Source: a virus (Duplodnaviria > Heunggongvirae > Uroviricota > Caudoviricetes). Taken from it: a stretch of DNA of 48,684 bases. The translations under genes were made by a program, and so were the position numbers. This document shows, piece after piece, positions 1 through 48,684 of this stretch (position 1 is the first letter of the stretch; every line of letters begins with the position of its first letter). Under the pieces are notes generated by a model. That model was not told where the DNA came from and made no database searches. It saw only the letters and a list, made by a program, of their open reading frames with translations. The stretch lies in the IMG/VR virus record IMGVR_UViG_2923302340_000001. One strand, given 5' to 3'.

Positions 1-1435
1 CACAACAGCGCAGAAAAAAGGGAAGAATCCATTCGAAGCTGCAATGCATTCTGTCATGAAAATGACTAAGAACGGAGATCAGAAGTTACTTGGTGAGCTA
101 TTTGGCGATATGCAGGTTCAGAACTTTGTTCGTCCGATGATTCAAAACTGGAAGGAATACCAGAGAATCAAAGCAACATCTCTTGGAGCTGGAAGTGCTG
201 TTATTGACCGCGATTTTGCCAACATAACGAAAGATAATGCGGAGCGATTGAAACAATTACGTATTCAGGCTAGCAATGCATCATTAAGTTTTGGTCAGGC
301 CTTGCAACCTGCTTTGAATGCCGCGCTTAGTGTTTTGGTTCCGCTGATTACAAAAATTAGTGAATTTGTAGCTAACAACCCCAATTTTGTGTCTCAGATA
401 GTGATGGCGGCAGGTGCGTTTCTAACCATGAAAAGTGTGGTTATAGCGTGTAGGGTAGCTATGCTGGCTTTATCTGTAGCGACAAAGCTAACACCCTTCG
501 GGTGGATTCAGATGGCTATATCTGCGCTGGTTGCCGCAGGAATATTGCTCTATCAGAACTGGGATAAGATCAGAGATTATGCTGTCAGAGTTTGGCCTTC
601 TGTTAAGGAATATACAGTTAAATCGTTTGAGGCTATAAAAAACTTTATCTTAAACTTTGATCTCAATGGATGGATTATATCTATGTTTGGTAAAGCATGG
701 GATTATCTTTCCAACATAAACTGGAGTTCGGCAGGAGTAAGAATTTACAGTACATTAATTAGTGCTTTTAAATGGATGTCTCCGCTTCCGTTCTTAATTA
801 AAGCATTTAAACTTACAACAAATTACCTTTCTGGCATTAACTGGAGCGAAACAGGAAAGAAAATCATAGATACACTGGTGTCTGTTTTTATGCGTTTTTC
901 GCCAGTTGGACTATTTATAAGAGCATTCCAATCTGTAACGGCTTATTTATCTGGAATAAACTGGAGTGAGTCAGGTGCAAAAATAATTGAGACGTTAATC
1001 ACTGGGATAAAATCAAAAGCAAATGCTTTAATTAATGAAGTGAAAGGCGTTTTTTCTTCTGTACGTGAGTATTTACCGTTCTCTGACGCGAAAAAAGGTC
1101 CATTCTCACAGCTAACAAAGTCAGGTGGTGCAATAATGACTACTCTGGCATCAGGTGTTAGCAGGAATAACAGCTTACAGAATGCAATAGCAACCAAGTT
1201 CGGGCAATCAAATTTATCACCTCACGGGATATCTGCCGCCGGGACTTCTGGACCTCGCCAGAACGTTAACGCTGTGACTGGTGGAATAACCTATTCACCT
1301 GTAATCAATCTTCCGGCTGGTTCACCAAAGGAAACTGAGGCGGCAGCTAAAAGAGCATTAGATGCGGGATATTCTGATTTTGAGAAGAAATTGAGTGCTC
1401 ATATGTTCCAACAACGGAGATTAAGTTTTGGATGA
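1..1435 (+). CDS. tail tape-measure protein, C-terminal part (5' partial; continues in frame from 47327..48684 across the window boundary)
   Basis: Frame open from nt 2; hydrophobic segment and repeated ...YLSGINWSE(S/T)G... motifs typical of tape-measure C-termini; lies between tail chaperone and baseplate genes. Confidence 0.75.
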   Translation, partial: TTAQKKGKNPFEAAMHSVMKMTKNGDQKLLGELFGDMQVQNFVRPMIQNWKEYQRIKATSLGAGSAVIDRDFANITKDNAERLKQLRIQASNASLSFGQALQPALNAALSVLVPLITKISEFVANNPNFVSQIVMAAGAFLTMKSVVIACRVAMLALSVATKLTPFGWIQMAISALVAAGILLYQNWDKIRDYAVRVWPSVKEYTVKSFEAIKNFILNFDLNGWIISMFGKAWDYLSNINWSSAGVRIYSTLISAFKWMSPLPFLIKAFKLTTNYLSGINWSETGKKIIDTLVSVFMRFSPVGLFIRAFQSVTAYLSGINWSESGAKIIETLITGIKSKANALINEVKGVFSSVREYLPFSDAKKGPFSQLTKSGGAIMTTLASGVSRNNSLQNAIATKFGQSNLSPHGISAAGTSGPRQNVNAVTGGITYSPVINLPAGSPKETEAAAKRALDAGYSDFEKKLSAHMFQQRRLSFG

Positions 1436-1646
1436 TTATAGAACGGTTCAAGGGGACTCATGGGATAGTATCGCGTTAAAGTTGTATGGTAATGAGTACC
1501 TGTCTTATCTTCTTATTGATGCTAATACTGAGCACCGCTTTACGGTGCTTTTTTCTGCGGGAATTATTCTTAAAGTTCCTGATGCTCCGGTTATGCCAAT
1601 ATCAGTAAACAATTTGCCTCCGTGGAGACGCAATAGTGTTACGTAA
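1428..1646 (+). CDS. small tail protein, LysM-like (P2 gpX-like)
   Basis: 72-aa ORF overlapping tape-measure stop; size and position match gpX of P2-like tails; family by recollection. Confidence 0.45.
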   Translation: MDDYRTVQGDSWDSIALKLYGNEYLSYLLIDANTEHRFTVLFSAGIILKVPDAPVMPISVNNLPPWRRNSVT

Positions 1647-2637
1647 AACGCTTTTTGATGTTGTATATCAGAATGTAAATATTACCGCTCATATGTCACC
1701 TGATGTTTTGTCAATGTCTTATACAGATAATGAAGATGGTCAGGTCGATGATATTTCTATTATATTAAAAAATGATGATGGGAAATGGTCTGGAGACTGG
1801 ACACCTAAAAAGGGTGATTTTATTGATTTGAGCTTTAAGCCTATAAATCAAATCGTCCTTGAGTGTGGGAAATTCCAGGTGGATGGCATAACTTGCTCTG
1901 GACCACCTTCTGTTGTTGAGGTGACTGCTGTTTCTGTTCCTGTTTCATCAGGCATTAGACGTGATTTAAAAAGTAATGCATGGGAAAAAACAACTCTTAA
2001 AGATATAGCGACTTCTATAGCTAAATTAGCTAACCTTGAACTGTTGTTTCTTATTGATGGTGATAGTAATCCATATTATGCGCGTGAAGATCAAATGGAG
2101 GAAAGCGATTTAAAATTTCTCCATCGACTTTGCCAGGATGAAGGGGTGTCGTTAAAGGTCACTGATAGCCAATTAATAATATTTGCTCAAGAGATGTTTG
2201 AGCAAAAAGATCCTATCGCTACGCTTACGTTAGGTATTGATGAGATAATCAGATATAGCTTTAGCACACAATCTACAGATTTGTATAAAAGTTGCACGTG
2301 CAAATATCGCGTACCTAAAAAAAGAAAGTCGCTTTCGTATACTTGGGTAGATCCATCCGTAGAAGAAGGGGCGAATCTTAAGATAAGAAAACTGGTAGCT
2401 AATTTAGATGAAGCAAAACGTAAGGCAAAGGCTGCTTTGCGGCTTAAAAATAGATATCAAAATACCGGATCTTTAGTTTTGGTTGGAGACACCAGATTGG
2501 TAGCTGGTGTAACTATAAATCTGGACGGATTCGGTTCATTTTCTGGAAAATATCTTATATCGAAAGCTGTGCATTCAATTGGGGCTAGTGGTTATACCAC
2601 CTCGATTGATGTCCGAAGAGTAATTAATGGGTATTAA
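1636..2637 (+). CDS. tail protein D-like (P2 gpD / baseplate hub family)
   Basis: 333 aa directly after tape measure and gpX-like gene; C-terminal region resembles gpD-type tail proteins. Confidence 0.6.
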   Translation: MLRKTLFDVVYQNVNITAHMSPDVLSMSYTDNEDGQVDDISIILKNDDGKWSGDWTPKKGDFIDLSFKPINQIVLECGKFQVDGITCSGPPSVVEVTAVSVPVSSGIRRDLKSNAWEKTTLKDIATSIAKLANLELLFLIDGDSNPYYAREDQMEESDLKFLHRLCQDEGVSLKVTDSQLIIFAQEMFEQKDPIATLTLGIDEIIRYSFSTQSTDLYKSCTCKYRVPKKRKSLSYTWVDPSVEEGANLKIRKLVANLDEAKRKAKAALRLKNRYQNTGSLVLVGDTRLVAGVTINLDGFGSFSGKYLISKAVHSIGASGYTTSIDVRRVINGY

Positions 2638-2639
2638 TT

Positions 2640-3260
2640 ATGAATGATTTAGAAACATTATTACGTCAGACTATAAGAGTTGGCGTTGTTTCTGATATTG
2701 ATGATGGTGATGTTACAGCAAGAGTTACTTTCGATGATCAGGATAACGTCACTTCGGCAAAGTTATCAGTTATTGTGAAAAATACAGATAAGAATGCTGA
2801 TTACTGGATGCCAGATATTGGTGAGCAAGTTTTGTGTATCTTTCATCCCGCAGGGCCGCAACAAGGTTTTATTCTTGGTAGTTTTTATGATGAAACACAG
2901 AAGCCGCCATCTAATACTGTTAATAAACGCGTAATTAGATTTAATAACGGAACTCGTATTGAGATAGACAGAGAATCTAATTTACTCCTTGTTGATGCTG
3001 TCGGAGATGTAACCGTGAAGGCTACAGGAACCGTAACTATTGATGCTCCAGAAACCATCATTACCGGAAATGCTACAGTTGAAGGATTACTAACCTTCAA
3101 AGGTGGAATGAAAGGATCTTCTGCTGGAGGTGTTGCAGCTACAATTTCTGGGAATGTTAAGGTTGTTGGTGGTGATATAGATGTTGATGGGATTAAATCT
3201 AAAGGCCACCATCACACAGCTCAGGGGGAATACGCTCCGACAACGGAGGCTCAGGCATGA
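2640..3260 (+). CDS. baseplate assembly protein V-like (central spike)
   Basis: 206 aa with Gly/Val-rich beta-repeat C-terminus; position upstream of gpW/J/I-like genes. Confidence 0.6.
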   Translation: MNDLETLLRQTIRVGVVSDIDDGDVTARVTFDDQDNVTSAKLSVIVKNTDKNADYWMPDIGEQVLCIFHPAGPQQGFILGSFYDETQKPPSNTVNKRVIRFNNGTRIEIDRESNLLLVDAVGDVTVKATGTVTIDAPETIITGNATVEGLLTFKGGMKGSSAGGVAATISGNVKVVGGDIDVDGIKSKGHHHTAQGEYAPTTEAQA

Positions 3261-3724
3261 TTGTGGGTATGCTTGGTACAATGCCTTTTGTTGCCTCATC
3301 AATAGTAGTGAATACGTTCAACAATTTTAAAAGGACGTCAAAGCGTCGTGTAGCGCGCCATGATGTTATTGGGCTTAAACCTGTTCTGGAGGATATAGGT
3401 CCAGATCTGGATGAAGTTAGTTTTAATATGCGGTTGGATACAACACTTGGCATTGTTCCATTGGCTACGCTTTCATTACTTAGGACGATGCAATCAATTC
3501 AGGAAGTAAATCCTGTTGTAATTGGTATTCAGTATTTTGGTAATTTTATAATTACAGATATAGAGGAATCATGGACTTATTTCGGTCCAACTGGGAATCC
3601 GCGAGTGATTATCGTCGGCATTAAATTACAGGAAGTCGGACAGACCTCTCTGAAAGAAGCATTAGTTGATATTGCTGGCAATATAGAGTCAAAAACTAGA
3701 AGTGCGTTAGGTAAATTATTATGA
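3257..3724 (+). CDS. baseplate/tail protein, family not recognised
   Basis: 155-aa ORF with overlapping stop/start on both sides inside the baseplate operon. Confidence 0.3.
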   Translation: MIVGMLGTMPFVASSIVVNTFNNFKRTSKRRVARHDVIGLKPVLEDIGPDLDEVSFNMRLDTTLGIVPLATLSLLRTMQSIQEVNPVVIGIQYFGNFIITDIEESWTYFGPTGNPRVIIVGIKLQEVGQTSLKEALVDIAGNIESKTRSALGKLL

Positions 3725-4041
3725 ATAATACGTTTACCATATTATCACCTTCTTACTCGATTGATTGGTCGCCCAAAACAGTTGTAGAAGAAGTTTTGCA
3801 AAATGTCTCTACTATTATTAACACTCAGATTGGCACTGTACCATATGCCAGAAAATTAGGAGTTAATTCAAGTCTTGTTGATAGCCCCAGTCCAATTTTT
3901 ATTGCTACAGCAACACGAGAAATAATTCAAAAAATTAGTGAGTTTGAGCCTAGAGCGATTATCCATTCTGTTACTTTTGAAAGAACGGACGTTTCTGATG
4001 GTTTTATTAGGCCAAAACTTGTGATAGGAGTTAGAGAATGA
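3721..4041 (+). CDS. baseplate wedge protein (gpW/gp25-like)
   Basis: 106 aa immediately upstream of the J-like gene; size and position typical. Confidence 0.5.
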   Translation: MNNTFTILSPSYSIDWSPKTVVEEVLQNVSTIINTQIGTVPYARKLGVNSSLVDSPSPIFIATATREIIQKISEFEPRAIIHSVTFERTDVSDGFIRPKLVIGVRE

Positions 4042-5162
4042 CGTTGCCGCGTGGTGGTTTGCCAGATATTACTTTCGCAGATTCTAACCCGACTGATATA
4101 ACAACTCGTTCAATCAGGGCTTTTGAGAGTATAACAGGTGAAACATTAGCACCTGCTGATCCACGTAGATTATTCATCTTATCATTGTGTGAGATTATTA
4201 TACAGCAAAGAAAAGCTATCGATTTTTCTGCAAAACAAAACCTTCTTACATATGGTGAAGGTGAATATCTCGACCATATAGGCTATCTGACGGATACGCC
4301 TAGGCTGGAAGCTCAATCTGCCTTGACTACATTTGAGTTTAATCTGTCAACAAAATTATCGGGGATATATACAATACCTGCTGGCACTCAAGTTTCAACT
4401 GGAAATGGTGTTATTTTCCAAACAGATATTTTGTTGGAAATACCTGCTGGGAAAACAGTTGGTACAGTCTCAGGATATGCTGTTATACCTGGTTTATCTG
4501 GGAATGGCTTTTTACCAGGGCAAATAAATGAGTTGGTGACTCCGTTGCCGTATGTTTCCAGCGTAAGGAATGTAACAACATCTAATTCTGGTGCTGATAC
4601 GGAGTCAGATGATAATTATGCTGAAAGAATAAAACTGTCGCCGGAAAAACTGTCTACAGCAGGGCCGGAGGATTCTTATAAATATTGGACAAGAACAGCC
4701 AATCAGAATATAAAAGATGTGAATGTATATACACCATCGCCCGGAATTGTAGAAATCCGTTCTTTGTTAGAGAACGGAGATATACCTTCTGATGAACTAT
4801 TAGAGCAGATAAATAGCGTTCTCTCTGCAACTAATATTCGACCATTCACAGATAAAGTTCTTGTTAAGAAACCAGAGAGCATTGAATACGATATAATAAT
4901 TAAATACTGGATTAACTCATCGGACAAAAACAGAACAACTTTAATTCAAAGTGAGGTTGAGAAAGCTATTGATGAGTATAAACAATGGCAACGTTCGGTT
5001 ATGGGAAGAGATATAAATCCAGATGAAATTATTCAACGTTTAAAAAATGCTGGGGCTAAAAGATTAGAAATATCAAGTCCTGTTTTTACTGTGGTTGGAG
5101 AGACACAGGTCGCCAGAGAGAGAAATATAAATTGCCAGTATGCGGGGTTAGAGGATGGCTGA
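4038..5162 (+). CDS. baseplate protein J-like
   Basis: 374 aa; 4-nt overlaps with neighbours; conserved position before gpI-like and fibre genes. Confidence 0.65.
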   Translation: MTLPRGGLPDITFADSNPTDITTRSIRAFESITGETLAPADPRRLFILSLCEIIIQQRKAIDFSAKQNLLTYGEGEYLDHIGYLTDTPRLEAQSALTTFEFNLSTKLSGIYTIPAGTQVSTGNGVIFQTDILLEIPAGKTVGTVSGYAVIPGLSGNGFLPGQINELVTPLPYVSSVRNVTTSNSGADTESDDNYAERIKLSPEKLSTAGPEDSYKYWTRTANQNIKDVNVYTPSPGIVEIRSLLENGDIPSDELLEQINSVLSATNIRPFTDKVLVKKPESIEYDIIIKYWINSSDKNRTTLIQSEVEKAIDEYKQWQRSVMGRDINPDEIIQRLKNAGAKRLEISSPVFTVVGETQVARERNINCQYAGLEDG

Positions 5163-5736
5163 TATCTTTAATGTTAGCTTGTTGGATGTTTTACCTCCTA
5201 ACTTAGCTAGCGATCCCAACGTGATAGCTATGTCGAAAGCTATCGATGATGAACTACAAGCAATTAACAATTTAATATATAAGACAGAAATATATAGCGT
5301 TGTTGATAACCTGGATTCAGTTGTCCTCGATCATTTAGCTTGGCAATGGAATGCTGATACATGGAGGGATAGTTGGCCTGTATCGTTAAAGCGTTCTGTT
5401 TTCAAATCAATAATACGAACAAAGCGAATAAAGGGTACAAGGGCAGCGGTTGAAGATGTAGTAAATAGCTTGGGGGGAGAGGTAAACATAATAGAATGGT
5501 TTGAAACATCACCACCTGGCGAACCATATACAGCCTCAATTGTTGCTTCGATTAACTCTTTTGATGGTGCCGTTCCTTCGAAAGAGATGTTGGAAGATAC
5601 GTTAAGAAGTATCAAGAGCGCAAAGTCGGCAAGAACATTATTTACATTTTCGCAAGCAGCCAATGTTTCTGGTGGTGTCGGTATTGTTGGTGCTTGTCAG
5701 CCTGTGTCTTATATACGATTAATTGGCGAGTGTTAA
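5155..5736 (+). CDS. tail protein I-like (P2 gpI family)
   Basis: 193 aa; N-terminus ...LLDVLPPNLASDPNVIAMSKAIDDEL... resembles gpI family. Confidence 0.55.
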   Translation: MADIFNVSLLDVLPPNLASDPNVIAMSKAIDDELQAINNLIYKTEIYSVVDNLDSVVLDHLAWQWNADTWRDSWPVSLKRSVFKSIIRTKRIKGTRAAVEDVVNSLGGEVNIIEWFETSPPGEPYTASIVASINSFDGAVPSKEMLEDTLRSIKSAKSARTLFTFSQAANVSGGVGIVGACQPVSYIRLIGEC

Positions 5737-5766
5737 TTCGCAATTTGTTTATTCAAGGAATTAAGC

Positions 5767-7656
5767 GTGAGTAAATTATTATTTACGATGACTGACGCCG
5801 GGCGTCAGGAGTTGGTTAATGCCAACAAAACAGGAACAAATAAAGTTGAGATTGTTTCTGTTGGTTTAGGTGGTAGATATTATGTCACGTCAACCTCACA
5901 AACAAATATAACAAACGAAATAAAACGACTTACCACAATAGGTGGCAAAGTTGTTTCCCCTGATACAATTCATGTAACGGCGAAGGATGATAGTAAAGAT
6001 GAGTATGTTGTCCATACAATAGGATTGTATACAAATAAGGGAACGTTGTTTGCTGTATACTCGCAAGAACAAGCAATAATAAATAAAGCATCATCTACTA
6101 TTGCTTTAATATCAAGTGACATAGCAATCAAGACTCTTGATACTAAAAATATTATATTTGGTGATATTGAGTTTATTAATCCTCCCGCGACCGAAACTGT
6201 TGTTGGGGTTGCAAGATTTGCTAATGAACAAGAAATTGATGCAGGTACAGATGATTCCCTTGCTGTTTCAGCAAAGCGGCTTAAGCAAGCCATTGTGAAA
6301 CATGAGCAATCACGTAATCATCCTGATGCAACTTTAACCTCAAAAGGCTTTGTTCAACTTAGCAGCGCCACCAATAGCACGTCTGAAACGCTTGCTGCGA
6401 CGCCTAAGGCTGTTAAGGCAGCATATGACCTGGCTAACGCTAAATACACCGCACAGGACGCTACCACTGCGCGGAAAGGGATTGTTCAGCTCAGTAGTGC
6501 CACCAATAGCACGTCTGAAAAGCTAGCAGCAACACCAAAGGCTGTTAAGGAAGCGTATGATCTTGCGGCCGGAAAGGCTCCTTCCAATCACACGCATTCG
6601 TGGGATCAGATTACAAATGTGCCTGTAGCTTCACTGACAGTAAGAGGAATCACTCAGCTTAGTAGCGCCACCAATAGCACGTCTGAAAAGCTAGCAGCAA
6701 CACCAAAGGCTGTTAAGGAAGCGTATGATCTTGCGGCCGGAAAGGCTCCTTCCAATCACACGCATTCGTGGGATCAGATTACAAATGTGCCTGTAGCTTC
6801 ACTGACAGTAAGAGGAATCACTCAGCTTAGTAGCGCCACCAACAGCACGTCTGAAACTCTGGCTGCGACACCGAAAGCTGTTAAGGTGGTAATGGATGAA
6901 ACAAAAAAGAAAGCCCCCCTCAACAGTCCGGCTCTGACTGGAACGCCAACAACGCCAACAGCACCAAATGGGACTAATAATACTCAGATCGCAAGCACAG
7001 CTTTCGTTATGGCTGCGATTTCCGCACTTGTAGACTCGTCACCTGACGCACTGAATACGCTGAACGAGCTGGCCGCCGCGCTTGGTAATGATCCAAATTT
7101 TGCAACCACCATGACTAACGCGCTTGCGGGTAAGCAACCGAAGGATGCCACCCTGACGGCGCTGGCAGGACTTGCTACAGCAGCAGATAAACTCCCTTAT
7201 TTTACAGGGGCAGATCGTGCCGCGTTAACCGCACTGACAAGTGTTGGACGTGCCATTCTTAGTAAGCCCAGCACACAGGGGGTTCTTGATTACCTTGGTT
7301 TACGAGAAGCGGCAAAACGGGATGTAGGGACAGGAGCAAATCAGATACCTGATATGAGTTTATTCGCGTCAATTAATACCGTAACGGCTGCTGCGCAAAA
7401 ATTTCCGTCTGGATTAATTTTACAGTGTGGCCAGTTGAATGGTGCCCCGAATGTATCTTCAACATACGGGATGAGGTTCCCGATGACGTTCTCAAGAGTC
7501 ATTGCTGTCGTAGTTACATTGAACGTTACTGGCGCGGCAGGGCAGCCGACTGTATCGGCGACAAATGTCCAGAACACTGGATTTGATATTACAGTGTCGC
7601 CCGGTTCAGGATATGGTTCATCTGCTGATGCGTATTACATTGCAATGGGATATTAA
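5767..7656 (+). CDS. tail fibre protein (constant N-terminal part plus currently expressed C-terminal cassette)
   Basis: GTG start; 629 aa; repeated ...[26 protein letters not shown]... fibre repeats; hix-like crossover site inside the coding region at 7283..7308. Confidence 0.8.
6487..6822 (+). repeat. near-perfect tandem duplication (2 x 168 bp) inside tail-fibre gene
   Basis: 6487..6654 and 6655..6822 differ at 2 positions; flanked by diverged copies of the same 56-codon unit. Confidence 0.9.
7283..7308 (+). other. candidate recombinase crossover site (hix/gix-like) inside fibre gene
   Basis: TTCTTGATTACC TT GGTTTACGAGAA: 26 bp with imperfect dyad, close to Hin hixL consensus as recalled. 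Confidence 0.5.
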
Positions 7657-7660
7657 CGAA

Positions 7661-8080
7661 ATGTCATATTTTTATTCTGCATCGACAAACGGATTTTATT
7701 CGACTGAATTTCACGGCACCAATATTCCTGATGATGCAGTGGAAATCTCGGAATCAGAGTGGAAAACACTGATTAATTCACAGAGTGTCACAAAAATGAT
7801 TACCTGTGGTGAGGACGGTCACCCTGTCATTGTTGACCGTCCTTCTCCAACACCAGAACAATTAGCCTTAATAAATGATGAAAAGAAATCTGCACTGATA
7901 GCAGAAGCAACGAATGTAATAGCGCCGCTTCAGGATGCGGTTGATTTAGGTATGGCAACAAATGATGAAACGAAACTGTTACTGGCATGGAAAAAATATC
8001 GCGTGCTATTGATGCGTATTAATACTTCAACAGCACTCGATATTGAATGGCCTACGCCTCCGGCAGTTCAGGCCAGATGA
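7661..8080 (+). CDS. tail fibre assembly chaperone
   Basis: ATG 5 nt after fibre stop; C-terminus ...[28 protein letters not shown] typical of fibre assembly proteins (track start 7565 overlaps fibre gene). Confidence 0.7.
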
Positions 8081-8654
8081 CATCCGGCGCTGTGCTGGTA
8101 TCTGTTGCCGTCACCGCGTCAATGTAATCCAGCACAGCGTTAAGGCGGGTTGTTTCTGCCTGCGTCAGCTTTCGCCCAGCCTGTAATTTCAGTTGAATCA
8201 GACTAATGGAAGCCATTGCAGCATCAATCAGTGACTGGCGCTGTGCTTCTGCCGCTTCTACTGCGGCACCGTGTTGTGCCTCAACATCCGTCACCCATTT
8301 CTCACCATCCCATTTATCGTATGGCGTTAACGGGGCGATAGTGGTTGTATTTTCAGGATAGTCGCCCGGTGCAGTTATTTCTTTGGCGTCACCCGTTTCG
8401 GTGTTATAGACGATTTCACCACGATGGTCTGGCACATATTCCCATGAATTTAAATCCACAGAACGGCAGATTGCATAACCAGCCTTATGTATGCCGGGGG
8501 CATCTAAACAAGAATATGCCGGAATACCAACACCTACCGCAAGATATTCAGTTGATGCGGAAATATATTCCTTTGTCTCACTGTCATAGTTGTAAACGAT
8601 GATGTTTCCTTCCTGTACGGCAATAAGTTCATTATTCAATATCGCGCTATTCAT
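8052..8654 (-). CDS. tail fibre assembly chaperone, alternative cassette
   Basis: 200 aa; C-terminus ...[24 protein letters not shown]; convergent with 7661..8080. Confidence 0.7.
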
Positions 8655-9104
8655 TATGCAGCTCTCACAATATAGTTAAATGCAATATTTCTCGGACGGG
8701 TTTCACGCCCACCAGGAATTTGAAAAGCATTAGCGGTTGTAGATCCGCCTTCCTGATTAATTCCTGTTGTATAAATACCACTCACACCATTTTGCAATGC
8801 AAATACTGTTGCGGTTCCAGGCCCACCACCGGGCCCAAAATACTTAAGTTCGAACTTTTTAATATCATCACTCTGAATATTCAATAAAGCACGTCCTGTA
8901 TCAATGCCGCGTCCATCATCCCAGCCACGAATAAACTCACCGCGTAAATCAGGAAGTTTTCCTGACGGGTATGCTTTGGCAAGAGTTGGATATTTCACCT
9001 TATCAAAGGCAGCACCGTTGCATTTCAGCCAGCCCGTTGGAGGGGTTGCGGAGGGCCACGGAACAGGTACACCAACAGGCAGCGCCGAACCTTCCCCAAA
9101 CCAA
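8654..9104 (-). CDS. promoterless alternative tail-fibre C-terminal cassette B
   Basis: Shares a 232-bp direct repeat (8881..9112 vs 9367..9599) including the crossover-like site with cassette A; no ATG; motif KYPTLAKAYPSGKLPDLRGEFIRGWDDGRGID; ends ...RPRNIAFNYIVRAA. Confidence 0.45.
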
Positions 9105-9116
9105 CGTTTTTATGCA
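9091..9116 (-). other. candidate crossover site (cassette B)
   Basis: Plus strand CTTCCCCAAACC AA CGTTTTTATGCA; minus strand carries the TTGGTTT core in inverted orientation relative to 7283..7308; overlaps stop of cassette A. Confidence 0.4.
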
Positions 9117-9640
9117 GCCCTCACGATAAAGTTAAATGCAATATTTCGTGGACGGGTTTCACTCCCGCCAGTATTACCGATACTCCCTCGTGAATGAAGT
9201 GTCGGTGATGGAATCAGAGTTCCTCCGGCATCGGCAGCATCAAGCCCCCGGCCTTGCGTATATGCTCTTCTGAAGATTGTCGCCAGTTCCCATTCCTCTT
9301 TTGAATCATACCCATCGTTGGCAACAACAATATGGCGGTGTTTTTCCAGCATCCCAGTCTGAATGCTCAATAAAGCACGTCCTGCATCAATACCACGCCC
9401 GTCATCCCAGCCACGAATAAACTCACCGCGTAAATCAGGAAGTTTTCCTGACGGGTATGCTTTGGCAAGAGTTGGATATTTCACCTTATCAAAGGCAGCA
9501 CCGTTGCATTTCAGCCAGCCCGTTGGAGGGGTTGCGGAGGGCCACGGAACAGGTACACCAACAGGCAGCGCCGAACCTTCCCCCAAACCAACGTTTTTAA
9601 CTTCGTGAACTGAGCTATCTAATAGCATTTTCACTAACAT
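9110..9640 (-). CDS. alternative tail-fibre C-terminal cassette A
   Basis: 176-aa ORF; codons downstream of the crossover-like site are in the frame needed for fusion to the fibre constant part (...DYL | GLGEGSALPVGVPVPW...). Confidence 0.5.
   Translation of the reverse strand: MLVKMLLDSSVHEVKNVGLGEGSALPVGVPVPWPSATPPTGWLKCNGAAFDKVKYPTLAKAYPSGKLPDLRGEFIRGWDDGRGIDAGRALLSIQTGMLEKHRHIVVANDGYDSKEEWELATIFRRAYTQGRGLDAADAGGTLIPSPTLHSRGSIGNTGGSETRPRNIAFNFIVRAA
9578..9603 (-). other. candidate crossover site (cassette A)
   Basis: Plus strand TTCCCCCAAACC AA CGTTTTTAACTT; minus strand AAGTTAAAAACG TT GGTTTGGGGGAA; 45 bp from invertase start. Confidence 0.45.
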
Positions 9641-9647
9641 AAACGGG

Positions 9648-10217
9648 ATGCTTTTTATGCAAATTGGCTATATTCGCGTATCAACAAATGACCAGAATAC
9701 AGATTTACAACGTAATGCTCTGAACTGTGCAGGATGTGAGCTGATTTTTGAGGATAAAATCAGTGGAACGAAGTCAGCCAGACCGGGATTGAAAAAACTG
9801 CTCAGAACGTTATCAGAAGGAGACACGCTGGTTGTCTGGAAGCTGGACAGGTTGGGTAGAAGCATGAAACACCTGATCACTCTTATTGAGGAACTACGGG
9901 AAAAAGGTGTTAATTTCCGTAGTCTGACGGACAGCATTGATACATCAACCCCTATGGGGCGTTTCTTTTTTCACGTCATGGGGGCTTTAGCAGAAATGGA
10001 GCGTGAATTAATTGTTGAGAGAACATTGGCTGGACTGGCAGCAGCTCGCGCACAGGGCCGCATTGGTGGGCGCCGCCCGAAGCTGACAAAAGAACAGCAT
10101 GAGCAAATAGCAAGGCTGATTAAAAACGGTCACGAGAGGAAACAACTGGCGATCATTTACGACATTGGTATATCAACGATTTATCGCTATCACCCTGTAG
10201 GAAGTGATTCAGCTTAA
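9648..10217 (+). CDS. DNA invertase, Hin/Gin/Cin/Pin-type serine recombinase
   Basis: N-terminus (M)QIGYIRVSTNDQNTDLQRNAL, ...TLVVWKLDRLGRSMKHL..., ...GRFFFHVMGALAEMERELIVERT..., C-terminal HTH; alternative ATG at 9657. Confidence 0.9.
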   Translation: MLFMQIGYIRVSTNDQNTDLQRNALNCAGCELIFEDKISGTKSARPGLKKLLRTLSEGDTLVVWKLDRLGRSMKHLITLIEELREKGVNFRSLTDSIDTSTPMGRFFFHVMGALAEMERELIVERTLAGLAAARAQGRIGGRRPKLTKEQHEQIARLIKNGHERKQLAIIYDIGISTIYRYHPVGSDSA

Positions 10218-10420
10218 ACAGGAAGATAGTTTTTCCTGCGATGATGCCCTATCTACGCTTTACCGCAGGTTTCCGGCTGGGAATCATTGACTGGAGTTAG
10301 GCCAGTAGTATGATGCTCGCAACACGAGATCCGATTTAGATCCTTTTACTGGTGGATTATCGTTCGATTAGCGAGAGACTTCGTGCATGACCGAAAGTGT
10401 TGTGGTAGAGTTCTCTTAAA

Positions 10421-10435
10421 ACCACGTAACGTGGT
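10421..10435. promoter_or_regulatory. ACCAC-N5-GTGGT palindrome (same motif as cI-cro operators) upstream of replicon
   Basis: ACCACGTAACGTGGT, perfect 5-bp arms with 5-bp spacer. Confidence 0.35.
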
Positions 10436-10475
10436 TACGATTGTGGGTGTCTGGTTGGAAACTGACCAGATATGG

Positions 10476-10600
10476 AAACAAAAAGCCCGCAGATAAATCT
10501 GCGGGCTTCTTGCGACATCCACGGAAAACCAACAAAACAATCCATGGGCGCCTCGACAACTCCCATTATACGTTGGTTTTCCGTGGACGCAAGAGCGAAC
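10476..10600 (-). ncRNA. candidate antisense RNA (CopA-like) opposite the repA leader
   Basis: Minus-strand intrinsic terminator (GCCCGCAG-ATAAAT-CTGCGGGC then T-run, 10476..10506) and 15-bp perfect stem 10519..10533 / 10572..10586 directly upstream of repA start. Confidence 0.3.
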
Positions 10601-10602
10601 AT

Positions 10603-11451
10603 ATGGATAGACCAATGCCGTCTCTACGTTCAGCTTACGTTTGTAATTTGTCGCCGGAGTTCCAGCCTCCAAAGCACCATACGCACAAGCTGCCGCTGGT
10701 GTTATCTGATGCTTTACAGCGCATTTATGGGCGTGATCTTACGTGTGAGGTTGCGTTCTACGTTAATCAACCGTCAGAGCGGAAGCGCCGGATAAACGAG
10801 CATCGTCGTCGGGCGATTAATGCTGTGATTGCTGCGATTTTGCACCATGTAAACATCATTTCTAAGCGGGTTCTGGCCAGTGCTGAGGCGTTGGCTGATT
10901 TTTGCGGCCTGTCTACCGTATCCGAAGCTGGGAACAAATCTATAACGCGCTGTACAAGGGCGTTGTCGCAACTGAAAGCGTTAGGTTTTATTGATTATGA
11001 ACGTCGCTGGGATCGGGTGAATAAACAGTATTGGCCAGCGAAAATAGAGATTCGTGATCAACTGCTGGAAACAGTTGGTATTACTGAACAAGCATGGAGA
11101 CGTGCGGTTAGCCAGAAACTTAATTACTTCAATGCGAAGAATAGCGAACGGCTTAAAAAAGCGATAACGGAGGCTGATTATAAGCGTATTGTTATTCAGG
11201 AGCAGATGGAGAATGTATGGCGTCAGAGGAAGACGGCCAGAGAGATAAAGGCAAAACAGAAAGCAGCGGAGAGAGCTGCGCGTCTTGTTCGGGAAAAGGG
11301 AGAGGCCGAACTTCGTCATCAAATCACTAGAGAGGTTAGCCAGGAATTTGCTGATGGCATGTATCCAGGTGCTGACCTTGCATATTTACGCTCCCTCGTT
11401 GATCAGCGTTATAACAGGCTAAGAAAGACCTGGACATCACTCCAACATTAA
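10603..11451 (+). CDS. repA: replication initiator RepA, IncFII RepA1-like
   Basis: ...RRRAINAVIAAILHH...CGLSTVSEAGNKSITRCTRALSQLKALGFIDYER... resembles RepA1 of IncFII plasmids (recollection); track start 10441 is an in-frame upstream extension; ATG at 10603 or 10615. Confidence 0.7.
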   Translation: MDRPMPSLRSAYVCNLSPEFQPPKHHTHKLPLVLSDALQRIYGRDLTCEVAFYVNQPSERKRRINEHRRRAINAVIAAILHHVNIISKRVLASAEALADFCGLSTVSEAGNKSITRCTRALSQLKALGFIDYERRWDRVNKQYWPAKIEIRDQLLETVGITEQAWRRAVSQKLNYFNAKNSERLKKAITEADYKRIVIQEQMENVWRQRKTAREIKAKQKAAERAARLVREKGEAELRHQITREVSQEFADGMYPGADLAYLRSLVDQRYNRLRKTWTSLQH

Positions 11452-11486
11452 CCCACCTGAATGATGAATCCGGTTTTACCGGAGGA

Positions 11487-11700
11487 TTATCCACGTCGCA
11501 ATAAAATAGCTGTTCAAAAAACAAGCTAAATTAATTTTCTCTAAACCTGAACACAGCGAAAATATCGTCTTTACAGGCATCAACTAATCAAGTTATCCAC
11601 AGTTTTGATATGTATATGCAAATGGTTTTTTATAATAGATGCACTAAACAAATAAATGCAAAATCACTTTCTTTTATTAAAACTTTCTTTATTTAACTTA
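11487..11700. other. putative plasmid origin (oriR-like)
   Basis: DnaA-box-like TTATCCACG (11487..11495) and perfect TTATCCACA (11593..11601) followed by ~100 bp AT-rich DNA, directly downstream of repA. Confidence 0.4.
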
Positions 11701-11703
11701 CGC

Positions 11704-11895
11704 AGGCTTTGCCTGTGAATATGTTCGCCCTTGCAGCGAGCTAAAGCTCGCGCCGGTTCGAGTCGCTACGCTCAAATATACCTCCTCCGGCAGCTGCCGG
11801 AGGCATGGAGTAGCCTGATCATCCTTTTCGAAACGGCGCGTTTCGAACTATACAAAATCAATTTATATAAGGCCGAAATAAGGCCTACGGCCGGG
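11704..11895. repeat. cluster of GC-rich palindromes/hairpins
   Basis: GCGAGC-TAAA-GCTCGC (11736..11751), perfect 20-bp palindrome CCTCCGGCAGCTGCCGGAGG (11784..11803), TTCGAAAC-GGCGC-GTTTCGAA (11827..11847), GGCC..GGCC (11871..11885). Confidence 0.6.
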
Positions 11896-12082
11896 CTTTG
11901 CAGGAGGAAGGGGCGAGCATTATCAATAAACGTCGATAAATACGCACACAGTAGCCATCAGAACGCGATAAAACGTAAGAAACATCATTTCCTATTAGAC
12001 ATAGAAAACTTGTCTTATACGCAATGTAGTAAATTTCTATTGCCACATAGGAAAAGATTTCCTATCATCGTAGATATAATAA

Positions 12083-12382
12083 ATGGAGATGGTTATGGAT
12101 AAAGATACTGTTTTAAAAATGTTGAATCCGGCTTGTTTAAAAAAAGCGGATGAATGGGAATCTCCTACATGTGGAGAAGTTCGGGCAGTCATTGGCCTGA
12201 CCGGAATGAGCGGCTCGCAGTTGGCCAAAAAACTTGGCTTAAAAGATAGTCGCAATGTTCGCAACTGGCAGATGTTAAAGGAGTCCACATCCAGATCCAG
12301 CATTCCGTATGCAGCCTGGGCGCTGCTGTGTTACTTCGCTGGATTAGGGTTAATCTTCATTGATAACAAAACAGATGTTTGA
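12083..12382 (+). CDS. hypothetical protein with HTH-like segment and hydrophobic C-terminus
   Basis: 99 aa; ...GLTGMSGSQLAKKLGL... HTH-like; C-terminal ...AAWALLCYFAGLGLIF. Confidence 0.3.
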   Translation: MEMVMDKDTVLKMLNPACLKKADEWESPTCGEVRAVIGLTGMSGSQLAKKLGLKDSRNVRNWQMLKESTSRSSIPYAAWALLCYFAGLGLIFIDNKTDV

Positions 12383-12669
12383 AACATGCAAATATGAGGT
12401 TTGTTATGGAACTTGTACGCAAAACACGCAAAGAGTTCTTGGACCTGTATCGCATGGGAGCTTTCACTTGTGTTGTGGCTACCCAGGACGAAGTGACAAA
12501 AAGCTGGCGGCTTTTTGCTCTCAATAAAAAAGGGATTGCCGTTTTCATTGAAAAAGCCCGTGGTGGTATCCGCGAATGGGCTGGATTGAATTATGTGGCT
12601 GATTTTTGCGCAGCTATGGGGATTCGGCGCTGGGAAGTCCATATGCCAGGAGTAAAGTCACAAAAATAG
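12379..12669 (+). CDS. hypothetical protein
   Basis: TTG start in track; ATG alternatives at 12394 and 12406 (GAGG 7 nt upstream of 12406). Confidence 0.3.
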   Translation: MKHANMRFVMELVRKTRKEFLDLYRMGAFTCVVATQDEVTKSWRLFALNKKGIAVFIEKARGGIREWAGLNYVADFCAAMGIRRWEVHMPGVKSQK

Positions 12670-12859
12670 GGCTTTCGCGTCGAAAATGAGGCGAAACTGA
12701 AAACGAGATTTTATTAACAAATAAGCAACATAAAAAACGGTGGAAAACGCCCAGGAAAACATGATCTTTTGAGCGGATTTTTTAGATCCGACAATGAACG
12801 GTGATCCGATGGTGCCGATAACGTCCATTATGTTAAATAGCCCCGTTTTTCTTGAAATT

Positions 12860-12903
12860 ATAACCTACGGGTTATATAGTTAGTGATATAAACTACAGGT
12901 TAT
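12860..12903. promoter_or_regulatory. palindromic operator-like sites upstream of toxin-antitoxin operon
   Basis: ATAACC-TACG-GGTTAT (12860..12875) and degenerate repeat TATAAAC..GGTTATA just before the toxin start. Confidence 0.3.
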
Positions 12904-12913
12904 AGGATTGAGC

Positions 12914-13261
12914 ATGTGGACGGTACTTTTTAGCCAGCGATTTGACGACTGGCTAAATGAGCAAGAAGACGCTCTTCAGGAAAAGGTTTTGGCTGATTTG
13001 AAAAAGCTACAGGTTTACGGACCTGAGTTACCCAGGCCATATGCCGATACCGTAAAAGGTTCTCGGTACAAAAATATGAAAGAGCTTCGCGTTCAGTTTT
13101 CTGGCCGTCCGATAAGAGCCTTTTATGCGTTCGATCCGATTCGCCGGGCCATCGTTCTTTGTGCAGGAGACAAAAGTAACGATAAGCGGTTTTATGAAAA
13201 ACTGGTGCGTATAGCTGAGGATGAGTTTGCAGCACATCTGAACACACTGGAGAGCAAGTAA
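12914..13261 (+). CDS. type II toxin, RelE/HigB-like (addiction-module killer)
   Basis: ...GSRYKNMKELRVQFSGRPIRAFYAFDPIRRAIVLCAGDK...; toxin-first order; stop overlaps antitoxin ATG (TAATG). Confidence 0.55.
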   Translation: MWTVLFSQRFDDWLNEQEDALQEKVLADLKKLQVYGPELPRPYADTVKGSRYKNMKELRVQFSGRPIRAFYAFDPIRRAIVLCAGDKSNDKRFYEKLVRIAEDEFAAHLNTLESK

Positions 13262-13560
13262 TGAGAACATTAGATGAGGTGATTGCCAGCCGTTCACCTG
13301 AAAGCCAGGCGCGAATTAAAGAAATGGCAGATGAGATGATTCTTGAGGTCGGCTTGCAGATGATGCGTGAAGAACTCCAGTTATCACAAAAACAGGTTGC
13401 TGAGGCGATGGGTATAAGCCAGCCAGCAGTAACAAAGCTGGAGCAGCGCGGAAATGATTTAAAGCTGGCGACATTAAAGCGTTACGTTGAAGCTATGGGA
13501 GGCAAATTAAGCCTGGATGTTGAGCTTCCTACAGGAAAGCGAGTAGCGTTCCATGTCTAA
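13261..13560 (+). CDS. HigA-like HTH antitoxin (XRE family)
   Basis: 99 aa; HTH ...SQKQVAEAMGISQPAVTKLE... Confidence 0.55.
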   Translation: MRTLDEVIASRSPESQARIKEMADEMILEVGLQMMREELQLSQKQVAEAMGISQPAVTKLEQRGNDLKLATLKRYVEAMGGKLSLDVELPTGKRVAFHV

Positions 13561-13568
13561 CATAATGT

Positions 13569-13587
13569 AAGGCCCCATTGGGGCCTT
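13569..13587. terminator. bidirectional intrinsic terminator
   Basis: AAGGCCCC-ATT-GGGGCCTT between convergent genes. Confidence 0.5.
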
Positions 13588-13593
13588 ACTTAT

Positions 13594-13878
13594 TTACTTA
13601 CCATTTTTGCGGTTTTTTTCGGACTTCATAAGCTGGCTAACGCGCCCTGGTGTGATATTTAACATGCGGCTTACTTCAGCTTGTGATCCTACTTCCTCTA
13701 CTAGCGATGCAACATAGCGAGATTTTCCTGAGGAGGTTAATCCATTATATGTTGCTCGTACGACTTTTCCCTGAGCTTCTCTCATATCAACTAATGCCTG
13801 AGCAACCTGCTCAAAACCTTTAATTGTTACTTCTGTTAATGCTCGAATAGCATCAATTTCAGATTTTTGTTTAGCCAT
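13594..13878 (-). CDS. small HTH DNA-binding protein
   Basis: ATG at 13878 (MAKQKSEIDA...); ...SQAEVSRMLNITPGRVSQLM... HTH. Confidence 0.4.
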   Translation of the reverse strand: MAKQKSEIDAIRALTEVTIKGFEQVAQALVDMREAQGKVVRATYNGLTSSGKSRYVASLVEEVGSQAEVSRMLNITPGRVSQLMKSEKNRKNGK

Positions 13879-13925
13879 TTGGCACCTCAAATTGTTTAAA
13901 ATGTGTTAATTACAAAATTCAGCCG

Positions 13926-13944
13926 ATACCATGTTCAATGGTAT
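13926..13944. promoter_or_regulatory. palindrome ATACCAT-GTTCA-ATGGTAT upstream of 13594..13878
   Basis: 7-bp perfect arms in the promoter region of the minus-strand HTH gene. Confidence 0.3.
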
Positions 13945-14034
13945 AGCATTGCTGAAATGTCTTTTTCAAGACCTTGCCAATAAGCTAAACAAAAATGTTT
14001 AATGCTTCGCCTAAAAAAACACCAGTTACTATTA

Positions 14035-14145
14035 TTTATATAATTATAGATTTATATAAAAAGTGCTTTACATGTGGGAAAAAATTTCCTAAGGTTATAC
14101 CCGAAACCGAGCGATACCCGCCCTGGTTAAACCGGAGATAACCCG
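14035..14145 (+). promoter_or_regulatory. repeated promoter/leader cassette, copy 1
   Basis: ~110 bp nearly identical to 23415..23525 and 30666..30775: AT palindrome, TTTATATAAA, TTTACA-17 nt-TAAGGT, conserved leader ACCCGAAACCGAGCGATACCCGCCCTGGTTAAACCGGAGA, then ATG. Confidence 0.45.
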
Positions 14146-14526
14146 ATGAGCATGATTAAAATCCGCAAAAACGCTTTCCTTAAAATTCAAACTATCCTGG
14201 CTGGTTCTGTTGGCGTGATTTGCCGTTCTTCCTCAAGCCGCATCGATGACGGCTACGATGATGAGTATCGTGTGTCCTCATGCGATGAGGCTTTAACCTG
14301 GCTGAAGGAGAATCAGGAACGTGCCCAGGTATATCTGGAAACAGAGAACGGCAATCAGATGCTGCGTATTAGCGGTCGTTATGGATTTGAAACTACATTC
14401 ATGGCCTATTTTAATCAGGCTTACTTTGACAAGGAGTTGGCTTGGTACACTGATCGCATGAGCAAAAGCGAGCCAGCCCCGATTACACCGCCGAACAATA
14501 AACCATTTTTATTCCTCGTTAAGTAA
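14146..14526 (+). CDS. hypothetical protein (first gene behind cassette copy 1)
   Basis: 126 aa; no motif recognised. Confidence 0.35.
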   Translation: MSMIKIRKNAFLKIQTILAGSVGVICRSSSSRIDDGYDDEYRVSSCDEALTWLKENQERAQVYLETENGNQMLRISGRYGFETTFMAYFNQAYFDKELAWYTDRMSKSEPAPITPPNNKPFLFLVK

Positions 14527-14534
14527 ACACAATG

Positions 14535-14561
14535 CGCAAAGTGTCATTTTGACACTTTGCG
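14535..14561. promoter_or_regulatory. 27-bp palindrome CGCAAAGTGTCA-TTT-TGACACTTTGCG
   Basis: 12-bp perfect arms, between 14146..14526 and the HTH gene. Confidence 0.4.
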
Positions 14562-14589
14562 AGTGTTAATATTGTGCGAGGAGGGTGCT

Positions 14590-14862
14590 ATGACGGGTTA
14601 TGAATTGAAATTATGGCGTCGTGGGATGAACTGGACGCAGGAGCGAGCCGCCGAAGAATTTGGGATATCGTTGGCTACATATAAGCGATATGAGAAGGGG
14701 GAGCCGCCGAGGGTCATTGAGATGGCCATTCGCGTTCTGTCGTTTGACGATATGGTGAAGGATCTTTCACACCTTGATAAAGACGCGATTCTGTTAAGGC
14801 TGCAAACCCTTGTATGGGAAAAGGTTAAAGTGTCGTCAGAATTGGAACAAGGGATCAAATGA
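14590..14862 (+). CDS. XRE-family HTH protein
   Basis: AGGAGG-type RBS upstream of ATG 14590; ...WTQERAAEEFGISLATYKRYEKG... Confidence 0.45.
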   Translation: MTGYELKLWRRGMNWTQERAAEEFGISLATYKRYEKGEPPRVIEMAIRVLSFDDMVKDLSHLDKDAILLRLQTLVWEKVKVSSELEQGIK

Positions 14863-14910
14863 TCCTTTACGGATCGTTTTATGGTGGTGTAATGTAAGCG
14901 CCAGAAAGAC

Positions 14911-14936
14911 AAAAACCGCCTTGCCGGGCGGTTTTC
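14911..14936. terminator. bidirectional intrinsic terminator
   Basis: AACCGCC-TTGCCG-GGCGGTT flanked by A5 and T4. Confidence 0.55.
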
Positions 14937-15497
14937 AGTCTGAAATTTAAATCTTGCTTGGTAGGCTGGATTTAAAAAGACACCTCTTGATTGGGGCGGC
15001 TTTCTTGCGTCTAAAGATAATCAAATCTTTTTGCGCCTGCAACCCCTTTTTTACTGGTGCCCATTTCAGACTCACGCTCGCGTCGTTGTCTTTGCCACTT
15101 CGTTGGGTTCGGTGTTTTTGGGCGAAGTGGCGCGCGGGTATGCGTACAAGGGGAAAGTGTGCTGACGCAAGCCAGGAACAGCGATCTAAACTAAGTCGAG
15201 TCTGAGAAAGGCAGGAGTGCGACAACTCGCCTGTGCTCTATGAGCAGAAGAAGGTATATCAGACGACCAATGGCATGATTGTGGGCCACAGGGCGCACAC
15301 GGCGGCGAAGCATTGGAAACGATGTGGAGCTATCTGGTGGCATGAGTTCCGGTACTCGATCTCGAGCTTTTTTTGATGCTTTTGAGAAGGGGCCGGAACT
15401 CCGGTAAAGGGCACCCTGTATGGGGGGAGGGGGGGTTGTGTCTAAAGGAAGATCCAATACGATATTGCTTTACCCTTATATCTAAAAGGAGATTTCT

Positions 15498-16133
15498 ATG
15501 GGGATGCTGGTGGCGTTTATTATTAGCCTGATTTTGTGTTTCTTCGTAGTTCGTGGTGCATATCGGAAACAATGTGGCCCATCTTCTGGTAGTAAGTTCA
15601 AAGCTGTTTTAGTGAGTGGGTTTCTTGGGATTGCTACTTTTGTTGTTGTTAATACTCTTGCTGCTGTGGCCTTGATTCCAGAAGACTCCGGCACTACGGC
15701 TACTACCGGAGCTGCTTTCGATGGCGTGACCGTAGATAAGTTTAAGCAGCTATATAATGATGACCTTGAAGGTATCGCTACATCAGGAAAATCCACCTCC
15801 ACTATAAGAATTAAGTCAGTTAAACAAGGTAACAACACCGTTGAATTTGCCATCAATTCATCTGTTAACGGTCGAGCTAGAGTTGATAAGGATGGGAAGA
15901 TTTCAGAGTTATTATGGCGAGTATCTAAGCCTAGCTCTGATTCCTTGCTTTCTATGGCCGTAGCTGTTGAAGTCTTGGATGCATCAAGTGATAGAGACAC
16001 AGTGATCGCGCAGTTAGAGCAGATTGTTAAATCTGATACGCAGAAAGCTGAGTTTAAGACTAAGAGAGGCGAGTATTACGTTTCTCGTGACAAATCAGGG
16101 CACGTGTCGCTACTGATTACACCGAAATATTAA
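15498..16133 (+). CDS. membrane-anchored protein, unknown function
   Basis: AAAGGAG RBS; N-terminal hydrophobic helix LVAFIISLILCFFVV plus a second hydrophobic stretch; rest hydrophilic. Confidence 0.4.
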   Translation: MGMLVAFIISLILCFFVVRGAYRKQCGPSSGSKFKAVLVSGFLGIATFVVVNTLAAVALIPEDSGTTATTGAAFDGVTVDKFKQLYNDDLEGIATSGKSTSTIRIKSVKQGNNTVEFAINSSVNGRARVDKDGKISELLWRVSKPSSDSLLSMAVAVEVLDASSDRDTVIAQLEQIVKSDTQKAEFKTKRGEYYVSRDKSGHVSLLITPKY

Positions 16134-16144
16134 GAATTGAAGAA

Positions 16145-16169
16145 GCGCCCAAATCGGGCGCTTTGTTTT
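16145..16169. terminator. intrinsic terminator
   Basis: GCGCCC-AAATC-GGGCGC followed by TTTGTTTT. Confidence 0.5.
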
Positions 16170-17310
16170 ATGGTTTTGCACCTGCGGCCAGTTTATCCGC
16201 AGATATCTTTATCAGTTCCTGTAGTGTCCTGGCTGGTAGGTTTGCATCCAGTACGCTGAGTATGCTGTTGTGATCTGCCTGGTCGACTACTTTGCCTGTC
16301 GGTGGTAGTAGCTTGAGCTGAGGATTCAGGTTTTCGTCAAAGCTGATCAGTGCTCTGGCGTTTCTGAGCAGATCAAGAAGTAAGGCTGATATCACATCAT
16401 CTTTAGTCATTGTTGGTAGATTTAGTGCCGCTTTAGTTTTCTCCGTCGCCTTGTCAAACTCTTTGATTAGTGTCTTGCGGTAGTTTGGTTCCGTTAATAG
16501 CCGATGATGTTCTGTTGCCGTTCGGATAATCTTTGTTTCCTGATACAGTCGGTTGTATAGCATTCGCTCGTATTCTGCCTTTAACACGCTGCTGATAGCG
16601 TTAAAGGCTTCAATGTAGGCCAGCTTGATATCCTTCACGCCTGGACCGTCGATACTTTCCATGAGCAAGGTAAATCCGTCTTTTGTCATGCGATAGATTG
16701 TTATTTCGCGGTCGCTTCCTTCCAGCGGTCGTTGCTCTTTAAAGAAATGACGTGCCGCAGCTGTACGAGGAATGCGTAACGCATCGATGGCCATAACGAT
16801 GGAATTGTTTGTGGTGCTGAATGCCTGGGCTACATCGGCTGAGGTTGTGAGTGGCTCGTTGTTGCACACCTTAACGTAATACATTGGTTTGGCGTTGAGT
16901 GTATCGACAACCTCACGAGCATTGTTTGGCGAGACGGTTACGGTCGCGGCCGTTTGCGCGTTCTGGTTGAAATAGCAGTCTTCCAGCCGTTCGAATACAT
17001 CCCACGCCTGATCGGTTTCGAGCATTTTAGCGTGACGTGCAGCCCCGCGTTCGGTCCAGAGAATTAGGGAGCGGGCATTTTTACCAACTAACCCGATTGT
17101 TTCGGGTCTGTTCTTGAACTCGCGTAATTCGTTTTTTTCAATTTTAAAGTAATGCTTTCCGGCTACGAATCGCGTCGTGTTGTTCAGAAAGTTATCAGAA
17201 ATGTTTTTGATTTTCGTTCCGTATAACTGCGCCAGAAGTTCACTAGTGATAACGGGGATCTGGTTATGCAGGATAGGCTGTAGGGTGTTAACGGTCGGAA
17301 GCGTTTTCAT
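16168..17310 (-). CDS. antirepressor-like protein (KilA-N/ORF6N-type N-terminal domain plus Rha-like domain)
   Basis: 380 aa; N-terminus ...PVITSELLAQLYGTKIKNISDNFLNNTTRFVAGKHYF...; domain calls by recollection. Confidence 0.55.
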   Translation of the reverse strand: MKTLPTVNTLQPILHNQIPVITSELLAQLYGTKIKNISDNFLNNTTRFVAGKHYFKIEKNELREFKNRPETIGLVGKNARSLILWTERGAARHAKMLETDQAWDVFERLEDCYFNQNAQTAATVTVSPNNAREVVDTLNAKPMYYVKVCNNEPLTTSADVAQAFSTTNNSIVMAIDALRIPRTAAARHFFKEQRPLEGSDREITIYRMTKDGFTLLMESIDGPGVKDIKLAYIEAFNAISSVLKAEYERMLYNRLYQETKIIRTATEHHRLLTEPNYRKTLIKEFDKATEKTKAALNLPTMTKDDVISALLLDLLRNARALISFDENLNPQLKLLPPTGKVVDQADHNSILSVLDANLPARTLQELIKISADKLAAGAKP

Positions 17311-17498
17311 TTTGCACCTCCCATAACTACTTTGGTTACGAGGGAGATTTTTGCGTCAGAAACAGCGTTATCGTTGCTGGCGATGCGCATAGCTTCGCGC
17401 TCGATGATTTCAGCCAGGCGGAATTTATCGGCGTATGAGGCTTTCTTGAGAAGGATCTTTACGAGGTTGACGTAATAGTCATGGGGTAAGTTTGTCAT
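17307..17498 (-). CDS. small protein translationally coupled upstream of antirepressor
   Basis: 63 aa; ATGA overlap with 16168..17310. Confidence 0.3.
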   Translation of the reverse strand: MTNLPHDYYVNLVKILLKKASYADKFRLAEIIEREAMRIASNDNAVSDAKISLVTKVVMGGAK

Positions 17499-17662
17499 GG
17501 TGATAGTTCCCTTAAAGGTTAAGGATACTCACCACCGTCTGGTTCCAATCATTGGGTGGTGAGACGTACAGGGTTGGAACTACCGGTCACCATGGAATCC
17601 GGCGAGTCTTACGACTCCCCCGCACGCCCCACCATAATTTGGGTGTAGCAGTGCTTTACGCA

Positions 17663-17683
17663 TAAAAAAACCGCTAACGCGGT
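17663..17683 (-). terminator. candidate intrinsic terminator (minus strand)
   Basis: ACCGC-TAAC-GCGGT followed on the minus strand by T7. Confidence 0.4.
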
Positions 17684-17828
17684 ATGCGCCATGATGATTA
17701 TCGGGGTTCCAATCCCGACCGTAGATTTTGCTACGGCTCGGAAAGTGTCCACCAATGGCGCATTCATGTCAATACGGCGGGATTTTAACAGAGACAACCA
17801 CATAGCGTGGGTTTATTGGTAGGCAGAA

Positions 17829-17857
17829 ACAAAAAAACCGCCCTATTGAGGACGGTT
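17829..17857 (-). terminator. candidate intrinsic terminator (minus strand)
   Basis: AACCGCCC-TATTGA-GGACGGTT followed on the minus strand by T7GTTT. Confidence 0.4.
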
Positions 17858-18234
17858 CTTTCGTGCTGATCGGATTCGCGGTCCTTTCAGCATTACGTTG
17901 TTGTATAAATACAACCACGCAAGCACAAACAGCGATCATATTCTTACCCAACTGAATAAAATTGTCCAAATAAATTTGGTTTATTAGAGCACAAAAGCGA
18001 GTGATTTTTGTGGTGTGTATTTAAGTTGATGAAAAACAATATGTTTTTATCCCTTCATTATGAAGGGGCTGCGGTGTAACATTACGCGGGGCCTTTTCGC
18101 CGATTCGCAACCGGGCACCGACTTTCAGGAAAGGATTATCCACTTGCCGTACCACGCAGGCACAAACAGCGTGCTTGCTCTCGCGTCATTTTCGTCGGTG
18201 GGGATGCCGTGAAACGGCCTGTAAGGGCCACACA

Positions 18235-18357
18235 ATGAAAAAATACTACATGTGTATTTTTATCGTTGTTACTGGAGCTTTGTTTACGCCACATGGGGAG
18301 GGTTGGAAGATTACTGATAACGCTCTGAATGTGACGATAAACATTAGCAGCAAGTAG
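18235..18357 (+). CDS. small hydrophobic peptide (40 aa)
   Basis: MKKYYMCIFIVVTGALF...; followed by a strong terminator. Confidence 0.2.
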   Translation: MKKYYMCIFIVVTGALFTPHGEGWKITDNALNVTINISSK

Positions 18358-18362
18358 CGATT

Positions 18363-18386
18363 AGGCCCCTTCGGGGGCTTTTTTTA
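18363..18386 (+). terminator. intrinsic terminator
   Basis: AGGCCCC-TTCG-GGGGC followed by T7. Confidence 0.6.
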
Positions 18387-18395
18387 TGGCTGAAT

Positions 18396-18578
18396 TTAAA
18401 CGCTGGAGCGCATTAAGCCTTTCAGAACTGCTTCACGTACCCATTCTGGCCTGGTGGATAGCAGGGCAAATAAGCGGCCAGCTTGCAGCCGTTTGAGGTC
18501 GATTAGACGAGTTTTCAGTAACCGTGTATATTGTTGCTCGGACATAACAAATTCCCCTTGTTGTGTCGCGACGGCCAA
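18396..18578 (-). CDS. hypothetical small protein downstream of parG-like gene
   Basis: 60-aa ORF in the same orientation as the partition operon. Confidence 0.2.
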   Translation of the reverse strand: MAVATQQGEFVMSEQQYTRLLKTRLIDLKRLQAGRLFALLSTRPEWVREAVLKGLMRSSV

Positions 18579-18607
18579 CAGTTGGCGCTGGAGGCCGTCA
18601 CCTTCTC

Positions 18608-18856
18608 TTACTTCTGGTTGTATTGAGCCTTGAGTAACTCAAAAGATTTTGTCAGCACTTCTTTCAATGACATATCCATTGAGCTGGCGAACGTTTTGTA
18701 CTCGCGTTTAAATTCAGGGTCGACGTTAAACGCCATCTGTGCCCCACCTGATTTGGTTCTGGTCGGCGTTTCAGTCGGGTCGAAAACCTGCGGTTGTTCG
18801 ATTGATGGCGGTACGCCTTTGCTGTTCTTTTTCGGTGGTTTTGATGGTGCGGCCAT
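18608..18856 (-). CDS. ParG-like ribbon-helix-helix partition/centromere-binding protein
   Basis: 82 aa; basic Pro-rich N-terminus; C-terminal ...FNVDPEFKREYKTFASSMDMSLKEVLTKSFELL... RHH-like; directly downstream of ParA. Confidence 0.45.
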   Translation of the reverse strand: MAAPSKPPKKNSKGVPPSIEQPQVFDPTETPTRTKSGGAQMAFNVDPEFKREYKTFASSMDMSLKEVLTKSFELLKAQYNQK

Positions 18857-18899
18857 GTGTATCCCCTTTTATATAAATCTATAAAACTATAATTATATA

Positions 18900-19568
18900 T
18901 TACGCGGCAGTAGTCAGAGCCTCAAGCTGATTGATAATCCCCTGGATAACATCGTCTGCCTTTTTGCGTGGCGCAACGTATGAACACTCAATGAGGCTTA
19001 AGCCCTTATCCTGAGCTTTGCTCAGAGCTGGCTTGTGGGGAATGTACTTATCGACAACAAAGTATGGCGTATTAGCCAGGTACTCTTGGGCTTCGATGTA
19101 GTCAGCTTCGTTTTCAGCCGCGCCGGAAAACACCATGCAAATTTTCTTGATTGGTACACCCTTTTTAACGATGCCGTGAGCAGTGTTAACGGTGGTTTCC
19201 AGGTCATCGGTAGAGAATCGGGTTGGCAAAATAACCATATCCAGAAATTCAGATAGCTTCGGTACTGATTCAGATGCGTAGGCACCGCCATCAACGATAA
19301 CCAGGTCGTATACTTCTGATTCGATGATTTTCTGGACTTGTGATGGCGTGCCGCACGGCTGCGCCGCGATTGCAGGTTCGATATTGTTGGCCATTCTGCG
19401 TTGTACCCAACGCGTTACCGTTCCGTTAAGCACATCCATATCGATCAGGCATACATTCCAGCCAGCCTTTGCATAAGCAACTGCTAAAGCACGAGCAATG
19501 GTTGATTTGGTTACGCCGCCTTTTCCGTTGAAAATACCTACAGATATAGTCATTTGTCGAGACTCCAT
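18900..19568 (-). CDS. parA: ParA/ParF-type partition ATPase
   Basis: Deviant Walker A GIFNGKGGVTKST; 222 aa (alternative start 19553). Confidence 0.8.
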   Translation of the reverse strand: MESRQMTISVGIFNGKGGVTKSTIARALAVAYAKAGWNVCLIDMDVLNGTVTRWVQRRMANNIEPAIAAQPCGTPSQVQKIIESEVYDLVIVDGGAYASESVPKLSEFLDMVILPTRFSTDDLETTVNTAHGIVKKGVPIKKICMVFSGAAENEADYIEAQEYLANTPYFVVDKYIPHKPALSKAQDKGLSLIECSYVAPRKKADDVIQGIINQLEALTTAA

Positions 19569-19574
19569 GTGTTT

Positions 19575-19674
19575 GATTATATAATTCTATAAATCTATAT
19601 TTATAGAATGAGGTAAGCATAACCAACTTTTGAGCGGATGAAAAGCACTTTATATAATTATATAAATCTATAAT
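19575..19674. promoter_or_regulatory. partition-operon promoter with two AT-rich palindromic boxes (candidate centromere/operator)
   Basis: GATTATATAATTCTATAAATCTATATTTATAGAAT (19575..19609) and AAAAGCACTTTATATAATTATATAAATCTATAAT (19641..19674) upstream of parA. Confidence 0.4.
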
Positions 19675-19702
19675 ATGTAAGCGGGCTGGCGCCCGCTTGC
19701 AG

Positions 19703-20077
19703 TCAGAGGTCAGCTATTGTTGATATCAGTTGATTTGCTAGCTGTCGCTGTTTACGTGAGAGGGTTAGAGCAGCTTCTGAGCGGTCGCTAAGAGGGGTGT
19801 TTTCATCGAGAATCATGAGGCATACAGAAATAATAGCCCTGTTATATGCCATCAATGGCTGGCACAGCTTCGATATCGCTGGCACATCGTATTGTAAGGC
19901 CGTTTTGAGGCAGACTTTTTGTTCTGATGCCAGATGAAGGATAGATTCTATCCAGTCGATATCTTTCTCATTATCAATGAGTTGGCATAACATACACTCA
20001 ATCGCTATGTTCAACGCTTGGATTTCGATTCCAGCAGTGATCAGAGTTTCGTTTTTATTGGCTGTATGTAATTCCAT
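19703..20077 (-). CDS. hypothetical protein
   Basis: 124-aa ORF with hairpin GCGGGC-TGGC-GCCCGC just downstream. Confidence 0.3.
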   Translation of the reverse strand: MELHTANKNETLITAGIEIQALNIAIECMLCQLIDNEKDIDWIESILHLASEQKVCLKTALQYDVPAISKLCQPLMAYNRAIISVCLMILDENTPLSDRSEAALTLSRKQRQLANQLISTIADL

Positions 20078-20112
20078 GCGTAGCCTCTTTTATACTTTTT
20101 CATGTTGTCAAA

Positions 20113-20127
20113 ACCACAAAGCGTGGT
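20113..20127. promoter_or_regulatory. ACCACAAAGCGTGGT palindrome downstream of cI (operator-like; could also be a terminator hairpin)
   Basis: Same ACCAC-N5-GTGGT pattern as in the cI/cro intergenic region; followed by T-run on plus strand. Confidence 0.35.
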
Positions 20128-20169
20128 TTTTTTGAGCGTAGAAATGCACGGCTTTCGCCGTGCTGTGTA

Positions 20170-20832
20170 TCATAACCAGTTGACAACACTAACTACGCGG
20201 CCAAGAACTTTATAACGCTTAAATTCCTCGTTATTCAGATGCTTAGTGTTCATTTCAGCATCCCTTTCGGTTGACAGCATAACAGCATTGTCACCCGGTA
20301 TGACTCTACAGTGCCTCAAAACAACCAGGCCATTTCTGTCTTCAAGGGCATAGATCCCCTCATGAATCTCTGTATCGTCTGTATTAATCAGGACTTGGGA
20401 GCCAGGGGATATTGTTGGTGACATTAGCTTTAGCTCATCGTTGCTCTGGAGAACAGACAGAGACGATGGGTTGATGTTCTTGCTTCGTAGAATCTCCTGT
20501 TCTATCGCCAGCACTGGCTTTTCTCCGGCGTGCGATGCTATGTCATTTTTTATAGCTACAAGCCCAGGAATAACAGGAGCGTTAGTATTCTGGGGTGGGA
20601 ACGGGTTATCTGTTAAGCACGCGATATAAGGCGCTGATGCTTTCAGGGCGTGCGCGATTTTCTTGATGGCAGGTATAGATGGTTGTCTTAATCCGGCCTC
20701 ATAGTTCTGCAAGGTGCTTAAGCCTATTCCAGTGACTTGCTGGAGATCTCCGGCAGTCATGCCGGATTGTTTCCGTAGAGTCTGAATGCGCAGACCTATT
20801 TCTTTCTTGATGTTCTCGTCGTTGCTTTTCAT
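20170..20832 (-). CDS. CI-like repressor (N-terminal HTH, C-terminal S24/LexA-like peptidase domain)
   Basis: 220 aa; HTH ...MTAGDLQQVTGIGLSTLQNYE...; C-terminal autocleavage-type domain; divergent from cro-like gene. Confidence 0.75.
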   Translation of the reverse strand: MKSNDENIKKEIGLRIQTLRKQSGMTAGDLQQVTGIGLSTLQNYEAGLRQPSIPAIKKIAHALKASAPYIACLTDNPFPPQNTNAPVIPGLVAIKNDIASHAGEKPVLAIEQEILRSKNINPSSLSVLQSNDELKLMSPTISPGSQVLINTDDTEIHEGIYALEDRNGLVVLRHCRVIPGDNAVMLSTERDAEMNTKHLNNEEFKRYKVLGRVVSVVNWL

Positions 20833-20869
20833 TTCTCATCAATCGTGAATGGGGGGTTATTTATACATT

Positions 20870-20986
20870 ACCACATTTAGTGGTTTTCACACGGCAAGAC
20901 GAGAGCTAGACCACAAATAGAAGGTTATTTTTTGTTTTCCCATTGAAAAACTCACGATTTGTGGTTTTAATACCACATATCGTGGT
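20870..20986. promoter_or_regulatory. cI/cro divergent control region with ACCAC-N5-GTGGT operators
   Basis: Perfect sites 20870..20884 (ACCACATTTAGTGGT) and 20972..20986 (ACCACATATCGTGGT); degenerate sites 20910..20924 and 20951..20965. Confidence 0.45.
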
Positions 20987-21004
20987 TTAACTGGAGTTAG
21001 TTAA

Positions 21005-21499
21005 ATGACCTTTCAGGAGTGGGTTGATGAAAATGGAGGCCAAATTGGTGTTGCCAGAAAGTTTGGCTTTACGTCATCACTGATTGGTGCCTGGTATCGC
21101 TTCGAGAGATTCCCTCGTGCGGATAACCTGACGCTGCTGGTGGCGTATTCGGAAGGCCGGATTAATGTCCAGCAATGGGCGGCAGATTTTGCCGAACGTC
21201 AGCGCCAGCGTAGCGATGGCACATCGGTTCGGCAGAACAAGATCAAAGGGAATCTCCCTGTTAACTGCTTATCAAGGCTGAAAGCGGTTTTCTCTGAGCT
21301 GGGGATACCTGCGGAGCGTTGCAATCTACGCGGTCCGCGATTCATTGCTCGCTGGAAACACTCACACGTAACCGTTTCAGAGGTTCGTGATGCGATTGCC
21401 GTGCTGGAGTTTAAGAATAAAGATTCCAGCGATATCGAGCTGATTCATAAGGAGATTAGCAACGCCCGGCGTTCAGCACTTGGGAGGCTTGAGGAATGA
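21005..21499 (+). CDS. Cro/YdaS-like HTH regulator with C-terminal extension
   Basis: N-terminus ...GGQIGVARKFGFTSSLIGAWYRF...; first rightward gene of the switch. Confidence 0.4.
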   Translation: MTFQEWVDENGGQIGVARKFGFTSSLIGAWYRFERFPRADNLTLLVAYSEGRINVQQWAADFAERQRQRSDGTSVRQNKIKGNLPVNCLSRLKAVFSELGIPAERCNLRGPRFIARWKHSHVTVSEVRDAIAVLEFKNKDSSDIELIHKEISNARRSALGRLEE

Positions 21500-22011
21500 T
21501 GATTCTGGCCTTCTTTGGTGATAATCACCAGATTCAATCGCAGGTGGTGCACTACCTTGATCAAACGATTAAAGGATTTGTTATCGATCATATTGATAAC
21601 GATAGTAAACGTCTATCTGTAGAGCAGAAAATTGGACGTGTGCAGCGACTGGTTGCCAGCCGTAACAGACGTGACACCGTAACAGTCGTCACGGGGATAA
21701 CGGAGGTCATGGAGTACCAGATGTTGCTGCATCGTGGAGCTGTTTTCTGCGTTCTTCCTGGCATTCTGCCAGCAATTCTTGCTCGTGGTTTTGTCCCTAT
21801 TGATGAGTCGTTTTTATATGTAACTCCAAGCCGTTCCCTTCTGGATTCGGAGGCGAAGCGTCGCATTTATATGCTGCCGGACGAGGCATTTTCTGAATGT
21901 TACCGCCGTGAAATGAGGTTGGGTAAACGAGATGTGTCTGTTTCTCGTGATGGCAGGTTTTTAAGCAGCCGCACGGTGAAAAGCACCAGGAATGACGGGG
22001 GCCATCAATGA
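21496..22011 (+). CDS. hypothetical protein
   Basis: 171 aa; start overlaps upstream stop (ATGA). Confidence 0.3.
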   Translation: MMILAFFGDNHQIQSQVVHYLDQTIKGFVIDHIDNDSKRLSVEQKIGRVQRLVASRNRRDTVTVVTGITEVMEYQMLLHRGAVFCVLPGILPAILARGFVPIDESFLYVTPSRSLLDSEAKRRIYMLPDEAFSECYRREMRLGKRDVSVSRDGRFLSSRTVKSTRNDGGHQ

Positions 22012-22241
22012 GTGGTTATGTTCGCGGTGCTGCGATGCATTGCCAGAATCCCCAATTCTGGCGCTTTCTGACCAGTAAAACAGGGAAGAACATTTCAAAC
22101 AGTTCTGAGGCCTCTGTGATTCTGCGTGAGTTTTGCGGGATCTCATCCCGTAAAGAGCTGGCAAAGAACTACGCGGCCAGAAGCATGTATGTCCAGTTAA
22201 TTAACGAGTTCAACCTCTTTATCAATGGTAAGGGGCGCTGA
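22008..22241 (+). CDS. hypothetical protein
   Basis: 77 aa; overlapping stop/start with neighbours. Confidence 0.2.
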   Translation: MSGYVRGAAMHCQNPQFWRFLTSKTGKNISNSSEASVILREFCGISSRKELAKNYAARSMYVQLINEFNLFINGKGR

Positions 22242-22645
22242 TGAACGGACGTACACCAACGAAGAAAGAGAAACTTTATATACAAGCGGTGCTCACTCAC
22301 GTGGGTTGCATAGCTTGCATTATTGATGGCCGTGAAATTGATAATCCAGAGCTGTGGACGGAGCTGCATCACGATCCTGATTACGGCAGCGTTGATGAGA
22401 ATTGCCACTTCCATAGCTTTGGGTTGTGCGCACCACATCATCGCGGTGTTGTGCCTGGTGGTGGGCGTGTGCCTCCGTATATTGCCGTTCGTCACCCTCC
22501 CCTGAGTAATTGTGCTCGCTTTGTTGAGCGTTATGGCACCGATGAATTTTTGTGTGCGCAGACGTGGGAGCTGTTGCCGCAGTCAGTTAAAGACGAAATT
22601 GGGTTTGATCTTAGTCTTGGTGAAGTACCAGGGGATACCAAATGA
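22241..22645 (+). CDS. Cys/His-rich protein, possibly Ref-like/HNH-like nuclease
   Basis: ...HVGCIACIIDGR...ELHHDPDYGS...CHFHSFGLCAPHH... Confidence 0.3.
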   Translation: MNGRTPTKKEKLYIQAVLTHVGCIACIIDGREIDNPELWTELHHDPDYGSVDENCHFHSFGLCAPHHRGVVPGGGRVPPYIAVRHPPLSNCARFVERYGTDEFLCAQTWELLPQSVKDEIGFDLSLGEVPGDTK

Positions 22646-22974
22646 GATATACCGGCTTTCGCAAACCAGCGACCAGAAAAAGCAAATACGGCAATAAAAA
22701 AACGGTTGTCGATGATATCGCTTTTGATAGCAAAAAAGAGGCTGATTACTACTGCGAACTGAAGCTACTGAGAAAAGCTGGCCGCGTTGTGACGTTTCTT
22801 ATGCAGGTGCCTTTTCATCTGCCAGGTGGTGTCGTTTATAAACTTGATTTCATGGTGTTTTATGACGATGGGACGATTGATTGTGTCGACACTAAAGGTG
22901 TGCGAACAGACGTCTACATCATGAAGAAAAAGCAGGTAGAGGCGCTTTATCCCGTCACGATACGGGAGATCTGA
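22642..22974 (+). CDS. DUF1064-like phage protein
   Basis: ...KYGNKKTVVDDIAFDSKKEADYYCEL... (recollection). Confidence 0.35.
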   Translation: MRYTGFRKPATRKSKYGNKKTVVDDIAFDSKKEADYYCELKLLRKAGRVVTFLMQVPFHLPGGVVYKLDFMVFYDDGTIDCVDTKGVRTDVYIMKKKQVEALYPVTIREI

Positions 22975-22977
22975 ACA

Positions 22978-23355
22978 GTGAGACGCGATCTGGATAGCTT
23001 GTTTGAGCTATGGGCGCTGTGGGTGCGCAATGGCTGCAACGCCCGTAGCGGTTTCGCGTCGATGTTAGAAATGATGATGGTTACGCGTTGCCAGTTTACC
23101 GGAGGGGGCGGCGCACCAAATGACTCACTGGAAACCAGTATCGAGGGAGCGGTGACGGCCCTCACGGTAGTTGATGAGACTGCGGCGCTGGTTGTCCGAA
23201 TTGAATACGGGGCGTGGGAGATTCGGGGCCTCGACATAAATGCACCGCATATTGATAAAGCCCACGCCCTTTCTCTTAGTCTCAGACAGTATCGCCGGAA
23301 GCTGGCAAAAGCCAGGGCGTATGTTGTCGACTACTTGAAAAAGAGAAGAGAATGA
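22978..23355 (+). CDS. putative late-gene antiterminator (Q-like), tentative
   Basis: ...LFELWALWVRNG... weakly reminiscent of Q-type antiterminators; last gene of nin-like block. Confidence 0.3.
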   Translation: MRRDLDSLFELWALWVRNGCNARSGFASMLEMMMVTRCQFTGGGGAPNDSLETSIEGAVTALTVVDETAALVVRIEYGAWEIRGLDINAPHIDKAHALSLSLRQYRRKLAKARAYVVDYLKKRRE

Positions 23356-23414
23356 AAGTGTCATTTTGAGCTGTTTTGGTGATTTGTAGACACCGGGAAT
23401 ATCGGAAAATCTAT

Positions 23415-23525
23415 AAATATATAATTATATATTTATATAAAAAGTGCTTTACAGGTGGGAAAAAATTTCCTAAGGTTATACCCAAAACCGAGCGATACCC
23501 GCCCTGGTTAAACCGGAGAAATCTG
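23415..23525 (+). promoter_or_regulatory. repeated promoter/leader cassette, copy 2
   Basis: TATATAATTATATA (23418..23431), TTTATATAAA, TTTACAGGTGGG..., conserved leader, ATG at 23526. Confidence 0.45.
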
Positions 23526-24593
23526 ATGAATAAACAAGTAATTATTTCTGACTGGATCAACAACCCTAACAGCCTGTTGAGCACTGATACTGGCTATAGA
23601 TTACGTCATGTTAATGGCCGTATGGTCAAAAGCGATGAGCACGAAACCTTTTTCGTTGTTGAAGACGATGGACGTCTTTATGAGGATGGTCACTCTTATG
23701 AATCCCAAACAGGTTGTATCCCTGCAGAGTTGGTAGACGTAACAGAAAAGCTGCGCAAAGCATGGCTTGAACAGCAGCAGCGCGGAGATGATTACGTAAA
23801 TACCTATCAGGAGCGCCAGAACGCGCGTCTTGCCCGATATATTGCTCGTGCAGAAAAAGCCAGAAAAGAAGGTGCGGTGGCGCATAAGCGAGCGCATGAA
23901 CTGTTGGATGTGATCCCGTTAGGCCAGCCGATTTTAGTTGACCATTATAGCGCGAAAGGCCATCGCCGCCGTTTGTCTAAAGCTGATGCGTTATTCAGAA
24001 AATCGTTTGTTGAGTGTGAAAGCAGAGCATCGTACTACGAAAGCAAAGCCGCAGGTGTCGGCCGTAATGGAGTTTCGTCTGATGATCCTGATGCGCTATT
24101 TAAGTTGCTTCGTAAGCTGCAAGGCTGCATGAAGTCACACATCAAAATGAAGGCCGCAAATAAGGCTATTCGCAAATACAAAAAAGACCAATTACAGCAG
24201 CTTTCCGCATTAATTGACCTTGAGTTTACTGAAAGCGAAGCCAAAGGGTTACTCGCCGGAGATTTCTGTGGGCACATTGGCTTCCCTTCATACTCACTGA
24301 GTAACAATAATGCCGAAATCAAACGACTACAGAGCCGTATTAAGGAGCTTGAATCGGTCAAGTCTGTAACAGGAGCACAGCGCGAAGAATACGACGGCTT
24401 TTCTATGGAGATAGATCCAGAGGATAACCGTATCCTGTTTTATTTCCCTGGCAAACCAGAGGCAAACATTCGTTCGCTGCTTAAATCACGCGCCTTTAAG
24501 TGGAGTCCAACCCGTAATGCATGGGTTCGCAAGATTACTCCAAACGCCCTGGCTGATGCCCGATATCTGAAAGAATCGCTATTGAAAGCCTGA
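23526..24593 (+). CDS. DUF3560-like protein (tentative)
   Basis: ATG 23526 directly after conserved leader (track start 23376 would translate the promoter cassette); 355 aa. Confidence 0.4.
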   Translation: MNKQVIISDWINNPNSLLSTDTGYRLRHVNGRMVKSDEHETFFVVEDDGRLYEDGHSYESQTGCIPAELVDVTEKLRKAWLEQQQRGDDYVNTYQERQNARLARYIARAEKARKEGAVAHKRAHELLDVIPLGQPILVDHYSAKGHRRRLSKADALFRKSFVECESRASYYESKAAGVGRNGVSSDDPDALFKLLRKLQGCMKSHIKMKAANKAIRKYKKDQLQQLSALIDLEFTESEAKGLLAGDFCGHIGFPSYSLSNNNAEIKRLQSRIKELESVKSVTGAQREEYDGFSMEIDPEDNRILFYFPGKPEANIRSLLKSRAFKWSPTRNAWVRKITPNALADARYLKESLLKA

Positions 24594-24624
24594 CAGTAAG
24601 TCTACGGCGGGATGTCTCCCGCTG

Positions 24625-24650
24625 TATATAGAATTATATATTTATATAAA
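24625..24650. promoter_or_regulatory. AT-rich palindromic box upstream of 24671 gene
   Basis: TATATAGAATTATATA + TTTATATAAA. Confidence 0.35.
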
Positions 24651-24670
24651 TGTATAAGGACGCCTCGACA

Positions 24671-24952
24671 ATGAAACGCAAAATTATTAACCCCCAAGAT
24701 GTGATTAATTTCCTGACCGATCACCCATGTTCAAAAGTGGACGTAATCGCGGAACACATTGGTGTGTCGCAGAACTCTATGCGTTGCAGACTGAGAAGCA
24801 TGGTTGCCGAAGGACAGATAACAACCAGGAAAATAAATGGTTGCCTGTACTACTCCGCTAAACCGGAATTGCCATTTGGCATGAATCCTAACTCCATGTT
24901 GTTTAACACCTTATTAGCCAAAGTTAAGCCGTTGAGAGGGGCTGTGGCATGA
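24671..24952 (+). CDS. small DNA-binding-like protein (winged helix?)
   Basis: AAGGA 11 nt upstream of ATG 24671; ...VDVIAEHIGVSQNSMRCRLRSMVAEGQI... Confidence 0.3.
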   Translation: MKRKIINPQDVINFLTDHPCSKVDVIAEHIGVSQNSMRCRLRSMVAEGQITTRKINGCLYYSAKPELPFGMNPNSMLFNTLLAKVKPLRGAVA

Positions 24953-25314
24953 GCATCAAAACCCATACCGGAATAATCATTACCAATGATGGTGAGAAAA
25001 GAGTGAAGTTGCGCGAAACGCCGACAACCTGGTGTGTTGGTCCGAAAGAAACATATCGCAAGGAAGATGGCCGTCGTTGTGGGGCACCACTTTCCCGCCG
25101 TCGCCTCCTTTTGAGCACGATAAAACCTATCGGGCAGGTTGAGCAACCAACGACTCCGGTAACGAAGATTTCAGACAAGAGTCTGGCAAACCTGATCGCC
25201 GATGCGGACAAGGTGCTGGAGCGGAACACCCCCGTTGCAGATGAGGAATGGTGGCAGGATTTCCGAGCCGCAATGCTAGAGCTTCAGGAACGTCGTCGGG
25301 AGGAGTTGAAGTGA
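24949..25314 (+). CDS. hypothetical protein
   Basis: 121 aa; ATGA overlap with upstream gene. Confidence 0.3.
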   Translation: MSIKTHTGIIITNDGEKRVKLRETPTTWCVGPKETYRKEDGRRCGAPLSRRRLLLSTIKPIGQVEQPTTPVTKISDKSLANLIADADKVLERNTPVADEEWWQDFRAAMLELQERRREELK

Positions 25315-25502
25315 GCAAGAAAAATGCCGGATGGGTCAGGCCAATGAAGGCGAATAAACATCATTATTTTAATGAAGGTGAAGTAACCAGCATTTGCGGC
25401 CGTTGGATGTATTTTGGTGATTACCGTGAGCCAGACACTTTTGAGAGTCCTGATGATTGCGTGTCTTGTCGCCGGAAATTGAACAAGGTGGCTTCTAAAT
25501 GA
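25311..25502 (+). CDS. small Cys-containing protein (possible zinc ribbon)
   Basis: GTG start overlapping upstream stop (GTGA); C-x-x-x-W ... C-x-x-C spacing. Confidence 0.3.
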   Translation: MSKKNAGWVRPMKANKHHYFNEGEVTSICGRWMYFGDYREPDTFESPDDCVSCRRKLNKVASK

Positions 25503-26182
25503 AAGAACGTGGTGTTGTTTTTAATGACGATATGGTTAGGGCCATCCTCGAAGGAAGGAAGACGCAGACTCGCCGACCTGTAAAAAATGTCAGGGCCGAT
25601 AACTGCCTGGTTATCCGTAAACCGACAAAGAAACGCAATGGTGTCTATACCCACGTTATGGATGCACCTGAATATGGTTTATGCCCGTTCGGTAACGTTG
25701 GTGATCGCATATGGGTCCGTGAAGCGTGGGCGATATTAGGCAATGAGGATGGTTGCAGTGTGGACTGGAACGACAACCTTTGTCGTGGCGATGAGAAGAA
25801 CGCAGCAAGGATTTATCGGGCCAGTTGTGAGCAAAAACCGGGGGATTATGGCTTATGGTCGATACCCGATGATGCCGACTGGAAGCCTCACACTGTGAAT
25901 GAAAAGTTTGATGGTGGGTGGCGTCCATCAATTCACATGCCGCGCTGGGCTTCGCGTATTTTGCTGGAAATTACCGACGTGCGTGTGGAACGGCTGCATG
26001 ACATGAGCGAGGCAGATGCTAAAGCGGAAGGCGCATCTCCGGCGACGTACAAGATTACACCGCCGGAAGCGGTTTATCGCGTTGGCTTTGGTGATATCTG
26101 GCGCGGTATTTACGGGCAAGAGAACTGGCTATCTAACCCGTGGGTATGGGTAATTGAGTTTAAGCGTATTCAGGAAGCATAA
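25499..26182 (+). CDS. phage protein with ASCH/PUA-like N-terminus (tentative)
   Basis: ...MVRAILEGRKTQTRRP... Confidence 0.3.
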   Translation: MKERGVVFNDDMVRAILEGRKTQTRRPVKNVRADNCLVIRKPTKKRNGVYTHVMDAPEYGLCPFGNVGDRIWVREAWAILGNEDGCSVDWNDNLCRGDEKNAARIYRASCEQKPGDYGLWSIPDDADWKPHTVNEKFDGGWRPSIHMPRWASRILLEITDVRVERLHDMSEADAKAEGASPATYKITPPEAVYRVGFGDIWRGIYGQENWLSNPWVWVIEFKRIQEA

Positions 26183-26184
26183 CT

Positions 26185-26526
26185 ATGAACAAATCACTTA
26201 ATGCACGTTGTATTCGCCGTTGGGAAATCAAATTTAAGCCTATTTGTGATTCGAAAGTTAGTCCTCACATGCGTAAGAGTTTTTTGCGTGGGATGCGTGA
26301 ATTGGGGCTTATTACGGCTGAAAACATGGTTGAAAGCATGGCTGAGAAAAATGCCAAGTTTGACTACGACGGCAAGGACACAGGCTGGTCGCCGGAGTTT
26401 TCTAACTGGTATGAAGCGCATAGAGAAAAGTATCGTAAAGAGGCTCGTGACCATCTGGATGAAGAAGCCACAAACGATGAGATCGATAAAGAAATTGAAA
26501 CAGAGCTGGAGTCTTGGAATGACTAA
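26185..26526 (+). CDS. hypothetical protein
   Basis: 113 aa; acidic C-terminus. Confidence 0.3.
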   Translation: MNKSLNARCIRRWEIKFKPICDSKVSPHMRKSFLRGMRELGLITAENMVESMAEKNAKFDYDGKDTGWSPEFSNWYEAHREKYRKEARDHLDEEATNDEIDKEIETELESWND

Positions 26527-27211
26527 CATCACAGCAATTAATTATCAGGCGCTACGTGAGGCAGCAGAAGAAGAAATTATGCTGCGAACTGCAAGCGACA
26601 CGTCAGATAACTGGCAGGATTTAGCAACTCCAGAGGCTATGCTGGCACTACTGGATGAACGGGAAAGAAATCAGCAATACATCAAACGCCGCGACCAGGA
26701 GAACGAGGATATTGCGCTAACGGTAGGGAAGCTGAGAGTTGAGCTTGAGGAAGTAAAACAACACGCTGAAGAATTATCCGAAACCAAGGCTGTTCGTAAC
26801 CAATGGCGGCCAGATATTTGCCCAATAACCGGACGTGCATTTTTCATGTGGATTGAGCATCCAACATTGGGAAATGTGCCGACATATGGTGGCACATTAG
26901 ATAGTTACACCATTCCAACAAAGGACGGTGACGGTGAGTTTTCATGTGAGCGTTACGATCATGATTTTGGCGGTTGGGTAGAAAGCGAATGTCTTGGGTT
27001 ATATCTGATTGATGATAGAGAACAATGCAGGGTCTACGAACTGGAGGAACGCGTTAAGGAACTGGATGCTCGGGAAATATCGCTCCCGGAACGTAGCAGC
27101 ATGCTTCATCGAACAGATTTTCACGATGATTACCAAACGGTAATGGCATACAAAGTTTCTGAAGTCATCGCTGCAATCCGCGCCGCAGGCATTCGCATCA
27201 AAGGAGAGTGA
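26519..27211 (+). CDS. Ead/Ea22-like protein
   Basis: ATG 26519 overlapping upstream stop; ...DICPITGRAFFMWIEHPTLGNVPTYGGTLDSYTIP... (recollection of lambda ea22 family); track ORF 26201..27211 has an out-of-context upstream extension. Confidence 0.45.
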   Translation: MTNITAINYQALREAAEEEIMLRTASDTSDNWQDLATPEAMLALLDERERNQQYIKRRDQENEDIALTVGKLRVELEEVKQHAEELSETKAVRNQWRPDICPITGRAFFMWIEHPTLGNVPTYGGTLDSYTIPTKDGDGEFSCERYDHDFGGWVESECLGLYLIDDREQCRVYELEERVKELDAREISLPERSSMLHRTDFHDDYQTVMAYKVSEVIAAIRAAGIRIKGE

Positions 27212-27212
27212 T

Positions 27213-27587
27213 ATGACCACTATTACCAAAGAGCGACTACTGACAATCAAGCAGTGGCGCGAAACATACGGACCTGGTAGCAACGTTGTACTGCCAGCAG
27301 AAGAAGCGGAAGAACTGGCACGAATTGCTCTGGCATCGCTGGAAGCAGAACCGGTGGCATATCAGTATCGCCAGTGGGATGCAGAATATGATGAATGGGG
27401 AGAATGGGAAGATTGCGGGGAATGTGCTTTCGAATGGTTTGTTGAGGAAGAGAAATGTCAGGGGGCAGGTGTTCAGACCCGTAAGCTATATGCCGCGCCG
27501 CCAGTTTCGGTAACTCCGGGTGGTTGGATAAGCTGTAGTGAGAATCCATGCGCTTACGAGCAGTATTCAGATATTCAGAGCGGGTAA
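27213..27587 (+). CDS. hypothetical protein
   Basis: 124 aa; acidic, Trp-rich. Confidence 0.3.
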   Translation: MTTITKERLLTIKQWRETYGPGSNVVLPAEEAEELARIALASLEAEPVAYQYRQWDAEYDEWGEWEDCGECAFEWFVEEEKCQGAGVQTRKLYAAPPVSVTPGGWISCSENPCAYEQYSDIQSG

Positions 27588-27727
27588 TGAAGCACATACA
27601 ACCGAAAACATGGCAGAAACTGGACTCTATGGGAGTTAAGTTGGAGAAGATTACTCAACTTAAGCAGTGGCATATCGGCGAATATTATGGAAGTCCTGGT
27701 CGGGATGTTCGGTTGGTCAAAAGTTAA
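27587..27727 (+). CDS. unannotated 46-aa ORF
   Basis: TAATG overlap with upstream gene; MKHIQPKTWQKLDSMGVKLEKITQLKQWHIGEYYGSPGRDVRLVKS. Confidence 0.2.
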   Translation: MKHIQPKTWQKLDSMGVKLEKITQLKQWHIGEYYGSPGRDVRLVKS

Positions 27728-27871
27728 GCATTGTTTTTTTATTGATCGACTAACCACATTATGAAGGTTTTTTTATGGGGAAACCTTGTTTTAGGTGGTA
27801 ACTGGGTGTAGTGTTTCATTTAACGTAGTAAAACTGCGTTAAGCGATTACCGCGTAATTTGTTGCTTTATG

Positions 27872-27903
27872 AAGCCCTGCCTTTTCGGTGGGGCTTTTTT
27901 TTT
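27872..27903 (+). terminator. intrinsic terminator upstream of lysis genes
   Basis: AAGCCC...GGGCTT hairpin followed by T9; overlaps track ORF start 27869. Confidence 0.45.
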
Positions 27904-27916
27904 AACGAGGATTTCA

Positions 27917-28312
27917 ATGTCAGCAGAACCAATTTCCGGTACGGCCGTTGCTGCTGGTGGCCTGATGGGTGCCAGCGTTTTTGGTATTGCAACTGGTATT
28001 GATTACGGCGTTGTATTCGGGGCATTTGCTGGCGCTGTTTTCTATGTTGCTACAGCGGTGAATATTAGCCGTCTCAAGCTGATTGGCTATTTCTTTACAT
28101 CGTTCATTGTTGGAGTGATTGGAGCGCCGTTAGTTGGCTCATTTCTTGCCAAATGGACCAGCTACAACGATCGTCCTCTTGATGCGCTTGGTGCGGTTAT
28201 TGTGGCTGCATTGACAATTAAAATCCTCACGTTCGTAAACAGCCAGGATCTCGGTAGCATCTTTGGAATGCTTTCCCGCTTACGTGGAGGGGGGTCAAAT
28301 GGTAAGCAGTGA
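27917..28312 (+). CDS. holin-like membrane protein
   Basis: GAGGA RBS; Gly/Ala-rich predicted TM helices; first gene of lysis block. Confidence 0.45.
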   Translation: MSAEPISGTAVAAGGLMGASVFGIATGIDYGVVFGAFAGAVFYVATAVNISRLKLIGYFFTSFIVGVIGAPLVGSFLAKWTSYNDRPLDALGAVIVAALTIKILTFVNSQDLGSIFGMLSRLRGGGSNGKQ

Positions 28313-28595
28313 CCCGTCAGCACTGATTAATGCGGTGCTTTGCACAGTAATAGTAATGGCACTGATGCTTTATCGACGGAAAGACTCCAGGCATCGTCCA
28401 TTTGTTTCCTTTCTGGCTTATATCTACGTCATTGTATACGCCAATGTTCCCTTCCGTTATGTGTTCGGTCTTTATCAAGAATCCCACTGGCTGGTGGTTA
28501 TTGGAAATCTGATTATCTGCATCGTTGTTCTGTATTTCAGGGGCAATCTGGCGCGGATAGTTGACGCATTAGGGTTTAATCATGACCAAAGATGA
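28299..28595 (+). CDS. second small membrane protein (holin/antiholin-like)
   Basis: ATG 28299 overlaps previous gene; 2-3 hydrophobic segments. Confidence 0.4.
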   Translation: MVSSDPSALINAVLCTVIVMALMLYRRKDSRHRPFVSFLAYIYVIVYANVPFRYVFGLYQESHWLVVIGNLIICIVVLYFRGNLARIVDALGFNHDQR

Positions 28596-29124
28596 GATTT
28601 TTAACAGCGTTCTTGGAAAAGAGGGCGGCTATGTGGATCACCCTGACGACAAGGGAGGCCCAACAAAGTGGGGCATTACTCAGAACACTGCCCGTGCTCA
28701 TGGATACCGTGGCGATATGCGCGATTTAACCCGCGAACAGGCACTGGAAATCCTTGAGGCTGATTACTGGTACGGACCACGCTTTGATCAGGTGGCCGCA
28801 TTATCCTCTGATATTGCCGCAGAGCTGTGTGACACGGGGGTGAACATGGGGCCAACAGTGGCGTCAAAAATGCTTCAACGCTGGCTGAATGTGTTCAACC
28901 TGCGCGGGAAGCTGTATCCCGATTTGGATGCAGACGGACGAATCGGTCCACGTACCATTAATGCGCTACGTGCTTATCTTGGGAATCGGGGAAAAGACGG
29001 CGAACGGGTGATGCTGACGTCGCTGAACTGTACGCAGGGCGAACGCTATCTGGAGCTGGCGGAGAAGCGCGAGGCTAATGAGTCGTTTGTCTACGGCTGG
29101 ATGAAAGAGCGAGTGGTGGTATGA
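28582..29124 (+). CDS. endolysin, GH108-like muramidase with peptidoglycan-binding domain
   Basis: ...EGGYVDHPDDKGGPTKWGIT... and ...YWYGPRFDQV... Confidence 0.65.
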   Translation: MTKDEIFNSVLGKEGGYVDHPDDKGGPTKWGITQNTARAHGYRGDMRDLTREQALEILEADYWYGPRFDQVAALSSDIAAELCDTGVNMGPTVASKMLQRWLNVFNLRGKLYPDLDADGRIGPRTINALRAYLGNRGKDGERVMLTSLNCTQGERYLELAEKREANESFVYGWMKERVVV

Positions 29125-29399
29125 CTGGTTTGAAAGCCGTTTTGTCATTTATCGGCACCGTTATATTGGTTGCATTCGGTGCGTTTGGTTTTGGTCGTAT
29201 GAAGGGGCGAGAAAAGGCCGAAGATGAAGCTGAAAAGCAGCGCATTAATGAGAATGCAGCCGCCGTAAAAGCCACTGCGGAGCGGCGTATAGAAGTGACA
29301 AAAGAGGTGGGGAATGTACAGCAGAGTGTTAACCATATGGCTGATGACGATGTTGATCGCGAGCTGCGGGAGTCGTGGAAGCGTCCCGGTGGTGGTTGA
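29121..29399 (+). CDS. Rz-like i-spanin
   Basis: N-terminal TM helix, charged coiled-coil region; contains overlapping +1 ORF. Confidence 0.5.
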   Translation: MTGLKAVLSFIGTVILVAFGAFGFGRMKGREKAEDEAEKQRINENAAAVKATAERRIEVTKEVGNVQQSVNHMADDDVDRELRESWKRPGGG

Positions 29400-29523
29400 T
29401 ACCGCCTGTGATTGGGTAAAGCCCATCTACCTGACTGATCACGACATCGATGTTATGGACCGCCAGACAAAGAAAGATATTCTGGCTCATAACAGGGCAT
29501 GGGAAATCAACTGCCGAAAGTAA
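29314..29523 (+). CDS. Rz1-like o-spanin lipoprotein
   Basis: Overlaps Rz-like gene in another frame; lipobox-like LIASC. Confidence 0.5.
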   Translation: MYSRVLTIWLMTMLIASCGSRGSVPVVVDTACDWVKPIYLTDHDIDVMDRQTKKDILAHNRAWEINCRK

Positions 29524-29554
29524 TATATATTTCTATAATTATATAAATATATAG
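29522..29554. promoter_or_regulatory. AT-rich palindromic box downstream of lysis genes
   Basis: AATATATATTTCTATAATTATATAAATATATAG. Confidence 0.3.
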
Positions 29555-29600
29555 TTACAACATTCTATGCGCTTTTCTCATGGGCGCACGCATCAACCAT

Positions 29601-29681
29601 GTTTGTCTGATATGCCGCCGCGCCCAAAAATCCTGAATTTATTGGCTGGGATTTTCGTGCGCGGCGCCACACCAGACAAAC
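29601..29681. repeat. long imperfect inverted repeat (~35-bp arms)
   Basis: GTTTGTCTG...GCCGCCGCGC... paired with ...GCGCGGCGCC...CAGACAAAC, immediately upstream of the tRNA. Confidence 0.5.
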
Positions 29682-29692
29682 AAATCAAATAT

Positions 29693-29768
29693 GGCCCCTT
29701 AGCTTAGTGGTTAGAGCAGGCGACTCATAATCGCACGGTCATCGGTTCAAATCCGGTAGGGGCCACCA
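29693..29768 (+). tRNA. tRNA with anticodon CAU (Met, or lysidine-modified Ile2 type)
   Basis: 76-nt cloverleaf: acceptor stem GGCCCCU/AGGGGCC, T-loop TTCAAAT, anticodon loop CTCATAA, encoded 3' CCA. Confidence 0.85.
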
Positions 29769-30076
29769 ATTCACCCTCACACATAAAGATAAGCGCGGTG
29801 GAGTTACTTCTTCGTGCTCATCTTTATGCGTGCCTGGTGCACATTTCGGGAAGCCGTTGGTTAGTGAGTACAGGCAGGGCCTGTTATCCGCAAAGGGGTA
29901 AAAGCTGGAGCGGCACGGAACTGTAGCCGTGTTACCAAAACAGCGTTGTCGGGCGATATCCGGCACACAACAGGCAAGGGCATTAATCAGTCTGGTTAGT
30001 GCCCTTTTCGTTGTGTCTGCTGTAGAGCTGGCCAGCGTTATGACTGCCGGAGATAAGCGCCGGAGGCACAACTAAC

Positions 30077-30664
30077 ATGGAGGCAATTGCATTGTTTAAT
30101 CTGATTTATGCAGATCCCCCCTGGGAATACAAAGATAAGTGTAAGGATGGGAATCGTGGAGCTGGTTTTAAGTATCCAACGATGAAAGCTGAGGATATTG
30201 CTCGTATTCCTGTCTGGCAGCTTGCTAATCCTGAATCGTGTTTGTTGGCCATGTGGTGGGTTCCGACTCAGCCAGAAGAAGCGTTGCTGGTGGTGAAAGC
30301 ATGGGGATTCAGGCTTATGACCATGAAGGGCTTCACATGGAACAAATGTGGTAGCCGACAACCAGATAAGCTGGTGATGGGGATGGGGCATATGACTCGT
30401 GCAAACAGTGAAGATTGCTTGTTTGCGGTAAAAGGCAAATTGCCGACCCGCCTTGATGCGGGGATCATTCAGTCGTTTACATCGCCTCGTCTGGAGCATT
30501 CTCGGAAGCCTGATGTGGTTCGTGACAAGCTGGTAAGGCTGTTAGGTGATGTTCCTCGTATTGAGCTGTTTGCTCGCGGTGATTTACCTGATGGTTGGCA
30601 TGGCTGGGGCAACCAGTGCAATGGAGGTATCCAGTTGCATGATGCTCTCTGGCAAGTGGCATAG
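30077..30664 (+). CDS. DNA adenine methyltransferase, MT-A70-like
   Basis: N-terminal ...IYADPPWEYKDK... (DPPW motif). Confidence 0.65.
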   Translation: MEAIALFNLIYADPPWEYKDKCKDGNRGAGFKYPTMKAEDIARIPVWQLANPESCLLAMWWVPTQPEEALLVVKAWGFRLMTMKGFTWNKCGSRQPDKLVMGMGHMTRANSEDCLFAVKGKLPTRLDAGIIQSFTSPRLEHSRKPDVVRDKLVRLLGDVPRIELFARGDLPDGWHGWGNQCNGGIQLHDALWQVA

Positions 30665-30665
30665 A

Positions 30666-30775
30666 ATTATATAATTATAGGTTTATATAAAAAGTGCTTT
30701 ACAAGTGGGAAAAAATTTCCTAAGGTTATACCCGAAACCGAGCGATACCCGCCCTGGTTAAACCGGAGAAATCTG
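30666..30775 (+). promoter_or_regulatory. repeated promoter/leader cassette, copy 3
   Basis: ATTATATAATTATAG, TTTATATAAA, TTTACAAGTGGG..., conserved leader, ATG at 30776. Confidence 0.45.
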
Positions 30776-31045
30776 ATGAAAGTACAAGACCGTGAAGTAG
30801 TAAAAAACCTCCTGCAATACCTGACCTCAAAAAACCTGACGGGCAGCGTTGAGTTCCGTGAAGCGTTAAAACATTTCAACGTCACTACGGTTTATCGTTG
30901 GGAAAACAAACATTCTGAAAGACCGTATGTGGTGGATGTTTTTGCGCCTGATATTGAGTGCGGTTTTGAGCGTCATTCGTTCAAGGAGAAACATTCTGCT
31001 GATTTTTTTTGTGAGGTTGTATGTGCGGCAGGAGATGATGAGTGA
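30776..31045 (+). CDS. hypothetical protein (first gene behind cassette copy 3)
   Basis: 89 aa; acidic Cys-containing C-terminus. Confidence 0.3.
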   Translation: MKVQDREVVKNLLQYLTSKNLTGSVEFREALKHFNVTTVYRWENKHSERPYVVDVFAPDIECGFERHSFKEKHSADFFCEVVCAAGDDE

Positions 31046-31242
31046 TGCGTATTTCCTTCAAACGTGCGACTGAGCAGCAACGCAAAGAGTTCCTGGCTGA
31101 TGATGTAGCGGCCGTTTATGACCTCATGAAAGAGGTTGTGGAATCAGGGAACTACACGGCGGCAAAGATGCTTAAACTGCAATTCTTGCTGGGCGACCTG
31201 AAATACAAATCCGAAGTTGTCGCCGGACGACGCGAGCATTAA
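31042..31242 (+). CDS. hypothetical protein
   Basis: 66 aa; ATGA overlap. Confidence 0.3.
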   Translation: MMRISFKRATEQQRKEFLADDVAAVYDLMKEVVESGNYTAAKMLKLQFLLGDLKYKSEVVAGRREH

Positions 31243-31265
31243 ACCGTAACGATAACGAACAACGA

Positions 31266-31291
31266 GCCTCGGCAATTGCCGGGGCTTTTTT
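31266..31291 (+). terminator. intrinsic terminator
   Basis: GCCTCGGC-AATT-GCCGGGGC followed by T6. Confidence 0.6.
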
Positions 31292-31316
31292 ACATCCAGA
31301 CAAAGGAGAACATGGG

Positions 31317-31616
31317 ATGCCTTCGACAAGCACCAAAAAAGAAATGGCGGTTAGTGATGTGCTTTACGCGCTTTCGACTATATGTGACGGAGCAATGATG
31401 AGGATGAAAGTCCTCCGTGAAGCATACGGAAAAAGTCACGATGAGGCAGCTAAAGAATGCCTGAATGAGATTGTGGACTTCATTGATAGCCATCGTTCAG
31501 TTATATCGCGTCAACCGACAGCGTCGTCCATCACGATTAGCGCACCGGTTATCAATATATCAGTAACTGCGGCATGTAAATCAGCAGCGGAAGATGATCG
31601 TGCTTATGCCGAGTGA
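31317..31616 (+). CDS. hypothetical protein
   Basis: 99 aa. Confidence 0.3.
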   Translation: MPSTSTKKEMAVSDVLYALSTICDGAMMRMKVLREAYGKSHDEAAKECLNEIVDFIDSHRSVISRQPTASSITISAPVINISVTAACKSAAEDDRAYAE

Positions 31617-31806
31617 TTTGTTCTGGTTTCCGCTTCCAATAAGAGATTTGTTGGTATTTCTGGCTGGCGCTTACGTCTGGAGAAAAGCGAAAGATACCTC
31701 GTTATCTTTGAGGTTTGTCTTAGCTATATCGGTAGGAACCGCGCTGGGTACGGCGTATCTCTTGATATTACTGGAGGTATTCATTGAAAAATGGATAGTT
31801 TCATGA
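31594..31806 (+). CDS. small membrane protein
   Basis: 70 aa; two hydrophobic segments. Confidence 0.25.
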   Translation: MIVLMPSDLFWFPLPIRDLLVFLAGAYVWRKAKDTSLSLRFVLAISVGTALGTAYLLILLEVFIEKWIVS

Positions 31807-31955
31807 ATGGTCTTGGCATTTTTCTGATGGTTGTGGCTGTGTGTTTTTGTATCTCGCTGGTGGTTATTGCTGGTGTCCTGTGGCGCATCTTAGTGGCGCA
31901 GAGAGCTTTTCGGCGTAAGCGGGAGCAATTATTGATTGATAAATTTAGGCAGTAA
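31803..31955 (+). CDS. unannotated 50-aa membrane peptide
   Basis: ATGA overlap; MNGLGIFLMVVAVCFCISLVVIAGVLW... then basic tail. Confidence 0.2.
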   Translation: MNGLGIFLMVVAVCFCISLVVIAGVLWRILVAQRAFRRKREQLLIDKFRQ

Positions 31956-32041
31956 TTGGTCGATTAAAATGAGGCATAAATAAAACAATGTGTCTTTTTT
32001 AAAGGTTGTGTAACATTTGCGTTCCATTTAAGGAGGGTAAA

Positions 32042-32449
32042 ATGCGCACCGATCTAGATTATCTAAAAAAGATGCTGACTGTGTTTTTGGATTCAGAAAG
32101 CACGTTCATAACAGTAAATCAACTAAGAGATGCGGGGTTTGATATAGCCTCAGAAAAGGGCATGTTTCATTATATGCAATTGATTGAGCAAGGTTTTATC
32201 AGCAATATGAAGATGGAAACGCGTGATCCTCTGCGTCTTGGCTATGTTAATTCCTTTGCAGGAATGAGGACTGTTGATGTAGATATTAGATTGACTACAG
32301 AGGGACAGGATTTTGCCTGTGCACTAGAGAGCAAAGATGTTTTCGCTAGACTAAAAGAAATTAGCAATGAGCCATTGGCTGTTATGAAGGATGTTGGTGT
32401 AGAACTTCTCAAGTCATTGGCAAAGAAGAAGTTTGGTTTATCTGATTAG
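32042..32449 (+). CDS. hypothetical protein
   Basis: AAGGAGG 6 nt upstream of ATG 32042 (track start 32006 less likely). Confidence 0.35.
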   Translation: MRTDLDYLKKMLTVFLDSESTFITVNQLRDAGFDIASEKGMFHYMQLIEQGFISNMKMETRDPLRLGYVNSFAGMRTVDVDIRLTTEGQDFACALESKDVFARLKEISNEPLAVMKDVGVELLKSLAKKKFGLSD

Positions 32450-32477
32450 TGCAGATACCTGTTTGCTATTTATTTAT

Positions 32478-32507
32478 AAAACCACCTGCGGGTGGTTTTG
32501 TTTTTTA
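32478..32507 (+). terminator. intrinsic terminator
   Basis: AAACCACC-TGCG-GGTGGTTT followed by TGTTTTTT. Confidence 0.6.
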
Positions 32508-32740
32508 GCATTACAGCAGCTCTTGTGCTTACCAGGGGCTGCGATAATGCGCAAACCAAAGCTGCCTCATTAACTCCAGCTCGCTGTAGAGTTAATGCTG
32601 GTGGCTTTTTTATTACTGGAAGGTGGGCGACCGCCGTCAGTTGCGACCTGACGACAGTCATTCATACCCACAGGGTGCCGTGGATACAAACCGAGGCCCA
32701 CTTGCTTGCACAAGCGAGGGGATTTTAGCGGATAAACGGC

Positions 32741-33364
32741 ATGACAAAACATCTTAATGTGGTTTCTTTACCACTTTCTGTGTTGATTGGTTATGAAAAG
32801 AACGCTCGCACACACTCCGTGGAGCAGGTAGATCAGATTGTTGCCAGCATACAGGAGTACGGATGGACTAATCCGATCCTGATAGACGAGAACAATGTTG
32901 TAATTGCTGGTCATGGTCGAATTGCTGCGGCCACTCAGTTGGGGATGGATGATGTTCCCTGCATTGTTCTGGAAGGGCTAACGGAGAATCAGAAGAAGGC
33001 ATATCGTCTGGCCGACAACCGTATTCCGCTGAATGCTGGTTGGGATGAAGAGTTGTTAAGCGCGGAGCTTGCAGATCTTGCGGCCGATGATTTTGCTCTG
33101 GACTCAATTGGTTTTACTCAGCGCGAACTGGATAACTTATTGAGTGCGGCGGTCTACGATGACACAGAGGGTATGGATATCCCATTTGAGAAGGATGAGG
33201 CCAAATCAGGCGTAAAAGTTCAGTACCTGTCATTTGGAGGTCATAAAATCCCGGCAACGGATGAGGAAGCGGATCGTTTTGACTGCGCGGTGTCTCGTTA
33301 TGTTGATGATAATGGCAGCTATATCGGATTTGTATCCGCATTGCTGGCTGGGGAGGTGTGCTGA
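32741..33364 (+). CDS. ParB-like nuclease-domain protein
   Basis: ...ILIDENNVVIAGHGRIAAA...; paralogue of 36031..36621. Confidence 0.55.
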   Translation: MTKHLNVVSLPLSVLIGYEKNARTHSVEQVDQIVASIQEYGWTNPILIDENNVVIAGHGRIAAATQLGMDDVPCIVLEGLTENQKKAYRLADNRIPLNAGWDEELLSAELADLAADDFALDSIGFTQRELDNLLSAAVYDDTEGMDIPFEKDEAKSGVKVQYLSFGGHKIPATDEEADRFDCAVSRYVDDNGSYIGFVSALLAGEVC

Positions 33365-34737
33365 TGCTTCACCTGAATTACGACATAACGCACCTACGCG
33401 GCGCGGAATATAACCCGCGTTTTATCGGTGAGGATGATCTTGCGAGGCTGGCGGAAAGTGTCAGGGAGCTGGGGCTTGTGAAGCCATTGATAGTGCGCGG
33501 CGATTTGCTGGTGGCGGGACACCAAAGGACGAAGGCGCTACGTAAGTTGGGAATAACGCGTGCTGCGGTGTATGTGTTGCCCTGTGAAACGACGGTATAC
33601 GATGAAGTACGGTTTAACCAACTGCATAACGGAACGGATTTTGATAGCGGAGATGAGCGTTGCAGGGTGTCCGGTCTGGAAGATAAGCATGGTTTTGTTC
33701 AGGTATCGGCAAGCCAGATCTCAGGCAATATGCGCGCGAAAATGGCATATGTTCGAAAGAACATAGCGGAACTGGTTATCAAGTATGGTCCGTGGGGTGG
33801 TTGTGTTGCTACTCAGTCTGGCGAGGTTATTCACTGTGCTCAGTATGCATTAGCAGCGAAGATGACGCGCACACCGCTAACGGTGTTTGTGATCCCTGAT
33901 GTTGAGAAGGAAAAATACCAAAGTTATCTGAATAAAACTTATGGTGTATTTGAGTATTCTCATCTGGAGAAAACAACATACATCCAGACGTATGCGCAGC
34001 TTATGCGGTTGCGTAATGGTGGCAGCCTGAAATCAAACCTGTATGAGTCGTTGATCCTCCCGATCATTGCCAAGACGCCAAGAGGAATTGATTTTGGTTC
34101 GGGGCAGGGAGACTACGCGCGAATGCTCAGGGCAAAGGGATATAACCTGCATGATCTTGAGCTTTTTCGCCGTAAGGGCGCTGGAAACACTCTGGATAGG
34201 GCTGCAACAAACCGAATGATTGATACGCTGGTGGACGACTTAAAAACGCGAGGGCGTTACGACTACGTGATTTGCGATAGCGTTTTGAACTCGGTCGATA
34301 GTGTCGAGGCTGAATGGTCCGTTCTGACGGTTCTGAAAGGCCTGTGTAAAGCTGGTGGGTCAATATTCTTTTCTGGCCGTAGCCGTGGAGAGCTGGAGAG
34401 TGTGCTTAAACGAACGCAAGCTGCTAGCTCTATAAGCCGGCTTTATTTTATTGACCATAACGGTTTTTCTGCTTTGTACCGGAAGGGACACTGGTTTTAT
34501 CAGAAGTTCCATTCTGATGAGGAAGTGAAGCAATTGTGCCGTGAGCATAGCTTCAGAATAAAGCGGTCGGTATTTAACGGTAAGAGCTGGTATTTGCACG
34601 TTATTAACGATGATTCTCTTCGCTGGGAGAGTCTGGAGAAAGCTGTTCATTTTGAGTTTGAGTTGCCGTTGCCTGGCGGTTCAACAATCGGACGATCTGA
34701 TGATGTGCTGGCGGCTTTCCGGCCGTTGATTAAGTAG
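33358..34737 (+). CDS. fusion protein: ParB-like N-terminal domain plus class I SAM-methyltransferase-like C-terminal domain
   Basis: ...LIVRGDLLVAGHQRTKA... then GIDFGSGQGDYARML (motif I-like), ...YDYVICDSVLNS..., ...GGSIFFSG... Confidence 0.5.
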   Translation: MLMLHLNYDITHLRGAEYNPRFIGEDDLARLAESVRELGLVKPLIVRGDLLVAGHQRTKALRKLGITRAAVYVLPCETTVYDEVRFNQLHNGTDFDSGDERCRVSGLEDKHGFVQVSASQISGNMRAKMAYVRKNIAELVIKYGPWGGCVATQSGEVIHCAQYALAAKMTRTPLTVFVIPDVEKEKYQSYLNKTYGVFEYSHLEKTTYIQTYAQLMRLRNGGSLKSNLYESLILPIIAKTPRGIDFGSGQGDYARMLRAKGYNLHDLELFRRKGAGNTLDRAATNRMIDTLVDDLKTRGRYDYVICDSVLNSVDSVEAEWSVLTVLKGLCKAGGSIFFSGRSRGELESVLKRTQAASSISRLYFIDHNGFSALYRKGHWFYQKFHSDEEVKQLCREHSFRIKRSVFNGKSWYLHVINDDSLRWESLEKAVHFEFELPLPGGSTIGRSDDVLAAFRPLIK

Positions 34738-34753
34738 TGTGTAGGAGGCGCTG

Positions 34754-35473
34754 GTGGCTGACAGAATTGAGATAAAGATGGATTTTTCTTCTCAGGATAT
34801 TCAACGACAACTCCAGCGCCTTGAAGAACGCGAATTGCCATTCGCAATGGCGCTTGCGGCAACCAGAACGGCAAAGGCTTCTCAGGCTGCGATTAAGAAT
34901 GAAATTAATCGGGTATTTGACAGGCCCACGCCGTGGATTCAGAACTCTACTTACGTTTTGGCCGCAAAGAAGAGTGATCCTACAGCCATTGTGTATGCTC
35001 GTGAATGGGGAGGAACGCCAGCCCCTGTAACGTTGACTCCGCAAATCGAAGGTGGCCAACGACAGTACAAACGCTCAGAAGGGGCGCTAAGGGCTGGTGG
35101 ATATTTGCCTAACGGCTGGCAGCTTGCTCCTGGTCCCGGCGCAAAGCTGGACAAATACGGGAATATTTCGCGGGGGCAATTACAGCAGGTCTTATCTGGC
35201 CTAAGAGTTCAGCGAGATGCGCATCAAAATCGCCGTCAGGGCAAGCCTACGGAGTTTTTTGTTGTTCGACCTGGTACAAGTAACCCGCTTCAACCAGGCG
35301 TCTGGCAGCGCGTTGGGCGGCGTCCTACGTTGATCCTTACGTTCATTCAGCAACCTAACTATTCGCAGCGTCTTGATTGGCATGGCGTGGCACTGCGTGC
35401 TGGTGAGGATGCGTTTGCTGATGAAGTCACAAAGGCTATTGATGACATTCTTTCTAAGACCTTCTCTCGTTAA
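34754..35473 (+). CDS. hypothetical protein
   Basis: 239 aa; Gly/Pro/Gln-rich central region. Confidence 0.3.
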   Translation: MADRIEIKMDFSSQDIQRQLQRLEERELPFAMALAATRTAKASQAAIKNEINRVFDRPTPWIQNSTYVLAAKKSDPTAIVYAREWGGTPAPVTLTPQIEGGQRQYKRSEGALRAGGYLPNGWQLAPGPGAKLDKYGNISRGQLQQVLSGLRVQRDAHQNRRQGKPTEFFVVRPGTSNPLQPGVWQRVGRRPTLILTFIQQPNYSQRLDWHGVALRAGEDAFADEVTKAIDDILSKTFSR

Positions 35474-35774
35474 TCATCGTGTGGTTGATGGTGTTGTTAT
35501 GCAGAGTGTATTCACTGTGTTCTGTAGCGTCGCTCGCTGGCTGTCTGTGGGGGAGCACGAGCATCGTTTCATCGTCCGGCAGAATTGGGTCCTTCTGGCC
35601 AAAAGCGTTGGATGCGGGTCATTCGAACCCCGATGTTCGGCTAGCTAAACGTGAAAAAAGTTAGGTTAAAAGTTGCGGTAAAAGAAATTTACTCATCTCA
35701 TTGAAAAATATCGGGAAAACGTGATTTTTTGCTGTATTTGTGCTGGTAAAAAGAAAGTAGGAAATTTTCTTTTA

Positions 35775-35959
35775 GATCATCAAGATACGCGCAGATCTTT
35801 AACCAATGTGATGTTGTTCTGATAAAAATCGTTATAAATCATGCAAATACATCCGATCTTTTAACCAAAACACCATCGCAAGATCCTTTTTACTTATAAA
35901 AACTTAATAAAATCAGATAATTATGCTGGTTTGTGTGATTTTTTATGAGTAAAAAGATC
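35775..35959. repeat. GATC-dense AT-rich region with repeated GATCTTT(T)AACC
   Basis: 5 GATC in 185 bp (35775, 35794, 35855, 35882, 35956); GATCTTTAACC at 35794 and GATCTTTTAACC at 35855. Confidence 0.5.
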
Positions 35960-36030
35960 GTCATTTTTCTCTTTTAGTATCAATAAGTTAAACAGTTTTC
36001 TTTAACCTGTTGTGTTATGGCGGTTAAAAA

Positions 36031-36621
36031 ATGGCTCTAAAAATCGAATATTTACCAGTCGGTAAGCTGCTCAGATATGCCAAAAATTCACGGACTCATT
36101 CAGATGAGCAAGTTGAACAGTTGGTGAACAGTATCCGTGAGTTCGGTTTCACTAATCCTGTGCTGATCGATGAAAAGAATGAACTGATTGCGGGGCATGG
36201 TCGGCTTGCAGCAGCCGAAATTCTGGAAATGGATAAAGTTCCGGCGATTCGGTTGAGTAACCTTTCTGAAAAACAGAAGAAGGCTTACAGGATTGCAGAT
36301 AACAAGCTGGCCTTAAATGCTGGTTGGGATATGCAGCTTCTGGCCGAAGAAGTCAAAGAGTTAATGGATGATGATTTTGATATTGATCTGCTTGGGTTTA
36401 ATGATGCAGAGCTTGACGAAATGTTAAGCGATGAACAGCCGCAGGAAGAAGACGATAATTCTTCCCCTGTTGTTCAAATTAAGTACCTGGCTATTGATAA
36501 AGAACGTATTCCCGCGACGGATATGGAAATTGCATTGTTGCTGGATGTTTATCGTCAGTACCACGACGCGCATGAAACGCATGAGGGATTTGTTCAGTAT
36601 CTTGCTAATGGTTGCAAGTAA
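36031..36621 (+). CDS. ParB-like nuclease-domain protein (paralogue)
   Basis: ...VLIDEKNELIAGHGRLAAA...; overlaps start of terminase small subunit. Confidence 0.55.
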   Translation: MALKIEYLPVGKLLRYAKNSRTHSDEQVEQLVNSIREFGFTNPVLIDEKNELIAGHGRLAAAEILEMDKVPAIRLSNLSEKQKKAYRIADNKLALNAGWDMQLLAEEVKELMDDDFDIDLLGFNDAELDEMLSDEQPQEEDDNSSPVVQIKYLAIDKERIPATDMEIALLLDVYRQYHDAHETHEGFVQYLANGCK

Positions 36622-37172
36622 TGGCCATCGTCAGTAAGTCAGAGTTTGCCCGCCGGAAAGGTATTTCTCCGGCAATGGTTACGAAGCTCTGTCGTTCCGG
36701 TCGCATTCCAGTGCTGAAAAGCGGCAAGCTGGATTTTGATAAAGCCAGTGCGGCTTATGAAGCGAGCCGACAGGTTGGTCGTGAGGTATCTGCTGAAAAT
36801 GGAAAAAGAGGGCATGGGATATCTTCGGAACAACCAGAGTTACCCGCTGATGATGCCGGATTAGCTGGTGGTACTTCCGGTGTTGCGGTGCAATTCAACA
36901 AGGCTAAGACCGCAGAAAAAATTTATCAGGCAAAGCTGAAACGCCTTGAATTTGAAGAAAAGGAAGGCTCTCTCATCGCTAAAGATGCGGTCAGGGATGA
37001 TGCATTTCTGGCAGCTAATGAATTGCGTAGCCGCTTATTTAGTATTGCTCCAAGAGCAGCTCCCCGTTGTGAAGGCAAAACAGCCAGGGAGATCGAACGC
37101 ATTATTGAAGACGAGATTAATTTTGCGCTTCAGGCGCTCCAGGAATCCCGATTTATTAAGCAGGAAGAATAA
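36612..37172 (+). CDS. terminase small subunit (Nu1-like)
   Basis: 186 aa; N-terminal HTH-like segment; immediately upstream of large subunit. Confidence 0.5.
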   Translation: MQVMAIVSKSEFARRKGISPAMVTKLCRSGRIPVLKSGKLDFDKASAAYEASRQVGREVSAENGKRGHGISSEQPELPADDAGLAGGTSGVAVQFNKAKTAEKIYQAKLKRLEFEEKEGSLIAKDAVRDDAFLAANELRSRLFSIAPRAAPRCEGKTAREIERIIEDEINFALQALQESRFIKQEE

Positions 37173-37177
37173 ACCTC

Positions 37178-39034
37178 ATGGGCGAAACAGTATGGAGCAC
37201 CGCTTTTTTCCGTGCGCTTCGCCCTAAATCACGGCTAACTGTTTCCGAATGGGCTGATAAGTATCGTCATGTAGCGCCGGGAACGTCTCCAGAGCCAGGG
37301 CCGTGGCGTACAAGCCGAGTGCCATATTTGCGTGAACCAATGGATGTTATTGGTGACGCTGATACAGAAACAGTAGTGATGCAATGTAGCTCGCAAATTG
37401 GTAAATCCGAATTACAGCTAAATGTTATGGGTTACTTTGCAGATCAGGAGCCATCTCCTCAGTTGATGATTTATCCAACGGTAGAGGCGGCTGAGGCTTT
37501 TTCAAAGGAGCGTATTGATCCGACGTTCAAATATTCCCCTGGTTTAAAACACAAGCTGCATGAAGGGAAAGAGGGGCGCGGTGCAGCCAAAAAGTCCAGC
37601 ACGACTATACGTATGAAGCATTACGCTGGTGGATATATAGCACTTGTTGGTGCTAATTCCCCAGCAGGTCTTGCATCCAGGCCAATTCGAATACTGTTAG
37701 CTGATGAGATTGATCGTTACGGTGTGACGCAGGAGGGCGACCCACTAAAACTAGGTATTCAGCGTACTACCAACTTTCATAATCGTAAGAAAGTTTTTGT
37801 TTCTACTCCTGTTTTGGAGGAAACGAGCAAAATCCACAAGTGGTTTAAGCTCTCCGATCAGCGTTACTACCATGTTCCTTGCCCATGTTGTGGCACCATG
37901 CAGGTGATGAAATGGTCGCAAGTCAGATGGGATAAGAGCGATTCAGGTGAGGCGTTACCGGAAACGGCCAGATATGAGTGCTGTGAGTGCGGCGGGATTA
38001 TGCGCGGATCTGGTAAACCAGACGTTGATTGGTTGGCGAAGGGGGTATGGATAGCTGAACATACTGGAGTTAAAGGTATTGTTGGTTTTCATATTAACAG
38101 TCTTTACTCCCCGTGGGTTGCATTGTCAGAGCTGGTTGAAGAATTTACGGAAGCAACCAGAAACCGCGATAAAAATGGATTAATGGAGTTTATTAACCTT
38201 AAGCTGGGTGAGCCATGGAAAGAGGATGCTAAAGACGATATCGATCCTGAATACTTGTTGCAACGCAGAATAAGGTTTGAAGAGTTTTTACCAGATGATG
38301 TTTTATTGTTAAGTGCTGGTGTTGACGTACAGGACACGTATTTAGTTTGTGAATTGGTCGGTTGGGGAAAAGGTAAGGAGTCATGGGGGATAGAATATAA
38401 AATATTCCCAGGTGATCCCGCACAAGATGTTGTCTGGAAACAACTTGATGAATACTTACTCCGTAGCTGGTCATTCCGTGACGGTCGAAAATTACAGATT
38501 TCTTCCGTTTGTATTGACTCTGGTGGGCATTTTACGACAGAGGTATATCGCTTTACTAAGCCGAGAGAATCAAGGCGAATATACTCTATCAGGGGGCGTG
38601 GTGGGGTAGGTTTACCATTTATAGGAAAGCCAAGTAATAATAACCGTGTGGGTGCTATGTTGTTTAATTTGGGGGTTGATGATGGTAAAGGGACCATCAT
38701 GGCAAGAATTAAACTACATGATCCTGGTCCTGGTTATATGCATTTCCCATTAGATTCTGACAGAGGATATGATACCGAATACTTTAAAGGATTATTATCA
38801 GAGAAGAAAATATTTGAATATAAAAATGGGCAGACAAAAGAAAAGTGGGTGAAAGTCTACGAGCGTAACGAGCCTCTTGATTGCCGTAACTATGCAACTG
38901 CCGCGATGGAAATTCTGAACCCTAATTTTAACTGGCTTGCCGAACAGGAAATGCGAGGTAATGTGTATGTGCAGAACTCGTCAGGTATACGTAGAAGACG
39001 CCGTAGAGTTATAAGTAAAGGCGTAAACATATAG
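37178..39034 (+). CDS. terminase large subunit (lambda gpA-like)
   Basis: 618 aa; ...LTVSEWADKYRHVAPG... and overall architecture of gpA family. Confidence 0.85.
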   Translation: MGETVWSTAFFRALRPKSRLTVSEWADKYRHVAPGTSPEPGPWRTSRVPYLREPMDVIGDADTETVVMQCSSQIGKSELQLNVMGYFADQEPSPQLMIYPTVEAAEAFSKERIDPTFKYSPGLKHKLHEGKEGRGAAKKSSTTIRMKHYAGGYIALVGANSPAGLASRPIRILLADEIDRYGVTQEGDPLKLGIQRTTNFHNRKKVFVSTPVLEETSKIHKWFKLSDQRYYHVPCPCCGTMQVMKWSQVRWDKSDSGEALPETARYECCECGGIMRGSGKPDVDWLAKGVWIAEHTGVKGIVGFHINSLYSPWVALSELVEEFTEATRNRDKNGLMEFINLKLGEPWKEDAKDDIDPEYLLQRRIRFEEFLPDDVLLLSAGVDVQDTYLVCELVGWGKGKESWGIEYKIFPGDPAQDVVWKQLDEYLLRSWSFRDGRKLQISSVCIDSGGHFTTEVYRFTKPRESRRIYSIRGRGGVGLPFIGKPSNNNRVGAMLFNLGVDDGKGTIMARIKLHDPGPGYMHFPLDSDRGYDTEYFKGLLSEKKIFEYKNGQTKEKWVKVYERNEPLDCRNYATAAMEILNPNFNWLAEQEMRGNVYVQNSSGIRRRRRRVISKGVNI

Positions 39035-39045
39035 AGGAAATATAA

Positions 39046-39285
39046 ATGAACAATGAAGCATTTTCTCTGACTGAAGCCAGAGAGATGTTATCTGTCTGGC
39101 GGGAAGCATATCGCGCTATTGCTATTGGCGGTCAGTCATATAAATTTGGTACGCGGCAGTTAACTCGTGCGGATTTATCAGAAGTCAGAAAAGAGATGGA
39201 TTACTGGCGTAATGAAGTAGAAAGATTATCAGCAGGTATACGCCGAGGCCCACGAATTAAACGAGTGGTGATAAGAGATTTATGA
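39046..39285 (+). CDS. head-tail joining protein (gpW-like)
   Basis: 79 aa between terminase and portal; ...RRGPR... C-terminus. Confidence 0.45.
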   Translation: MNNEAFSLTEAREMLSVWREAYRAIAIGGQSYKFGTRQLTRADLSEVRKEMDYWRNEVERLSAGIRRGPRIKRVVIRDL

Positions 39286-40856
39286 ATATTCTTGATCGAG
39301 TTATTGCGCCGTTTTCACCTCAGAGGGCATTAAATCGAGCTTTGGCAAGAAAACGGTTAGAAGCACTTGAAGGTATTAATAACCTTGGATATTCACGTCA
39401 TGGTGCAAGCACTCATAAAAAATCATTAAGGGGTTGGTTTAGTAAAGCTGGTTCTCCTGATGATGATATTGTTAAAAATATAGATAAATTGCGTGAGCGT
39501 TCTCGTGATCTCTTCATGGGAAACCCGCTATCGGTTGGCGCAATAAAAACTATCAGGACAAACGTTGTTGGTTCCGGTTTAAAACTAAATGCGAACATTG
39601 ATGCCGATTTCTTGGGGATGACGCAGGAAGAAGCGCGAGCATGGGAAAAACATGTTGAGCGTGAGTTTAGATTATGGGCTGATTCTCCAAATTGTGATGC
39701 ATCAAGAATGTGTACTTTTGGACAATTGCAATCATTGGTTCAAATATCTGCGTTAACATCTGGCGATATATTTGCTGCGCTACCAGTTATTAAGCGTAAG
39801 GGTGTTATATATGATTTGTGCGTCTATTTAATTGAAGGTGATCGTGTTTGCAATCCAGAGGATCGTTTTATACCAAATCTTTACGGTGGCGTAGAGGTTG
39901 GTGAATTTAGCGAGCCTGTGGCGTACTGGGTTGCAAAACATCACCCAGCCGGGACTTCTGGTTTTGTAACCCGCAAGTGGGAACGTATTCCCGCATATGG
40001 GAGTAAAACAGGAAGAAGAAATATTCTGCATGTCATGCAGGATTTTGAAAGGCCTGGGCAACGCCGTGGCGTTCCTGTCCTTGCTCCTGTAATTGAAGCA
40101 TTGAAGCAGTTAGGACGATACACCGATGCTGAATTGGTTGCTGCGGTTGTGTCAGGGATGTTTACTGTCTTTATTAAAACAGACGCTCCTGATGGGCCAG
40201 TCGGTGAATCGGGTATCCCTCAGTACGAGCAGATCGATAACCATGATGATAACACCCAAGAAATGGGGAATGGCTCCATAGTAAGTTTGGGTGAAGGTGA
40301 GTCGATAGATACAGCAAATCCCGGGCGACCAAATACGGCATTTGATGGTTTTGTTGTCGCCATATGCCGTCAAATTGGGGCTGCTTTAGAACTCCCTTAC
40401 GAACTCTTGGTAAAGCATTTTACAGCAAGTTATAGCGCAAGCAGGGCCGCATTACTTGAAGCCTGGAAAATGTTCCGTATGCGACGTGACTGGATGGTTC
40501 AGTCATTTTGCCAACCGATCTATGAGGAATGGTTGGCCGAAGCCGTTGCTAAAGGTCGTGTTATTGCCCCTGGTTTTTTTTATGGGCCTGAATATCGCGC
40601 TGCATGGAGTGGCGCTCAATGGTATGGCCCATCACAAGGCCAATTAGATCCCCTTAAAGAAGTCAAAGCTGCAAAACTGCGTGTTGAGGAAACATTCTCT
40701 ACCCGTGAAAAGGAAGCGGCTGAAATGTCAGGTCTTAACTGGGAAGAAACCGCACAAATCTGTGGCAGAGAAGAGAATGCTCGCCGTGAGTTGGGGCTTA
40801 TTACACCTCCTGTTTCTGAGGTAAATGAACAAAATATGGAGACTGATGATGCCTAA
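39282..40856 (+). CDS. portal protein (lambda gpB family)
   Basis: 524 aa; conserved position; ...YSASRAALLEAWKMF... resembles lambda-type portals. Confidence 0.8.
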   Translation: MNILDRVIAPFSPQRALNRALARKRLEALEGINNLGYSRHGASTHKKSLRGWFSKAGSPDDDIVKNIDKLRERSRDLFMGNPLSVGAIKTIRTNVVGSGLKLNANIDADFLGMTQEEARAWEKHVEREFRLWADSPNCDASRMCTFGQLQSLVQISALTSGDIFAALPVIKRKGVIYDLCVYLIEGDRVCNPEDRFIPNLYGGVEVGEFSEPVAYWVAKHHPAGTSGFVTRKWERIPAYGSKTGRRNILHVMQDFERPGQRRGVPVLAPVIEALKQLGRYTDAELVAAVVSGMFTVFIKTDAPDGPVGESGIPQYEQIDNHDDNTQEMGNGSIVSLGEGESIDTANPGRPNTAFDGFVVAICRQIGAALELPYELLVKHFTASYSASRAALLEAWKMFRMRRDWMVQSFCQPIYEEWLAEAVAKGRVIAPGFFYGPEYRAAWSGAQWYGPSQGQLDPLKEVKAAKLRVEETFSTREKEAAEMSGLNWEETAQICGREENARRELGLITPPVSEVNEQNMETDDA

Positions 40857-41913
40857 TTGGTGGGAAATAAAAAATAGCACGGGTGAAGATGACTCTCCGG
40901 CTGAACTTTTAATTTACGGGTATATTGGTGAATTTGATGAGGTTTCTTCTTCTGACATAGTTAATAAATTAAAGGATATTTCATCAAATACTATCAGCAT
41001 AAAAATTAATAGTTATGGTGGTTCTGTTTTTACTGCTCAAGCTATTCTTTCATCATTAAAGCGTCATAAGGCTAATATTACTGTTTATATTGATGGTATT
41101 GCTGCATCGGCTGCAACCATTATTGCAATGGCAGGTGATAAAGTTGTTATCCCATCTAATGCTATGATGATGATCCATAATCCGTGGACATTTGCTGCTG
41201 GTGATGCGGATGAACTACGTGATATTGCTGAGATGATGGATAAGGTACGAGATAGTATTTTATCTGCATATAAGGAGAAAACAGGGCTTTCTGAGGATAA
41301 ATTAATTGAACTAATGGATCAGGAAACATGGCTAAATGCAGAAGAGGCTGTAGAGCTTGGATTTGCTGACGAAGTTGAAAAACCAATGCGCTTATCCGCT
41401 TCTATAAAGGAAGGGATGCTTTCGCTCAATGGAATAACTTTTGAAGCATCAAGGTTTTCAAAATTACCTGATTTGCTCGCAAAGTTGCCACAAAATAAAA
41501 ATGAATTATCTACTGAATTAAATGAACAAAATGAGGACGATGTTGTGACTCTTGATGAATTAAAAAATAAACATCCAGAATTATACAATCAGGTTTTTAA
41601 TGCTGGTAAAGACGAGGGGGTTAAATCAGAACGCGAGCGCATTGAAACAATCGAGAATAGCGTAATTCCAGGTCATGACGACCTGGTTAAGAATGCAAAA
41701 TTCAAAACGGGAATTTCTGCGGCTGAACTTGCTTTGGAAATTATGAATGCAGAGCGAGCGCGTAACAAAAACTTTCTTAATCAACGGCAAGAAGACGCAA
41801 ATGAGGTGAATAATTCAGTTGATGTTAATCAACCAGAAAACAACGGCGATAAACAAGCTGAAGTAGTAAAAAATGTTATTGGGTCAGTATTTAAAAATCG
41901 CGATAAAAATTAA
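40825..41913 (+). CDS. head maturation protease (ClpP/S49-like) with scaffold-like C-terminal part
   Basis: ...INSYGGSVFTAQAI...IDGIAASAATIIAMAGDKVV... Confidence 0.7.
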   Translation: MNKIWRLMMPNWWEIKNSTGEDDSPAELLIYGYIGEFDEVSSSDIVNKLKDISSNTISIKINSYGGSVFTAQAILSSLKRHKANITVYIDGIAASAATIIAMAGDKVVIPSNAMMMIHNPWTFAAGDADELRDIAEMMDKVRDSILSAYKEKTGLSEDKLIELMDQETWLNAEEAVELGFADEVEKPMRLSASIKEGMLSLNGITFEASRFSKLPDLLAKLPQNKNELSTELNEQNEDDVVTLDELKNKHPELYNQVFNAGKDEGVKSERERIETIENSVIPGHDDLVKNAKFKTGISAAELALEIMNAERARNKNFLNQRQEDANEVNNSVDVNQPENNGDKQAEVVKNVIGSVFKNRDKN

Positions 41914-41922
41914 GGTGAGTTT

Positions 41923-42306
41923 ATGCGAGAGTCTTTTTCATTTGAACCAGATAATCTGATTATTTCTGGTGGTATGCCAGCAATTACAACAAGTATTAAA
42001 CTTGCCAGCGGTAAAGTAAATCGAGGTGAGTTGCTTGCTTTTGTCAGTATTGATCAGACAACAAATGTTGTCACTGTGGCACCAATAAATCTCTCTGGTG
42101 AGGGGGTGGCAAAAGAACCGTATTGTATCGCTCAACACAGTATTGATGCGACTGATTCAGCGCAAGTTGGAACAGCATGGCTGACCGGAATGTTCAATGC
42201 ACACGCAGTTATCCTTCCTGAATCAGCAAAGATTGCCGATGTATATCTGGCTTGTCGGAAGGTTGGGATATTCCTTAATACCGCACAACAAAATCCATCT
42301 GCATAA
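41923..42306 (+). CDS. head decoration protein (gpD-like), tentative
   Basis: 127 aa between protease and major capsid genes. Confidence 0.35.
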   Translation: MRESFSFEPDNLIISGGMPAITTSIKLASGKVNRGELLAFVSIDQTTNVVTVAPINLSGEGVAKEPYCIAQHSIDATDSAQVGTAWLTGMFNAHAVILPESAKIADVYLACRKVGIFLNTAQQNPSA

Positions 42307-42326
42307 TATAAAGAGGTCGTATTTTT

Positions 42327-43370
42327 ATGCCGAATATTGATATTTTTGAACGACGTACAATGCTTGAGCCTGTTATTCAGAATTTCAAGGCTCGTCGTTT
42401 TCTTCTTCGTACCTTTTTTCCTGGTGTTCAGACCTTTAATACAAAGAAAGTTGATCTGGATTTTGTTCGCGGTGGCCGTACTATGGCTCCGTTTGTTGGT
42501 AAAGGTTTTGGCTCAAAAACCGTTGAGCGACGCGGCTTTGTAACGAGAACTCTGGAGCCACCACTTGTTGCACCTGATTTGGTAACAACAGCCGAGCTGC
42601 TTTTAAACAGGCTTCCGGGTGAGAATATTTACAACGCAAAATCGCCAGCAGAACGAGCCGCCGAGCAATTAGGTAAAGATTTGCTTGAGCTTGATGAAAT
42701 GGTTAACCGCCGTGAAGAATGGATGTGTGCACAAGTCTTGTTTACGGGGCAGGTTGATATTGTTGGTGAAGGAGTGGATGACACAGTTTATTTTTGGCCT
42801 GAAGAGGAAGGAGATAAACCATATCTTGAACTGACAGGTGATGATTTATGGAGTGCAGCAAACTCAGATCCGTTAGTAAATGTTCGCAACTGGAAACGTC
42901 GGGTATCACTAACTTCAGGTTTTACACCTCGTGTTGCCGTAATGGGCGCAAAAGTTGTTGATGCTTTCGTTAAAAATGAAGCAGTAACTAAATATCTTGA
43001 TAATCGCCGAAAAGAGCTTGGGTATATTGAGCCTAAGGAGTTAGAAGAAGGCGTAACTCATTATGGCAATCTTGAAGGTGTCGATTTTTATGGTTACGAC
43101 GAACTTATTCGCAATGATAAAACAGGAAAACCAGAACCATTAGTACCGGAAGATAAGATCCTCTTTGGCTCTCCTGGTCGAGGAACGATGCTGTATGGTG
43201 CTGTAGAGCTTGTAGATGACGCCGAAAAGACTCTAACGATTGTTGAGTCACCACGAGTTCCAGACACCTGGGTAACTCGTAAGCCGGCTGGCCGTTATGT
43301 TGCCATGAAGTCATCTCCACTGCCTAATCCTGGTGTGGCTGATGCCTATCTGGTGGCTAAGGTGGTTTAA
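42327..43370 (+). CDS. major capsid protein (lambda gpE-like)
   Basis: 347 aa; N-terminal ...RRFLLRTFFPG..., ...RTLEPP... resemble gpE family. Confidence 0.8.
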   Translation: MPNIDIFERRTMLEPVIQNFKARRFLLRTFFPGVQTFNTKKVDLDFVRGGRTMAPFVGKGFGSKTVERRGFVTRTLEPPLVAPDLVTTAELLLNRLPGENIYNAKSPAERAAEQLGKDLLELDEMVNRREEWMCAQVLFTGQVDIVGEGVDDTVYFWPEEEGDKPYLELTGDDLWSAANSDPLVNVRNWKRRVSLTSGFTPRVAVMGAKVVDAFVKNEAVTKYLDNRRKELGYIEPKELEEGVTHYGNLEGVDFYGYDELIRNDKTGKPEPLVPEDKILFGSPGRGTMLYGAVELVDDAEKTLTIVESPRVPDTWVTRKPAGRYVAMKSSPLPNPGVADAYLVAKVV

Positions 43371-43763
43371 ATGGCCAGACTGATTAAAAACATTGATACG
43401 ATAAGCCACGGCTCGCTAAAAGCGGGCCGTTTGCTTAATGGGCTAATGGATAACTCCAGAATTGCCGAACTGATTGCGTCAGGACATGCTATTGCCACCG
43501 AAGAGGATGGTGATTTGGCATCGGCTGGGGGCTATGATGCTGCTAAGTTAGCTTTTGAGCATGGATACGCATCTGCTGTTAATGATGCTGTGGACGCGGG
43601 GTTGATTACGCGAACGGAGGCGGGTAGCTGTGTATTCGAGGTTGAGTTTGAGGATGATGGCGGCAATGAGGAAACGGTTGCTGATGATTCATCTGAATCT
43701 GTAGCTACTTCTGATACCAGTAATGCGAAAAAATCAACGCAAAAAAAAGGTAATAAGAAGTAA
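43371..43763 (+). CDS. hypothetical protein with acidic C-terminus
   Basis: 130 aa; directly after capsid gene. Confidence 0.25.
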   Translation: MARLIKNIDTISHGSLKAGRLLNGLMDNSRIAELIASGHAIATEEDGDLASAGGYDAAKLAFEHGYASAVNDAVDAGLITRTEAGSCVFEVEFEDDGGNEETVADDSSESVATSDTSNAKKSTQKKGNKK

Positions 43764-44107
43764 TGAACTCCTTCAAAGAGGTTATAGCGCAAGATATTTC
43801 TGCAATATTCCTCAATGAAAAAGAGTTTGCCGATACATATAACATAGACGGCAAGGATATCCTTGCCGTTATTGATACAGACCTTATTCATGAGCGGAAT
43901 AAACGCTCATATGCTGAGTTTGCAGAGGGAATAAATCAGGGGCAAATAATATTATTTGTTTCAAGAAAAGATTTTCCTGTTCTCCCTGTCAAAGACCAGT
44001 CAATGAAAATTAACGGTAAAAATTATATTGTTAATGAAGTATCAGATAATGTTGGTGTATTGGAAATAACTCTCACTGTTAATACTAACAGAGGAATGCC
44101 GATTTGA
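43763..44107 (+). CDS. hypothetical head-tail connector/completion protein
   Basis: 114 aa; position between head and sheath genes. Confidence 0.3.
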   Translation: MNSFKEVIAQDISAIFLNEKEFADTYNIDGKDILAVIDTDLIHERNKRSYAEFAEGINQGQIILFVSRKDFPVLPVKDQSMKINGKNYIVNEVSDNVGVLEITLTVNTNRGMPI

Positions 44108-44589
44108 TTAATCTTTTGATAGATGCAATAAAAAATCGGTTGGAACATGAGGTTTTCCATGATTTATTAGTGCAGGGACCTCCTTATGATGAAACAGACA
44201 GCGATATTAAATTGTTTGTTCCAACAATATTTAAAGGGTACTTGCCTCCTAAATCACAACCATCTCCAGATAAACCGCCAGAATTTCCTCATGTGATTAT
44301 CAGGCCCACGGAAGGAGGAATGCAGCCTGAAACGAATGAAGTTAAGGTTAAGTTTCTTCTAGGTGGTTTTTGTGAGGACCATACTGGATATGAATGGGTA
44401 ATGGCTCTTCTTGAAAGGATGATGTTTCATTTTCAGGAGAAGCCTTTACTTGAAGAGAAATTTCTCTTTCAGGGCGATATCAGATGGCGAATGTTTGATG
44501 ATCAACCGTATCCATATTGGATAACGGAAGCAACTGGAACGTGGATAGTATTAAAGCCTCAGAATATTCAGTCTCAGGAGTTTATCTAA
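44104..44589 (+). CDS. hypothetical tail completion/neck protein
   Basis: 161 aa; position only. Confidence 0.3.
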   Translation: MINLLIDAIKNRLEHEVFHDLLVQGPPYDETDSDIKLFVPTIFKGYLPPKSQPSPDKPPEFPHVIIRPTEGGMQPETNEVKVKFLLGGFCEDHTGYEWVMALLERMMFHFQEKPLLEEKFLFQGDIRWRMFDDQPYPYWITEATGTWIVLKPQNIQSQEFI

Positions 44590-44880
44590 ATGGCTAATAA
44601 GAAAAGTAGTAAAGAAGATATAGAAAAGAAGGAAGATGTTGCTCAAACATTTGTATATATAGGACCAACAATCCCTCAACTCTCAATTTTGAAGCGTAAA
44701 CTATTTAAGAATGGCTTATCTCCAGAGTGTAAAAAATTAATATCACATATTCCTGGTGCAAAGTGTTTGTTTGTGGCAACCAGTGATTTTGCAGATGCAG
44801 AGAAAAGACTTTCTGATAAAACCAGTGTCGAGTATGTAATGTACTCTAGAGTTTCTTCTTCTATCATGGAGATTAAATAA
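44590..44880 (+). CDS. hypothetical protein
   Basis: 96 aa; position only. Confidence 0.25.
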   Translation: MANKKSSKEDIEKKEDVAQTFVYIGPTIPQLSILKRKLFKNGLSPECKKLISHIPGAKCLFVATSDFADAEKRLSDKTSVEYVMYSRVSSSIMEIK

Positions 44881-46343
44881 TGGGATATCGCCACGGTACT
44901 TATATATCTGAACTGGCTACATCTATAACTCCTCCAGTGCAAGTTAGTGCTGGGTTGATTGTCGCATTTGGTACGGCTCCTGTTAATCAGTTAGAAGATC
45001 CAGCCTCAGCGGTAAATAAACCTATCATTGCTTATACATACGCAGAGGCCGTATCTAAAATAGGATATAGCACAAACTTCGAGAAATATACTTTAAGCGA
45101 AGTAATTAAAGTCGCATTTGGAATATATGGTGTTGCGCCAGTTGTATTTATCAATGTGCTTGTTCCAGCAAAACATAAGAAAGACGTTACTGATGAGTTA
45201 GTAAAACTTTCTGGCGGGAAAGGTACGCTCTCTAACGATGGTGTCTTATATAAATCTGTTGTTGTGAAAAAAGCAGATGGTGATTCGCCTGGGTTAACGC
45301 TTGATACCGATTATGTGCTGGCGCTGGATGATAATGGCTATACGGTCATTACAGCTATTAGCGGAGGAAAAATTACCGAAAAAGACGCTACTCTTAAGGT
45401 TAGTTATACGCATCTTGATCCCGGTGCCGTAACTAAAAATGACATTATCGGTGGTGTGGATTCCAACACTAAAGCCAATACAGGGCTTGAGTTACTGTCA
45501 GATGTGTATCCCCGCTTCAAGTTAGTTCCTGGACAAGTGATTGCACCTGGATTTAGTTCTGATAGTGAAGTTGGTCAGCTAATGGCGGCTAAAGCCGCGC
45601 TGATTAGTGAATTGTTCAAAGCAGAAGCTATAACGGATGCGCCGACCGATAAATCTACTATCAGTGATTACTCGGCTGTTCCTGAATGGAAACAGAACAA
45701 TAATCACATGGCCGCTAACCAAACAGTGTGCTGGCCGATGGTGAAACTTGGTGACAATATTTACCATCACTCAACCCATTTAGCGGCCGCAACATGCTTG
45801 CTGGATAGTCAGTATGGTGATATTCCATCACGTTCTCCGTCAAATATAAAACTACAGATGGACGGTGCTGTACGTAAAGATGGCAGTGAAGTATGGCTTA
45901 ACATTAGCCAGGCAAACTACTTAAATGGACAGGGGATTGTAACAAGCCTTAATTTTGATGGTTGGAAATCATGGGGAAACCGTAATGCTATTTATCCAAC
46001 ATCTACAGACCCCAAAGACGCATTTCGTGTTTGCCGACGTATGTTTAACTGGGTGGGTAATACGTTAATTCTTTCGCATTGGTCAAAAATAGACAATCCT
46101 GCAAACCGTCGATTAATTGAATCGATTGTTACAAGTGCGAATATTTGGCTTAACGGCCTCACAGGTAATCAGGATATTGCAGGTGGTGTTGTTACCTTTG
46201 ATCAGTCTGAAAACACGATTACGTCATTAATGGACGGGATTGTTAAATTCCATGTAAAAATGACACCATTCTCACCTGCCAGAGATATTGAGTTCGTCAT
46301 GGAATATAATCCTGATTATCTGCTGAACTTGTTTTCTGAATAA
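44880..46343 (+). CDS. tail sheath protein
   Basis: 487 aa; sheath-like N-terminus MGYRHGTYISE...; followed by tube gene. Confidence 0.8.
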   Translation: MGYRHGTYISELATSITPPVQVSAGLIVAFGTAPVNQLEDPASAVNKPIIAYTYAEAVSKIGYSTNFEKYTLSEVIKVAFGIYGVAPVVFINVLVPAKHKKDVTDELVKLSGGKGTLSNDGVLYKSVVVKKADGDSPGLTLDTDYVLALDDNGYTVITAISGGKITEKDATLKVSYTHLDPGAVTKNDIIGGVDSNTKANTGLELLSDVYPRFKLVPGQVIAPGFSSDSEVGQLMAAKAALISELFKAEAITDAPTDKSTISDYSAVPEWKQNNNHMAANQTVCWPMVKLGDNIYHHSTHLAAATCLLDSQYGDIPSRSPSNIKLQMDGAVRKDGSEVWLNISQANYLNGQGIVTSLNFDGWKSWGNRNAIYPTSTDPKDAFRVCRRMFNWVGNTLILSHWSKIDNPANRRLIESIVTSANIWLNGLTGNQDIAGGVVTFDQSENTITSLMDGIVKFHVKMTPFSPARDIEFVMEYNPDYLLNLFSE

Positions 46344-46359
46344 ATAATAGGAGGTTGCT

Positions 46360-46881
46360 TTGAGCAATCAAATTCCTGAGAGACTTATTAACTTTACAGT
46401 ATACGGTGAGGGAAACCGTATTATCGGTGTTGCTGACGCAAAGCTGCCATCAATTGAGATGATGACAGAAACTGTTAGTGGTGCAGGTATCGCTGGAGAG
46501 CTTGAGAGCGGAACGCTGGGGCATTTCAAACCAATGACTGTCTCTCTTAAATGGCGAACTCTGACCTCTGCTGGTACAAAATTATTTCTATCCTCATCGC
46601 ATCAGGTAGATTTTCGCGGTAGCCAGCAGGTTTATGATGCAGGAACAGGAAAATATAAAACGGTTCCTATTCGGGCTTCAATGAAGCTAAATCCTAAAAA
46701 ACTGGATTTAGGTTCGCTACAGGTGGCAAAGGCTACTGATTCAGAGAATGAATTTGAAGTTCTCTATATCAAATTATTTATTGATGGGAAAGAAGTCCTG
46801 GAAATTGATAAGTTGAACTTTATTTGTATCTTTGATGGTGAAGATATATTAAAAAGCGTTCGTGATGATTTAGGTTTATAA
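46360..46881 (+). CDS. tail tube protein
   Basis: 173 aa directly after sheath. Confidence 0.75.
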   Translation: MSNQIPERLINFTVYGEGNRIIGVADAKLPSIEMMTETVSGAGIAGELESGTLGHFKPMTVSLKWRTLTSAGTKLFLSSSHQVDFRGSQQVYDAGTGKYKTVPIRASMKLNPKKLDLGSLQVAKATDSENEFEVLYIKLFIDGKEVLEIDKLNFICIFDGEDILKSVRDDLGL

Positions 46882-46890
46882 GGTGACAAA

Positions 46891-47172
46891 ATGGAAACCG
46901 TTAAATTAAGTAAAGAATATCGTTTTGAAGACTTTGAGCCGGTGACTGAACTCAACCTTGATTTAGACAACCTAAAAGGCAGTGATATTTTAGAGGTATC
47001 GGACTTACTGCAATCTCAAGGGCATGTTTCAGTTCAAACATCACTTGATAATAAAGTCCATGCAGCCTTGGCTGCTCGCTGTATTGGTCGTCCAATAGAG
47101 TATCTGAATGGATTACCAGCGAAAGACTTTGTTAAAGTTTGTCAAAAGGTACAGAATTTTTTGCTCTCGTAG
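46891..47172 (+). CDS. tail assembly chaperone (gpE/G-like)
   Basis: 93 aa between tube and tape measure; slippery T TTT TTG near 3' end. Confidence 0.55.
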   Translation: METVKLSKEYRFEDFEPVTELNLDLDNLKGSDILEVSDLLQSQGHVSVQTSLDNKVHAALAARCIGRPIEYLNGLPAKDFVKVCQKVQNFLLS

Positions 47173-47321
47173 GTTTTGATGAGCAAAAACCTATTGATAA
47201 GCAAATAATGAGGGCCGCGAGTTCTCTATCTCAATCATCTCAATCAACACCTATATCCTACTGGCTTTCGCTTCGGTTGAGGCGAATCGTCGCATGGATT
47301 GACGTGTTTAATGAGGATTAA
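46891..47321 (+). CDS. tail assembly chaperone, predicted -1 frameshift fusion product
   Basis: Heptamer T TTT TTG at 47157..47163; the -1 frame stays open to 47321, ending 6 nt before tape-measure ATG. Confidence 0.45.
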
Positions 47322-47326
47322 TACTA

Positions 47327-48684
47327 ATGGCCAGCAATAAGAACTTTAAGCTGGCTTTTGAAATTGGCGGCAAAGTTGCCGCCTCTCTCCCCAAAAGTTT
47401 TACTACAGCTAATCAGGCTGTTGCTAAATTAAATGCCGAGCTTGCTGGATTAACGAAAGAACATGGGGAAATTCAAAAGCTACAATCTGTAAAAGTAAAG
47501 GTTGGACAGACTGCCCTCGAATATCATAAAGCTGCCGCTCGCGTTGAAGAGTTACAGAAGCAAATAAAAAACACGGCCAATCCAACCAGAGCGATGCTTC
47601 GTGACTTTGAGAAGGCAAAAACACATTCATCGAATTTACGAGCATCACTACGTTCTCAGCGTGAAGAACTGGCCGCTTTAAAGTCTGCCTATCAGGGAGC
47701 TGATACATCTGCCAGAGCTTTGGCCTCAAGAGAGAAAGAGCTTAAAGCCAGCATTGATCGTAATCGTGAGGCTCAGGCCCGTAGCGTTGAGCAGGTTAAC
47801 CGCTACAGAACGGCTTTGGCTTTAGCCAGAGCAAATGTTCAGCAAGTGAAAAAACAGCAGGAGGAACTTAACCGGGCATTAGAAAAACAACGTATTGATA
47901 AAATTAACAGCTATAAAAATGCGTTGGCTGAAGCACGGAAAAATGTTCTTGCAGTAAAACGTGCTCAGGAGGAGTTAAACCGCGCGTTGGAAAGGCAGCG
48001 TGAATTGAAGCGAGAGCATCTTGGTGAGGCAAAGAGTCAACTTGTAAGGACAGGATTACAAACTGGTGCTGTAGCGGCTGGTGCATTTGCTGCTGCTTAT
48101 AATGCAGCAAATTTTAATCGTGAAAACAAAATGATTGGTCTTACGGCAGATATGAAGCCGGAGGAAGTTCAGGCGATGGGGCAAGCGATGCTTGTTACCG
48201 GGGCGGCTACCAACCAGTTTGCATCTGATATTCAGGCCGCTCAGGGTTTTCTTGTCGCTGCTGGGCAGGATTATAAAGAGGCTCAGGCGAATCTACTAAC
48301 TATTGGGCGAACAGCTACAGCTACTGGCTCTGATATCCTCGATGTCTCGAAAGCATCATTTACATTAAGTGACTCATTGAAGATTGATCCATCTCAAATG
48401 AAGTCTGCAATGGGGATTCTGGTTCAGGCAGGGAAAGAGGGAAACTTTGAATTTAAAGATATGGCCAAAAATCTTCCTGTGCTTGGTGCTCAGTTCCAGG
48501 CATTAAAAATGGGAGGTAAAGAAGCCGCCGCGACGATGGGGGCAGCTTTGCAGATAGCTCGCAAAGGTGCTGCAACTTCGGATGAGGCTGCTAATAATAT
48601 GAACAACTTTTTGGCGAAAATACTTTCCCCTGAAACACTAAAAAAAGCAAAGAAAAATTTCGGTGTAGATTTATATAAAATTGT
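47327..48684 (+). CDS. tail tape-measure protein, N-terminal part (3' partial; continues at nt 1)
   Basis: ATG 47327; coiled-coil-rich N-terminus and Ala/Gly-rich region; last codon GT- completed by nt 1 (c) giving an in-frame join with 2..1435. Confidence 0.8.
   Translation, partial: MASNKNFKLAFEIGGKVAASLPKSFTTANQAVAKLNAELAGLTKEHGEIQKLQSVKVKVGQTALEYHKAAARVEELQKQIKNTANPTRAMLRDFEKAKTHSSNLRASLRSQREELAALKSAYQGADTSARALASREKELKASIDRNREAQARSVEQVNRYRTALALARANVQQVKKQQEELNRALEKQRIDKINSYKNALAEARKNVLAVKRAQEELNRALERQRELKREHLGEAKSQLVRTGLQTGAVAAGAFAAAYNAANFNRENKMIGLTADMKPEEVQAMGQAMLVTGAATNQFASDIQAAQGFLVAAGQDYKEAQANLLTIGRTATATGSDILDVSKASFTLSDSLKIDPSQMKSAMGILVQAGKEGNFEFKDMAKNLPVLGAQFQALKMGGKEAAATMGAALQIARKGAATSDEAANNMNNFLAKILSPETLKKAKKNFGVDLYKI

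Follow-up and report, generated by a model that had tools for sequence, protein, structure and literature searches.

Tandem arrays of an 8-bp palindrome, dispersed over an E. coli phage-plasmid, are probable subsites of its ParG-like partition protein

The ParG protein of TP228 binds tetramer boxes that alternate with 4-bp AT-rich spacers, giving an 8-bp period with one dimer per box (PMC3130281). These sites lie upstream of parFG, are coated cooperatively and act as both centromere and operator, and at least eight boxes are needed for efficient centromere activity (PMC3130281). The ribbon-helix-helix (RHH) protein omega, the ParB of pSM19035, uses six parS sites of 7 to 10 heptads that overlap three promoters; they too are both centromeres and operators, and omega activates or represses in a concentration-dependent manner (PMC9499535; PMC4627068). 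At least four contiguous repeats are required by omega (PMC9499535). The SopAB system of N15 has four dispersed centromere palindromes, IR1 to IR4 (PMC7205306).

The stretch of DNA that we analysed (the window, 48,684 bp) is a complete circular phage-plasmid whose ends are cut inside the tape-measure gene. Its phage genes include those for a contractile tail, a lambda-like head module and lysis, and it also encodes an IncFII-type RepA (repA, 10441-11451), a CI-like repressor and a P1-like c4/antirepressor module. Three genes for ParB/Srx-domain proteins (32741-36621) are unlinked to parA. The host is E. coli. About 60 plasmids of 46 to 52 kb from E. coli, Salmonella and Klebsiella match the window at 97 to 99% identity over the 6 kb tested, among them the 48.5-kb plasmid of E. 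coli ATCC 25922, and three isolated Yersinia pestis myophages (vB_YpM_39, 41 and 44) are equally near. The par module was found in 70 of 5,426 complete E. coli genomes, including that of ATCC 25922, and lay on a plasmid in 70 of the 71 places where it occurred. We rejected two other affiliations: the pSLy3 phage-plasmid group is SSU5-related according to its own paper, and Yersinia phage HQ103 is an unrelated 32-kb phage.

An initial annotation, made from the sequence alone, had described an AT-rich box, written as TATATAATTATATA plus TTTATATAAA, at eight or more intergenic sites of this DNA. The box is real and is better described as a tandem array of three or four head-to-tail copies of an 8-bp palindromic unit with the consensus TTATATAA (in degenerate form, W-T-A/C-T-A-T/G-A-W). 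All eight sites listed there were recovered, with their exact limits refined, and eight is the full number: what looks like a ninth copy at the end of the window (48671) is one isolated unit within the tape-measure gene and so not an array. The arrays hold 30 units in total, all within these eight sites, and all are intergenic, the one at 18869-18900 touching the parA stop codon. T4 and A5 are invariant in 30 of the 30 units, and T2 (28 units) and A7 (29 units) are nearly so. Position 3 is A (22) or C (7) and its mirror, position 6, is T (25) or G (5), with T (19) or A (10) at position 1 and A (22) or T (7) at position 8.

The spacing of the units is strict. TATA-N4-TATA occurs 25 times in the 48,684 bp, each time within the eight sites, and neither TATA-N3-TATA nor TATA-N5-TATA occurs there at all. 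The triple form, TATA-N4-TATA-N4-TATA, gave 13 matches against none in 100 dinucleotide shuffles, and two or more in-phase units gave 15 matches, confined to the eight sites, against none in 30 shuffles. Lone strict units outside the sites numbered 14, where shuffles predict about 15 per genome. In an AT-matched control, for which only the arrays and 6 nt on each side were shuffled, an in-phase triple TATA was present at 8 of 8 sites as observed and at 0.06 of 8 after shuffling, and the four other stretches of the genome with at least 85% AT lacked the array pattern. The search against shuffled, AT-matched DNA that the initial annotation had proposed therefore put the arrays far above expectation, and their frequency gives no ground for dismissing them. 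The AT-rich boxes are genuine, and their arrangement is highly non-random. Most of the arrays escaped a plain period-8 autocorrelation scan because the units lie in both orientations.

Three of the arrays surround the partition genes. Read along the minus strand, the order is the terminator hairpin of the gene upstream of parA (19679-19698), a distal array, a −35 and a −10 element, a proximal array, GGAG and parA, a third array, and then the ribosome-binding site and gene of an 82-aa protein. The distal array (19650-19673; three units, TTATATAA TTATATAA ATCTATAA) abuts the hairpin and stands directly upstream of the −35 element of the predicted parA promoter (19616-19644, minus strand), which consists of TTTTCA (19639-19644), a 17-bp spacer and the −10 element TATGCT (19616-19621). 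The proximal array (19577-19608; four units, TTATATAA TTCTATAA ATCTATAT TTATAGAA) lies between that −10 element and the parA ribosome-binding site, and a site so placed is in a classic operator position. The third (18869-18900; four units, TTATATAA ATCTATAA AACTATAA TTATATAT) is separated by 12 nt from the ATG of the 82-aa gene, whose ribosome-binding site it immediately precedes. Two copies at the parA promoter and one between parA and the ParG-like gene had been noted from the outset, and this placement was correct. Together the three arrays comprise 11 units, tandem repeats at the par promoter of the kind expected of a type Ib system, and no other repeat near par is suited to a centromere role. 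A generic sigma-70 scan left the parA and cassette promoters (see below) under its threshold, with 8 of 12 matches; we accepted them because they are conserved in relatives, and at parA a −35 element with a TAnnnT −10 at 17 to 18 bp occupies the same place in all relatives.

The parA gene (18900-19553, minus strand) encodes a small Walker-type ATPase of 217 aa if translation begins at the ATG behind GGAG (19553); the longest open reading frame starts at 19568 and gives 222 aa. The product matches Pfam CbiA/ParA/MipZ from residue 10 as well as phrog_164 (ParA-like), and distantly matches TP228 ParF (4dzz, E 3e-4). The RefSeq annotation of a relative agrees with its identity as parA. With 217 to 222 aa and no N-terminal DNA-binding domain, it has the form of a type Ib protein, and by these sequence matches it appears to be a small type Ib-like ATPase to which ParF is a distant relation.

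The candidate for the ParG-like centromere-binding protein is the 82-aa product of the next gene (18608-18856, minus strand), for which model and family evidence point to an RHH fold. In the AF2 model, residues 1 to 40 form a disordered, Lys/Pro-rich tail, and the C-terminal 40 residues form the strand QMAFNV followed by helices at 47-59 and 64-79. When this model was compared with the PDB in Foldseek, the top-ranked matches were the RHH proteins PutA, CdbA, CopG, Arc and AmrZ, with target-normalised TM-scores of 0.7 to 0.86; the E-values were poor because the fold is tiny. The protein encoded directly downstream of parA is thus modelled as an RHH fold with a disordered tail. Pfam gave no match for the window's own protein, and phmmer against the PDB found nothing. 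Its relatives match Pfam RHH_10, Antitox_RHH, HicB and 56B_RHH and, weakly, ParG. A profile of the broad family had TP228 ParG (1p94) as its best match in the PDB, in register over residues 29-75 and weak (E 0.28). The ParG family model, PF09274, gave weak matches in 1 of 34 (E 0.22) and 1 of 48 (E 0.0015) relatives, and Omega_Repress gave a single weak one among 34 family members (E 0.088). The 82-aa protein accordingly falls outside the ParG family, and appears to be a remote relative or functional analogue of ParG. Its own family comprises 872 clusters (50% identity; E ≤ 1e-3) and has no Pfam model of its own. The family shares the N-terminal motif MA-x-P-x-K-P-P-K-K-x-K-G-x-P-P, and its phage-plasmid classes carry a conserved Arg in the tail; by analogy with ParG, the tail would be the part that contacts ParA.

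The remaining five arrays (19 units) lie away from par. Three of them belong to near-identical promoter cassettes of 127 nt on the plus strand, in each of which the array ends 7 nt upstream of a −35 element, TTTACA, and is followed by the palindrome GGAAAAAATTTCC in the spacer, a weak −10 element, TAAGGT, a conserved leader, a ribosome-binding site and an ATG. Cassette 1 (14031-14157) has three units (14036-14059), with its −35 element at 14067-14072, the palindrome at 14077-14089 and the −10 element at 14090-14095, and leads into the ATG of a 126-aa gene of unknown function. Cassette 2 (23412-23538; four units at 23409-23440, upstream of the −35 element) precedes a DUF3560 gene (23526-24593). 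Cassette 3 (30662-30788) likewise has four units upstream of its −35 element (30659-30690), the first of them degenerate (GCATAGAA), and precedes two small genes (30776-31045 and 31042-31242) that are followed by a terminator (31264-31287). The cargo thus consists of unrelated small transcription units. The three cassettes evolve in concert, and gene conversion contributes to their uniformity, so their arrays could stay alike without selection for binding.

Neither of the other two arrays is part of a cassette. Four units at 24626-24657 follow a hairpin 3' of the DUF3560 gene and abut the ribosome-binding site and start region, GGACGCCTCGACAATG (ATG at 24671), of a 93-aa gene; parA has a similar start region, GGAGTCTCGACAAATG. 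Four units at 29523-29554 stand where the lysis region ends, directly after the stop of the open reading frame at 29314-29523; some 45 nt further on comes a long hairpin (29600-29682) and then tRNA-Met (29693-29768), and no recognisable promoter adjoins this array. The initial annotation had remarked on the box at three conserved promoter cassettes and near the lysis genes and the tRNA, and the arrays at 14036, 23409 and 30659 and at 29523 are indeed those copies. When par is included, four arrays abut the −35 elements of predicted promoters and four lie elsewhere. Repeats at several separate promoters are the omega-type arrangement, the promoters here being predicted ones. The UP element of a sigma-70 promoter is an A/T-rich tract at −40 to −60 that works through the alpha subunit of RNA polymerase and has no set repeat phase. 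The four abutting arrays span about −37 to −62, the UP-element position, and AAAAAGTGC, the part next to the −35 element, resembles the proximal UP subsite. Because these four arrays occupy that position, some effect on the promoters could be independent of any protein.

We traced homologues of the RHH protein to two Serratia phage-plasmids (a myovirus and a siphovirus), a Citrobacter phage-plasmid, a Salmonella relative, IMG/VR contigs, and small contigs with little apart from parA, the RHH gene and a gene for a resolvase or a primase. They were also traced to three non-phage contexts: the conjugative plasmid pESA2, a 14.6-kb Serratia plasmid and E. coli pKTa005_6. One contig (P0049) was uninformative, its RHH gene lying at the contig end with no parA upstream. 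In every relative with sequence upstream of parA, arrays with an 8-bp period were found both upstream of the parA −35 element and downstream of the −10 element, and most relatives had a further array on one side of the RHH gene, either after it or between it and parA. ParA and the RHH protein were the only genes common to all contexts examined. The phage genes for the CI-like repressor, for a 124-aa protein encoded upstream of parA and for Rha are absent from pESA2, the 14.6-kb plasmid, pKTa005_6 and three of the small contigs (L010, L027 and L028). The Salmonella relative kept all eight arrays, with as many units as in the window, and its substitutions fall within the degenerate consensus.

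We scanned these elements for dispersed arrays with the units of each element's own parA promoter, requiring three in-phase units, none of them with more than one mismatch. In the window the scan recovered exactly the eight sites, and it gave no clusters in five shuffles of each element. It found eight array clusters in the Salmonella relative, eight and six in the Serratia phage-plasmids and six in pESA2; in 20 kb of sequence there were seven in L022 and five to eight in the Citrobacter-type elements, with six for Citrobacter itself. The dispersed arrays carry each element's own par unit, and they lie just upstream of a cassette-like −35 element or directly before GGAnnCCTCGACAATG start regions. 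The cargo genes differ among relatives, a Lar restriction-alleviation gene and a DGQHR-domain gene being two of them. In pESA2, arrays precede a thermonuclease gene, occur within the type IV secretion operon and adjoin a restriction-modification operon. One Serratia element (L002) and one Citrobacter element (L006) have the cassette spacer palindrome TAGGACTAAAAGTCCTA in common and array units that differ. The arrays thus go with the par module rather than with the remainder of the cassette, and the palindrome itself looks like a separate site for something else.

The sequence of the unit differs by lineage and tracks three alternating positions in the beta-strand of the RHH protein. These positions should face the DNA and correspond to Q9, N11 and R13 of Arc. 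Proteins with the strand QMAFNV or QMSFNV go with the unit TTATATAA, and those with A/P/L-MNFNV go with TTAAATAA or CTTTA. The strand QLLLRL is found with GATATA/TATATC, and QLLLQL with the frame of that unit without the G. PMHFNV is paired with AAACATTT, PLNFKV and PMNFRV with AAATAACG, and NMNLSV with AATAAAGG. An Arg or Lys at the third position accompanies a G in the unit, which would fit ordinary readout of guanine by Arg or Lys. No more than one or two positions set several of the unit classes apart. Scanning across classes with dictionaries of their par units (at most one mismatch per unit) was not class-specific because all the units are AT-rich, and we therefore give the co-variation as position-level differences. 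It is a fine-scale relationship in elements whose genes all diverge in parallel, and because the genes for the CI-like repressor, the 124-aa protein and Rha are syntenic with par, these proteins vary along with the unit too. Beta-strand variants with matching units would be ready-made specificity swaps for studying how RHH proteins read DNA.

We consider it likely that the arrays are subsites of the 82-aa protein, acting as the ParG/omega-like centromere-binding RHH protein of a type Ib partition system. The original suggestion of a ParG-like operator or centromere gains support from the comparative evidence, since arrays recur at par where only ParA and the RHH protein are shared. The suggestion that dispersal couples partition sites to gene control is likewise supported by comparison, in that the dispersed arrays of each element carry the par unit of that element. 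Array positions on both sides of the parA promoter and before the RHH gene are typical of an operator/centromere. Each 8-bp unit would take one RHH dimer, the beta-ribbon inserted into the major groove, and neighbouring dimers would cooperate to coat an array of three or four units. The three par arrays would serve as the centromere and as the autoregulatory operator of parA and the RHH gene, and the RHH protein bound there would recruit and stimulate ParA via its N-terminal tail. The protein would also be drawn by the five distal arrays to places away from par, by three of them to cassette promoters, by one to the ribosome-binding site of an accessory gene and by one to the end of the lysis region; these arrays may also add centromere capacity. 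Accessory output would in this way depend on how much partition protein is present, and through it on copy number and establishment. The effect on accessory promoters would most likely be repression, which we favour because the arrays span the UP-element position or sit between promoter and ribosome-binding site.

The locus resembles TP228 in its gene order, with a small ParA-type ATPase gene and then the gene of an RHH protein (about 80 aa) whose N-terminal tail is flexible, and in having arrays of 8-bp period upstream of the operon with units in either orientation (PMC3130281). It differs in the sites themselves, which are ACTC plus spacer in TP228 and TTATATAA here, and sequence similarity is marginal. 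TP228 has one block of 20 boxes, whereas here three blocks of three or four units lie around the operon, and five more arrays lie far from par. ParG is known only as an autorepressor. Arrays of three or four units are short next to the minimum numbers for TP228 and omega. With omega the locus shares an RHH partition protein, short tandem repeats at several separate promoters and, as proposed here, the role of a global plasmid regulator. The plasmid pSM19035, however, is a Firmicute plasmid with non-palindromic 7-bp WATCACW heptads in place of the 8-bp TTATATAA, and omega, which is unrelated in sequence to the 82-aa protein, regulates copy control, partition and toxin-antitoxin genes, not phage accessory genes. 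Omega is a better analogy than N15, to which the initial annotation had compared the boxes. That comparison holds for the scattering, not clustering, of partition sites in a prophage-plasmid, and the N15 centromere sites reportedly lie in regions of phage gene expression. It is a loose one because N15 uses a type Ia partition protein, the large helix-turn-helix SopB, which spreads from single palindromes, and has neither tandem arrays nor an RHH protein; here the partner is the 82-aa RHH protein and the sites are tandem arrays. MetJ binds as one RHH dimer per 8-bp palindromic metbox, on two to five tandem copies, with cooperative dimer-dimer contacts, but its role lies in chromosomal metabolic repression, for which it needs a co-repressor, and not in partition. 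KorB, the ParB of RK2, is a global regulator with 12 dispersed OB operators, including some at transfer operons. The pESA2 arrays inside the type IV secretion operon recall these operators, but KorB is a type Ia helix-turn-helix ParB that acts on single 13-bp palindromes. What is new here is a probable type Ib RHH system with 8-bp arrays distributed over a phage-plasmid genome.

Could the arrays instead be operators of another protein of the element, such as the 124-aa protein, a small helix-turn-helix protein or Rha/ORF6N, with the RHH protein using a different centromere or none? As such an explanation would have it, synteny with par holds in all phage-plasmid relatives for the genes of the CI-like repressor, the 124-aa protein and Rha. 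We nevertheless think it improbable. The non-phage plasmids and L010, L027 and L028, which are without those genes, keep 8-bp arrays around parA and the RHH gene, and this persistence is what disfavours the initial annotation's own alternative, the operator of another repressor. Tandem short units are moreover typical of RHH proteins and not of dimeric helix-turn-helix repressors, the CI-like repressor has candidate operators of its own, different in sequence, beside its gene, and there is no other repeat near par that the RHH protein could use as its centromere. A dispersed operator set like that of P1 C1 was rejected on similar grounds, since the operators of the CI-like repressor differ and non-phage plasmids carry arrays. 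Iterons or an origin were rejected as well, the arrays being far from repA.

It is also improbable, in our view, that the arrays work without a dedicated protein, whether by strengthening promoters as UP elements, embedded −10-like TATAAT motifs or bendable DNA, or as targets of the host nucleoid proteins H-NS, IHF or Fis. H-NS does prefer AT-rich DNA, the units do contain TATAAT, and four arrays do have AAAAAGTGC next to a −35 element, but neither UP elements nor H-NS sites need a strict 8-bp phase with T4 and A5 invariant in every unit. The other four arrays are not upstream of a −35 element at all (one comes after the parA −10 element, two are at ribosome-binding sites and one follows a stop codon), and other AT-rich stretches of the genome are without the pattern. 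The unit also varies among related elements of closely related hosts, changing with the RHH protein. Just as improbable is the idea that the par-proximal arrays alone are functional and that the dispersed ones are passengers, copied with the cassettes and kept similar by gene conversion. The concerted evolution of the three cassettes, the likeness of the array and start region at 24626 to the parA 5' region and the variation of the downstream cargo genes among relatives would all agree with it. Against this, dispersed arrays persist in every lineage examined, each with its own unit; the sites at 24626 and 29523, which are outside the cassettes, are kept in Salmonella; and the arrays of the conjugative plasmid lie inside its type IV secretion operon and beside its restriction-modification operon. 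The dispersed arrays are in any case unlikely to be neutral, because an abundant cooperative DNA binder would occupy them anyway.

If the arrays are indeed subsites of the 82-aa protein, one small protein links segregation, its own dosage and several accessory transcription units, and the idea of a global regulator, known from omega and KorB, extends to enterobacterial type Ib systems and to phages. In practice the arrays can mark centromeres and regulated promoters when genomes of this group are annotated, and the lineage-specific units suggest why related phage-plasmids could coexist without partition incompatibility. More tentatively, the large uncharacterised ParG-like RHH family may consist of genome-wide regulators in enterobacterial phage-plasmids and conjugative plasmids, working through portable cassettes of an array plus a promoter. 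The series of beta-strands and units would then be a readable recognition code of RHH proteins, and accessory, defence or anti-defence genes would join the regulon of the partition protein, so that their expression would report plasmid copy number or establishment.

The three promoter cassettes, near-identical 127-nt promoter segments that carry an array of the 8-bp palindromic unit upstream of the −35 element, were compared between the window (14031-14157, 23412-23538, and 30662-30788) and its Salmonella relative L012 (17608-17730, 26738-26860, and 35011-35133). Several of the differences between the two were common to all three copies inside each genome, as in GTGGGAAAAAATTTCC in the window versus GTAGGAAAATATTTCC in the Salmonella relative. 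The three cassettes are evolving in concert, which implies either gene conversion or coevolution with a trans-acting factor. The cassette leader, about 45 nt long, is conserved and folds better than shuffled sequences (z = −2.8).

The spacer between −35 and −10 also contains a palindrome, (G/A)GGAAA-N3-TTTCCT, in all three cassettes (14077-14089, 23458-23470, and 30708-30720); it is probably an operator for a second regulator. At the equivalent cassette position, both the Serratia phage-plasmid L002 and the Citrobacter phage-plasmid L006 have TAGGACTAAAAGTCCTA; the array units of these two genomes differ. An inverted pair resembling AAACCAC-N5-GTGGTTT, distinct in sequence from the arrays, lies on both sides of the CI-like repressor gene (20170-20832), at 20103-20132 and 20946-20975, and is a candidate for the CI operators.

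Rfam matches to C4 antisense RNA (17552-17639, 84 bits) and isrK (17664-17737, 70 bits), both on the minus strand, were found directly upstream of an ORF6N/Rha antirepressor gene (16168-17310, minus strand), with which they form an antisense-controlled antirepressor module like immI of P1/P7. A full-length match to ryfA RNA (18087-18385, plus strand, 135 bits) adjoins the gene for the ParG-like RHH protein on its downstream side and on the opposite strand. Given its place beside par, it may represent a small toxin/antisense locus for maintenance. An inverted repeat (29600-29682) with 34-nt arms, 85% complementary, and a 15-nt loop separates the array at 29523 from the tRNA-Met gene (29693-29768).

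Three genes encoding proteins with a ParB/Srx N-terminal domain (32741-33364, 33358-34737, and 36031-36621) precede the terminase genes and have no linkage to parA; their products are probably not partition ParB proteins. The tail-fibre region (features at 6343-6902 and 8052-10217) includes 168-nt tandem repeats within a tail-fibre gene and a recombinase-family gene (9648-10217) adjoining two tail-fibre-assembly genes with repeated ends, an arrangement that suggests a Cin/Gin-like host-range switch.

The conjugative plasmid pESA2 has a par module of the same kind as the window and scattered arrays of its own 8-bp unit (L004 coordinates 3249-3272, 3763-3786, 7913-7936, 25743-25774, and 27514-27539), in settings that include the region ahead of a thermonuclease gene, the flank of a NotI-type restriction-modification operon, and the interior of a type IV secretion operon. 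parA (19551-19566) and unrelated array-preceded cargo genes share a region around the start codon of the form GGA-n-n-CTCGACAA(A)TG, which is also present at 24657-24673 in the window and in relatives at L002 ~38090, L003 ~27710, and L006 ~5931-5945. It looks as if the parA proximal operator and the parA 5′ end constitute a portable module that has been reused before cargo genes.

Follow-up and report, generated by a model that had tools for sequence, protein, structure and literature searches.

What does a tRNA gene with anticodon CAU decode in a temperate phage-plasmid, and is the long inverted repeat that lies directly before it there for its sake? The locus belongs to a stretch of 48,684 nucleotides (IMG/VR virus record IMGVR_UViG_2923302340_000001), which was analysed as a whole and is called the window below. 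The initial annotation had described a canonical tRNA resembling tRNA-Ile2, and had suggested that the repeat upstream of it could be a processing or regulatory structure. We consider the genetic element first, followed by the identity and likely use of the tRNA, and then the repeat, which has to be judged apart from it.

The window is a circular phage-plasmid of ~48 kb from E. coli and Yersinia, encoding a myovirus with lambda-like head genes together with repA and parA. We class it as a phage-plasmid because the PGAP annotation of pECO-b75, a near-identical family member used here for gene content and codon counts, combines repA and parA with lysis, head and tail genes. That annotation also lists a RelE/ParE toxin-antitoxin pair, an XRE repressor and a Rha/ORF6N antirepressor region, as well as a lysis cassette, lambda-like terminase, portal, protease and capsid genes, and P2-like sheath, tube and baseplate genes. 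All genes from the lysis genes through the tail fibres are on the + strand, and the pECO-b75 plasmid has no annotated integrase or recombinase. Pfam searches with the 82-aa gene adjoining parA at 18608–18856 and with the spanin ORFs gave no match.

Yersinia phages vB_YpM_39, 41 and 44 share 98–99% identity with the region around the tRNA and the inverted repeat, and circular plasmids, mostly of 46–52 kb, are up to 100% identical there. Of 5426 complete E. coli genomes, 69 (~1.3%) carry the inverted-repeat region, at 70 places in total, 69 of them on plasmids. The reference strain ATCC 25922 is among the carriers, its 48,488-bp plasmid NZ_CP009073.1 having the repeat region at 98.8% identity. 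The element was found too in E. albertii, E. fergusonii and Klebsiella aerogenes. A literature search for this phage-plasmid family and its tRNA returned nothing specific, pSLy3 and HQ103 being different elements. In order along the window, the features of the locus are:

29314–29523, + strand: Rz1-like o-spanin ORF with lipobox LIASC, overlapping the Rz-like ORF 29121–29399; last lysis gene
29522–29569: AT-rich box, with TATA units phased every 8 bp, beginning at the spanin stop codon
29600–29633: left arm of the inverted repeat (repeat finder and fold)
29634–29648: loop of the inverted repeat, 15 nt, non-palindromic, TGAATTTATTGGCTG, partly conserved in relatives
29649–29682: right arm of the inverted repeat (repeat finder and fold)
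29683–29692, + strand: spacer between hairpin and tRNA, 10 nt, AAAUCAAAUAU directly before the G at tRNA position +1, with U at -1
29693–29768, + strand: predicted tRNA-Ile2 gene, 76 nt, anticodon CAU, CCA encoded (...GCCACCA)
29778–29832, + strand: second imperfect hairpin, immediately 3' of the tRNA, 27-nt arms, 78% complementary
29976–30010, + strand: intrinsic-terminator-like hairpin with T-run, 67 nt before the MT-A70 start (terminator scan)
30077–30664, + strand: MT-A70 family methyltransferase gene (Pfam PF05063, E = 3.4e-23)

ARAGORN called a single tRNA in the whole window, at 29693–29768 on the + strand with anticodon CAT, and Rfam RF00005 scored 65.8 bits there against a gathering score of 29. 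Together with the gene coordinates, these results agree with the initial description of a 76-nt tRNA(CAU) with CCA between the lysis cassette and the MT-A70 gene. The MFE fold of the tRNA recovered the acceptor, anticodon and T stems and not the full cloverleaf. Nucleotide -1 is U both in the window and in a related IMG/VR contig (L015); RNase P favours U at this position.

Existing labels for this gene disagree. ARAGORN and the GenBank records of vB_YpM_39, 41 and 44 say Met, from the anticodon alone, and RefSeq/PGAP annotates as tRNA-Ile both an identical gene (NZ_CP098182.1) and the gene of pECO-b75, which differs by one base. Compared with chromosomal E. coli ileX, to which it is 88.2% identical, the window tRNA has the same acceptor stem in the alignment (GGCCCCU/AGGGGCC, including C4:G69 and C5:G68), the same anticodon loop (CUCAUAA) and the same pairs 28:42 to 31:39, four of the five in the anticodon stem. 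Pairs 4:69 and 5:68, as C4:G69 and C5:G68, are major identity elements for EcTilS (PMC11947777). In metT these positions are U4:A69 and A5:U68 and the anticodon stem is different. The hallmarks of an initiator are likewise absent: the window tRNA has G1:C72 rather than C1xA72, its anticodon stem reads GGCGA where an initiator has three G:C pairs at the base of that stem, and metZ is unlike it. A73, A37, A38, U12:A23 and C29:G41, reportedly described as IleRS identity elements by Nureki and colleagues in 1994, are all present. A73 and the encoded CCA are also among the likenesses to ileX/ileY, which are chromosomal, whereas the window gene is plasmid- and phage-borne; nine differences separate it from ileX (U13 in the D-stem, A43 for U, and changes in the variable loop and T-arm). 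Because the acceptor and anticodon stems are of ileX type, the TilS pairs are in place and PGAP annotates a tRNA-Ile, we assign the gene on its sequence to tRNA-Ile2, not tRNA-Met. The resemblance to tRNA-Ile2 noted in the initial annotation thus stands, and two of the checks it had named gave a positive result, with the predictor calling the gene, though under a Met label, and the TilS pairs supplying the identity elements.

One position speaks for caution. Pair 27:43 is G·A in the window tRNA and in the tRNA-Ile of a 94-kb P1-like plasmid, G·U in ileX and A·C in L015. Substitutions in the anticodon stem are able to impair EcTilS (PMC11947777), and G27·A43 could lower recognition of the window tRNA by TilS, which would suit a gene that is a tRNA-Met, elongator or initiator, or a non-functional relic. 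However, A43 is common to the P1-like homologue, and the tRNA sequence is 97–100% conserved across dozens of elements, with stem polymorphisms that retain pairing. The window carries the U13 variant, with a U13·G22 wobble, where most relatives have C13 (some E. coli plasmids share U13), and one relative (L224) has C50-G64 for U50·G64. With acceptor and anticodon stems that fit ileX and neither metT nor metZ, and with the PGAP class of tRNA-Ile, we regard the Met or relic alternative as highly improbable.

The P1-like gene, which we take to be the third P1 tRNA gene, between plp and ban, is the closest known counterpart compared here (93.4% identity). It is likewise a phage-plasmid-borne Ile2-type tRNA(CAU), and it shares with the window tRNA A43/C44 and the T-stem differences from ileX. 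The same AUA-decoding purpose is presumed for P1 tRNA-Ile, reportedly on the basis of the P1 genome paper by Lobocka and colleagues from 2004. Its context is unlike that of the window: on the 94-kb plasmid the order is tRNA-Asn, tRNA-Thr, SPFH protein, tRNA-Ile, dnaB, and the two phage backbones are not related. The tRNA genes ileZ-argN-argO, with a rare-codon tRNA-Ile(CAU), lie in the late path near the lysis region of Stx phages such as 933W. These too are temperate enterobacterial phages with a tRNA-Ile(CAU), but their three tRNAs lie upstream of stx and the lysis genes, whereas the single tRNA of this element lies downstream of lysis.

Codon usage bears on what such a tRNA would be for. 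AUA occurs at 16.1 per 1000 codons in the 65 PGAP CDS of pECO-b75 (25.2% of Ile codons) and at 16.6 per 1000 in a greedy ORF set of the window (25.9%), compared to 3.3 per 1000 in 34 non-ribosomal K-12 genes (5.0%) and 0.6 per 1000 in the K-12 ribosomal-protein operons (0.9%). The element is therefore enriched for AUA by 4–5x over the K-12 gene sample, in line with the AUA rationale first offered for the gene; an Ile2-type body goes together with AUA enrichment, rather than a tRNA-Met with none. Per 1000 codons, AUA reaches 21 in the terminase gene, 21.5 in the tape measure gene, 36–48 in baseplate genes and 61 in a gene of head-completion size. As a counterpoint, AUA is avoided in the late genes of highest expression (major capsid gene 0, tube gene 1), and AGA and AGG are likewise enriched in the element, yet no matching tRNA is carried. 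Taken together, a role of the tRNA as an AUA codon supplement is supported in silico.

The tRNA would be transcribed as part of a rightward late path that runs from the lysis genes through the spacer to MT-A70 and on to the head and tail genes. Upstream of it are two holins, a GH108 endolysin and the Rz/Rz1-like spanin pair ending at 29523, of which the Rz1-like ORF (29314–29523) is without annotation in related records. The holin is preceded by a promoter, a leader with a strong intrinsic terminator (27871–27897), and then a Shine-Dalgarno sequence and ATG. This arrangement resembles the lambda pR'/tR' layout, and by that analogy late transcription may depend on antitermination. On the other side of the tRNA, the terminator-like stem at 29976–30010 is preserved in relatives by compensatory changes in different sequences. 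A sigma-70 promoter scan found no site near the AT-rich box, the inverted repeat or the tRNA on either strand. Because no sigma-70 promoter was detected for the tRNA itself, which is positioned within the late path, it is most likely excised from a longer + strand transcript, in which RNase P would cut the 5' end, and RNase E and exonucleases would form the 3' end.

After transcription, host TilS would convert C34 to lysidine, IleRS would charge the lysidine-bearing tRNA, and the product would read AUA, supplementing scarce host ileX/ileY for AUA-rich genes, especially those for terminase, tail and baseplate. The identity features and the codon bias are direct observations; the modification of C34, the charging and the timing of expression are inferred. 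On this basis the tRNA-Ile2 is very likely a host-TilS-dependent AUA decoder within the late transcript. Phage tRNAs that compensate for codon usage are textbook biology, tRNA-Ile(CAU) genes of phages and phage-plasmids are already known, and this one is already tRNA-Ile in RefSeq; as a tRNA it is ordinary. What it adds is a correction, the 'tRNA-Met' of the Yersinia phage GenBank records being an Ile2-type tRNA, and a clean further example of a temperate phage-plasmid that would compensate for a codon its host decodes poorly.

The inverted repeat was rightly recorded as long, imperfect and just upstream of the tRNA, although the start given for it, 29601, is one base off. Its 34-nt arms are 85% complementary and form an 83-nt hairpin that ends 10 nt before the tRNA. 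The + strand RNA fold has a free energy of -40.3 kcal/mol, compared to -20.7 +/- 3.1 for dinucleotide shuffles (z = -6.3), and 0 of 200 shuffles were as stable. Covariation in the repeat was tested on only seven distinct, related sequences, in which 7 of the 34 pairs as read on the + strand, or 8 of the 34 on the - strand, have changed on both sides with pairing kept; one covarying stem position is seen as U-A, C-G and G-C. The count of double changes was matched by 1 of 500 column shuffles, and the covariation score and paired fraction by none of 500. When the partner was slid by 1–3 columns, 0–2 double-changed pairs and 27–50% pairing remained, against 85–89% for the true structure. The stem hardly varies next to the loop (CGAAAAUCC / GGAUUUUCG) and in its outer part, and it is the mid-stem that covaries. 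Support is good but not overwhelming that the hairpin has been kept by compensatory evolution.

The repeat is single-copy: a covariance model built from it picked up one copy per genome and no other, in the window as in related elements. Rfam searches of the window and its relatives, at gathering and E-value thresholds, returned only sub-threshold matches of generic hairpin (miRNA-family) models to the repeat. A search of the window for targets complementary to the loop gave 7 matches at <=3 mismatches, compared to 2.6 expected, none of them convincing. Several classes of element were tried and rejected. As an intrinsic terminator the repeat has no U-tract, being followed by AAAUCAAAUAU on the + strand and AUGGUUGAUG on the - strand, and is absent from the terminator scan. 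A REP/BIME, ERIC or MITE identity does not fit a single copy per element that is not dispersed in E. coli chromosomes. An integron attC site, with core sites RYYYAAC ... GTTRRRY, would have the reverse order of the arm ends seen here (5'-GTTTG...CAAAC-3'), and no integrase is annotated. A tRNA-linked phage att site, which holds a partial 3' segment of a tRNA, was set aside with the tRNA complete and no integrase or recombinase annotated on the plasmid, and a cos or pac site with lambda-like head genes that put cos ~6 kb downstream. An ORF of 46 aa across repeat and tRNA (29567–29707) was rejected as coding, given 1-nt indels in relatives and substitutions that are paired, not synonymous.

Relatives separate the repeat from the tRNA. 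The AT-rich box and the repeat are present at 72–80% identity, with no tRNA there, in two Salmonella plasmids (L003, L004), an IMG/VR relative (L016/L088) and a metagenome contig (L203). A further IMG/VR contig, L015/L191, also has the repeat, but its tRNA-Ile2, of 84% identity, is displaced downstream by 324 nt, with a second hairpin and a conserved 'X element' of ~130 nt between the two. Because the repeat and the AT-rich box are conserved in tRNA-less relatives, the repeat is best read as a backbone element, and the tRNA with its 3' hairpin as variable cargo. The hairpin at 29778–29832 occurs only in the E. coli-type clade and travels with the tRNA. Nucleotide homology to the window starts directly after the spanin stop codon, at 29524, runs to 29681 and resumes at 29870; left of the repeat the lysis cassette is non-homologous in relatives, and the segment immediately right of it is variable.

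The 10-nt adjacency of hairpin and tRNA, seen in 68 of the 69 repeat-carrying E. coli genomes and in the Yersinia phages, is specific to that clade. The pattern TAGTTACAACATTC-N50-75-AAAATCC had 8 matches in genome contigs, none in an enterobacterial record, and in viral and metagenome contigs it matched the same clade only, plus the Salmonella-type L203. A looser hairpin pattern in viral contigs gave matches mostly without similarity to the repeat. The repeat would be the older and independent feature, and a rearrangement of ~310 nt in this clade may have left the tRNA 10 nt away.

These comparisons decide how much of the initial suggestion can be kept. If the hairpin existed to process or regulate the tRNA precursor, this would account for the close spacing to the tRNA 5' end in 68–69 E. 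coli genomes and the Yersinia phages, and for the second hairpin on the 3' side. But the hairpin is conserved without a tRNA in L003, L004, L016 and L203, other elements intervene before the distant tRNA of L015, and the P1-type tRNA-Ile is preceded instead by an SPFH-domain gene, which ends 27 nt before it and leaves no room for an inverted repeat. We therefore consider a service to the tRNA very unlikely and drop that part of the claim; the broader part, a processing or regulatory structure in general, is possible and is our preferred guess. That the repeat is a selected hairpin, independent of the tRNA, we hold to be highly probable.

For the role of this hairpin we propose, tentatively and at clearly less than an even chance, an RNA structure for processing or stability on the + strand. 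In the non-coding spacer it would mark a processing point or shield an RNA end, which could be the 3' terminus that the lysis mRNA acquires on cleavage or the 5' terminus of the unit that follows. In the clade with the adjacent tRNA, a cut by RNase P 10 nt beyond the hairpin would presumably make the hairpin the 3' terminus of the lysis mRNA. Phage polycistronic mRNAs contain hairpins that RNase III processes and others that stabilise 3' ends, as at the T7 R sites and lambda sib, and REP-type stabilisers are of this kind as well. RNase III sites and stabilisers have about two helical turns or more of dsRNA with internal loops in a transcribed intercistronic region; an imperfect stem of 34 pairs in a + strand operon path would fit this in structure. 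Like the T7 R sites, lambda sib and REP-type stabilisers, the repeat is a long imperfect stem with internal loops between gene blocks and without a U-tract. It shows no sequence similarity to them and no Rfam match, and its mismatches favour the opposite strand; REP also has many copies, whereas the repeat has one. With the tRNA and hairpin parts combined, the AUA decoder and the + strand processing or stability element form our best explanation of the locus, which we hold with moderate confidence.

The strand asymmetry of the stem is the main difficulty for that proposal. Most transition mismatches appear as A·C when the + strand is read, and as G·U on its complement: G·U occurs in 11 cells at 8 pair positions on the - strand compared to 1 on the + strand, and pairing across variants is 89.1% compared to 84.9%. 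With either strand assumed equally likely, the one-sided probability of <=1 of 9 mismatches on one side is ~0.02. The - strand fold is more stable in 7 of 7 variants, by 3–13 kcal/mol (in the window, -53.5 vs. -40.3). The GC skew of the + strand is +0.16 to +0.17, and a simple mutational cause is disfavoured because a C-to-T bias on the + strand predicts the opposite mismatch pattern. The mismatch pattern, the fold stability and the GC skew argue against a purely + strand RNA role.

The main rival for the hairpin's role accordingly places it on the - strand, as an antisense RNA to lysis or late genes or as a single-stranded DNA hairpin (a priming or recombination signal). Besides the asymmetry, it draws on the sub-threshold Rfam matches, which are mostly on the - strand. 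Against it, there is no promoter-like site on the - strand at 29700–31000 and no - strand gene from the lysis cassette to the tail genes, and what lies upstream of the repeat on that strand is variable (tRNA, X element, other hairpin), which leaves no conserved promoter possible. The conserved + strand terminator at 29976–30010 indicates that the + strand is transcribed nearby, one change in L015 in a small hairpin between the AT-rich box and the repeat favours the + strand, and the perfect-stem variant already favours the - strand by 3 kcal/mol. On balance we find the - strand role doubtful, while preferring the + strand RNA.

Still less probable is that the repeat acts as double-stranded DNA, either as a palindromic site or cruciform for a regulator working with the AT-rich box, or as a boundary that promotes module exchange. 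The box directly 5' of the repeat is one of at least eight in the window, a dispersed family located at operon starts and around parA, and the block TAGTTACAACATTC inside it (29552–29565) is invariant in all relatives. Homology starts at the left edge of the box, with the lysis cassette swapped to the left and cassettes varying to the right, and symmetric changes in a dimer-binding palindrome would mimic compensatory pairs. However, 34-bp arms far exceed any protein half-site, the double changes are spread over arm columns 2, 8, 13, 14, 18, 20 and 22, the 15-nt centre is asymmetric, strand-asymmetric mismatches are not expected of duplex recognition, and the annotated genes of the element include no recombinase or integrase. 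Within the box, GTTACA (29554–29559) aligns by eye with TTTACA of three other AT-box units, with no conserved -10 after it.

The hairpin itself is an unannotated, single-copy 83-nt structure, confined to one small family and kept while flanking genes and cargo were swapped. Its role would inform the processing of late and lysis transcripts in a widespread, little-studied phage-plasmid family, although a change to general understanding is unlikely. A further reading, which we also think unlikely, combines a - strand repeat (antisense RNA or single-stranded DNA hairpin) with its position, and makes it the fixed left border of a hotspot for non-coding cargo exchanged between temperate phages, whose right border would be the conserved terminator-containing block upstream of MT-A70. 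The cargo seen at this site includes the tRNA-Ile2 with its 3' hairpin, the X element and other hairpins. The ~130-nt X element is common to unrelated Citrobacter and Klebsiella phages.

The window contains a dispersed family of AT-rich boxes with TATA units at 8-bp phasing (for example TATAATTA TAGATTTA TATAAAAA), positioned at operon starts and on either side of parA.

14027-14064, 18868-18907, 19576-19615, 19649-19678 and 23400-23445, AT-rich boxes, first part
24617-24659, 29522-29569, 30658-30695 and 48647-48680, AT-rich boxes, second part
14031-14157, 23412-23538 and 30662-30788, copies of a 127-nt unit comprising an AT-rich box and a leader
18900-19568 (-), small ParA ATPase (Pfam CbiA/ParA), then 18608-18856 (-), the gene for an 82-aa protein

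The boxes look like putative binding-site arrays for a single small regulator or centromere-binding protein, an arrangement we take to be comparable to those of pSM19035 (omega protein) or pB171 (parC). The 82-aa protein encoded next to parA is a candidate for the factor that would bind them. Its N-terminus is basic and probably disordered, and its C-terminus appears ribbon-helix-helix-like when judged by eye (MAFNVDPEFKREYKTFASSMDMSLKEVLTKSFELLK); a Pfam search with this protein returned no match. A scan for sigma-70 promoters found none at 29522-29569, the sole box within the scanned part. The three copies of the 127-nt unit (…AAAAAGTGCTTTACAnGTGGGAAAAAATTTCCTAAGGTTATACCCGAAACCGAGCGATACCCGCCCTGGTTAAACCGGAGA…ATG) are 83-93% identical, and further copies were found in relatives. 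Because the copies in the window precede three genes that are unrelated to one another, the unit suggests a candidate common cassette of promoter and 5' UTR.

Additional non-coding elements were identified between the inverted repeat and the MT-A70 gene, some of them in the diverged relatives that carry the inverted repeat (the Salmonella plasmids L003 and L004 and the IMG/VR contigs L015 and L016).

L003:1680-1810, also in L004, L016 and L015, conserved non-coding stretch of ~130 nt (X element), absent from the window
L236:2501-2626 and L237:2501-2603, X element copies in Citrobacter and Klebsiella phages
L015:2170-2210 and L016:2050-2118, second hairpin just 3' of the inverted repeat, not in the window
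30019-30074 (+) in the window, L003:2244-2307, L015:2927-2986 and L016:2925-2988, sub-threshold Rfam match resembling rydB

The X element had no match in Rfam. Unrelated Citrobacter (phiNP) and Klebsiella phages carry copies with 88-89% identity, which sit beside HTH repressor genes in gaps of 0.7-1 kb that are non-coding or sparsely annotated; in one Klebsiella record, a 46-aa hypothetical CDS is annotated across the match. The X element may represent a mobile ncRNA of phages that is so far uncharacterised. The arms of the second hairpin differ in sequence between the two contigs yet stay complementary (AACTGCTAAGCG…CGCTTAGCAGTT vs. AACTGATAAGCACA…TGTGCTTATCAGTT). With 25-29 bits, the rydB-like match falls short of the gathering score (50). 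It recurs at the equivalent position of four diverged elements, after a conserved terminator and before the MT-A70 start codon. The block at 29836-30076 (~250 nt) is 87% conserved, which is above the value for adjacent coding DNA.

Upstream, the lysis region includes the following features.

27700-27917, non-coding leader with a strong intrinsic terminator at its end
29314-29523 (+), Rz1-like o-spanin ORF, 69 aa, lipobox LIASC

The leader terminator (27871-27897) has an 11-bp stem followed by T9, and the holin start codon lies directly downstream. This layout resembles lambda pR'/tR' and by analogy implies that late transcription would be under antitermination control; no Q-like gene was found among the annotated genes. 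The Rz1-like ORF overlaps the Rz-like ORF (29121-29399) in a different frame and is not annotated in related GenBank and RefSeq records.

Three Rfam matches above the gathering score, to C4 antisense RNA (P1/P7 immI type), the Hfq-binding RNA IsrK and ryfA, lie beside the Rha/ORF6N antirepressor genes; this position suggests an immunity region of the P1 type under antisense control.

17552-17639 (-), 17664-17737 (-) and 18087-18385 (+), C4 antisense RNA, IsrK and ryfA
6343-6902 and 8654-9597, 168-nt tandem and 243-nt direct repeats

The 168-nt tandem repeats are present in four copies (73-96% identical), and the two copies of the 243-nt direct repeat, separated by 486 nt, share 94% identity and are flanked by a 62-nt repeat. 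Mapped onto pECO-b75, a near-identical E. coli plasmid with PGAP annotation, both regions would presumably fall in the tail-fibre region.

Database labels for the tRNA vary. Three GenBank records of Yersinia phages (OR545053-OR545055; vB_YpM_39, 41 and 44) name it tRNA-Met, and their remaining genes that were examined all carry the label “hypothetical protein”; RefSeq calls the gene tRNA-Ile where it occurs on E. coli plasmids.

What the first reader, a model, noticed from the sequence alone, without database searches (positions are those of the whole stretch)
32741..36621. Three ParB-like nuclease-domain proteins, one fused to a SAM-methyltransferase-like domain, directly upstream of the terminase
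Paralogous ParB-like proteins at 32741..33364 and 36031..36621 flank a 459-aa ParB-like/methyltransferase fusion (motif I-like GIDFGSGQG, DYVICD) and a 239-aa unknown protein. The MTase-like domain does not show the DPPY/DPPW motif of the amino-methyltransferases (unlike the MT-A70-like gene at 30077), so its substrate is unclear. Candidate packaging-coupled DNA modification or anti-restriction module; I cannot assign it to a described system from sequence alone.
Basis: partly seen in the sequence, partly recalled or inferred. Interest (0 to 1): 0.6.

Follow-up and report, generated by a model that had tools for sequence, protein, structure and literature searches.

The report
Phage ParB-partnered methyltransferase cassette beside terminase
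A phage-plasmid of E. coli carries, next to its DNA-packaging genes, a widely conserved gene pair of untested function (a small ParB-like protein plus a ParB-like protein fused to a methyltransferase) that most likely modifies nucleic acid late in infection.

Summary

The "module" is not one unit.

- **A+B is the conserved core.** In 61 of 62 viral loci with upstream sequence, a ~200-aa A-like gene ends within 1 kb upstream of the B homologue, usually overlapping it. The same holds in genomes from more than 8 phyla. A large terminase of one of four families is usually the next big gene.
- **C belongs to a separate family** that sits just upstream of terS in unrelated cos phages.
- **A probable 12-nt cos site (35617-35628) separates C from D.**
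- **D is a 48%-identical paralogue of A**, translationally coupled to TerS.

B matches PHROG 5475 (function unknown). Its ParB-Methyltransf_23 architecture was catalogued in 2025 as phage-enriched and untested. A's predicted layout (nucleotide-binding domain, helices, disordered linker, C-terminal domain, no HTH) mirrors the ParB activators of phage thymine dioxygenases described in 2026.

Best reading (about 0.4): an NTP-gated, ParB-partnered methyltransferase acting on replicated phage DNA before packaging. The substrate is unproven, because the nearest folds are small-molecule and tRNA methyltransferases.

The parts
32476..32501 (+). Intrinsic-terminator-like hairpin (11-bp stem plus T run) between the DUF2513 gene and gene A. 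It marks the upstream edge of the A-B-C transcription unit.
32741..33364 (+). Gene A: 207-aa small ParB/Srx protein. Layout: nucleotide-binding domain (residues 1-95, box II AGHGR at 32906-32920), helical segment (103-138), disordered linker (138-158), conserved C-terminal beta-beta-alpha-alpha domain (161-202). No HTH. It is the conserved partner of B.
33358..34737 (+). Gene B: 459 aa from the GTG at 33358, or 457 aa from the ATG at 33364, which overlaps A's TGA by 1 nt. It is a ParB/Srx-methyltransferase fusion. Residues 1-95 form the ParB/Srx domain (AGHQR at 33514-33528). Residues 96-232 form a conserved middle alpha/beta region (FNQLHNGTD at 33613-33639). Residues 233-459 form a class I SAM methyltransferase (motif I at 34084-34110, E268 in ELFRR at 34159-34173, DYVICD at 34261-34278, NSVD at 34288-34299). 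Full-length member of PHROG 5475.
34754..35473 (+). Gene C: 239-aa protein of phrog_1924 (labelled 'minor tail protein'), with no Pfam or PDB sequence match. It is the last gene before the probable cos site. Its family sits immediately upstream of terS in Pseudomonas phages F10 and LESphi2, Sinorhizobium phi2LM21 and Paracoccus Psul1. It is not part of the conserved A-B cassette.
35588..35672 (.). The most conserved block of the C-D intergenic gap across relatives whose B proteins are 90% and 69% identical. It contains the probable cohesive-end site.
35617..35628 (.). Candidate 12-nt cohesive end GGTCATTCGAAC. The record of Yersinia phage vB_YpM_39 (and 41) breaks at 35616|35617, and that of vB_YpM_44 at 35628|35629.
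   Evidence: inference; the termini were not measured here
35738..35902 (+). Three direct repeats TTGTNCTGNTAAAAA at ~75-nt spacing, inside the window's densest GATC cluster (5 in 250 nt). Possibly cosB-like or regulatory sites between cos and gene D.
   Evidence: weak statistics
36031..36621 (+). Gene D: 196-aa paralogue of A (48% identity, same domain layout, AGHGR at 36190-36204). It is the first gene after the probable cos site. Its stop overlaps the terS ATG (TAATG).
36612..37172 (+). Small terminase subunit (phrog_57). The likely start is the ATG at 36621.
37178..39034 (+). Large terminase subunit, lambda GpA type (GpA_ATPase plus GpA_nuclease).

Best explanation
A and B form a two-gene, late-expressed modification system, and C, cos and D-TerS-TerL are neighbouring packaging-region elements.

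B is the enzyme: a class I SAM methyltransferase carrying its own ParB/Srx nucleotide-binding domain. A is a small dimeric ParB-like partner with a nucleotide-binding domain, a flexible linker and a C-terminal domain, but no DNA-binding HTH. D is its paralogue.

The proposed mechanism is that NTP (probably ATP) binding at the ParB-type pockets drives A-B engagement on double-stranded DNA. This holds or activates the methyltransferase on replicated phage DNA shortly before the terminase packages it, so that virion DNA (or a site on it) carries a methyl mark. It would parallel the way ParB proteins activate phage thymine dioxygenases.

Shown here: the folds, the intact SAM motifs, the retained box II arginine, the obligate gene pairing, and the linkage to terminase genes.

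Inferred: the A-B physical interaction, the dependence on NTP, DNA as the substrate, and the timing.
For: - **Pairing.** An A-like gene ends within 1 kb upstream of B in 61 of 62 viral loci, and 54 of those 61 overlap or lie within 20 nt. The same pairing appears in genomes of Gamma- and Alphaproteobacteria, Bacillota, Planctomycetota, Myxococcota, Chloroflexota, Chlorobiota, Bacteroidota and Kiritimatiellota and in Bacteroides phage BS-TP3.
- **Terminase linkage.** Pfam TerL hits among the first large ORFs downstream of B in 49 viral loci: GpA 16, Terminase_6 ~16, Terminase_3 5, TerL_ATPase/nuclease type 3, about 40 in all. In 19 genome loci the count is about 10.
- **DNA connection.** The first ~150 residues of A and D match the N-terminal domain of phage ParB-N6/N4 DNA methyltransferases: PADLOC MTase_II E 6e-38 and 2e-40, phrog_498 E ~1e-51, and tblastn hits under 'DNA methylase' features. 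One such fusion nicks DNA non-specifically (PMC3592412; PMC5512222).
- **Partner architecture.** The A model has a nucleotide-binding domain, helices, a disordered linker and a C-terminal domain, with no HTH. This matches the ParB activators of phage T-dioxygenases, which are needed on dsDNA and co-occur with terminases (PMC13229309).
- **Nucleotide binding.** ParB-SAM-methyltransferase fusions bound ATP in vitro (PMC12704722).
- **Operon structure.** The A stop and B start overlap (TGATG), and there is a terminator upstream of A.
Against: - B has no DPPY-type motif and no recognisable target-recognition domain.
- No DNA-binding domain was found in A, B or D.
- The ParB catalytic Glu is replaced by His (GHxR), so the nucleotide chemistry may differ from that of ParB clamps.
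- The phage already encodes an MT-A70 DNA methyltransferase.
- A Brochothrix phage homologue (27% identity) lacks the small partner and lies 4.3 kb from terS.
- No experiment on this family's activity was found.
Confidence: 0.4

Rival explanations
1. B methylates a non-DNA target such as tRNA or another RNA, a nucleotide or signalling molecule, or a small metabolite. The ParB/Srx domains would act as nucleotide-binding, kinase-like or sensor modules. Possible roles include anti-defence or tuning of host metabolism late in infection.
For: - The best structural matches are tRNA and small-molecule methyltransferases.
- ParB folds are often fused to RNA-related domains (PMC12704722).
- Conservation of 33-62% identity across more than 8 phyla points to a universal substrate.
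- B usually coexists with canonical DNA methyltransferases.
Against: - Tight positional linkage to terminase genes of four families is hard to explain for a metabolic enzyme.
- The ParB subfamily of the partner is the one fused to DNA methyltransferases.
- Anti-defence genes are more often expressed early than late.
Confidence: 0.25
2. The ParB-like proteins are packaging accessory nucleases or nickases that help the terminase cut or mature cos or pac. This would apply to D above all, and possibly to A and the N-domain of B. They would play the role that HNH endonucleases play in HK97-like phages, with the methyltransferase domain secondary or regulatory.
For: - D is the first gene after the probable cos site and is translationally coupled to terS.
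- Stand-alone homologues are often gene 1 or the last gene of phage genomes.
- A ParB-methyltransferase fusion has nicking activity and sits next to terS in a B. cereus prophage (PMC3592412).
- HNH genes occupy the same position in other phages (PMC3592412).
Against: - The cassette accompanies both cos-type (GpA) and headful-type (Terminase_6, Terminase_3) terminases, which have their own nuclease domains.
- The strict conservation of the SAM-binding motifs in B argues that catalysis by the methyltransferase is the selected function.
- Nuclease activity of ParB domains is non-specific where it has been tested.
Confidence: 0.15
3. The ParB-like proteins serve plasmid partition or KorB-like silencing for the phage-plasmid state.
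For: - The element is a low-copy circular phage-plasmid.
- ParB-fold proteins can act as clamps and repressors (PMC13229309).
Against: - A, B and D have no HTH and score below the TIGR00180 cut-off.
- Box II is GHxR rather than GERR.
- The ParA gene lies 13 kb away on the other strand at 18900-19568. In the ATCC 25922 plasmid record a small (82-aa) gene follows its ParA.
- The same cassette occurs in integrated prophages and in phages without ParA.
Confidence: 0.04

Closest known systems
ParB-CTPase-fold / Methyltransf_23 (PF13489) fusion proteins of phages, catalogued by Kaljevic et al. 2025 (PMC12704722); equivalent to PHROG 5475
   Same: Same two Pfam domains in the same order. B matches PHROG 5475 over its full length at E 1e-260. 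The architecture is enriched in phages and prophages. ParB-SAM-methyltransferase fusions bound ATP through the box II arginine, which B retains as R57.
   Different: The published survey lists the fusion but gives no activity, substrate, partner or genomic rule. The obligate small ParB partner and the terminase adjacency shown here are not described there. I could not confirm that the tested proteins are orthologues of B.
ParB-dependent thymine dioxygenases (5mYOX176/ParB176) of phages, O'Toole et al. 2026 (PMC13229309)
   Same: A small phage ParB-like protein with a nucleotide-binding domain, short helices, a disordered linker and a C-terminal domain, but no DNA-binding domain, is encoded next to a post-replicative modifying enzyme. 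That system also frequently co-occurs with terminase genes.
   Different: The enzyme here is a SAM methyltransferase that carries its own ParB domain, not a TET/JBP dioxygenase. No dioxygenase is present in the window. A, B and D have GHxR where the published ParBs largely keep the CTP-binding and hydrolysis residues. Activation by A is inferred, not shown.
Phage ParB-N6/N4 DNA methyltransferase fusions (phrog_498; PADLOC MTase_II PDLC03229; B. cereus Bce_0392)
   Same: A and D share their first ~150 residues with the N-terminal domain of these enzymes (E 1e-38 to 1e-52). They are often encoded next to terS and terL. The ParB domain of one member nicks DNA.
   Different: In those proteins the ParB domain is fused to a PF01555 amino-methyltransferase with a (D/S)PP(Y/F) motif. 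Here the ParB domain of that type stands alone (A, D), and the methyltransferase (B) belongs to a different class I subfamily without that motif.
HNH endonucleases next to cos and terminase (HK97 gp74 type)
   Same: A small accessory gene occupies the position flanking cos, immediately beside terS and terL.
   Different: There is no HNH motif and the fold is different. A role in cos cleavage is untested.

Membership tests
Canonical partition ParB (ParABS) | ParB N-terminal CTPase fold | tested here: met
Canonical partition ParB (ParABS) | Box II GERRxR with the catalytic Glu | tested here: not met
   A and D have AGHGR and B has AGHQR. Only the last Arg is retained.
Canonical partition ParB (ParABS) | Central HTH DNA-binding domain, and a whole-protein TIGR00180 score above the cut-off | tested here: not met
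   TIGR00180 scores of 16-40 bits against a cut-off of 58.45. The AF2 model of A shows no HTH.
Canonical partition ParB (ParABS) | Adjacent parA gene | tested here: not met
   ParA lies at 18900-19568 on the minus strand, 13 kb away.
PHROG 5475 / ParB-CTPase-Methyltransf_23 fusion | Full-length match to the family profile | tested here: met
   E 1.2e-260, residues 3-459 against profile positions 1-457 of 458. There are 239 clusters at 50% identity with E<=1e-30, almost all 450-490 aa.
PHROG 5475 / ParB-CTPase-Methyltransf_23 fusion | PF02195 followed by PF13489 in one polypeptide | tested here: met
   Methyltransf_23 scores above its cut-off. ParB_N scores 24.3 bits, just below its cut-off of 26.3.
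Class I SAM-dependent methyltransferase | Rossmann-like methyltransferase fold | tested here: met
Class I SAM-dependent methyltransferase | Motif I GxGxG, and an acidic residue after beta-2 | tested here: met
   D245-F-G-S-G-Q-G and E268 are invariant in 32 homologues.
Class I SAM-dependent methyltransferase | Methyl transfer activity | not testable with these tools
   Needs a biochemical assay.
DNA amino-methyltransferases (N6A/N4C; PF01555, MT-A70) | (D/N/S)PP(Y/F/W) catalytic motif | tested here: not met
   A regular-expression search finds none in B. The MT-A70 control has DPPW.
DNA amino-methyltransferases (N6A/N4C; PF01555, MT-A70) | Match to the family profiles over the methyltransferase domain | tested here: not met
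   The PADLOC MTase_II and phrog_498 matches cover only the ParB part of B (residues 8-75).
ParB-activated phage DNA-modifying enzymes (5mYOX/ParB type) | Small ParB with a nucleotide-binding domain and a C-terminal domain but no DNA-binding domain | tested here: met
   AF2 model of A. The C-terminal domain motif is conserved across phyla.
ParB-activated phage DNA-modifying enzymes (5mYOX/ParB type) | Adjacent TET/JBP dioxygenase | tested here: not met
   The neighbour is a methyltransferase. There is no TET/JBP hit in the Pfam scan of eight ORFs between 30077 and 39034.
ParB-activated phage DNA-modifying enzymes (5mYOX/ParB type) | Enzyme activity depends on the cognate ParB | not testable with these tools
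   Needs co-expression and in vitro assays.
Lambda gpZ / Minor_tail_Z (for gene C) | Significant profile match to PF06763 or to lambda Z | tested here: inconclusive
   Pfam E 0.089 in 1 of 7 family members. hhalign against lambda Z gives probability 25% over 67 N-terminal columns.
HNH terminase-accessory endonuclease | HNH/zinc-binding catalytic motif | tested here: not met
   No HNH Pfam hit in A, B, C or D.

The most novel reading that the evidence does not exclude
The A-B cassette installs a so far undescribed, NTP-dependent methyl modification on phage DNA. The target could be a base position, the backbone or a DNA end that classical amino or C5 methyltransferases do not touch. The ParB/Srx pockets might chemically activate the target, or they might clamp the enzyme onto DNA ahead of the terminase. 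Either way it would be a new class of packaging-linked phage DNA modification shared by phages of many bacterial phyla.
Probability: 0.12. Interest if true: 0.85.

Novelty: new variant of a known kind. Interest (0 to 1): 0.52.

Why it matters
ParB-fold proteins have only recently been recognised as nucleotide-gated partners of enzymes other than the partition machinery. So far one class of phage DNA-modifying enzyme, the thymine dioxygenases, has been shown to depend on them.

This cassette would be a second case with different chemistry. It is conserved at 33-62% identity from Enterobacteria to Bacteroidota, Chloroflexota and Planctomycetota, and it almost always sits beside the terminase genes.

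It also occurs in a tractable setting. The ~48-kb phage-plasmid of E. coli ATCC 25922 and 72 other complete E. coli genomes carries it. The questions of what it methylates, whether A activates B, and whether it protects packaged DNA can therefore be answered directly with knock-outs, co-expression and mass spectrometry.

If the substrate is not DNA, the result would still assign a function to a widespread phage gene family of unknown function.

Tried and rejected
- **Internal duplication in B.** I suspected the middle region of B (residues 101-232) was a second, degenerate ParB/Srx repeat. hhalign of the two halves gave probability 0.6%, so there is no sequence support.
- **RHH-type C-terminal domain in A and D.** I suspected a ribbon-helix-helix DNA-binding domain. 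A profile of the C-terminal domain found nothing significant in the PDB (best E 0.046, a 19-residue stretch). AF2 predicts a beta-hairpin plus two helices rather than beta-alpha-alpha. The idea was dropped as unproven.
- **Partition function.** Rejected; see the membership test.
- **PADLOC defence models.** They matched only the ParB parts.
- **Solved structures for C.** None found, by single sequence or by profile. The 'minor tail protein Z' label could not be confirmed.
- **AlphaFold-DB fold search.** The library was unavailable.
- **Literature gaps.** Iyer et al. 2013 (ParB in DNA hypermodification clusters) is not held. Searches for the related Yersinia and E. coli phages returned nothing about their termini or these genes.
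- **GATC cluster in the C-D gap.** It is the densest in the window but only marginally beyond chance genome-wide.
- **Promoter upstream of A.** No sigma-70-like promoter was found there.
Full report

**The replicon.** The window is about 98% identical to the ~48-kb circular plasmids found in 73 complete E. coli genomes, including ATCC 25922, and to Yersinia phages vB_YpM_39, 41 and 44. The annotated ATCC 25922 record shows a myovirus-type phage-plasmid with RepA, ParA, lysis genes, a P2-like tail and a lambda-like head and terminase. The window's own ParA lies at 18900-19568 on the minus strand, 13 kb from gene A. The three ParB-like proteins are therefore not the partition ParB.

**Operon anatomy.** An intrinsic-terminator-like hairpin (32476-32501) precedes A. 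A's TGA overlaps an ATG of B at 33364 (TGATG), with a GGGGAGG box upstream. RefSeq and the database cluster use this 457-aa form. C starts 17 nt after B, behind an AGGAGG box. D's TAA overlaps the terS ATG (TAATG). There are therefore two tightly coupled blocks, A-B-C and D-TerS-TerL, separated by a 557-nt non-coding gap.

In 32 homologues sharing 44-72% identity, the following residues are invariant:
- ParB box II, G54-H55-Q56-R57
- a middle-region block, F86-N-Q-x-H-N-G-T-D94
- methyltransferase motif I, D245-F-G-x-G
- E268
- D307-x-V-x-N-S-V-D314

B matches PHROG 5475 ('unknown function') over its full length at E 1e-260. An exhaustive HMMER scan of 1.84 billion cluster representatives finds 239 clusters at E<=1e-30, nearly all 450-490 aa long with full-length alignment. 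This is a compact family with a fixed architecture.

**A and D: structure and family.** AF2 of A (pLDDT 77.5) predicts four parts: a ParB/Srx domain (1-93), a helical segment (103-138), a disordered linker (138-158, pLDDT below 50) and a small C-terminal domain (beta-hairpin 161-172, then helices 174-191 and 197-202). No HTH is present. The C-terminal motif YLxF..KIPxTxEE..L..YVxENG..GFVxxLL is conserved in partners from Proteobacteria to Bacteroidota. It has no significant match in the PDB. The first ~150 residues of A and D are the same domain found at the N-terminus of phage ParB-N6/N4 DNA methyltransferases (PADLOC MTase_II E 6e-38 and 2e-40, phrog_498 E ~1e-51). This domain also occurs in hundreds of stand-alone 'ParB-like nuclease domain' genes, many of them lying near an end of the phage record. 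Box II reads GHGR. The phosphate-binding Arg is kept, but the Glu that hydrolyses CTP in ParB is replaced by His.

**What is conserved.** Scanning IMG/VR with the B alignment gave 77 loci. Of 62 with at least 650 nt upstream of B, 61 have an A-like gene ending within 1 kb upstream, and 54 of those overlap B or lie within 20 nt. The first large ORF downstream of B carried a Pfam terminase large-subunit domain in about 40 of 49 loci, spread over four families: GpA 16, Terminase_6 ~16, Terminase_3 5, and the TerL_ATPase/TerL_nuclease type 3.

A scan of one genome per species found the same pair in many phyla at 33-62% identity. These include Lelliottia, Serratia, Pantoea, Alphaproteobacteria, Bacillota, Pirellulaceae, Myxococcales, Chloroflexota, Chlorobiaceae, Bacteroidota and Kiritimatiellae. 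About 10 of 19 of the next large ORFs there were TerL. Bacteroides phage BS-TP3 has the arrangement ParB(196 aa)-B(473 aa)-TerS-TerL with no gaps. A Brochothrix phage homologue (27% identity) lacks the small partner and lies 4.3 kb from terS. C and D accompany B only in close relatives of the window. Extra small ParB copies recur elsewhere (L037, L039, L064, L103, L118, L128).

**Gene C.** C has no Pfam, NCBIfam, PADLOC or PDB match. PHROG labels its family 'minor tail protein'. Support for homology with lambda gpZ is weak: Pfam E 0.089 in 1 of 7 members, and hhalign probability 25%. Its position, however, is conserved. It is the last gene of the linear genome of Pseudomonas phage F10, whose terS is the first gene at the other end of the record. 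It lies immediately before terS in LESphi2 and Paracoccus Psul1, and just upstream of the terL-adjacent gene in Sinorhizobium phi2LM21. None of these has A or B at that spot. C is thus an independent family that lies next to cos and terminase.

**Probable cos.** The record of vB_YpM_39 (and 41) breaks at window 35616|35617, and that of vB_YpM_44 at 35628|35629. That is a 12-nt offset (GGTCATTCGAAC), and it falls inside the best-conserved block of the gap (35588-35672) in relatives whose B proteins are 90% and 69% identical. This is what a 12-nt cohesive end would produce, and it fits a GpA terminase. It remains an inference from deposited records. If correct, A-B-C are the last genes of virion DNA and D-TerS-TerL the first. 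They are contiguous only in the circular or plasmid form. Between cos and D lie three 15-nt direct repeats at ~75-nt spacing and the window's densest GATC cluster, which carry only marginal statistical weight.

**Literature.** Four papers bear on this.
- Kaljevic et al. 2025 (PMC12704722) list ParB-CTPase-Methyltransf_23 among the fusions enriched in phages and prophages. They call the activity 'predicted DNA methyltransferase', suggest anti-defence, and report ATP binding for ParB-SAM-methyltransferase fusions. A phage Methyltransf_23 fusion and its pocket mutant are in their construct list. No substrate or partner is given.
- O'Toole et al. 2026 (PMC13229309) show that a phage ParB with a nucleotide-binding domain and a C-terminal domain, but no DNA-binding domain, activates its cognate thymine dioxygenase on dsDNA. 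These systems co-occur with terminases in 19% of contigs.
- Xu et al. 2012 (PMC3592412) report a prophage ParB-methyltransferase next to terS that has non-specific nicking activity.
- Iyer et al. 2017 (PMC5512222) summarise ParB domains as NTP-regulated DNases.

No paper found addresses the A-B pair.

**Mechanism.** The best-supported reading (about 0.4) is that B is an NTP-gated methyltransferase and that A is its ParB-type partner, recruiting or activating it on replicated phage DNA just before packaging. D would be a second copy of A tied to the terminase. The folds, motifs, pairing and terminase linkage are shown here. The A-B interaction, the use of nucleotide, DNA as the substrate and the timing are inferred. 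The main weakness is that the methyltransferase resembles small-molecule and tRNA enzymes and has no recognisable DNA-recognition element. A non-DNA substrate is therefore a serious rival (0.25). A packaging-accessory nickase role, mainly for D, comes next (0.15). Plasmid partition is essentially excluded (0.04).

**Novelty.** B is a new member of a catalogued but uncharacterised family. What is not in the literature I could search is the system-level picture: an obligate small ParB partner, linkage to four terminase families across many phyla, and a partner architecture matching the ParB activators of phage dioxygenases. I therefore rate it as a new variant of a known kind, namely ParB-associated phage nucleic-acid-modifying enzymes. 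It is of moderate interest and is directly testable in E. coli.

Noticed in passing
window 35588-35672 (core 35617-35628): The records of three near-identical Yersinia phages break 12 nt apart (35616|35617 and 35628|35629), inside the most conserved block of the C-D gap. This suggests a 12-nt cohesive end, GGTCATTCGAAC. It would place A-B-C at the right end of virion DNA and D-TerS-TerL at the left end.
   Followed up: partly
window 35738-35902 and 35771-36020: Three direct repeats TTGTNCTGNTAAAAA lie at ~75-nt spacing between the probable cos site and gene D. The same stretch holds the densest GATC cluster of the whole window (5 in 250 nt, against 0.7 expected). vB_YpM_44 lacks ~90 nt of this region. 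They may be cosB-like or Dam-sensitive sites, but the statistics are marginal.
   Followed up: partly
window 17552-17639 (-), 17664-17737 (-), 18087-18385 (+): Rfam matches above the gathering score to C4 antisense RNA (P1/P7-type immunity), the isrK Hfq-binding RNA and the ryfA RNA. This points to a P1-like immunity region in this phage-plasmid.
   Followed up: no
window 29693-29768 (+): A tRNA gene with anticodon CAT. ARAGORN calls it tRNA-Met, while RefSeq annotates the equivalent gene in the ATCC 25922 plasmid as tRNA-Ile, which would require lysidine modification.
   Followed up: no
L114 761-4960; L117 4536-9561; L108 5938-9119; L111 2381-5292; L115 439-3281: Chloroflexota genomes (Kouleothrix, Oscillochloris, Viridilinea and other Chloroflexales) carry two or three tandem full-length paralogues of B, flanked by several small ParB-like genes. 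This suggests diversification of specificity.
   Followed up: no
L002-L004 9936-17196 (Bradyrhizobium prophage): Between the B homologue and a Terminase_3 gene lie genes for two GGACT/AIG2-like cyclotransferases, an Amidoligase_2, an MTS/N6_Mtase-like protein and a DUF6283 protein. The set is reminiscent of peptide or amino-acid ligation chemistry used in base hypermodification.
   Followed up: no
L112 5694-8896: 2.5 kb downstream of a B homologue is a protein of at least 1066 aa combining an N6_Mtase/Eco57I-type methylase with an SNF2/ResIII helicase. This architecture resembles the P1 DarB anti-restriction protein, as far as I recall it.
   Followed up: partly
L086 4858-5601; L092 2375-3118; L090 2372-3118; L091 2378-3097: The gene C family (phrog_1924) sits just upstream of the terminase genes in unrelated Pseudomonas, Sinorhizobium and Paracoccus phages: directly before the annotated terS in LESphi2 and Psul1, and as the last gene of the linear F10 genome. 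This is a conserved position for a protein of unknown function whose 'minor tail protein' label rests on weak similarity.
   Followed up: partly
window 32006-32449 versus L001: The DUF2513 gene just upstream of the terminator and of A is present in only some of the near-identical E. coli plasmids. Many matches begin at query position 509, so it is a variable cargo slot next to the cassette.
   Followed up: no

Follow-up and report, generated by a model that had tools for sequence, protein, structure and literature searches.

The cos region of phage lambda, which is served by the gpNu1/gpA terminase, is made up of cosQ (roughly 19 to 32 bp upstream of the nick), cosN, and cosB, the last with R3, I1, R2, and R1. 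Phage P1 packages by the headful mechanism with PacA/PacB, and the GATCs at its pac site stand in TGATC(A/G) hexamers that flank the cut. A third relevant system is P2 Cox, a winged-helix excisionase and repressor that binds repeated 9-bp cox-boxes. Here, we compare with these systems an intergenic gap of 557 bp (positions 35474 to 36030) in the window, that is, the whole 48,684-nt stretch of DNA analyzed. The gap contains five GATC sites, and a first-pass annotation had proposed their surroundings as a methylation-sensitive packaging or late-promoter control site. Our analyses support a packaging role for this gap but not Dam control, a P1-type pac, a promoter, or a replication origin. The reading that we favor, and consider fairly probable, is that positions 35474 to 36030 are a lambda-type cos region with a cosB-like array bound by the small terminase subunit (TerS), the clustering of GATC being a by-product. 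This cos site, of a lambda-like and otherwise ordinary kind, is not previously described in the records examined or the literature searched: none of those records carried a cos site annotation, we found no literature account of the Yersinia phages or of the cohesive-end 12-mers discussed below, and the paper on Vibrio phage XM1 does not discuss its termini.

The window is a ca. 48-kb Escherichia coli phage-plasmid whose tail genes are of the myovirus type (P2-like, contractile), as follows from its matches to E. coli plasmids, its set of phage and plasmid genes, and three Yersinia phage records (vB_YpM_39, vB_YpM_41, and vB_YpM_44) that are ca. 99% identical to it. Among complete E. coli genomes, 70 of the 71 matches were on plasmids of ca. 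47 to 50 kb, one of them pATCC25922_1, for which the RefSeq annotation lists repA, a ParA gene, a RelE/ParE toxin-antitoxin pair, a complete lambda-like head gene set, and P2-like tail genes. In PLSDB, the element is carried by 61 nonmobilizable plasmids. The phage-plasmid is very common: ca. 70 complete genomes of E. coli carry it, the reference strain ATCC 25922 among them, and the exact ParB-like protein encoded next to the gap is indexed in >11,000 assembly blocks. The element also has MT-A70 and ParB-fused methyltransferases of its own. A scan of genome contigs returned only five distant loci.

Upstream of the gap lies a phrog_1924 open reading frame. Directly downstream come the ParB-like and terminase genes that the first-pass annotation had named, in the order ParB-like protein, TerS, and the large terminase subunit TerL (Table 1), which is kept in Vibrio, Methyloprofundus, and metagenomic relatives. 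Together with the TerS gene (phrog_57), TerL is accompanied by genes for a head-tail adaptor and a lambda-family portal.

The position of the genome ends was read from the record boundaries of relatives and from the end mapping of a homologue, which together point to positions 35617 to 35628 as cosN. The records of vB_YpM_41 and vB_YpM_39 begin at position 35617 and that of vB_YpM_44 at 35629, so the offset is exactly the 12-mer GGTCATTCGAAC; these records are labeled circular, and their start points are therefore only indirect evidence. Homologues of TerS with 35 to 43% identity are found in the Vibrio phages X29, phi 2, Rostov 7, XM1, R19R, and others and in Acinetobacter phage HFM1. At the homologous position, the linear record of XM1 has the 12-mer GGTGCTCGCGAC at both ends, the record boundaries of X29 and R19R fall within the homologous 12-mer, at 11 and 10 nt, a metagenomic contig (behind locus L076) ends exactly at GGTGCGGGCGAC, and HFM1 has a PhageTerm-annotated 5' cohesive end, GGACCGAGGAC/CCC (slashes mark nicks). 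Independent records thus all break inside one 13-nt interval. Fixed ends with a short overhang of ca. 12 nt upstream of terS are therefore what the record boundaries of relatives indirectly point to. The 613R2 record, according to its preprint, is an in silico prophage prediction and not a virion.

Conservation around this point was high. In the family alignment, GCG/GGTnnnnnGnAC/CCCG occurs in all members, followed in most by TTCGnCTAGCT and preceded, at a constant distance upstream of the nick, by TTGGGTCCTTCTGG or GGTACTYY. The 12-mer was invariant in 11 of 11 checked sequences with ≥96% identity to the window. CCCG and TTCGnCTAGCT are common to the E. coli element and its Vibrio, Methyloprofundus, and metagenomic relatives (TerS 39 to 57% identical). 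Against a set of IMG/VR relatives that are ca. 68% identical to the window in the gap (here, the 68% group), the block from 35585 to 35690 was nearly invariant, while its flanks diverged. Within this block, TTGGGTCCTTCTGG did not vary in the 68% group, although the 110 bp upstream of it had diverged through substitutions and indels, and XM1 has it at an identical distance (32 nt) from the nick, with a closely similar sequence in X29 and Rostov 7. Judging from its position, about where cosQ lies in lambda, this would be a cosQ-like termination element. The overhang is likely to be 5', given the HFM1 annotation and the established behavior of gpA-family terminases.

Two other candidates at this point were discarded. 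The sequence GGGTCATTCGAACCCC near 35616 resembled a tRNA T arm, suggestive of a tRNA or attP remnant, but ARAGORN and Rfam gave no hits and it proved to be cosN. A DNA hairpin at cosN was also considered, and no unusual fold was detected (z = 0.19). With cosN and the array known, genome records of these elements can be oriented correctly. A known cos also predicts which DNA can be packaged, which bears on the mobilization of cos plasmids and satellites and on transduction.

Between cosN and the start of the ParB-like gene, the gap is filled by nine copies of the motif CTTTTWACC in both orientations, copies a, b, c, g, and i on the minus strand and copies d, e, f, and h on the plus strand (Table 1). 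Three of the four exact CTTTTWACC matches in the 48.7 kb fall within positions 35629 to 36030 (0.03 expected), and GGTTAAA occurs 5 times in this interval versus 9 times in the remaining 48 kb of the window. The 68% group has eight copies at positions matching those of the window, including copy a, which stands in the same place as the first GTTAAC-type repeat of the Vibrio phages and of L071, a relative with a TerS 57% identical. Over 560 bp, L071 has ten exact copies of TTGTTAACC, of which the initial three share an orientation and the later ones are reversed, an arrangement also seen in the window. For the Vibrio phages, the count is five direct copies of GGTTAACAC in ca. 140 bp, and GTTAAC-type repeats also occupy this place in three further loci (L043, L074, and L076). 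The repeat GATCTTT(T)AACC, reported in the first-pass annotation and present as GATCTTTAACC at 35794 and GATCTTTTAACC at 35855, is part of this array. The earlier placing of a packaging site ahead of the ParB-like gene and the terminase genes was right, in that the gap holds one, and so was the weight given to this repeat. The part of that claim concerning control by methylation was not upheld.

Table 1. Positions of the features of the proposed cos region and adjacent packaging genes in the window
Feature	Position	Strand	Basis or remark
cosQ-like element TTGGGTCCTTCTGG	35585..35598	+	19 to 32 bp upstream of left nick; conservation
cosN, predicted 12-nt cohesive end GGTCATTCGAAC	35617..35628	+	Record boundaries of relatives; end mapping of homologue
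Predicted cosN nicks	Top strand 35616/35617; bottom strand 35628/35629		
Conserved right flank of cosN, CCCG...TTCGGCTAGCTA	35629..35647	+	Conservation
Motif copy a, GGTTAAAAG (CTTTTAACC on minus strand), proximal putative cosB-like site	35664..35672	-	Exact match
Motif copy b, GGTAAAAG	35677..35684	-	Kept in 68% group
Motif copy c, GGTAAAAAG	35745..35753	-	Exact CTTTTWACC; kept in L022-type members of 68% group
90-bp segment with GATC 1, GATC 2, and motif copy d	35755..35844		Precisely missing from vB_YpM_44
Reported GATC-dense region	35775..35959		GATC at 35775, 35794, 35855, 35882, and 35956 (sites 1 to 5)
Motif copy d, TCTTTAACC, GATC 2 before it	35796..35804	+	TTTAACC core kept in 68% group
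Motif copy e, CTTTTAACC, GATC 3 before it	35858..35866	+	Exact match
Inverted repeat, left arm GATCCTTTTTACT	35882..35894	+	GATC 4 and motif copy f (at 35886)
IHF-like site AATCAGATAATTA, between inverted arms	35911..35923	+	One mismatch to WATCAANNNNTTR; consensus match only
Inverted repeat, right arm GAGTAAAAAGATC	35947..35959	-	Motif copy g (at 35948) and GATC 5
Exact IHF consensus TATCAATAAGTTA	35978..35990	+	One of five matches in window, genome-wide chance level
Motif copy h, TCTTTAACC	35999..36007	+	Kept in 68% group
Motif copy i, GGTTAAAAA	36022..36030	-	Abuts ParB-like start codon
ParB/Srx N-terminal-domain protein, 196 aa	36031..36621	+	Pfam ParB_N, E = 3.8e-8; phrog_620
Small terminase subunit TerS, 183 aa	36621..37172	+	phrog_57 terminase small subunit, E = 7e-42
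Large terminase subunit TerL, lambda gpA family	37178..39034	+	Pfam GpA_ATPase, E = 7e-76; GpA_nuclease, E = 1e-84

By analogy, the array is probably the counterpart of lambda cosB, in a layout like that of lambda. Both systems have a gpA-family TerL, an end that begins with GG (the predicted 12-nt end in the window), short repeats between cosN and the terminase genes with an inverted pair and an IHF-like site between its arms, and packaging genes immediately to the right. However, lambda has three R sites in ca. 120 bp, compared with nine copies over ca. 400 bp here, and its R sites are unrelated in sequence to the motif of the window. In addition, the window has a ParB/Srx-domain gene between the array and terS and belongs to an element kept as a RepA plasmid, and PDB searches with its TerS detected no likeness in sequence to gpNu1. 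Given that this array is much larger than the set of lambda R sites, and that in the Vibrio relatives it spans only ca. 140 bp, its distal, GATC-holding part may have another role.

Among known systems, the closest counterparts of the cos region itself are those of Vibrio phages X29, phi 2, Rostov 7, and vB_VpaM_XM1 and of Acinetobacter phage HFM1, all of which have a homologous TerS (35 to 43%) and a gpA-type TerL. They also have the cosN context GCG/GG...AC/CCC(G), to which the Vibrio phages add TTCGTCTAGCT, and GTTAA-type repeats in the interval from cosN to the following gene. The cos region belongs to a TerS/TerL lineage common to the Vibrio X29/XM1-group phages and HFM1. The differences lie in the arrays, which are shorter (five direct repeats in the Vibrio phages) and have another variant of the motif, and in HFM1, which has an 11-nt end and no ParB-like gene. 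Neither the Vibrio phages nor HFM1 has a GATC cluster in this interval.

In the mechanism that we propose, the gpA-family TerL would nick GCG/GGTCATTCGAAC/CCCG to leave 12-nt 5' cohesive ends at 35617 to 35628. TerS, with a putative N-terminal winged helix, most likely binds the array and would position TerL at cosN, after which packaging would move to the right, through the ParB-like gene, terS, and terL. In this scheme, the GATC-dense stretch would be the distal, fast-evolving part of the array.

We infer that TerS, and not the ParB-like protein, is the binder of the array, since HFM1 keeps repeats between cosN and terS without having a ParB-like protein. No ParB-like homologue was found anywhere in its 51-kb genome, which retains the homologous TerS and cosN, and two of the six GTGTTAA copies of that genome lie within 185 bp upstream of terS. 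This argument draws on one lineage and on a weak helix-turn-helix similarity. The only PDB profile match of the TerS N terminus (IVSKSEFARRKGISPAMVTKLCRSGRIPV) was to the winged-helix protein P2 Cox, over residues 5 to 34 (30 residues; weak, E = 0.04), while no match to gpNu1 was obtained from the PDB searches. TerS also weakly matched phrog_575, which is Cox-like, and an AbiEi winged helix. The likeness to Cox extends to the arrays of 9-bp repeats, although Cox is an excisionase and repressor and not a terminase subunit. The putative recognition segment of TerS differs between lineages with different motifs, which is consistent with TerS as the reader of the array but inseparable from shared ancestry. 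One apparent natural TerS swap, at L034/L078 (49% TerS identity over the same DNA), was rejected as a disrupted or fused terS frame in the contig. For this TerS family, which lacks a solved structure, cosN and the array together offer a defined substrate.

It is unlikely, in our estimate, that the array is instead read by the ParB/Srx protein (36031 to 36621) or by the two other ParB-like proteins, encoded at 32741 to 34737. From E. coli to Vibrio and Methyloprofundus, the array always stands just upstream of the ParB-like gene, and the order of this gene with terS and terL is kept. The motif core of the relatives, GTTAAC, is palindromic, as parS sites are, and the long arrays are found in plasmid elements of E. 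coli and Salmonella and probably also in L071, which we take to be a plasmid. Against ParB-like binding, HFM1 has TerS, cos, and GTGTTAA repeats and no such protein, Pfam finds only the N-terminal ParB/Srx domain and no helix-turn-helix, and there is a separate ParA locus ca. 17 kb away. A single-sequence AlphaFold model of the ParB-like protein was too poor to use (mean pLDDT of 47). As a ParB target, the array would be a parS-like loading site for accessory packaging, DNA protection, or plasmid maintenance.

Copies f and g of the motif, each with a GATC at its outer end, form a 13-bp inverted pair. Both the window lineage and the 68% group retain it, with a single compensatory change. Between the arms lies an IHF-like site, kept in the 68% group as AATCAGACAATTA. 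In total, the region has one exact and two one-mismatch matches to the IHF consensus (0.65 expected), which in such AT-rich DNA is suggestive only; IHF may bend the DNA at the array. A bend site flanked by two inverted sites is reminiscent of lambda R3-I1-R2, as an analogy rather than a demonstration. We also considered an RNA element here, given that 35882 to 35959 can fold into a hairpin (-25.7 kcal/mol, z = -5.5), and rejected it. Rfam gave no match in the GATC region, and relatives retain no more of the hairpin than its outer stem of 13 bp. As the inner stem is not conserved while the outer 13 bp have one compensatory pair, paired protein sites fit better than an RNA.

Regarding the GATCs themselves, the initial observation was accurate: five sites lie within 185 bp of AT-rich DNA (29.7% G+C, with 27 to 33% in the surrounding DNA), in what is the densest GATC cluster of the window. 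The tetramer is underrepresented overall, with 134 sites in the window against 171 ± 13 expected. Dinucleotide shuffles of the 185 bp gave a mean of 0.8 GATCs and reached five in none of 5,000 trials, although this test is biased because the boundaries of the region were picked on the GATCs themselves. The whole 557-bp intergenic region has 5 GATCs versus 1.5 expected (P of ca. 0.01), and a scan statistic over the whole genome, with the 134 sites placed uniformly, gave a P value of 0.16 for a maximum of at least five in 185 bp. Elsewhere in the window, four GATCs lie within 115 bp (14761 to 14875) and four within 217 bp (6559 to 6775). The density usual in the family, four GATCs per 185 bp, has its equal in other parts of the window; on this point, as on the mapping of the ends outside the cluster, the refutation test set by the first-pass annotation goes against its reading. 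The cluster is real and locally nonrandom, yet the element does not conserve it.

The reason for the clustering can be sought in the repeats, because four of the five GATCs directly abut motif copies as their 5' flank: GATC-TTTAACC at 35794, GATC-TTTTAACC at 35855, GATCC-TTTTTAC at 35882, and, on the other strand, GATC-TTTTTAC at 35956. The copies at 35794 and 35855 have longer flanks in common (ATAC...GATCTTT(T)AACCAA), and both this pair and that of 35882 and 35956 look like duplicated units. The equivalent flank in L071 is often GAT-TTGTTAACC, and that of copy d in the 68% group is TTTT and not GATC. On this view, the flank of a repeated unit spells GATC by chance in the window lineage, and the clustering would be a by-product of repeat structure and duplication and not a selected Dam target.

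Variation among relatives also bears on whether the sites are selected. Among 25 sequences with ≥96% identity, five GATCs were present in only 2 (the window and ATCC 25922), four in 21, three in 1, and two in 1. Site 3 is a minority allele, with an AATC flank in 21 of the 25; site 1 reads GATA in vB_YpM_41, and site 2 reads GAAC in vB_YpM_39 and in an Escherichia albertii plasmid. A 90-bp segment with sites 1 and 2 is absent from vB_YpM_44 (OR545055.1), a phage isolated on Yersinia pestis EV76-CN and deposited as a complete genome, so that this segment appears dispensable. No member of the 68% group has site 1 or site 3, and only L018 has site 2; sites 4 and 5 are usually present, with five members lacking one or both. 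At most two of the GATCs are kept in these relatives. The density of polymorphic sites in 14 sequences with ≥96% identity was 0.146 per bp in the GATC region versus 0.038 in the cosQ-cosN block. Within the former, the bases of the GATCs were as polymorphic as the regional background (3 of 20), whereas the motif cores varied less (5 of 80). A required cluster of Dam sites should not vary in the way that these sequences do.

These data make it very unlikely that the region is a Dam- or SeqA-sensitive control element, in which methylation would gate packaging, in the manner of P1 pac, or late transcription. The local enrichment (5 GATCs against ca. 0.8 expected), the contact of most sites with putative protein-binding motifs, and the retention of sites 4 and 5 in most of the 68% group, as the outer ends of the inverted repeat, would all be accounted for by such control. 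They have to be set against the variation of sites 1 to 3 among near-identical relatives, the loss of sites 1 and 2 from vB_YpM_44 and of sites 4 and/or 5 from some of the 68% group, the background level of polymorphism in the GATC bases, and the scan statistic. A narrower version, which we hold to be scarcely probable, is that the GATCs at 35882 and 35956 could make the binding of terminase or the ParB-like protein at the inverted GATCYTTTTTACY sites sensitive to Dam; if true, the phage-plasmid, in which cos is permanently present in the cell, could tie cos recognition or the expression of packaging genes to how far its DNA has been replicated (hemimethylated versus fully methylated). The Dam-cluster reading can be set aside, and the value of the GATC finding is mostly negative.

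The resemblance to P1 pac consists of several GATCs within ca. 160 to 190 bp beside packaging genes and of the plasmid prophage. However, the terminase here is of the gpA/cos type and not PacAB. The predicted ends are fixed and map 147 bp upstream of the first GATC (35775), counted from the right-hand nick, though within the same intergenic region, and the GATCs are not conserved. Their contexts are AGATCA, AGATCT, CGATCT, AGATCC, and AGATCG, with no TGATC(A/G) on either strand. The suggestion of a P1-type pac thus gave way to a cos site of the lambda type, on the grounds of the ends at 35617 to 35628 and the gpA-family TerL.

The suggestion of late-promoter control was not supported either. 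A regulated promoter or operator at ca. 35700 to 36030, serving the ParB-like, terS, terL, and head operon with the repeats as operator sites, would suit a large AT-rich gap directly before the first packaging gene; operators are commonly inverted repeats, and a GATAAT hexamer is present in conserved nonmotif blocks such as AATAAAATCAGATAATTATG. However, a scan of 35300 to 36200 found no sigma-70-like promoter (2.4 expected by chance) and no terminator, and the Vibrio relatives have only ca. 140 bp here, taken up by repeats. Because all genes beyond ca. 21 kb point the same way, transcription reading through cos, as it does in lambda, would be enough. We consider this reading improbable.

Finally, Dam-site clusters had also been cited as markers of replication origins. 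The AT richness, the GATCs, and the short repeats are what a plasmid oriV or lytic origin might show, with SeqA sequestering the GATCs in the way known from oriC or P1 oriR, but we regard this reading as extremely improbable. The region has no DnaA box and no match to the oriC 13-mer. The repA gene (10441 to 11451) is ca. 24 kb from the GATC region, and the sole perfect DnaA box of the window is beside it, at 11593 to 11601. The same architecture, moreover, is found at the physical left end of relatives that are not plasmids.

The window (1-48684) is apparently a complete phage-plasmid genome of ca. 48 kb in circularly permuted form; its genes include repA, ParA, a RelE/ParE toxin-antitoxin pair, and head and tail genes of the lambda-like and P2-like types, respectively. 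The exact sequence of its ParB-like protein, encoded between the cos-proximal repeat array and the small terminase subunit gene (terS), is indexed in >11,000 assembly blocks, indicating that the element is extremely widespread. Both the E. coli reference strain ATCC 25922 and Yersinia phages that were isolated with Y. pestis EV76 as the host contain it.

One of the Yersinia phage records, vB_YpM_44 (OR545055.1), has a clean 90-bp deletion within the cos-proximal repeat array, corresponding to window positions 35755-35844. Taken as a natural experiment, this deletion suggests that the segment is probably not essential. A more distant relative, L071 (IMGVR_UViG_640753048_000002; 46.8 kb, 57% identity in TerS), has a cos-to-ParB gap of 560 bp (L071 1352-1907) with ten exact copies of TTGTTAACC, some of which belong to a larger repeated unit, ca. 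31 bp long (AAATCATnnCnTTAACCTnCATTTGTTAACC) and overlapping IHF-like matches.

Across the whole window, GATC was underrepresented (134 sites versus 171 ± 13 expected). The second-densest cluster comprised the sites at 14853-14875 together with another at 14761. The 23 bp from 14853 to 14875 (GGGATCAAATGATCCTTTACGGATCG), at the 3' end of an ORF (14557-14862), contain three GATCs, and a G+C-rich, terminator-like hairpin (AAAAACCGCCTTGCCGGGCGGTTTT) lies ca. 30 bp downstream of the last of them. CTAG was very rare in the window (24 copies), yet one copy is found inside the conserved CTAGCT element adjoining cosN, the predicted cos nicking site.

The only perfect DnaA box of the window (TTATCCACA, 11593-11601) is located 140 bp downstream of repA (10441-11451). 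Beyond it come two AT-rich 15-mers in tandem, ACTTTCTTTTATTAA and ACTTTCTTTATTTAA (11666-11696), an arrangement that makes this stretch a plausible plasmid oriV. The remaining features are listed in the table. Three Rfam matches were grouped in one regulatory region (17552-18385), and their combination suggests a P1/P7-style c4-type immunity module. The tRNA listed has the lysis genes on one side and the methyltransferase gene on the other.

Features of the window outside the candidate origin
Feature	Coordinates	Strand	Source or remark
C4 antisense RNA	17552-17639	minus	Rfam
isrK	17664-17737	minus	Rfam
ryfA	18087-18385	plus	Rfam
tRNA, CAT anticodon	29693-29768		tRNA-Met (ARAGORN); tRNA-Ile (RefSeq, on pATCC25922_1)
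MT-A70-family methyltransferase gene	30077-30664		RefSeq annotation
ParB/Srx N-terminal-domain ORF	32741-33364
ParB/Srx N-terminal-domain ORF	33358-34737
ParB/Srx N-terminal-domain ORF	36031-36621

The three ParB/Srx ORFs flank the cos site, and one of them (459 amino acids, phrog_5475) is a fusion to an S-adenosylmethionine (SAM) methyltransferase domain. In tblastn searches, the ParB/Srx domain was mostly the N terminus of phage adenine methyltransferases and, in several phage records, was encoded near a record end. The MT-A70-family gene had no NCBIfam match. Together, the MT-A70-family and ParB-fused methyltransferases may allow the element to modify its own DNA.
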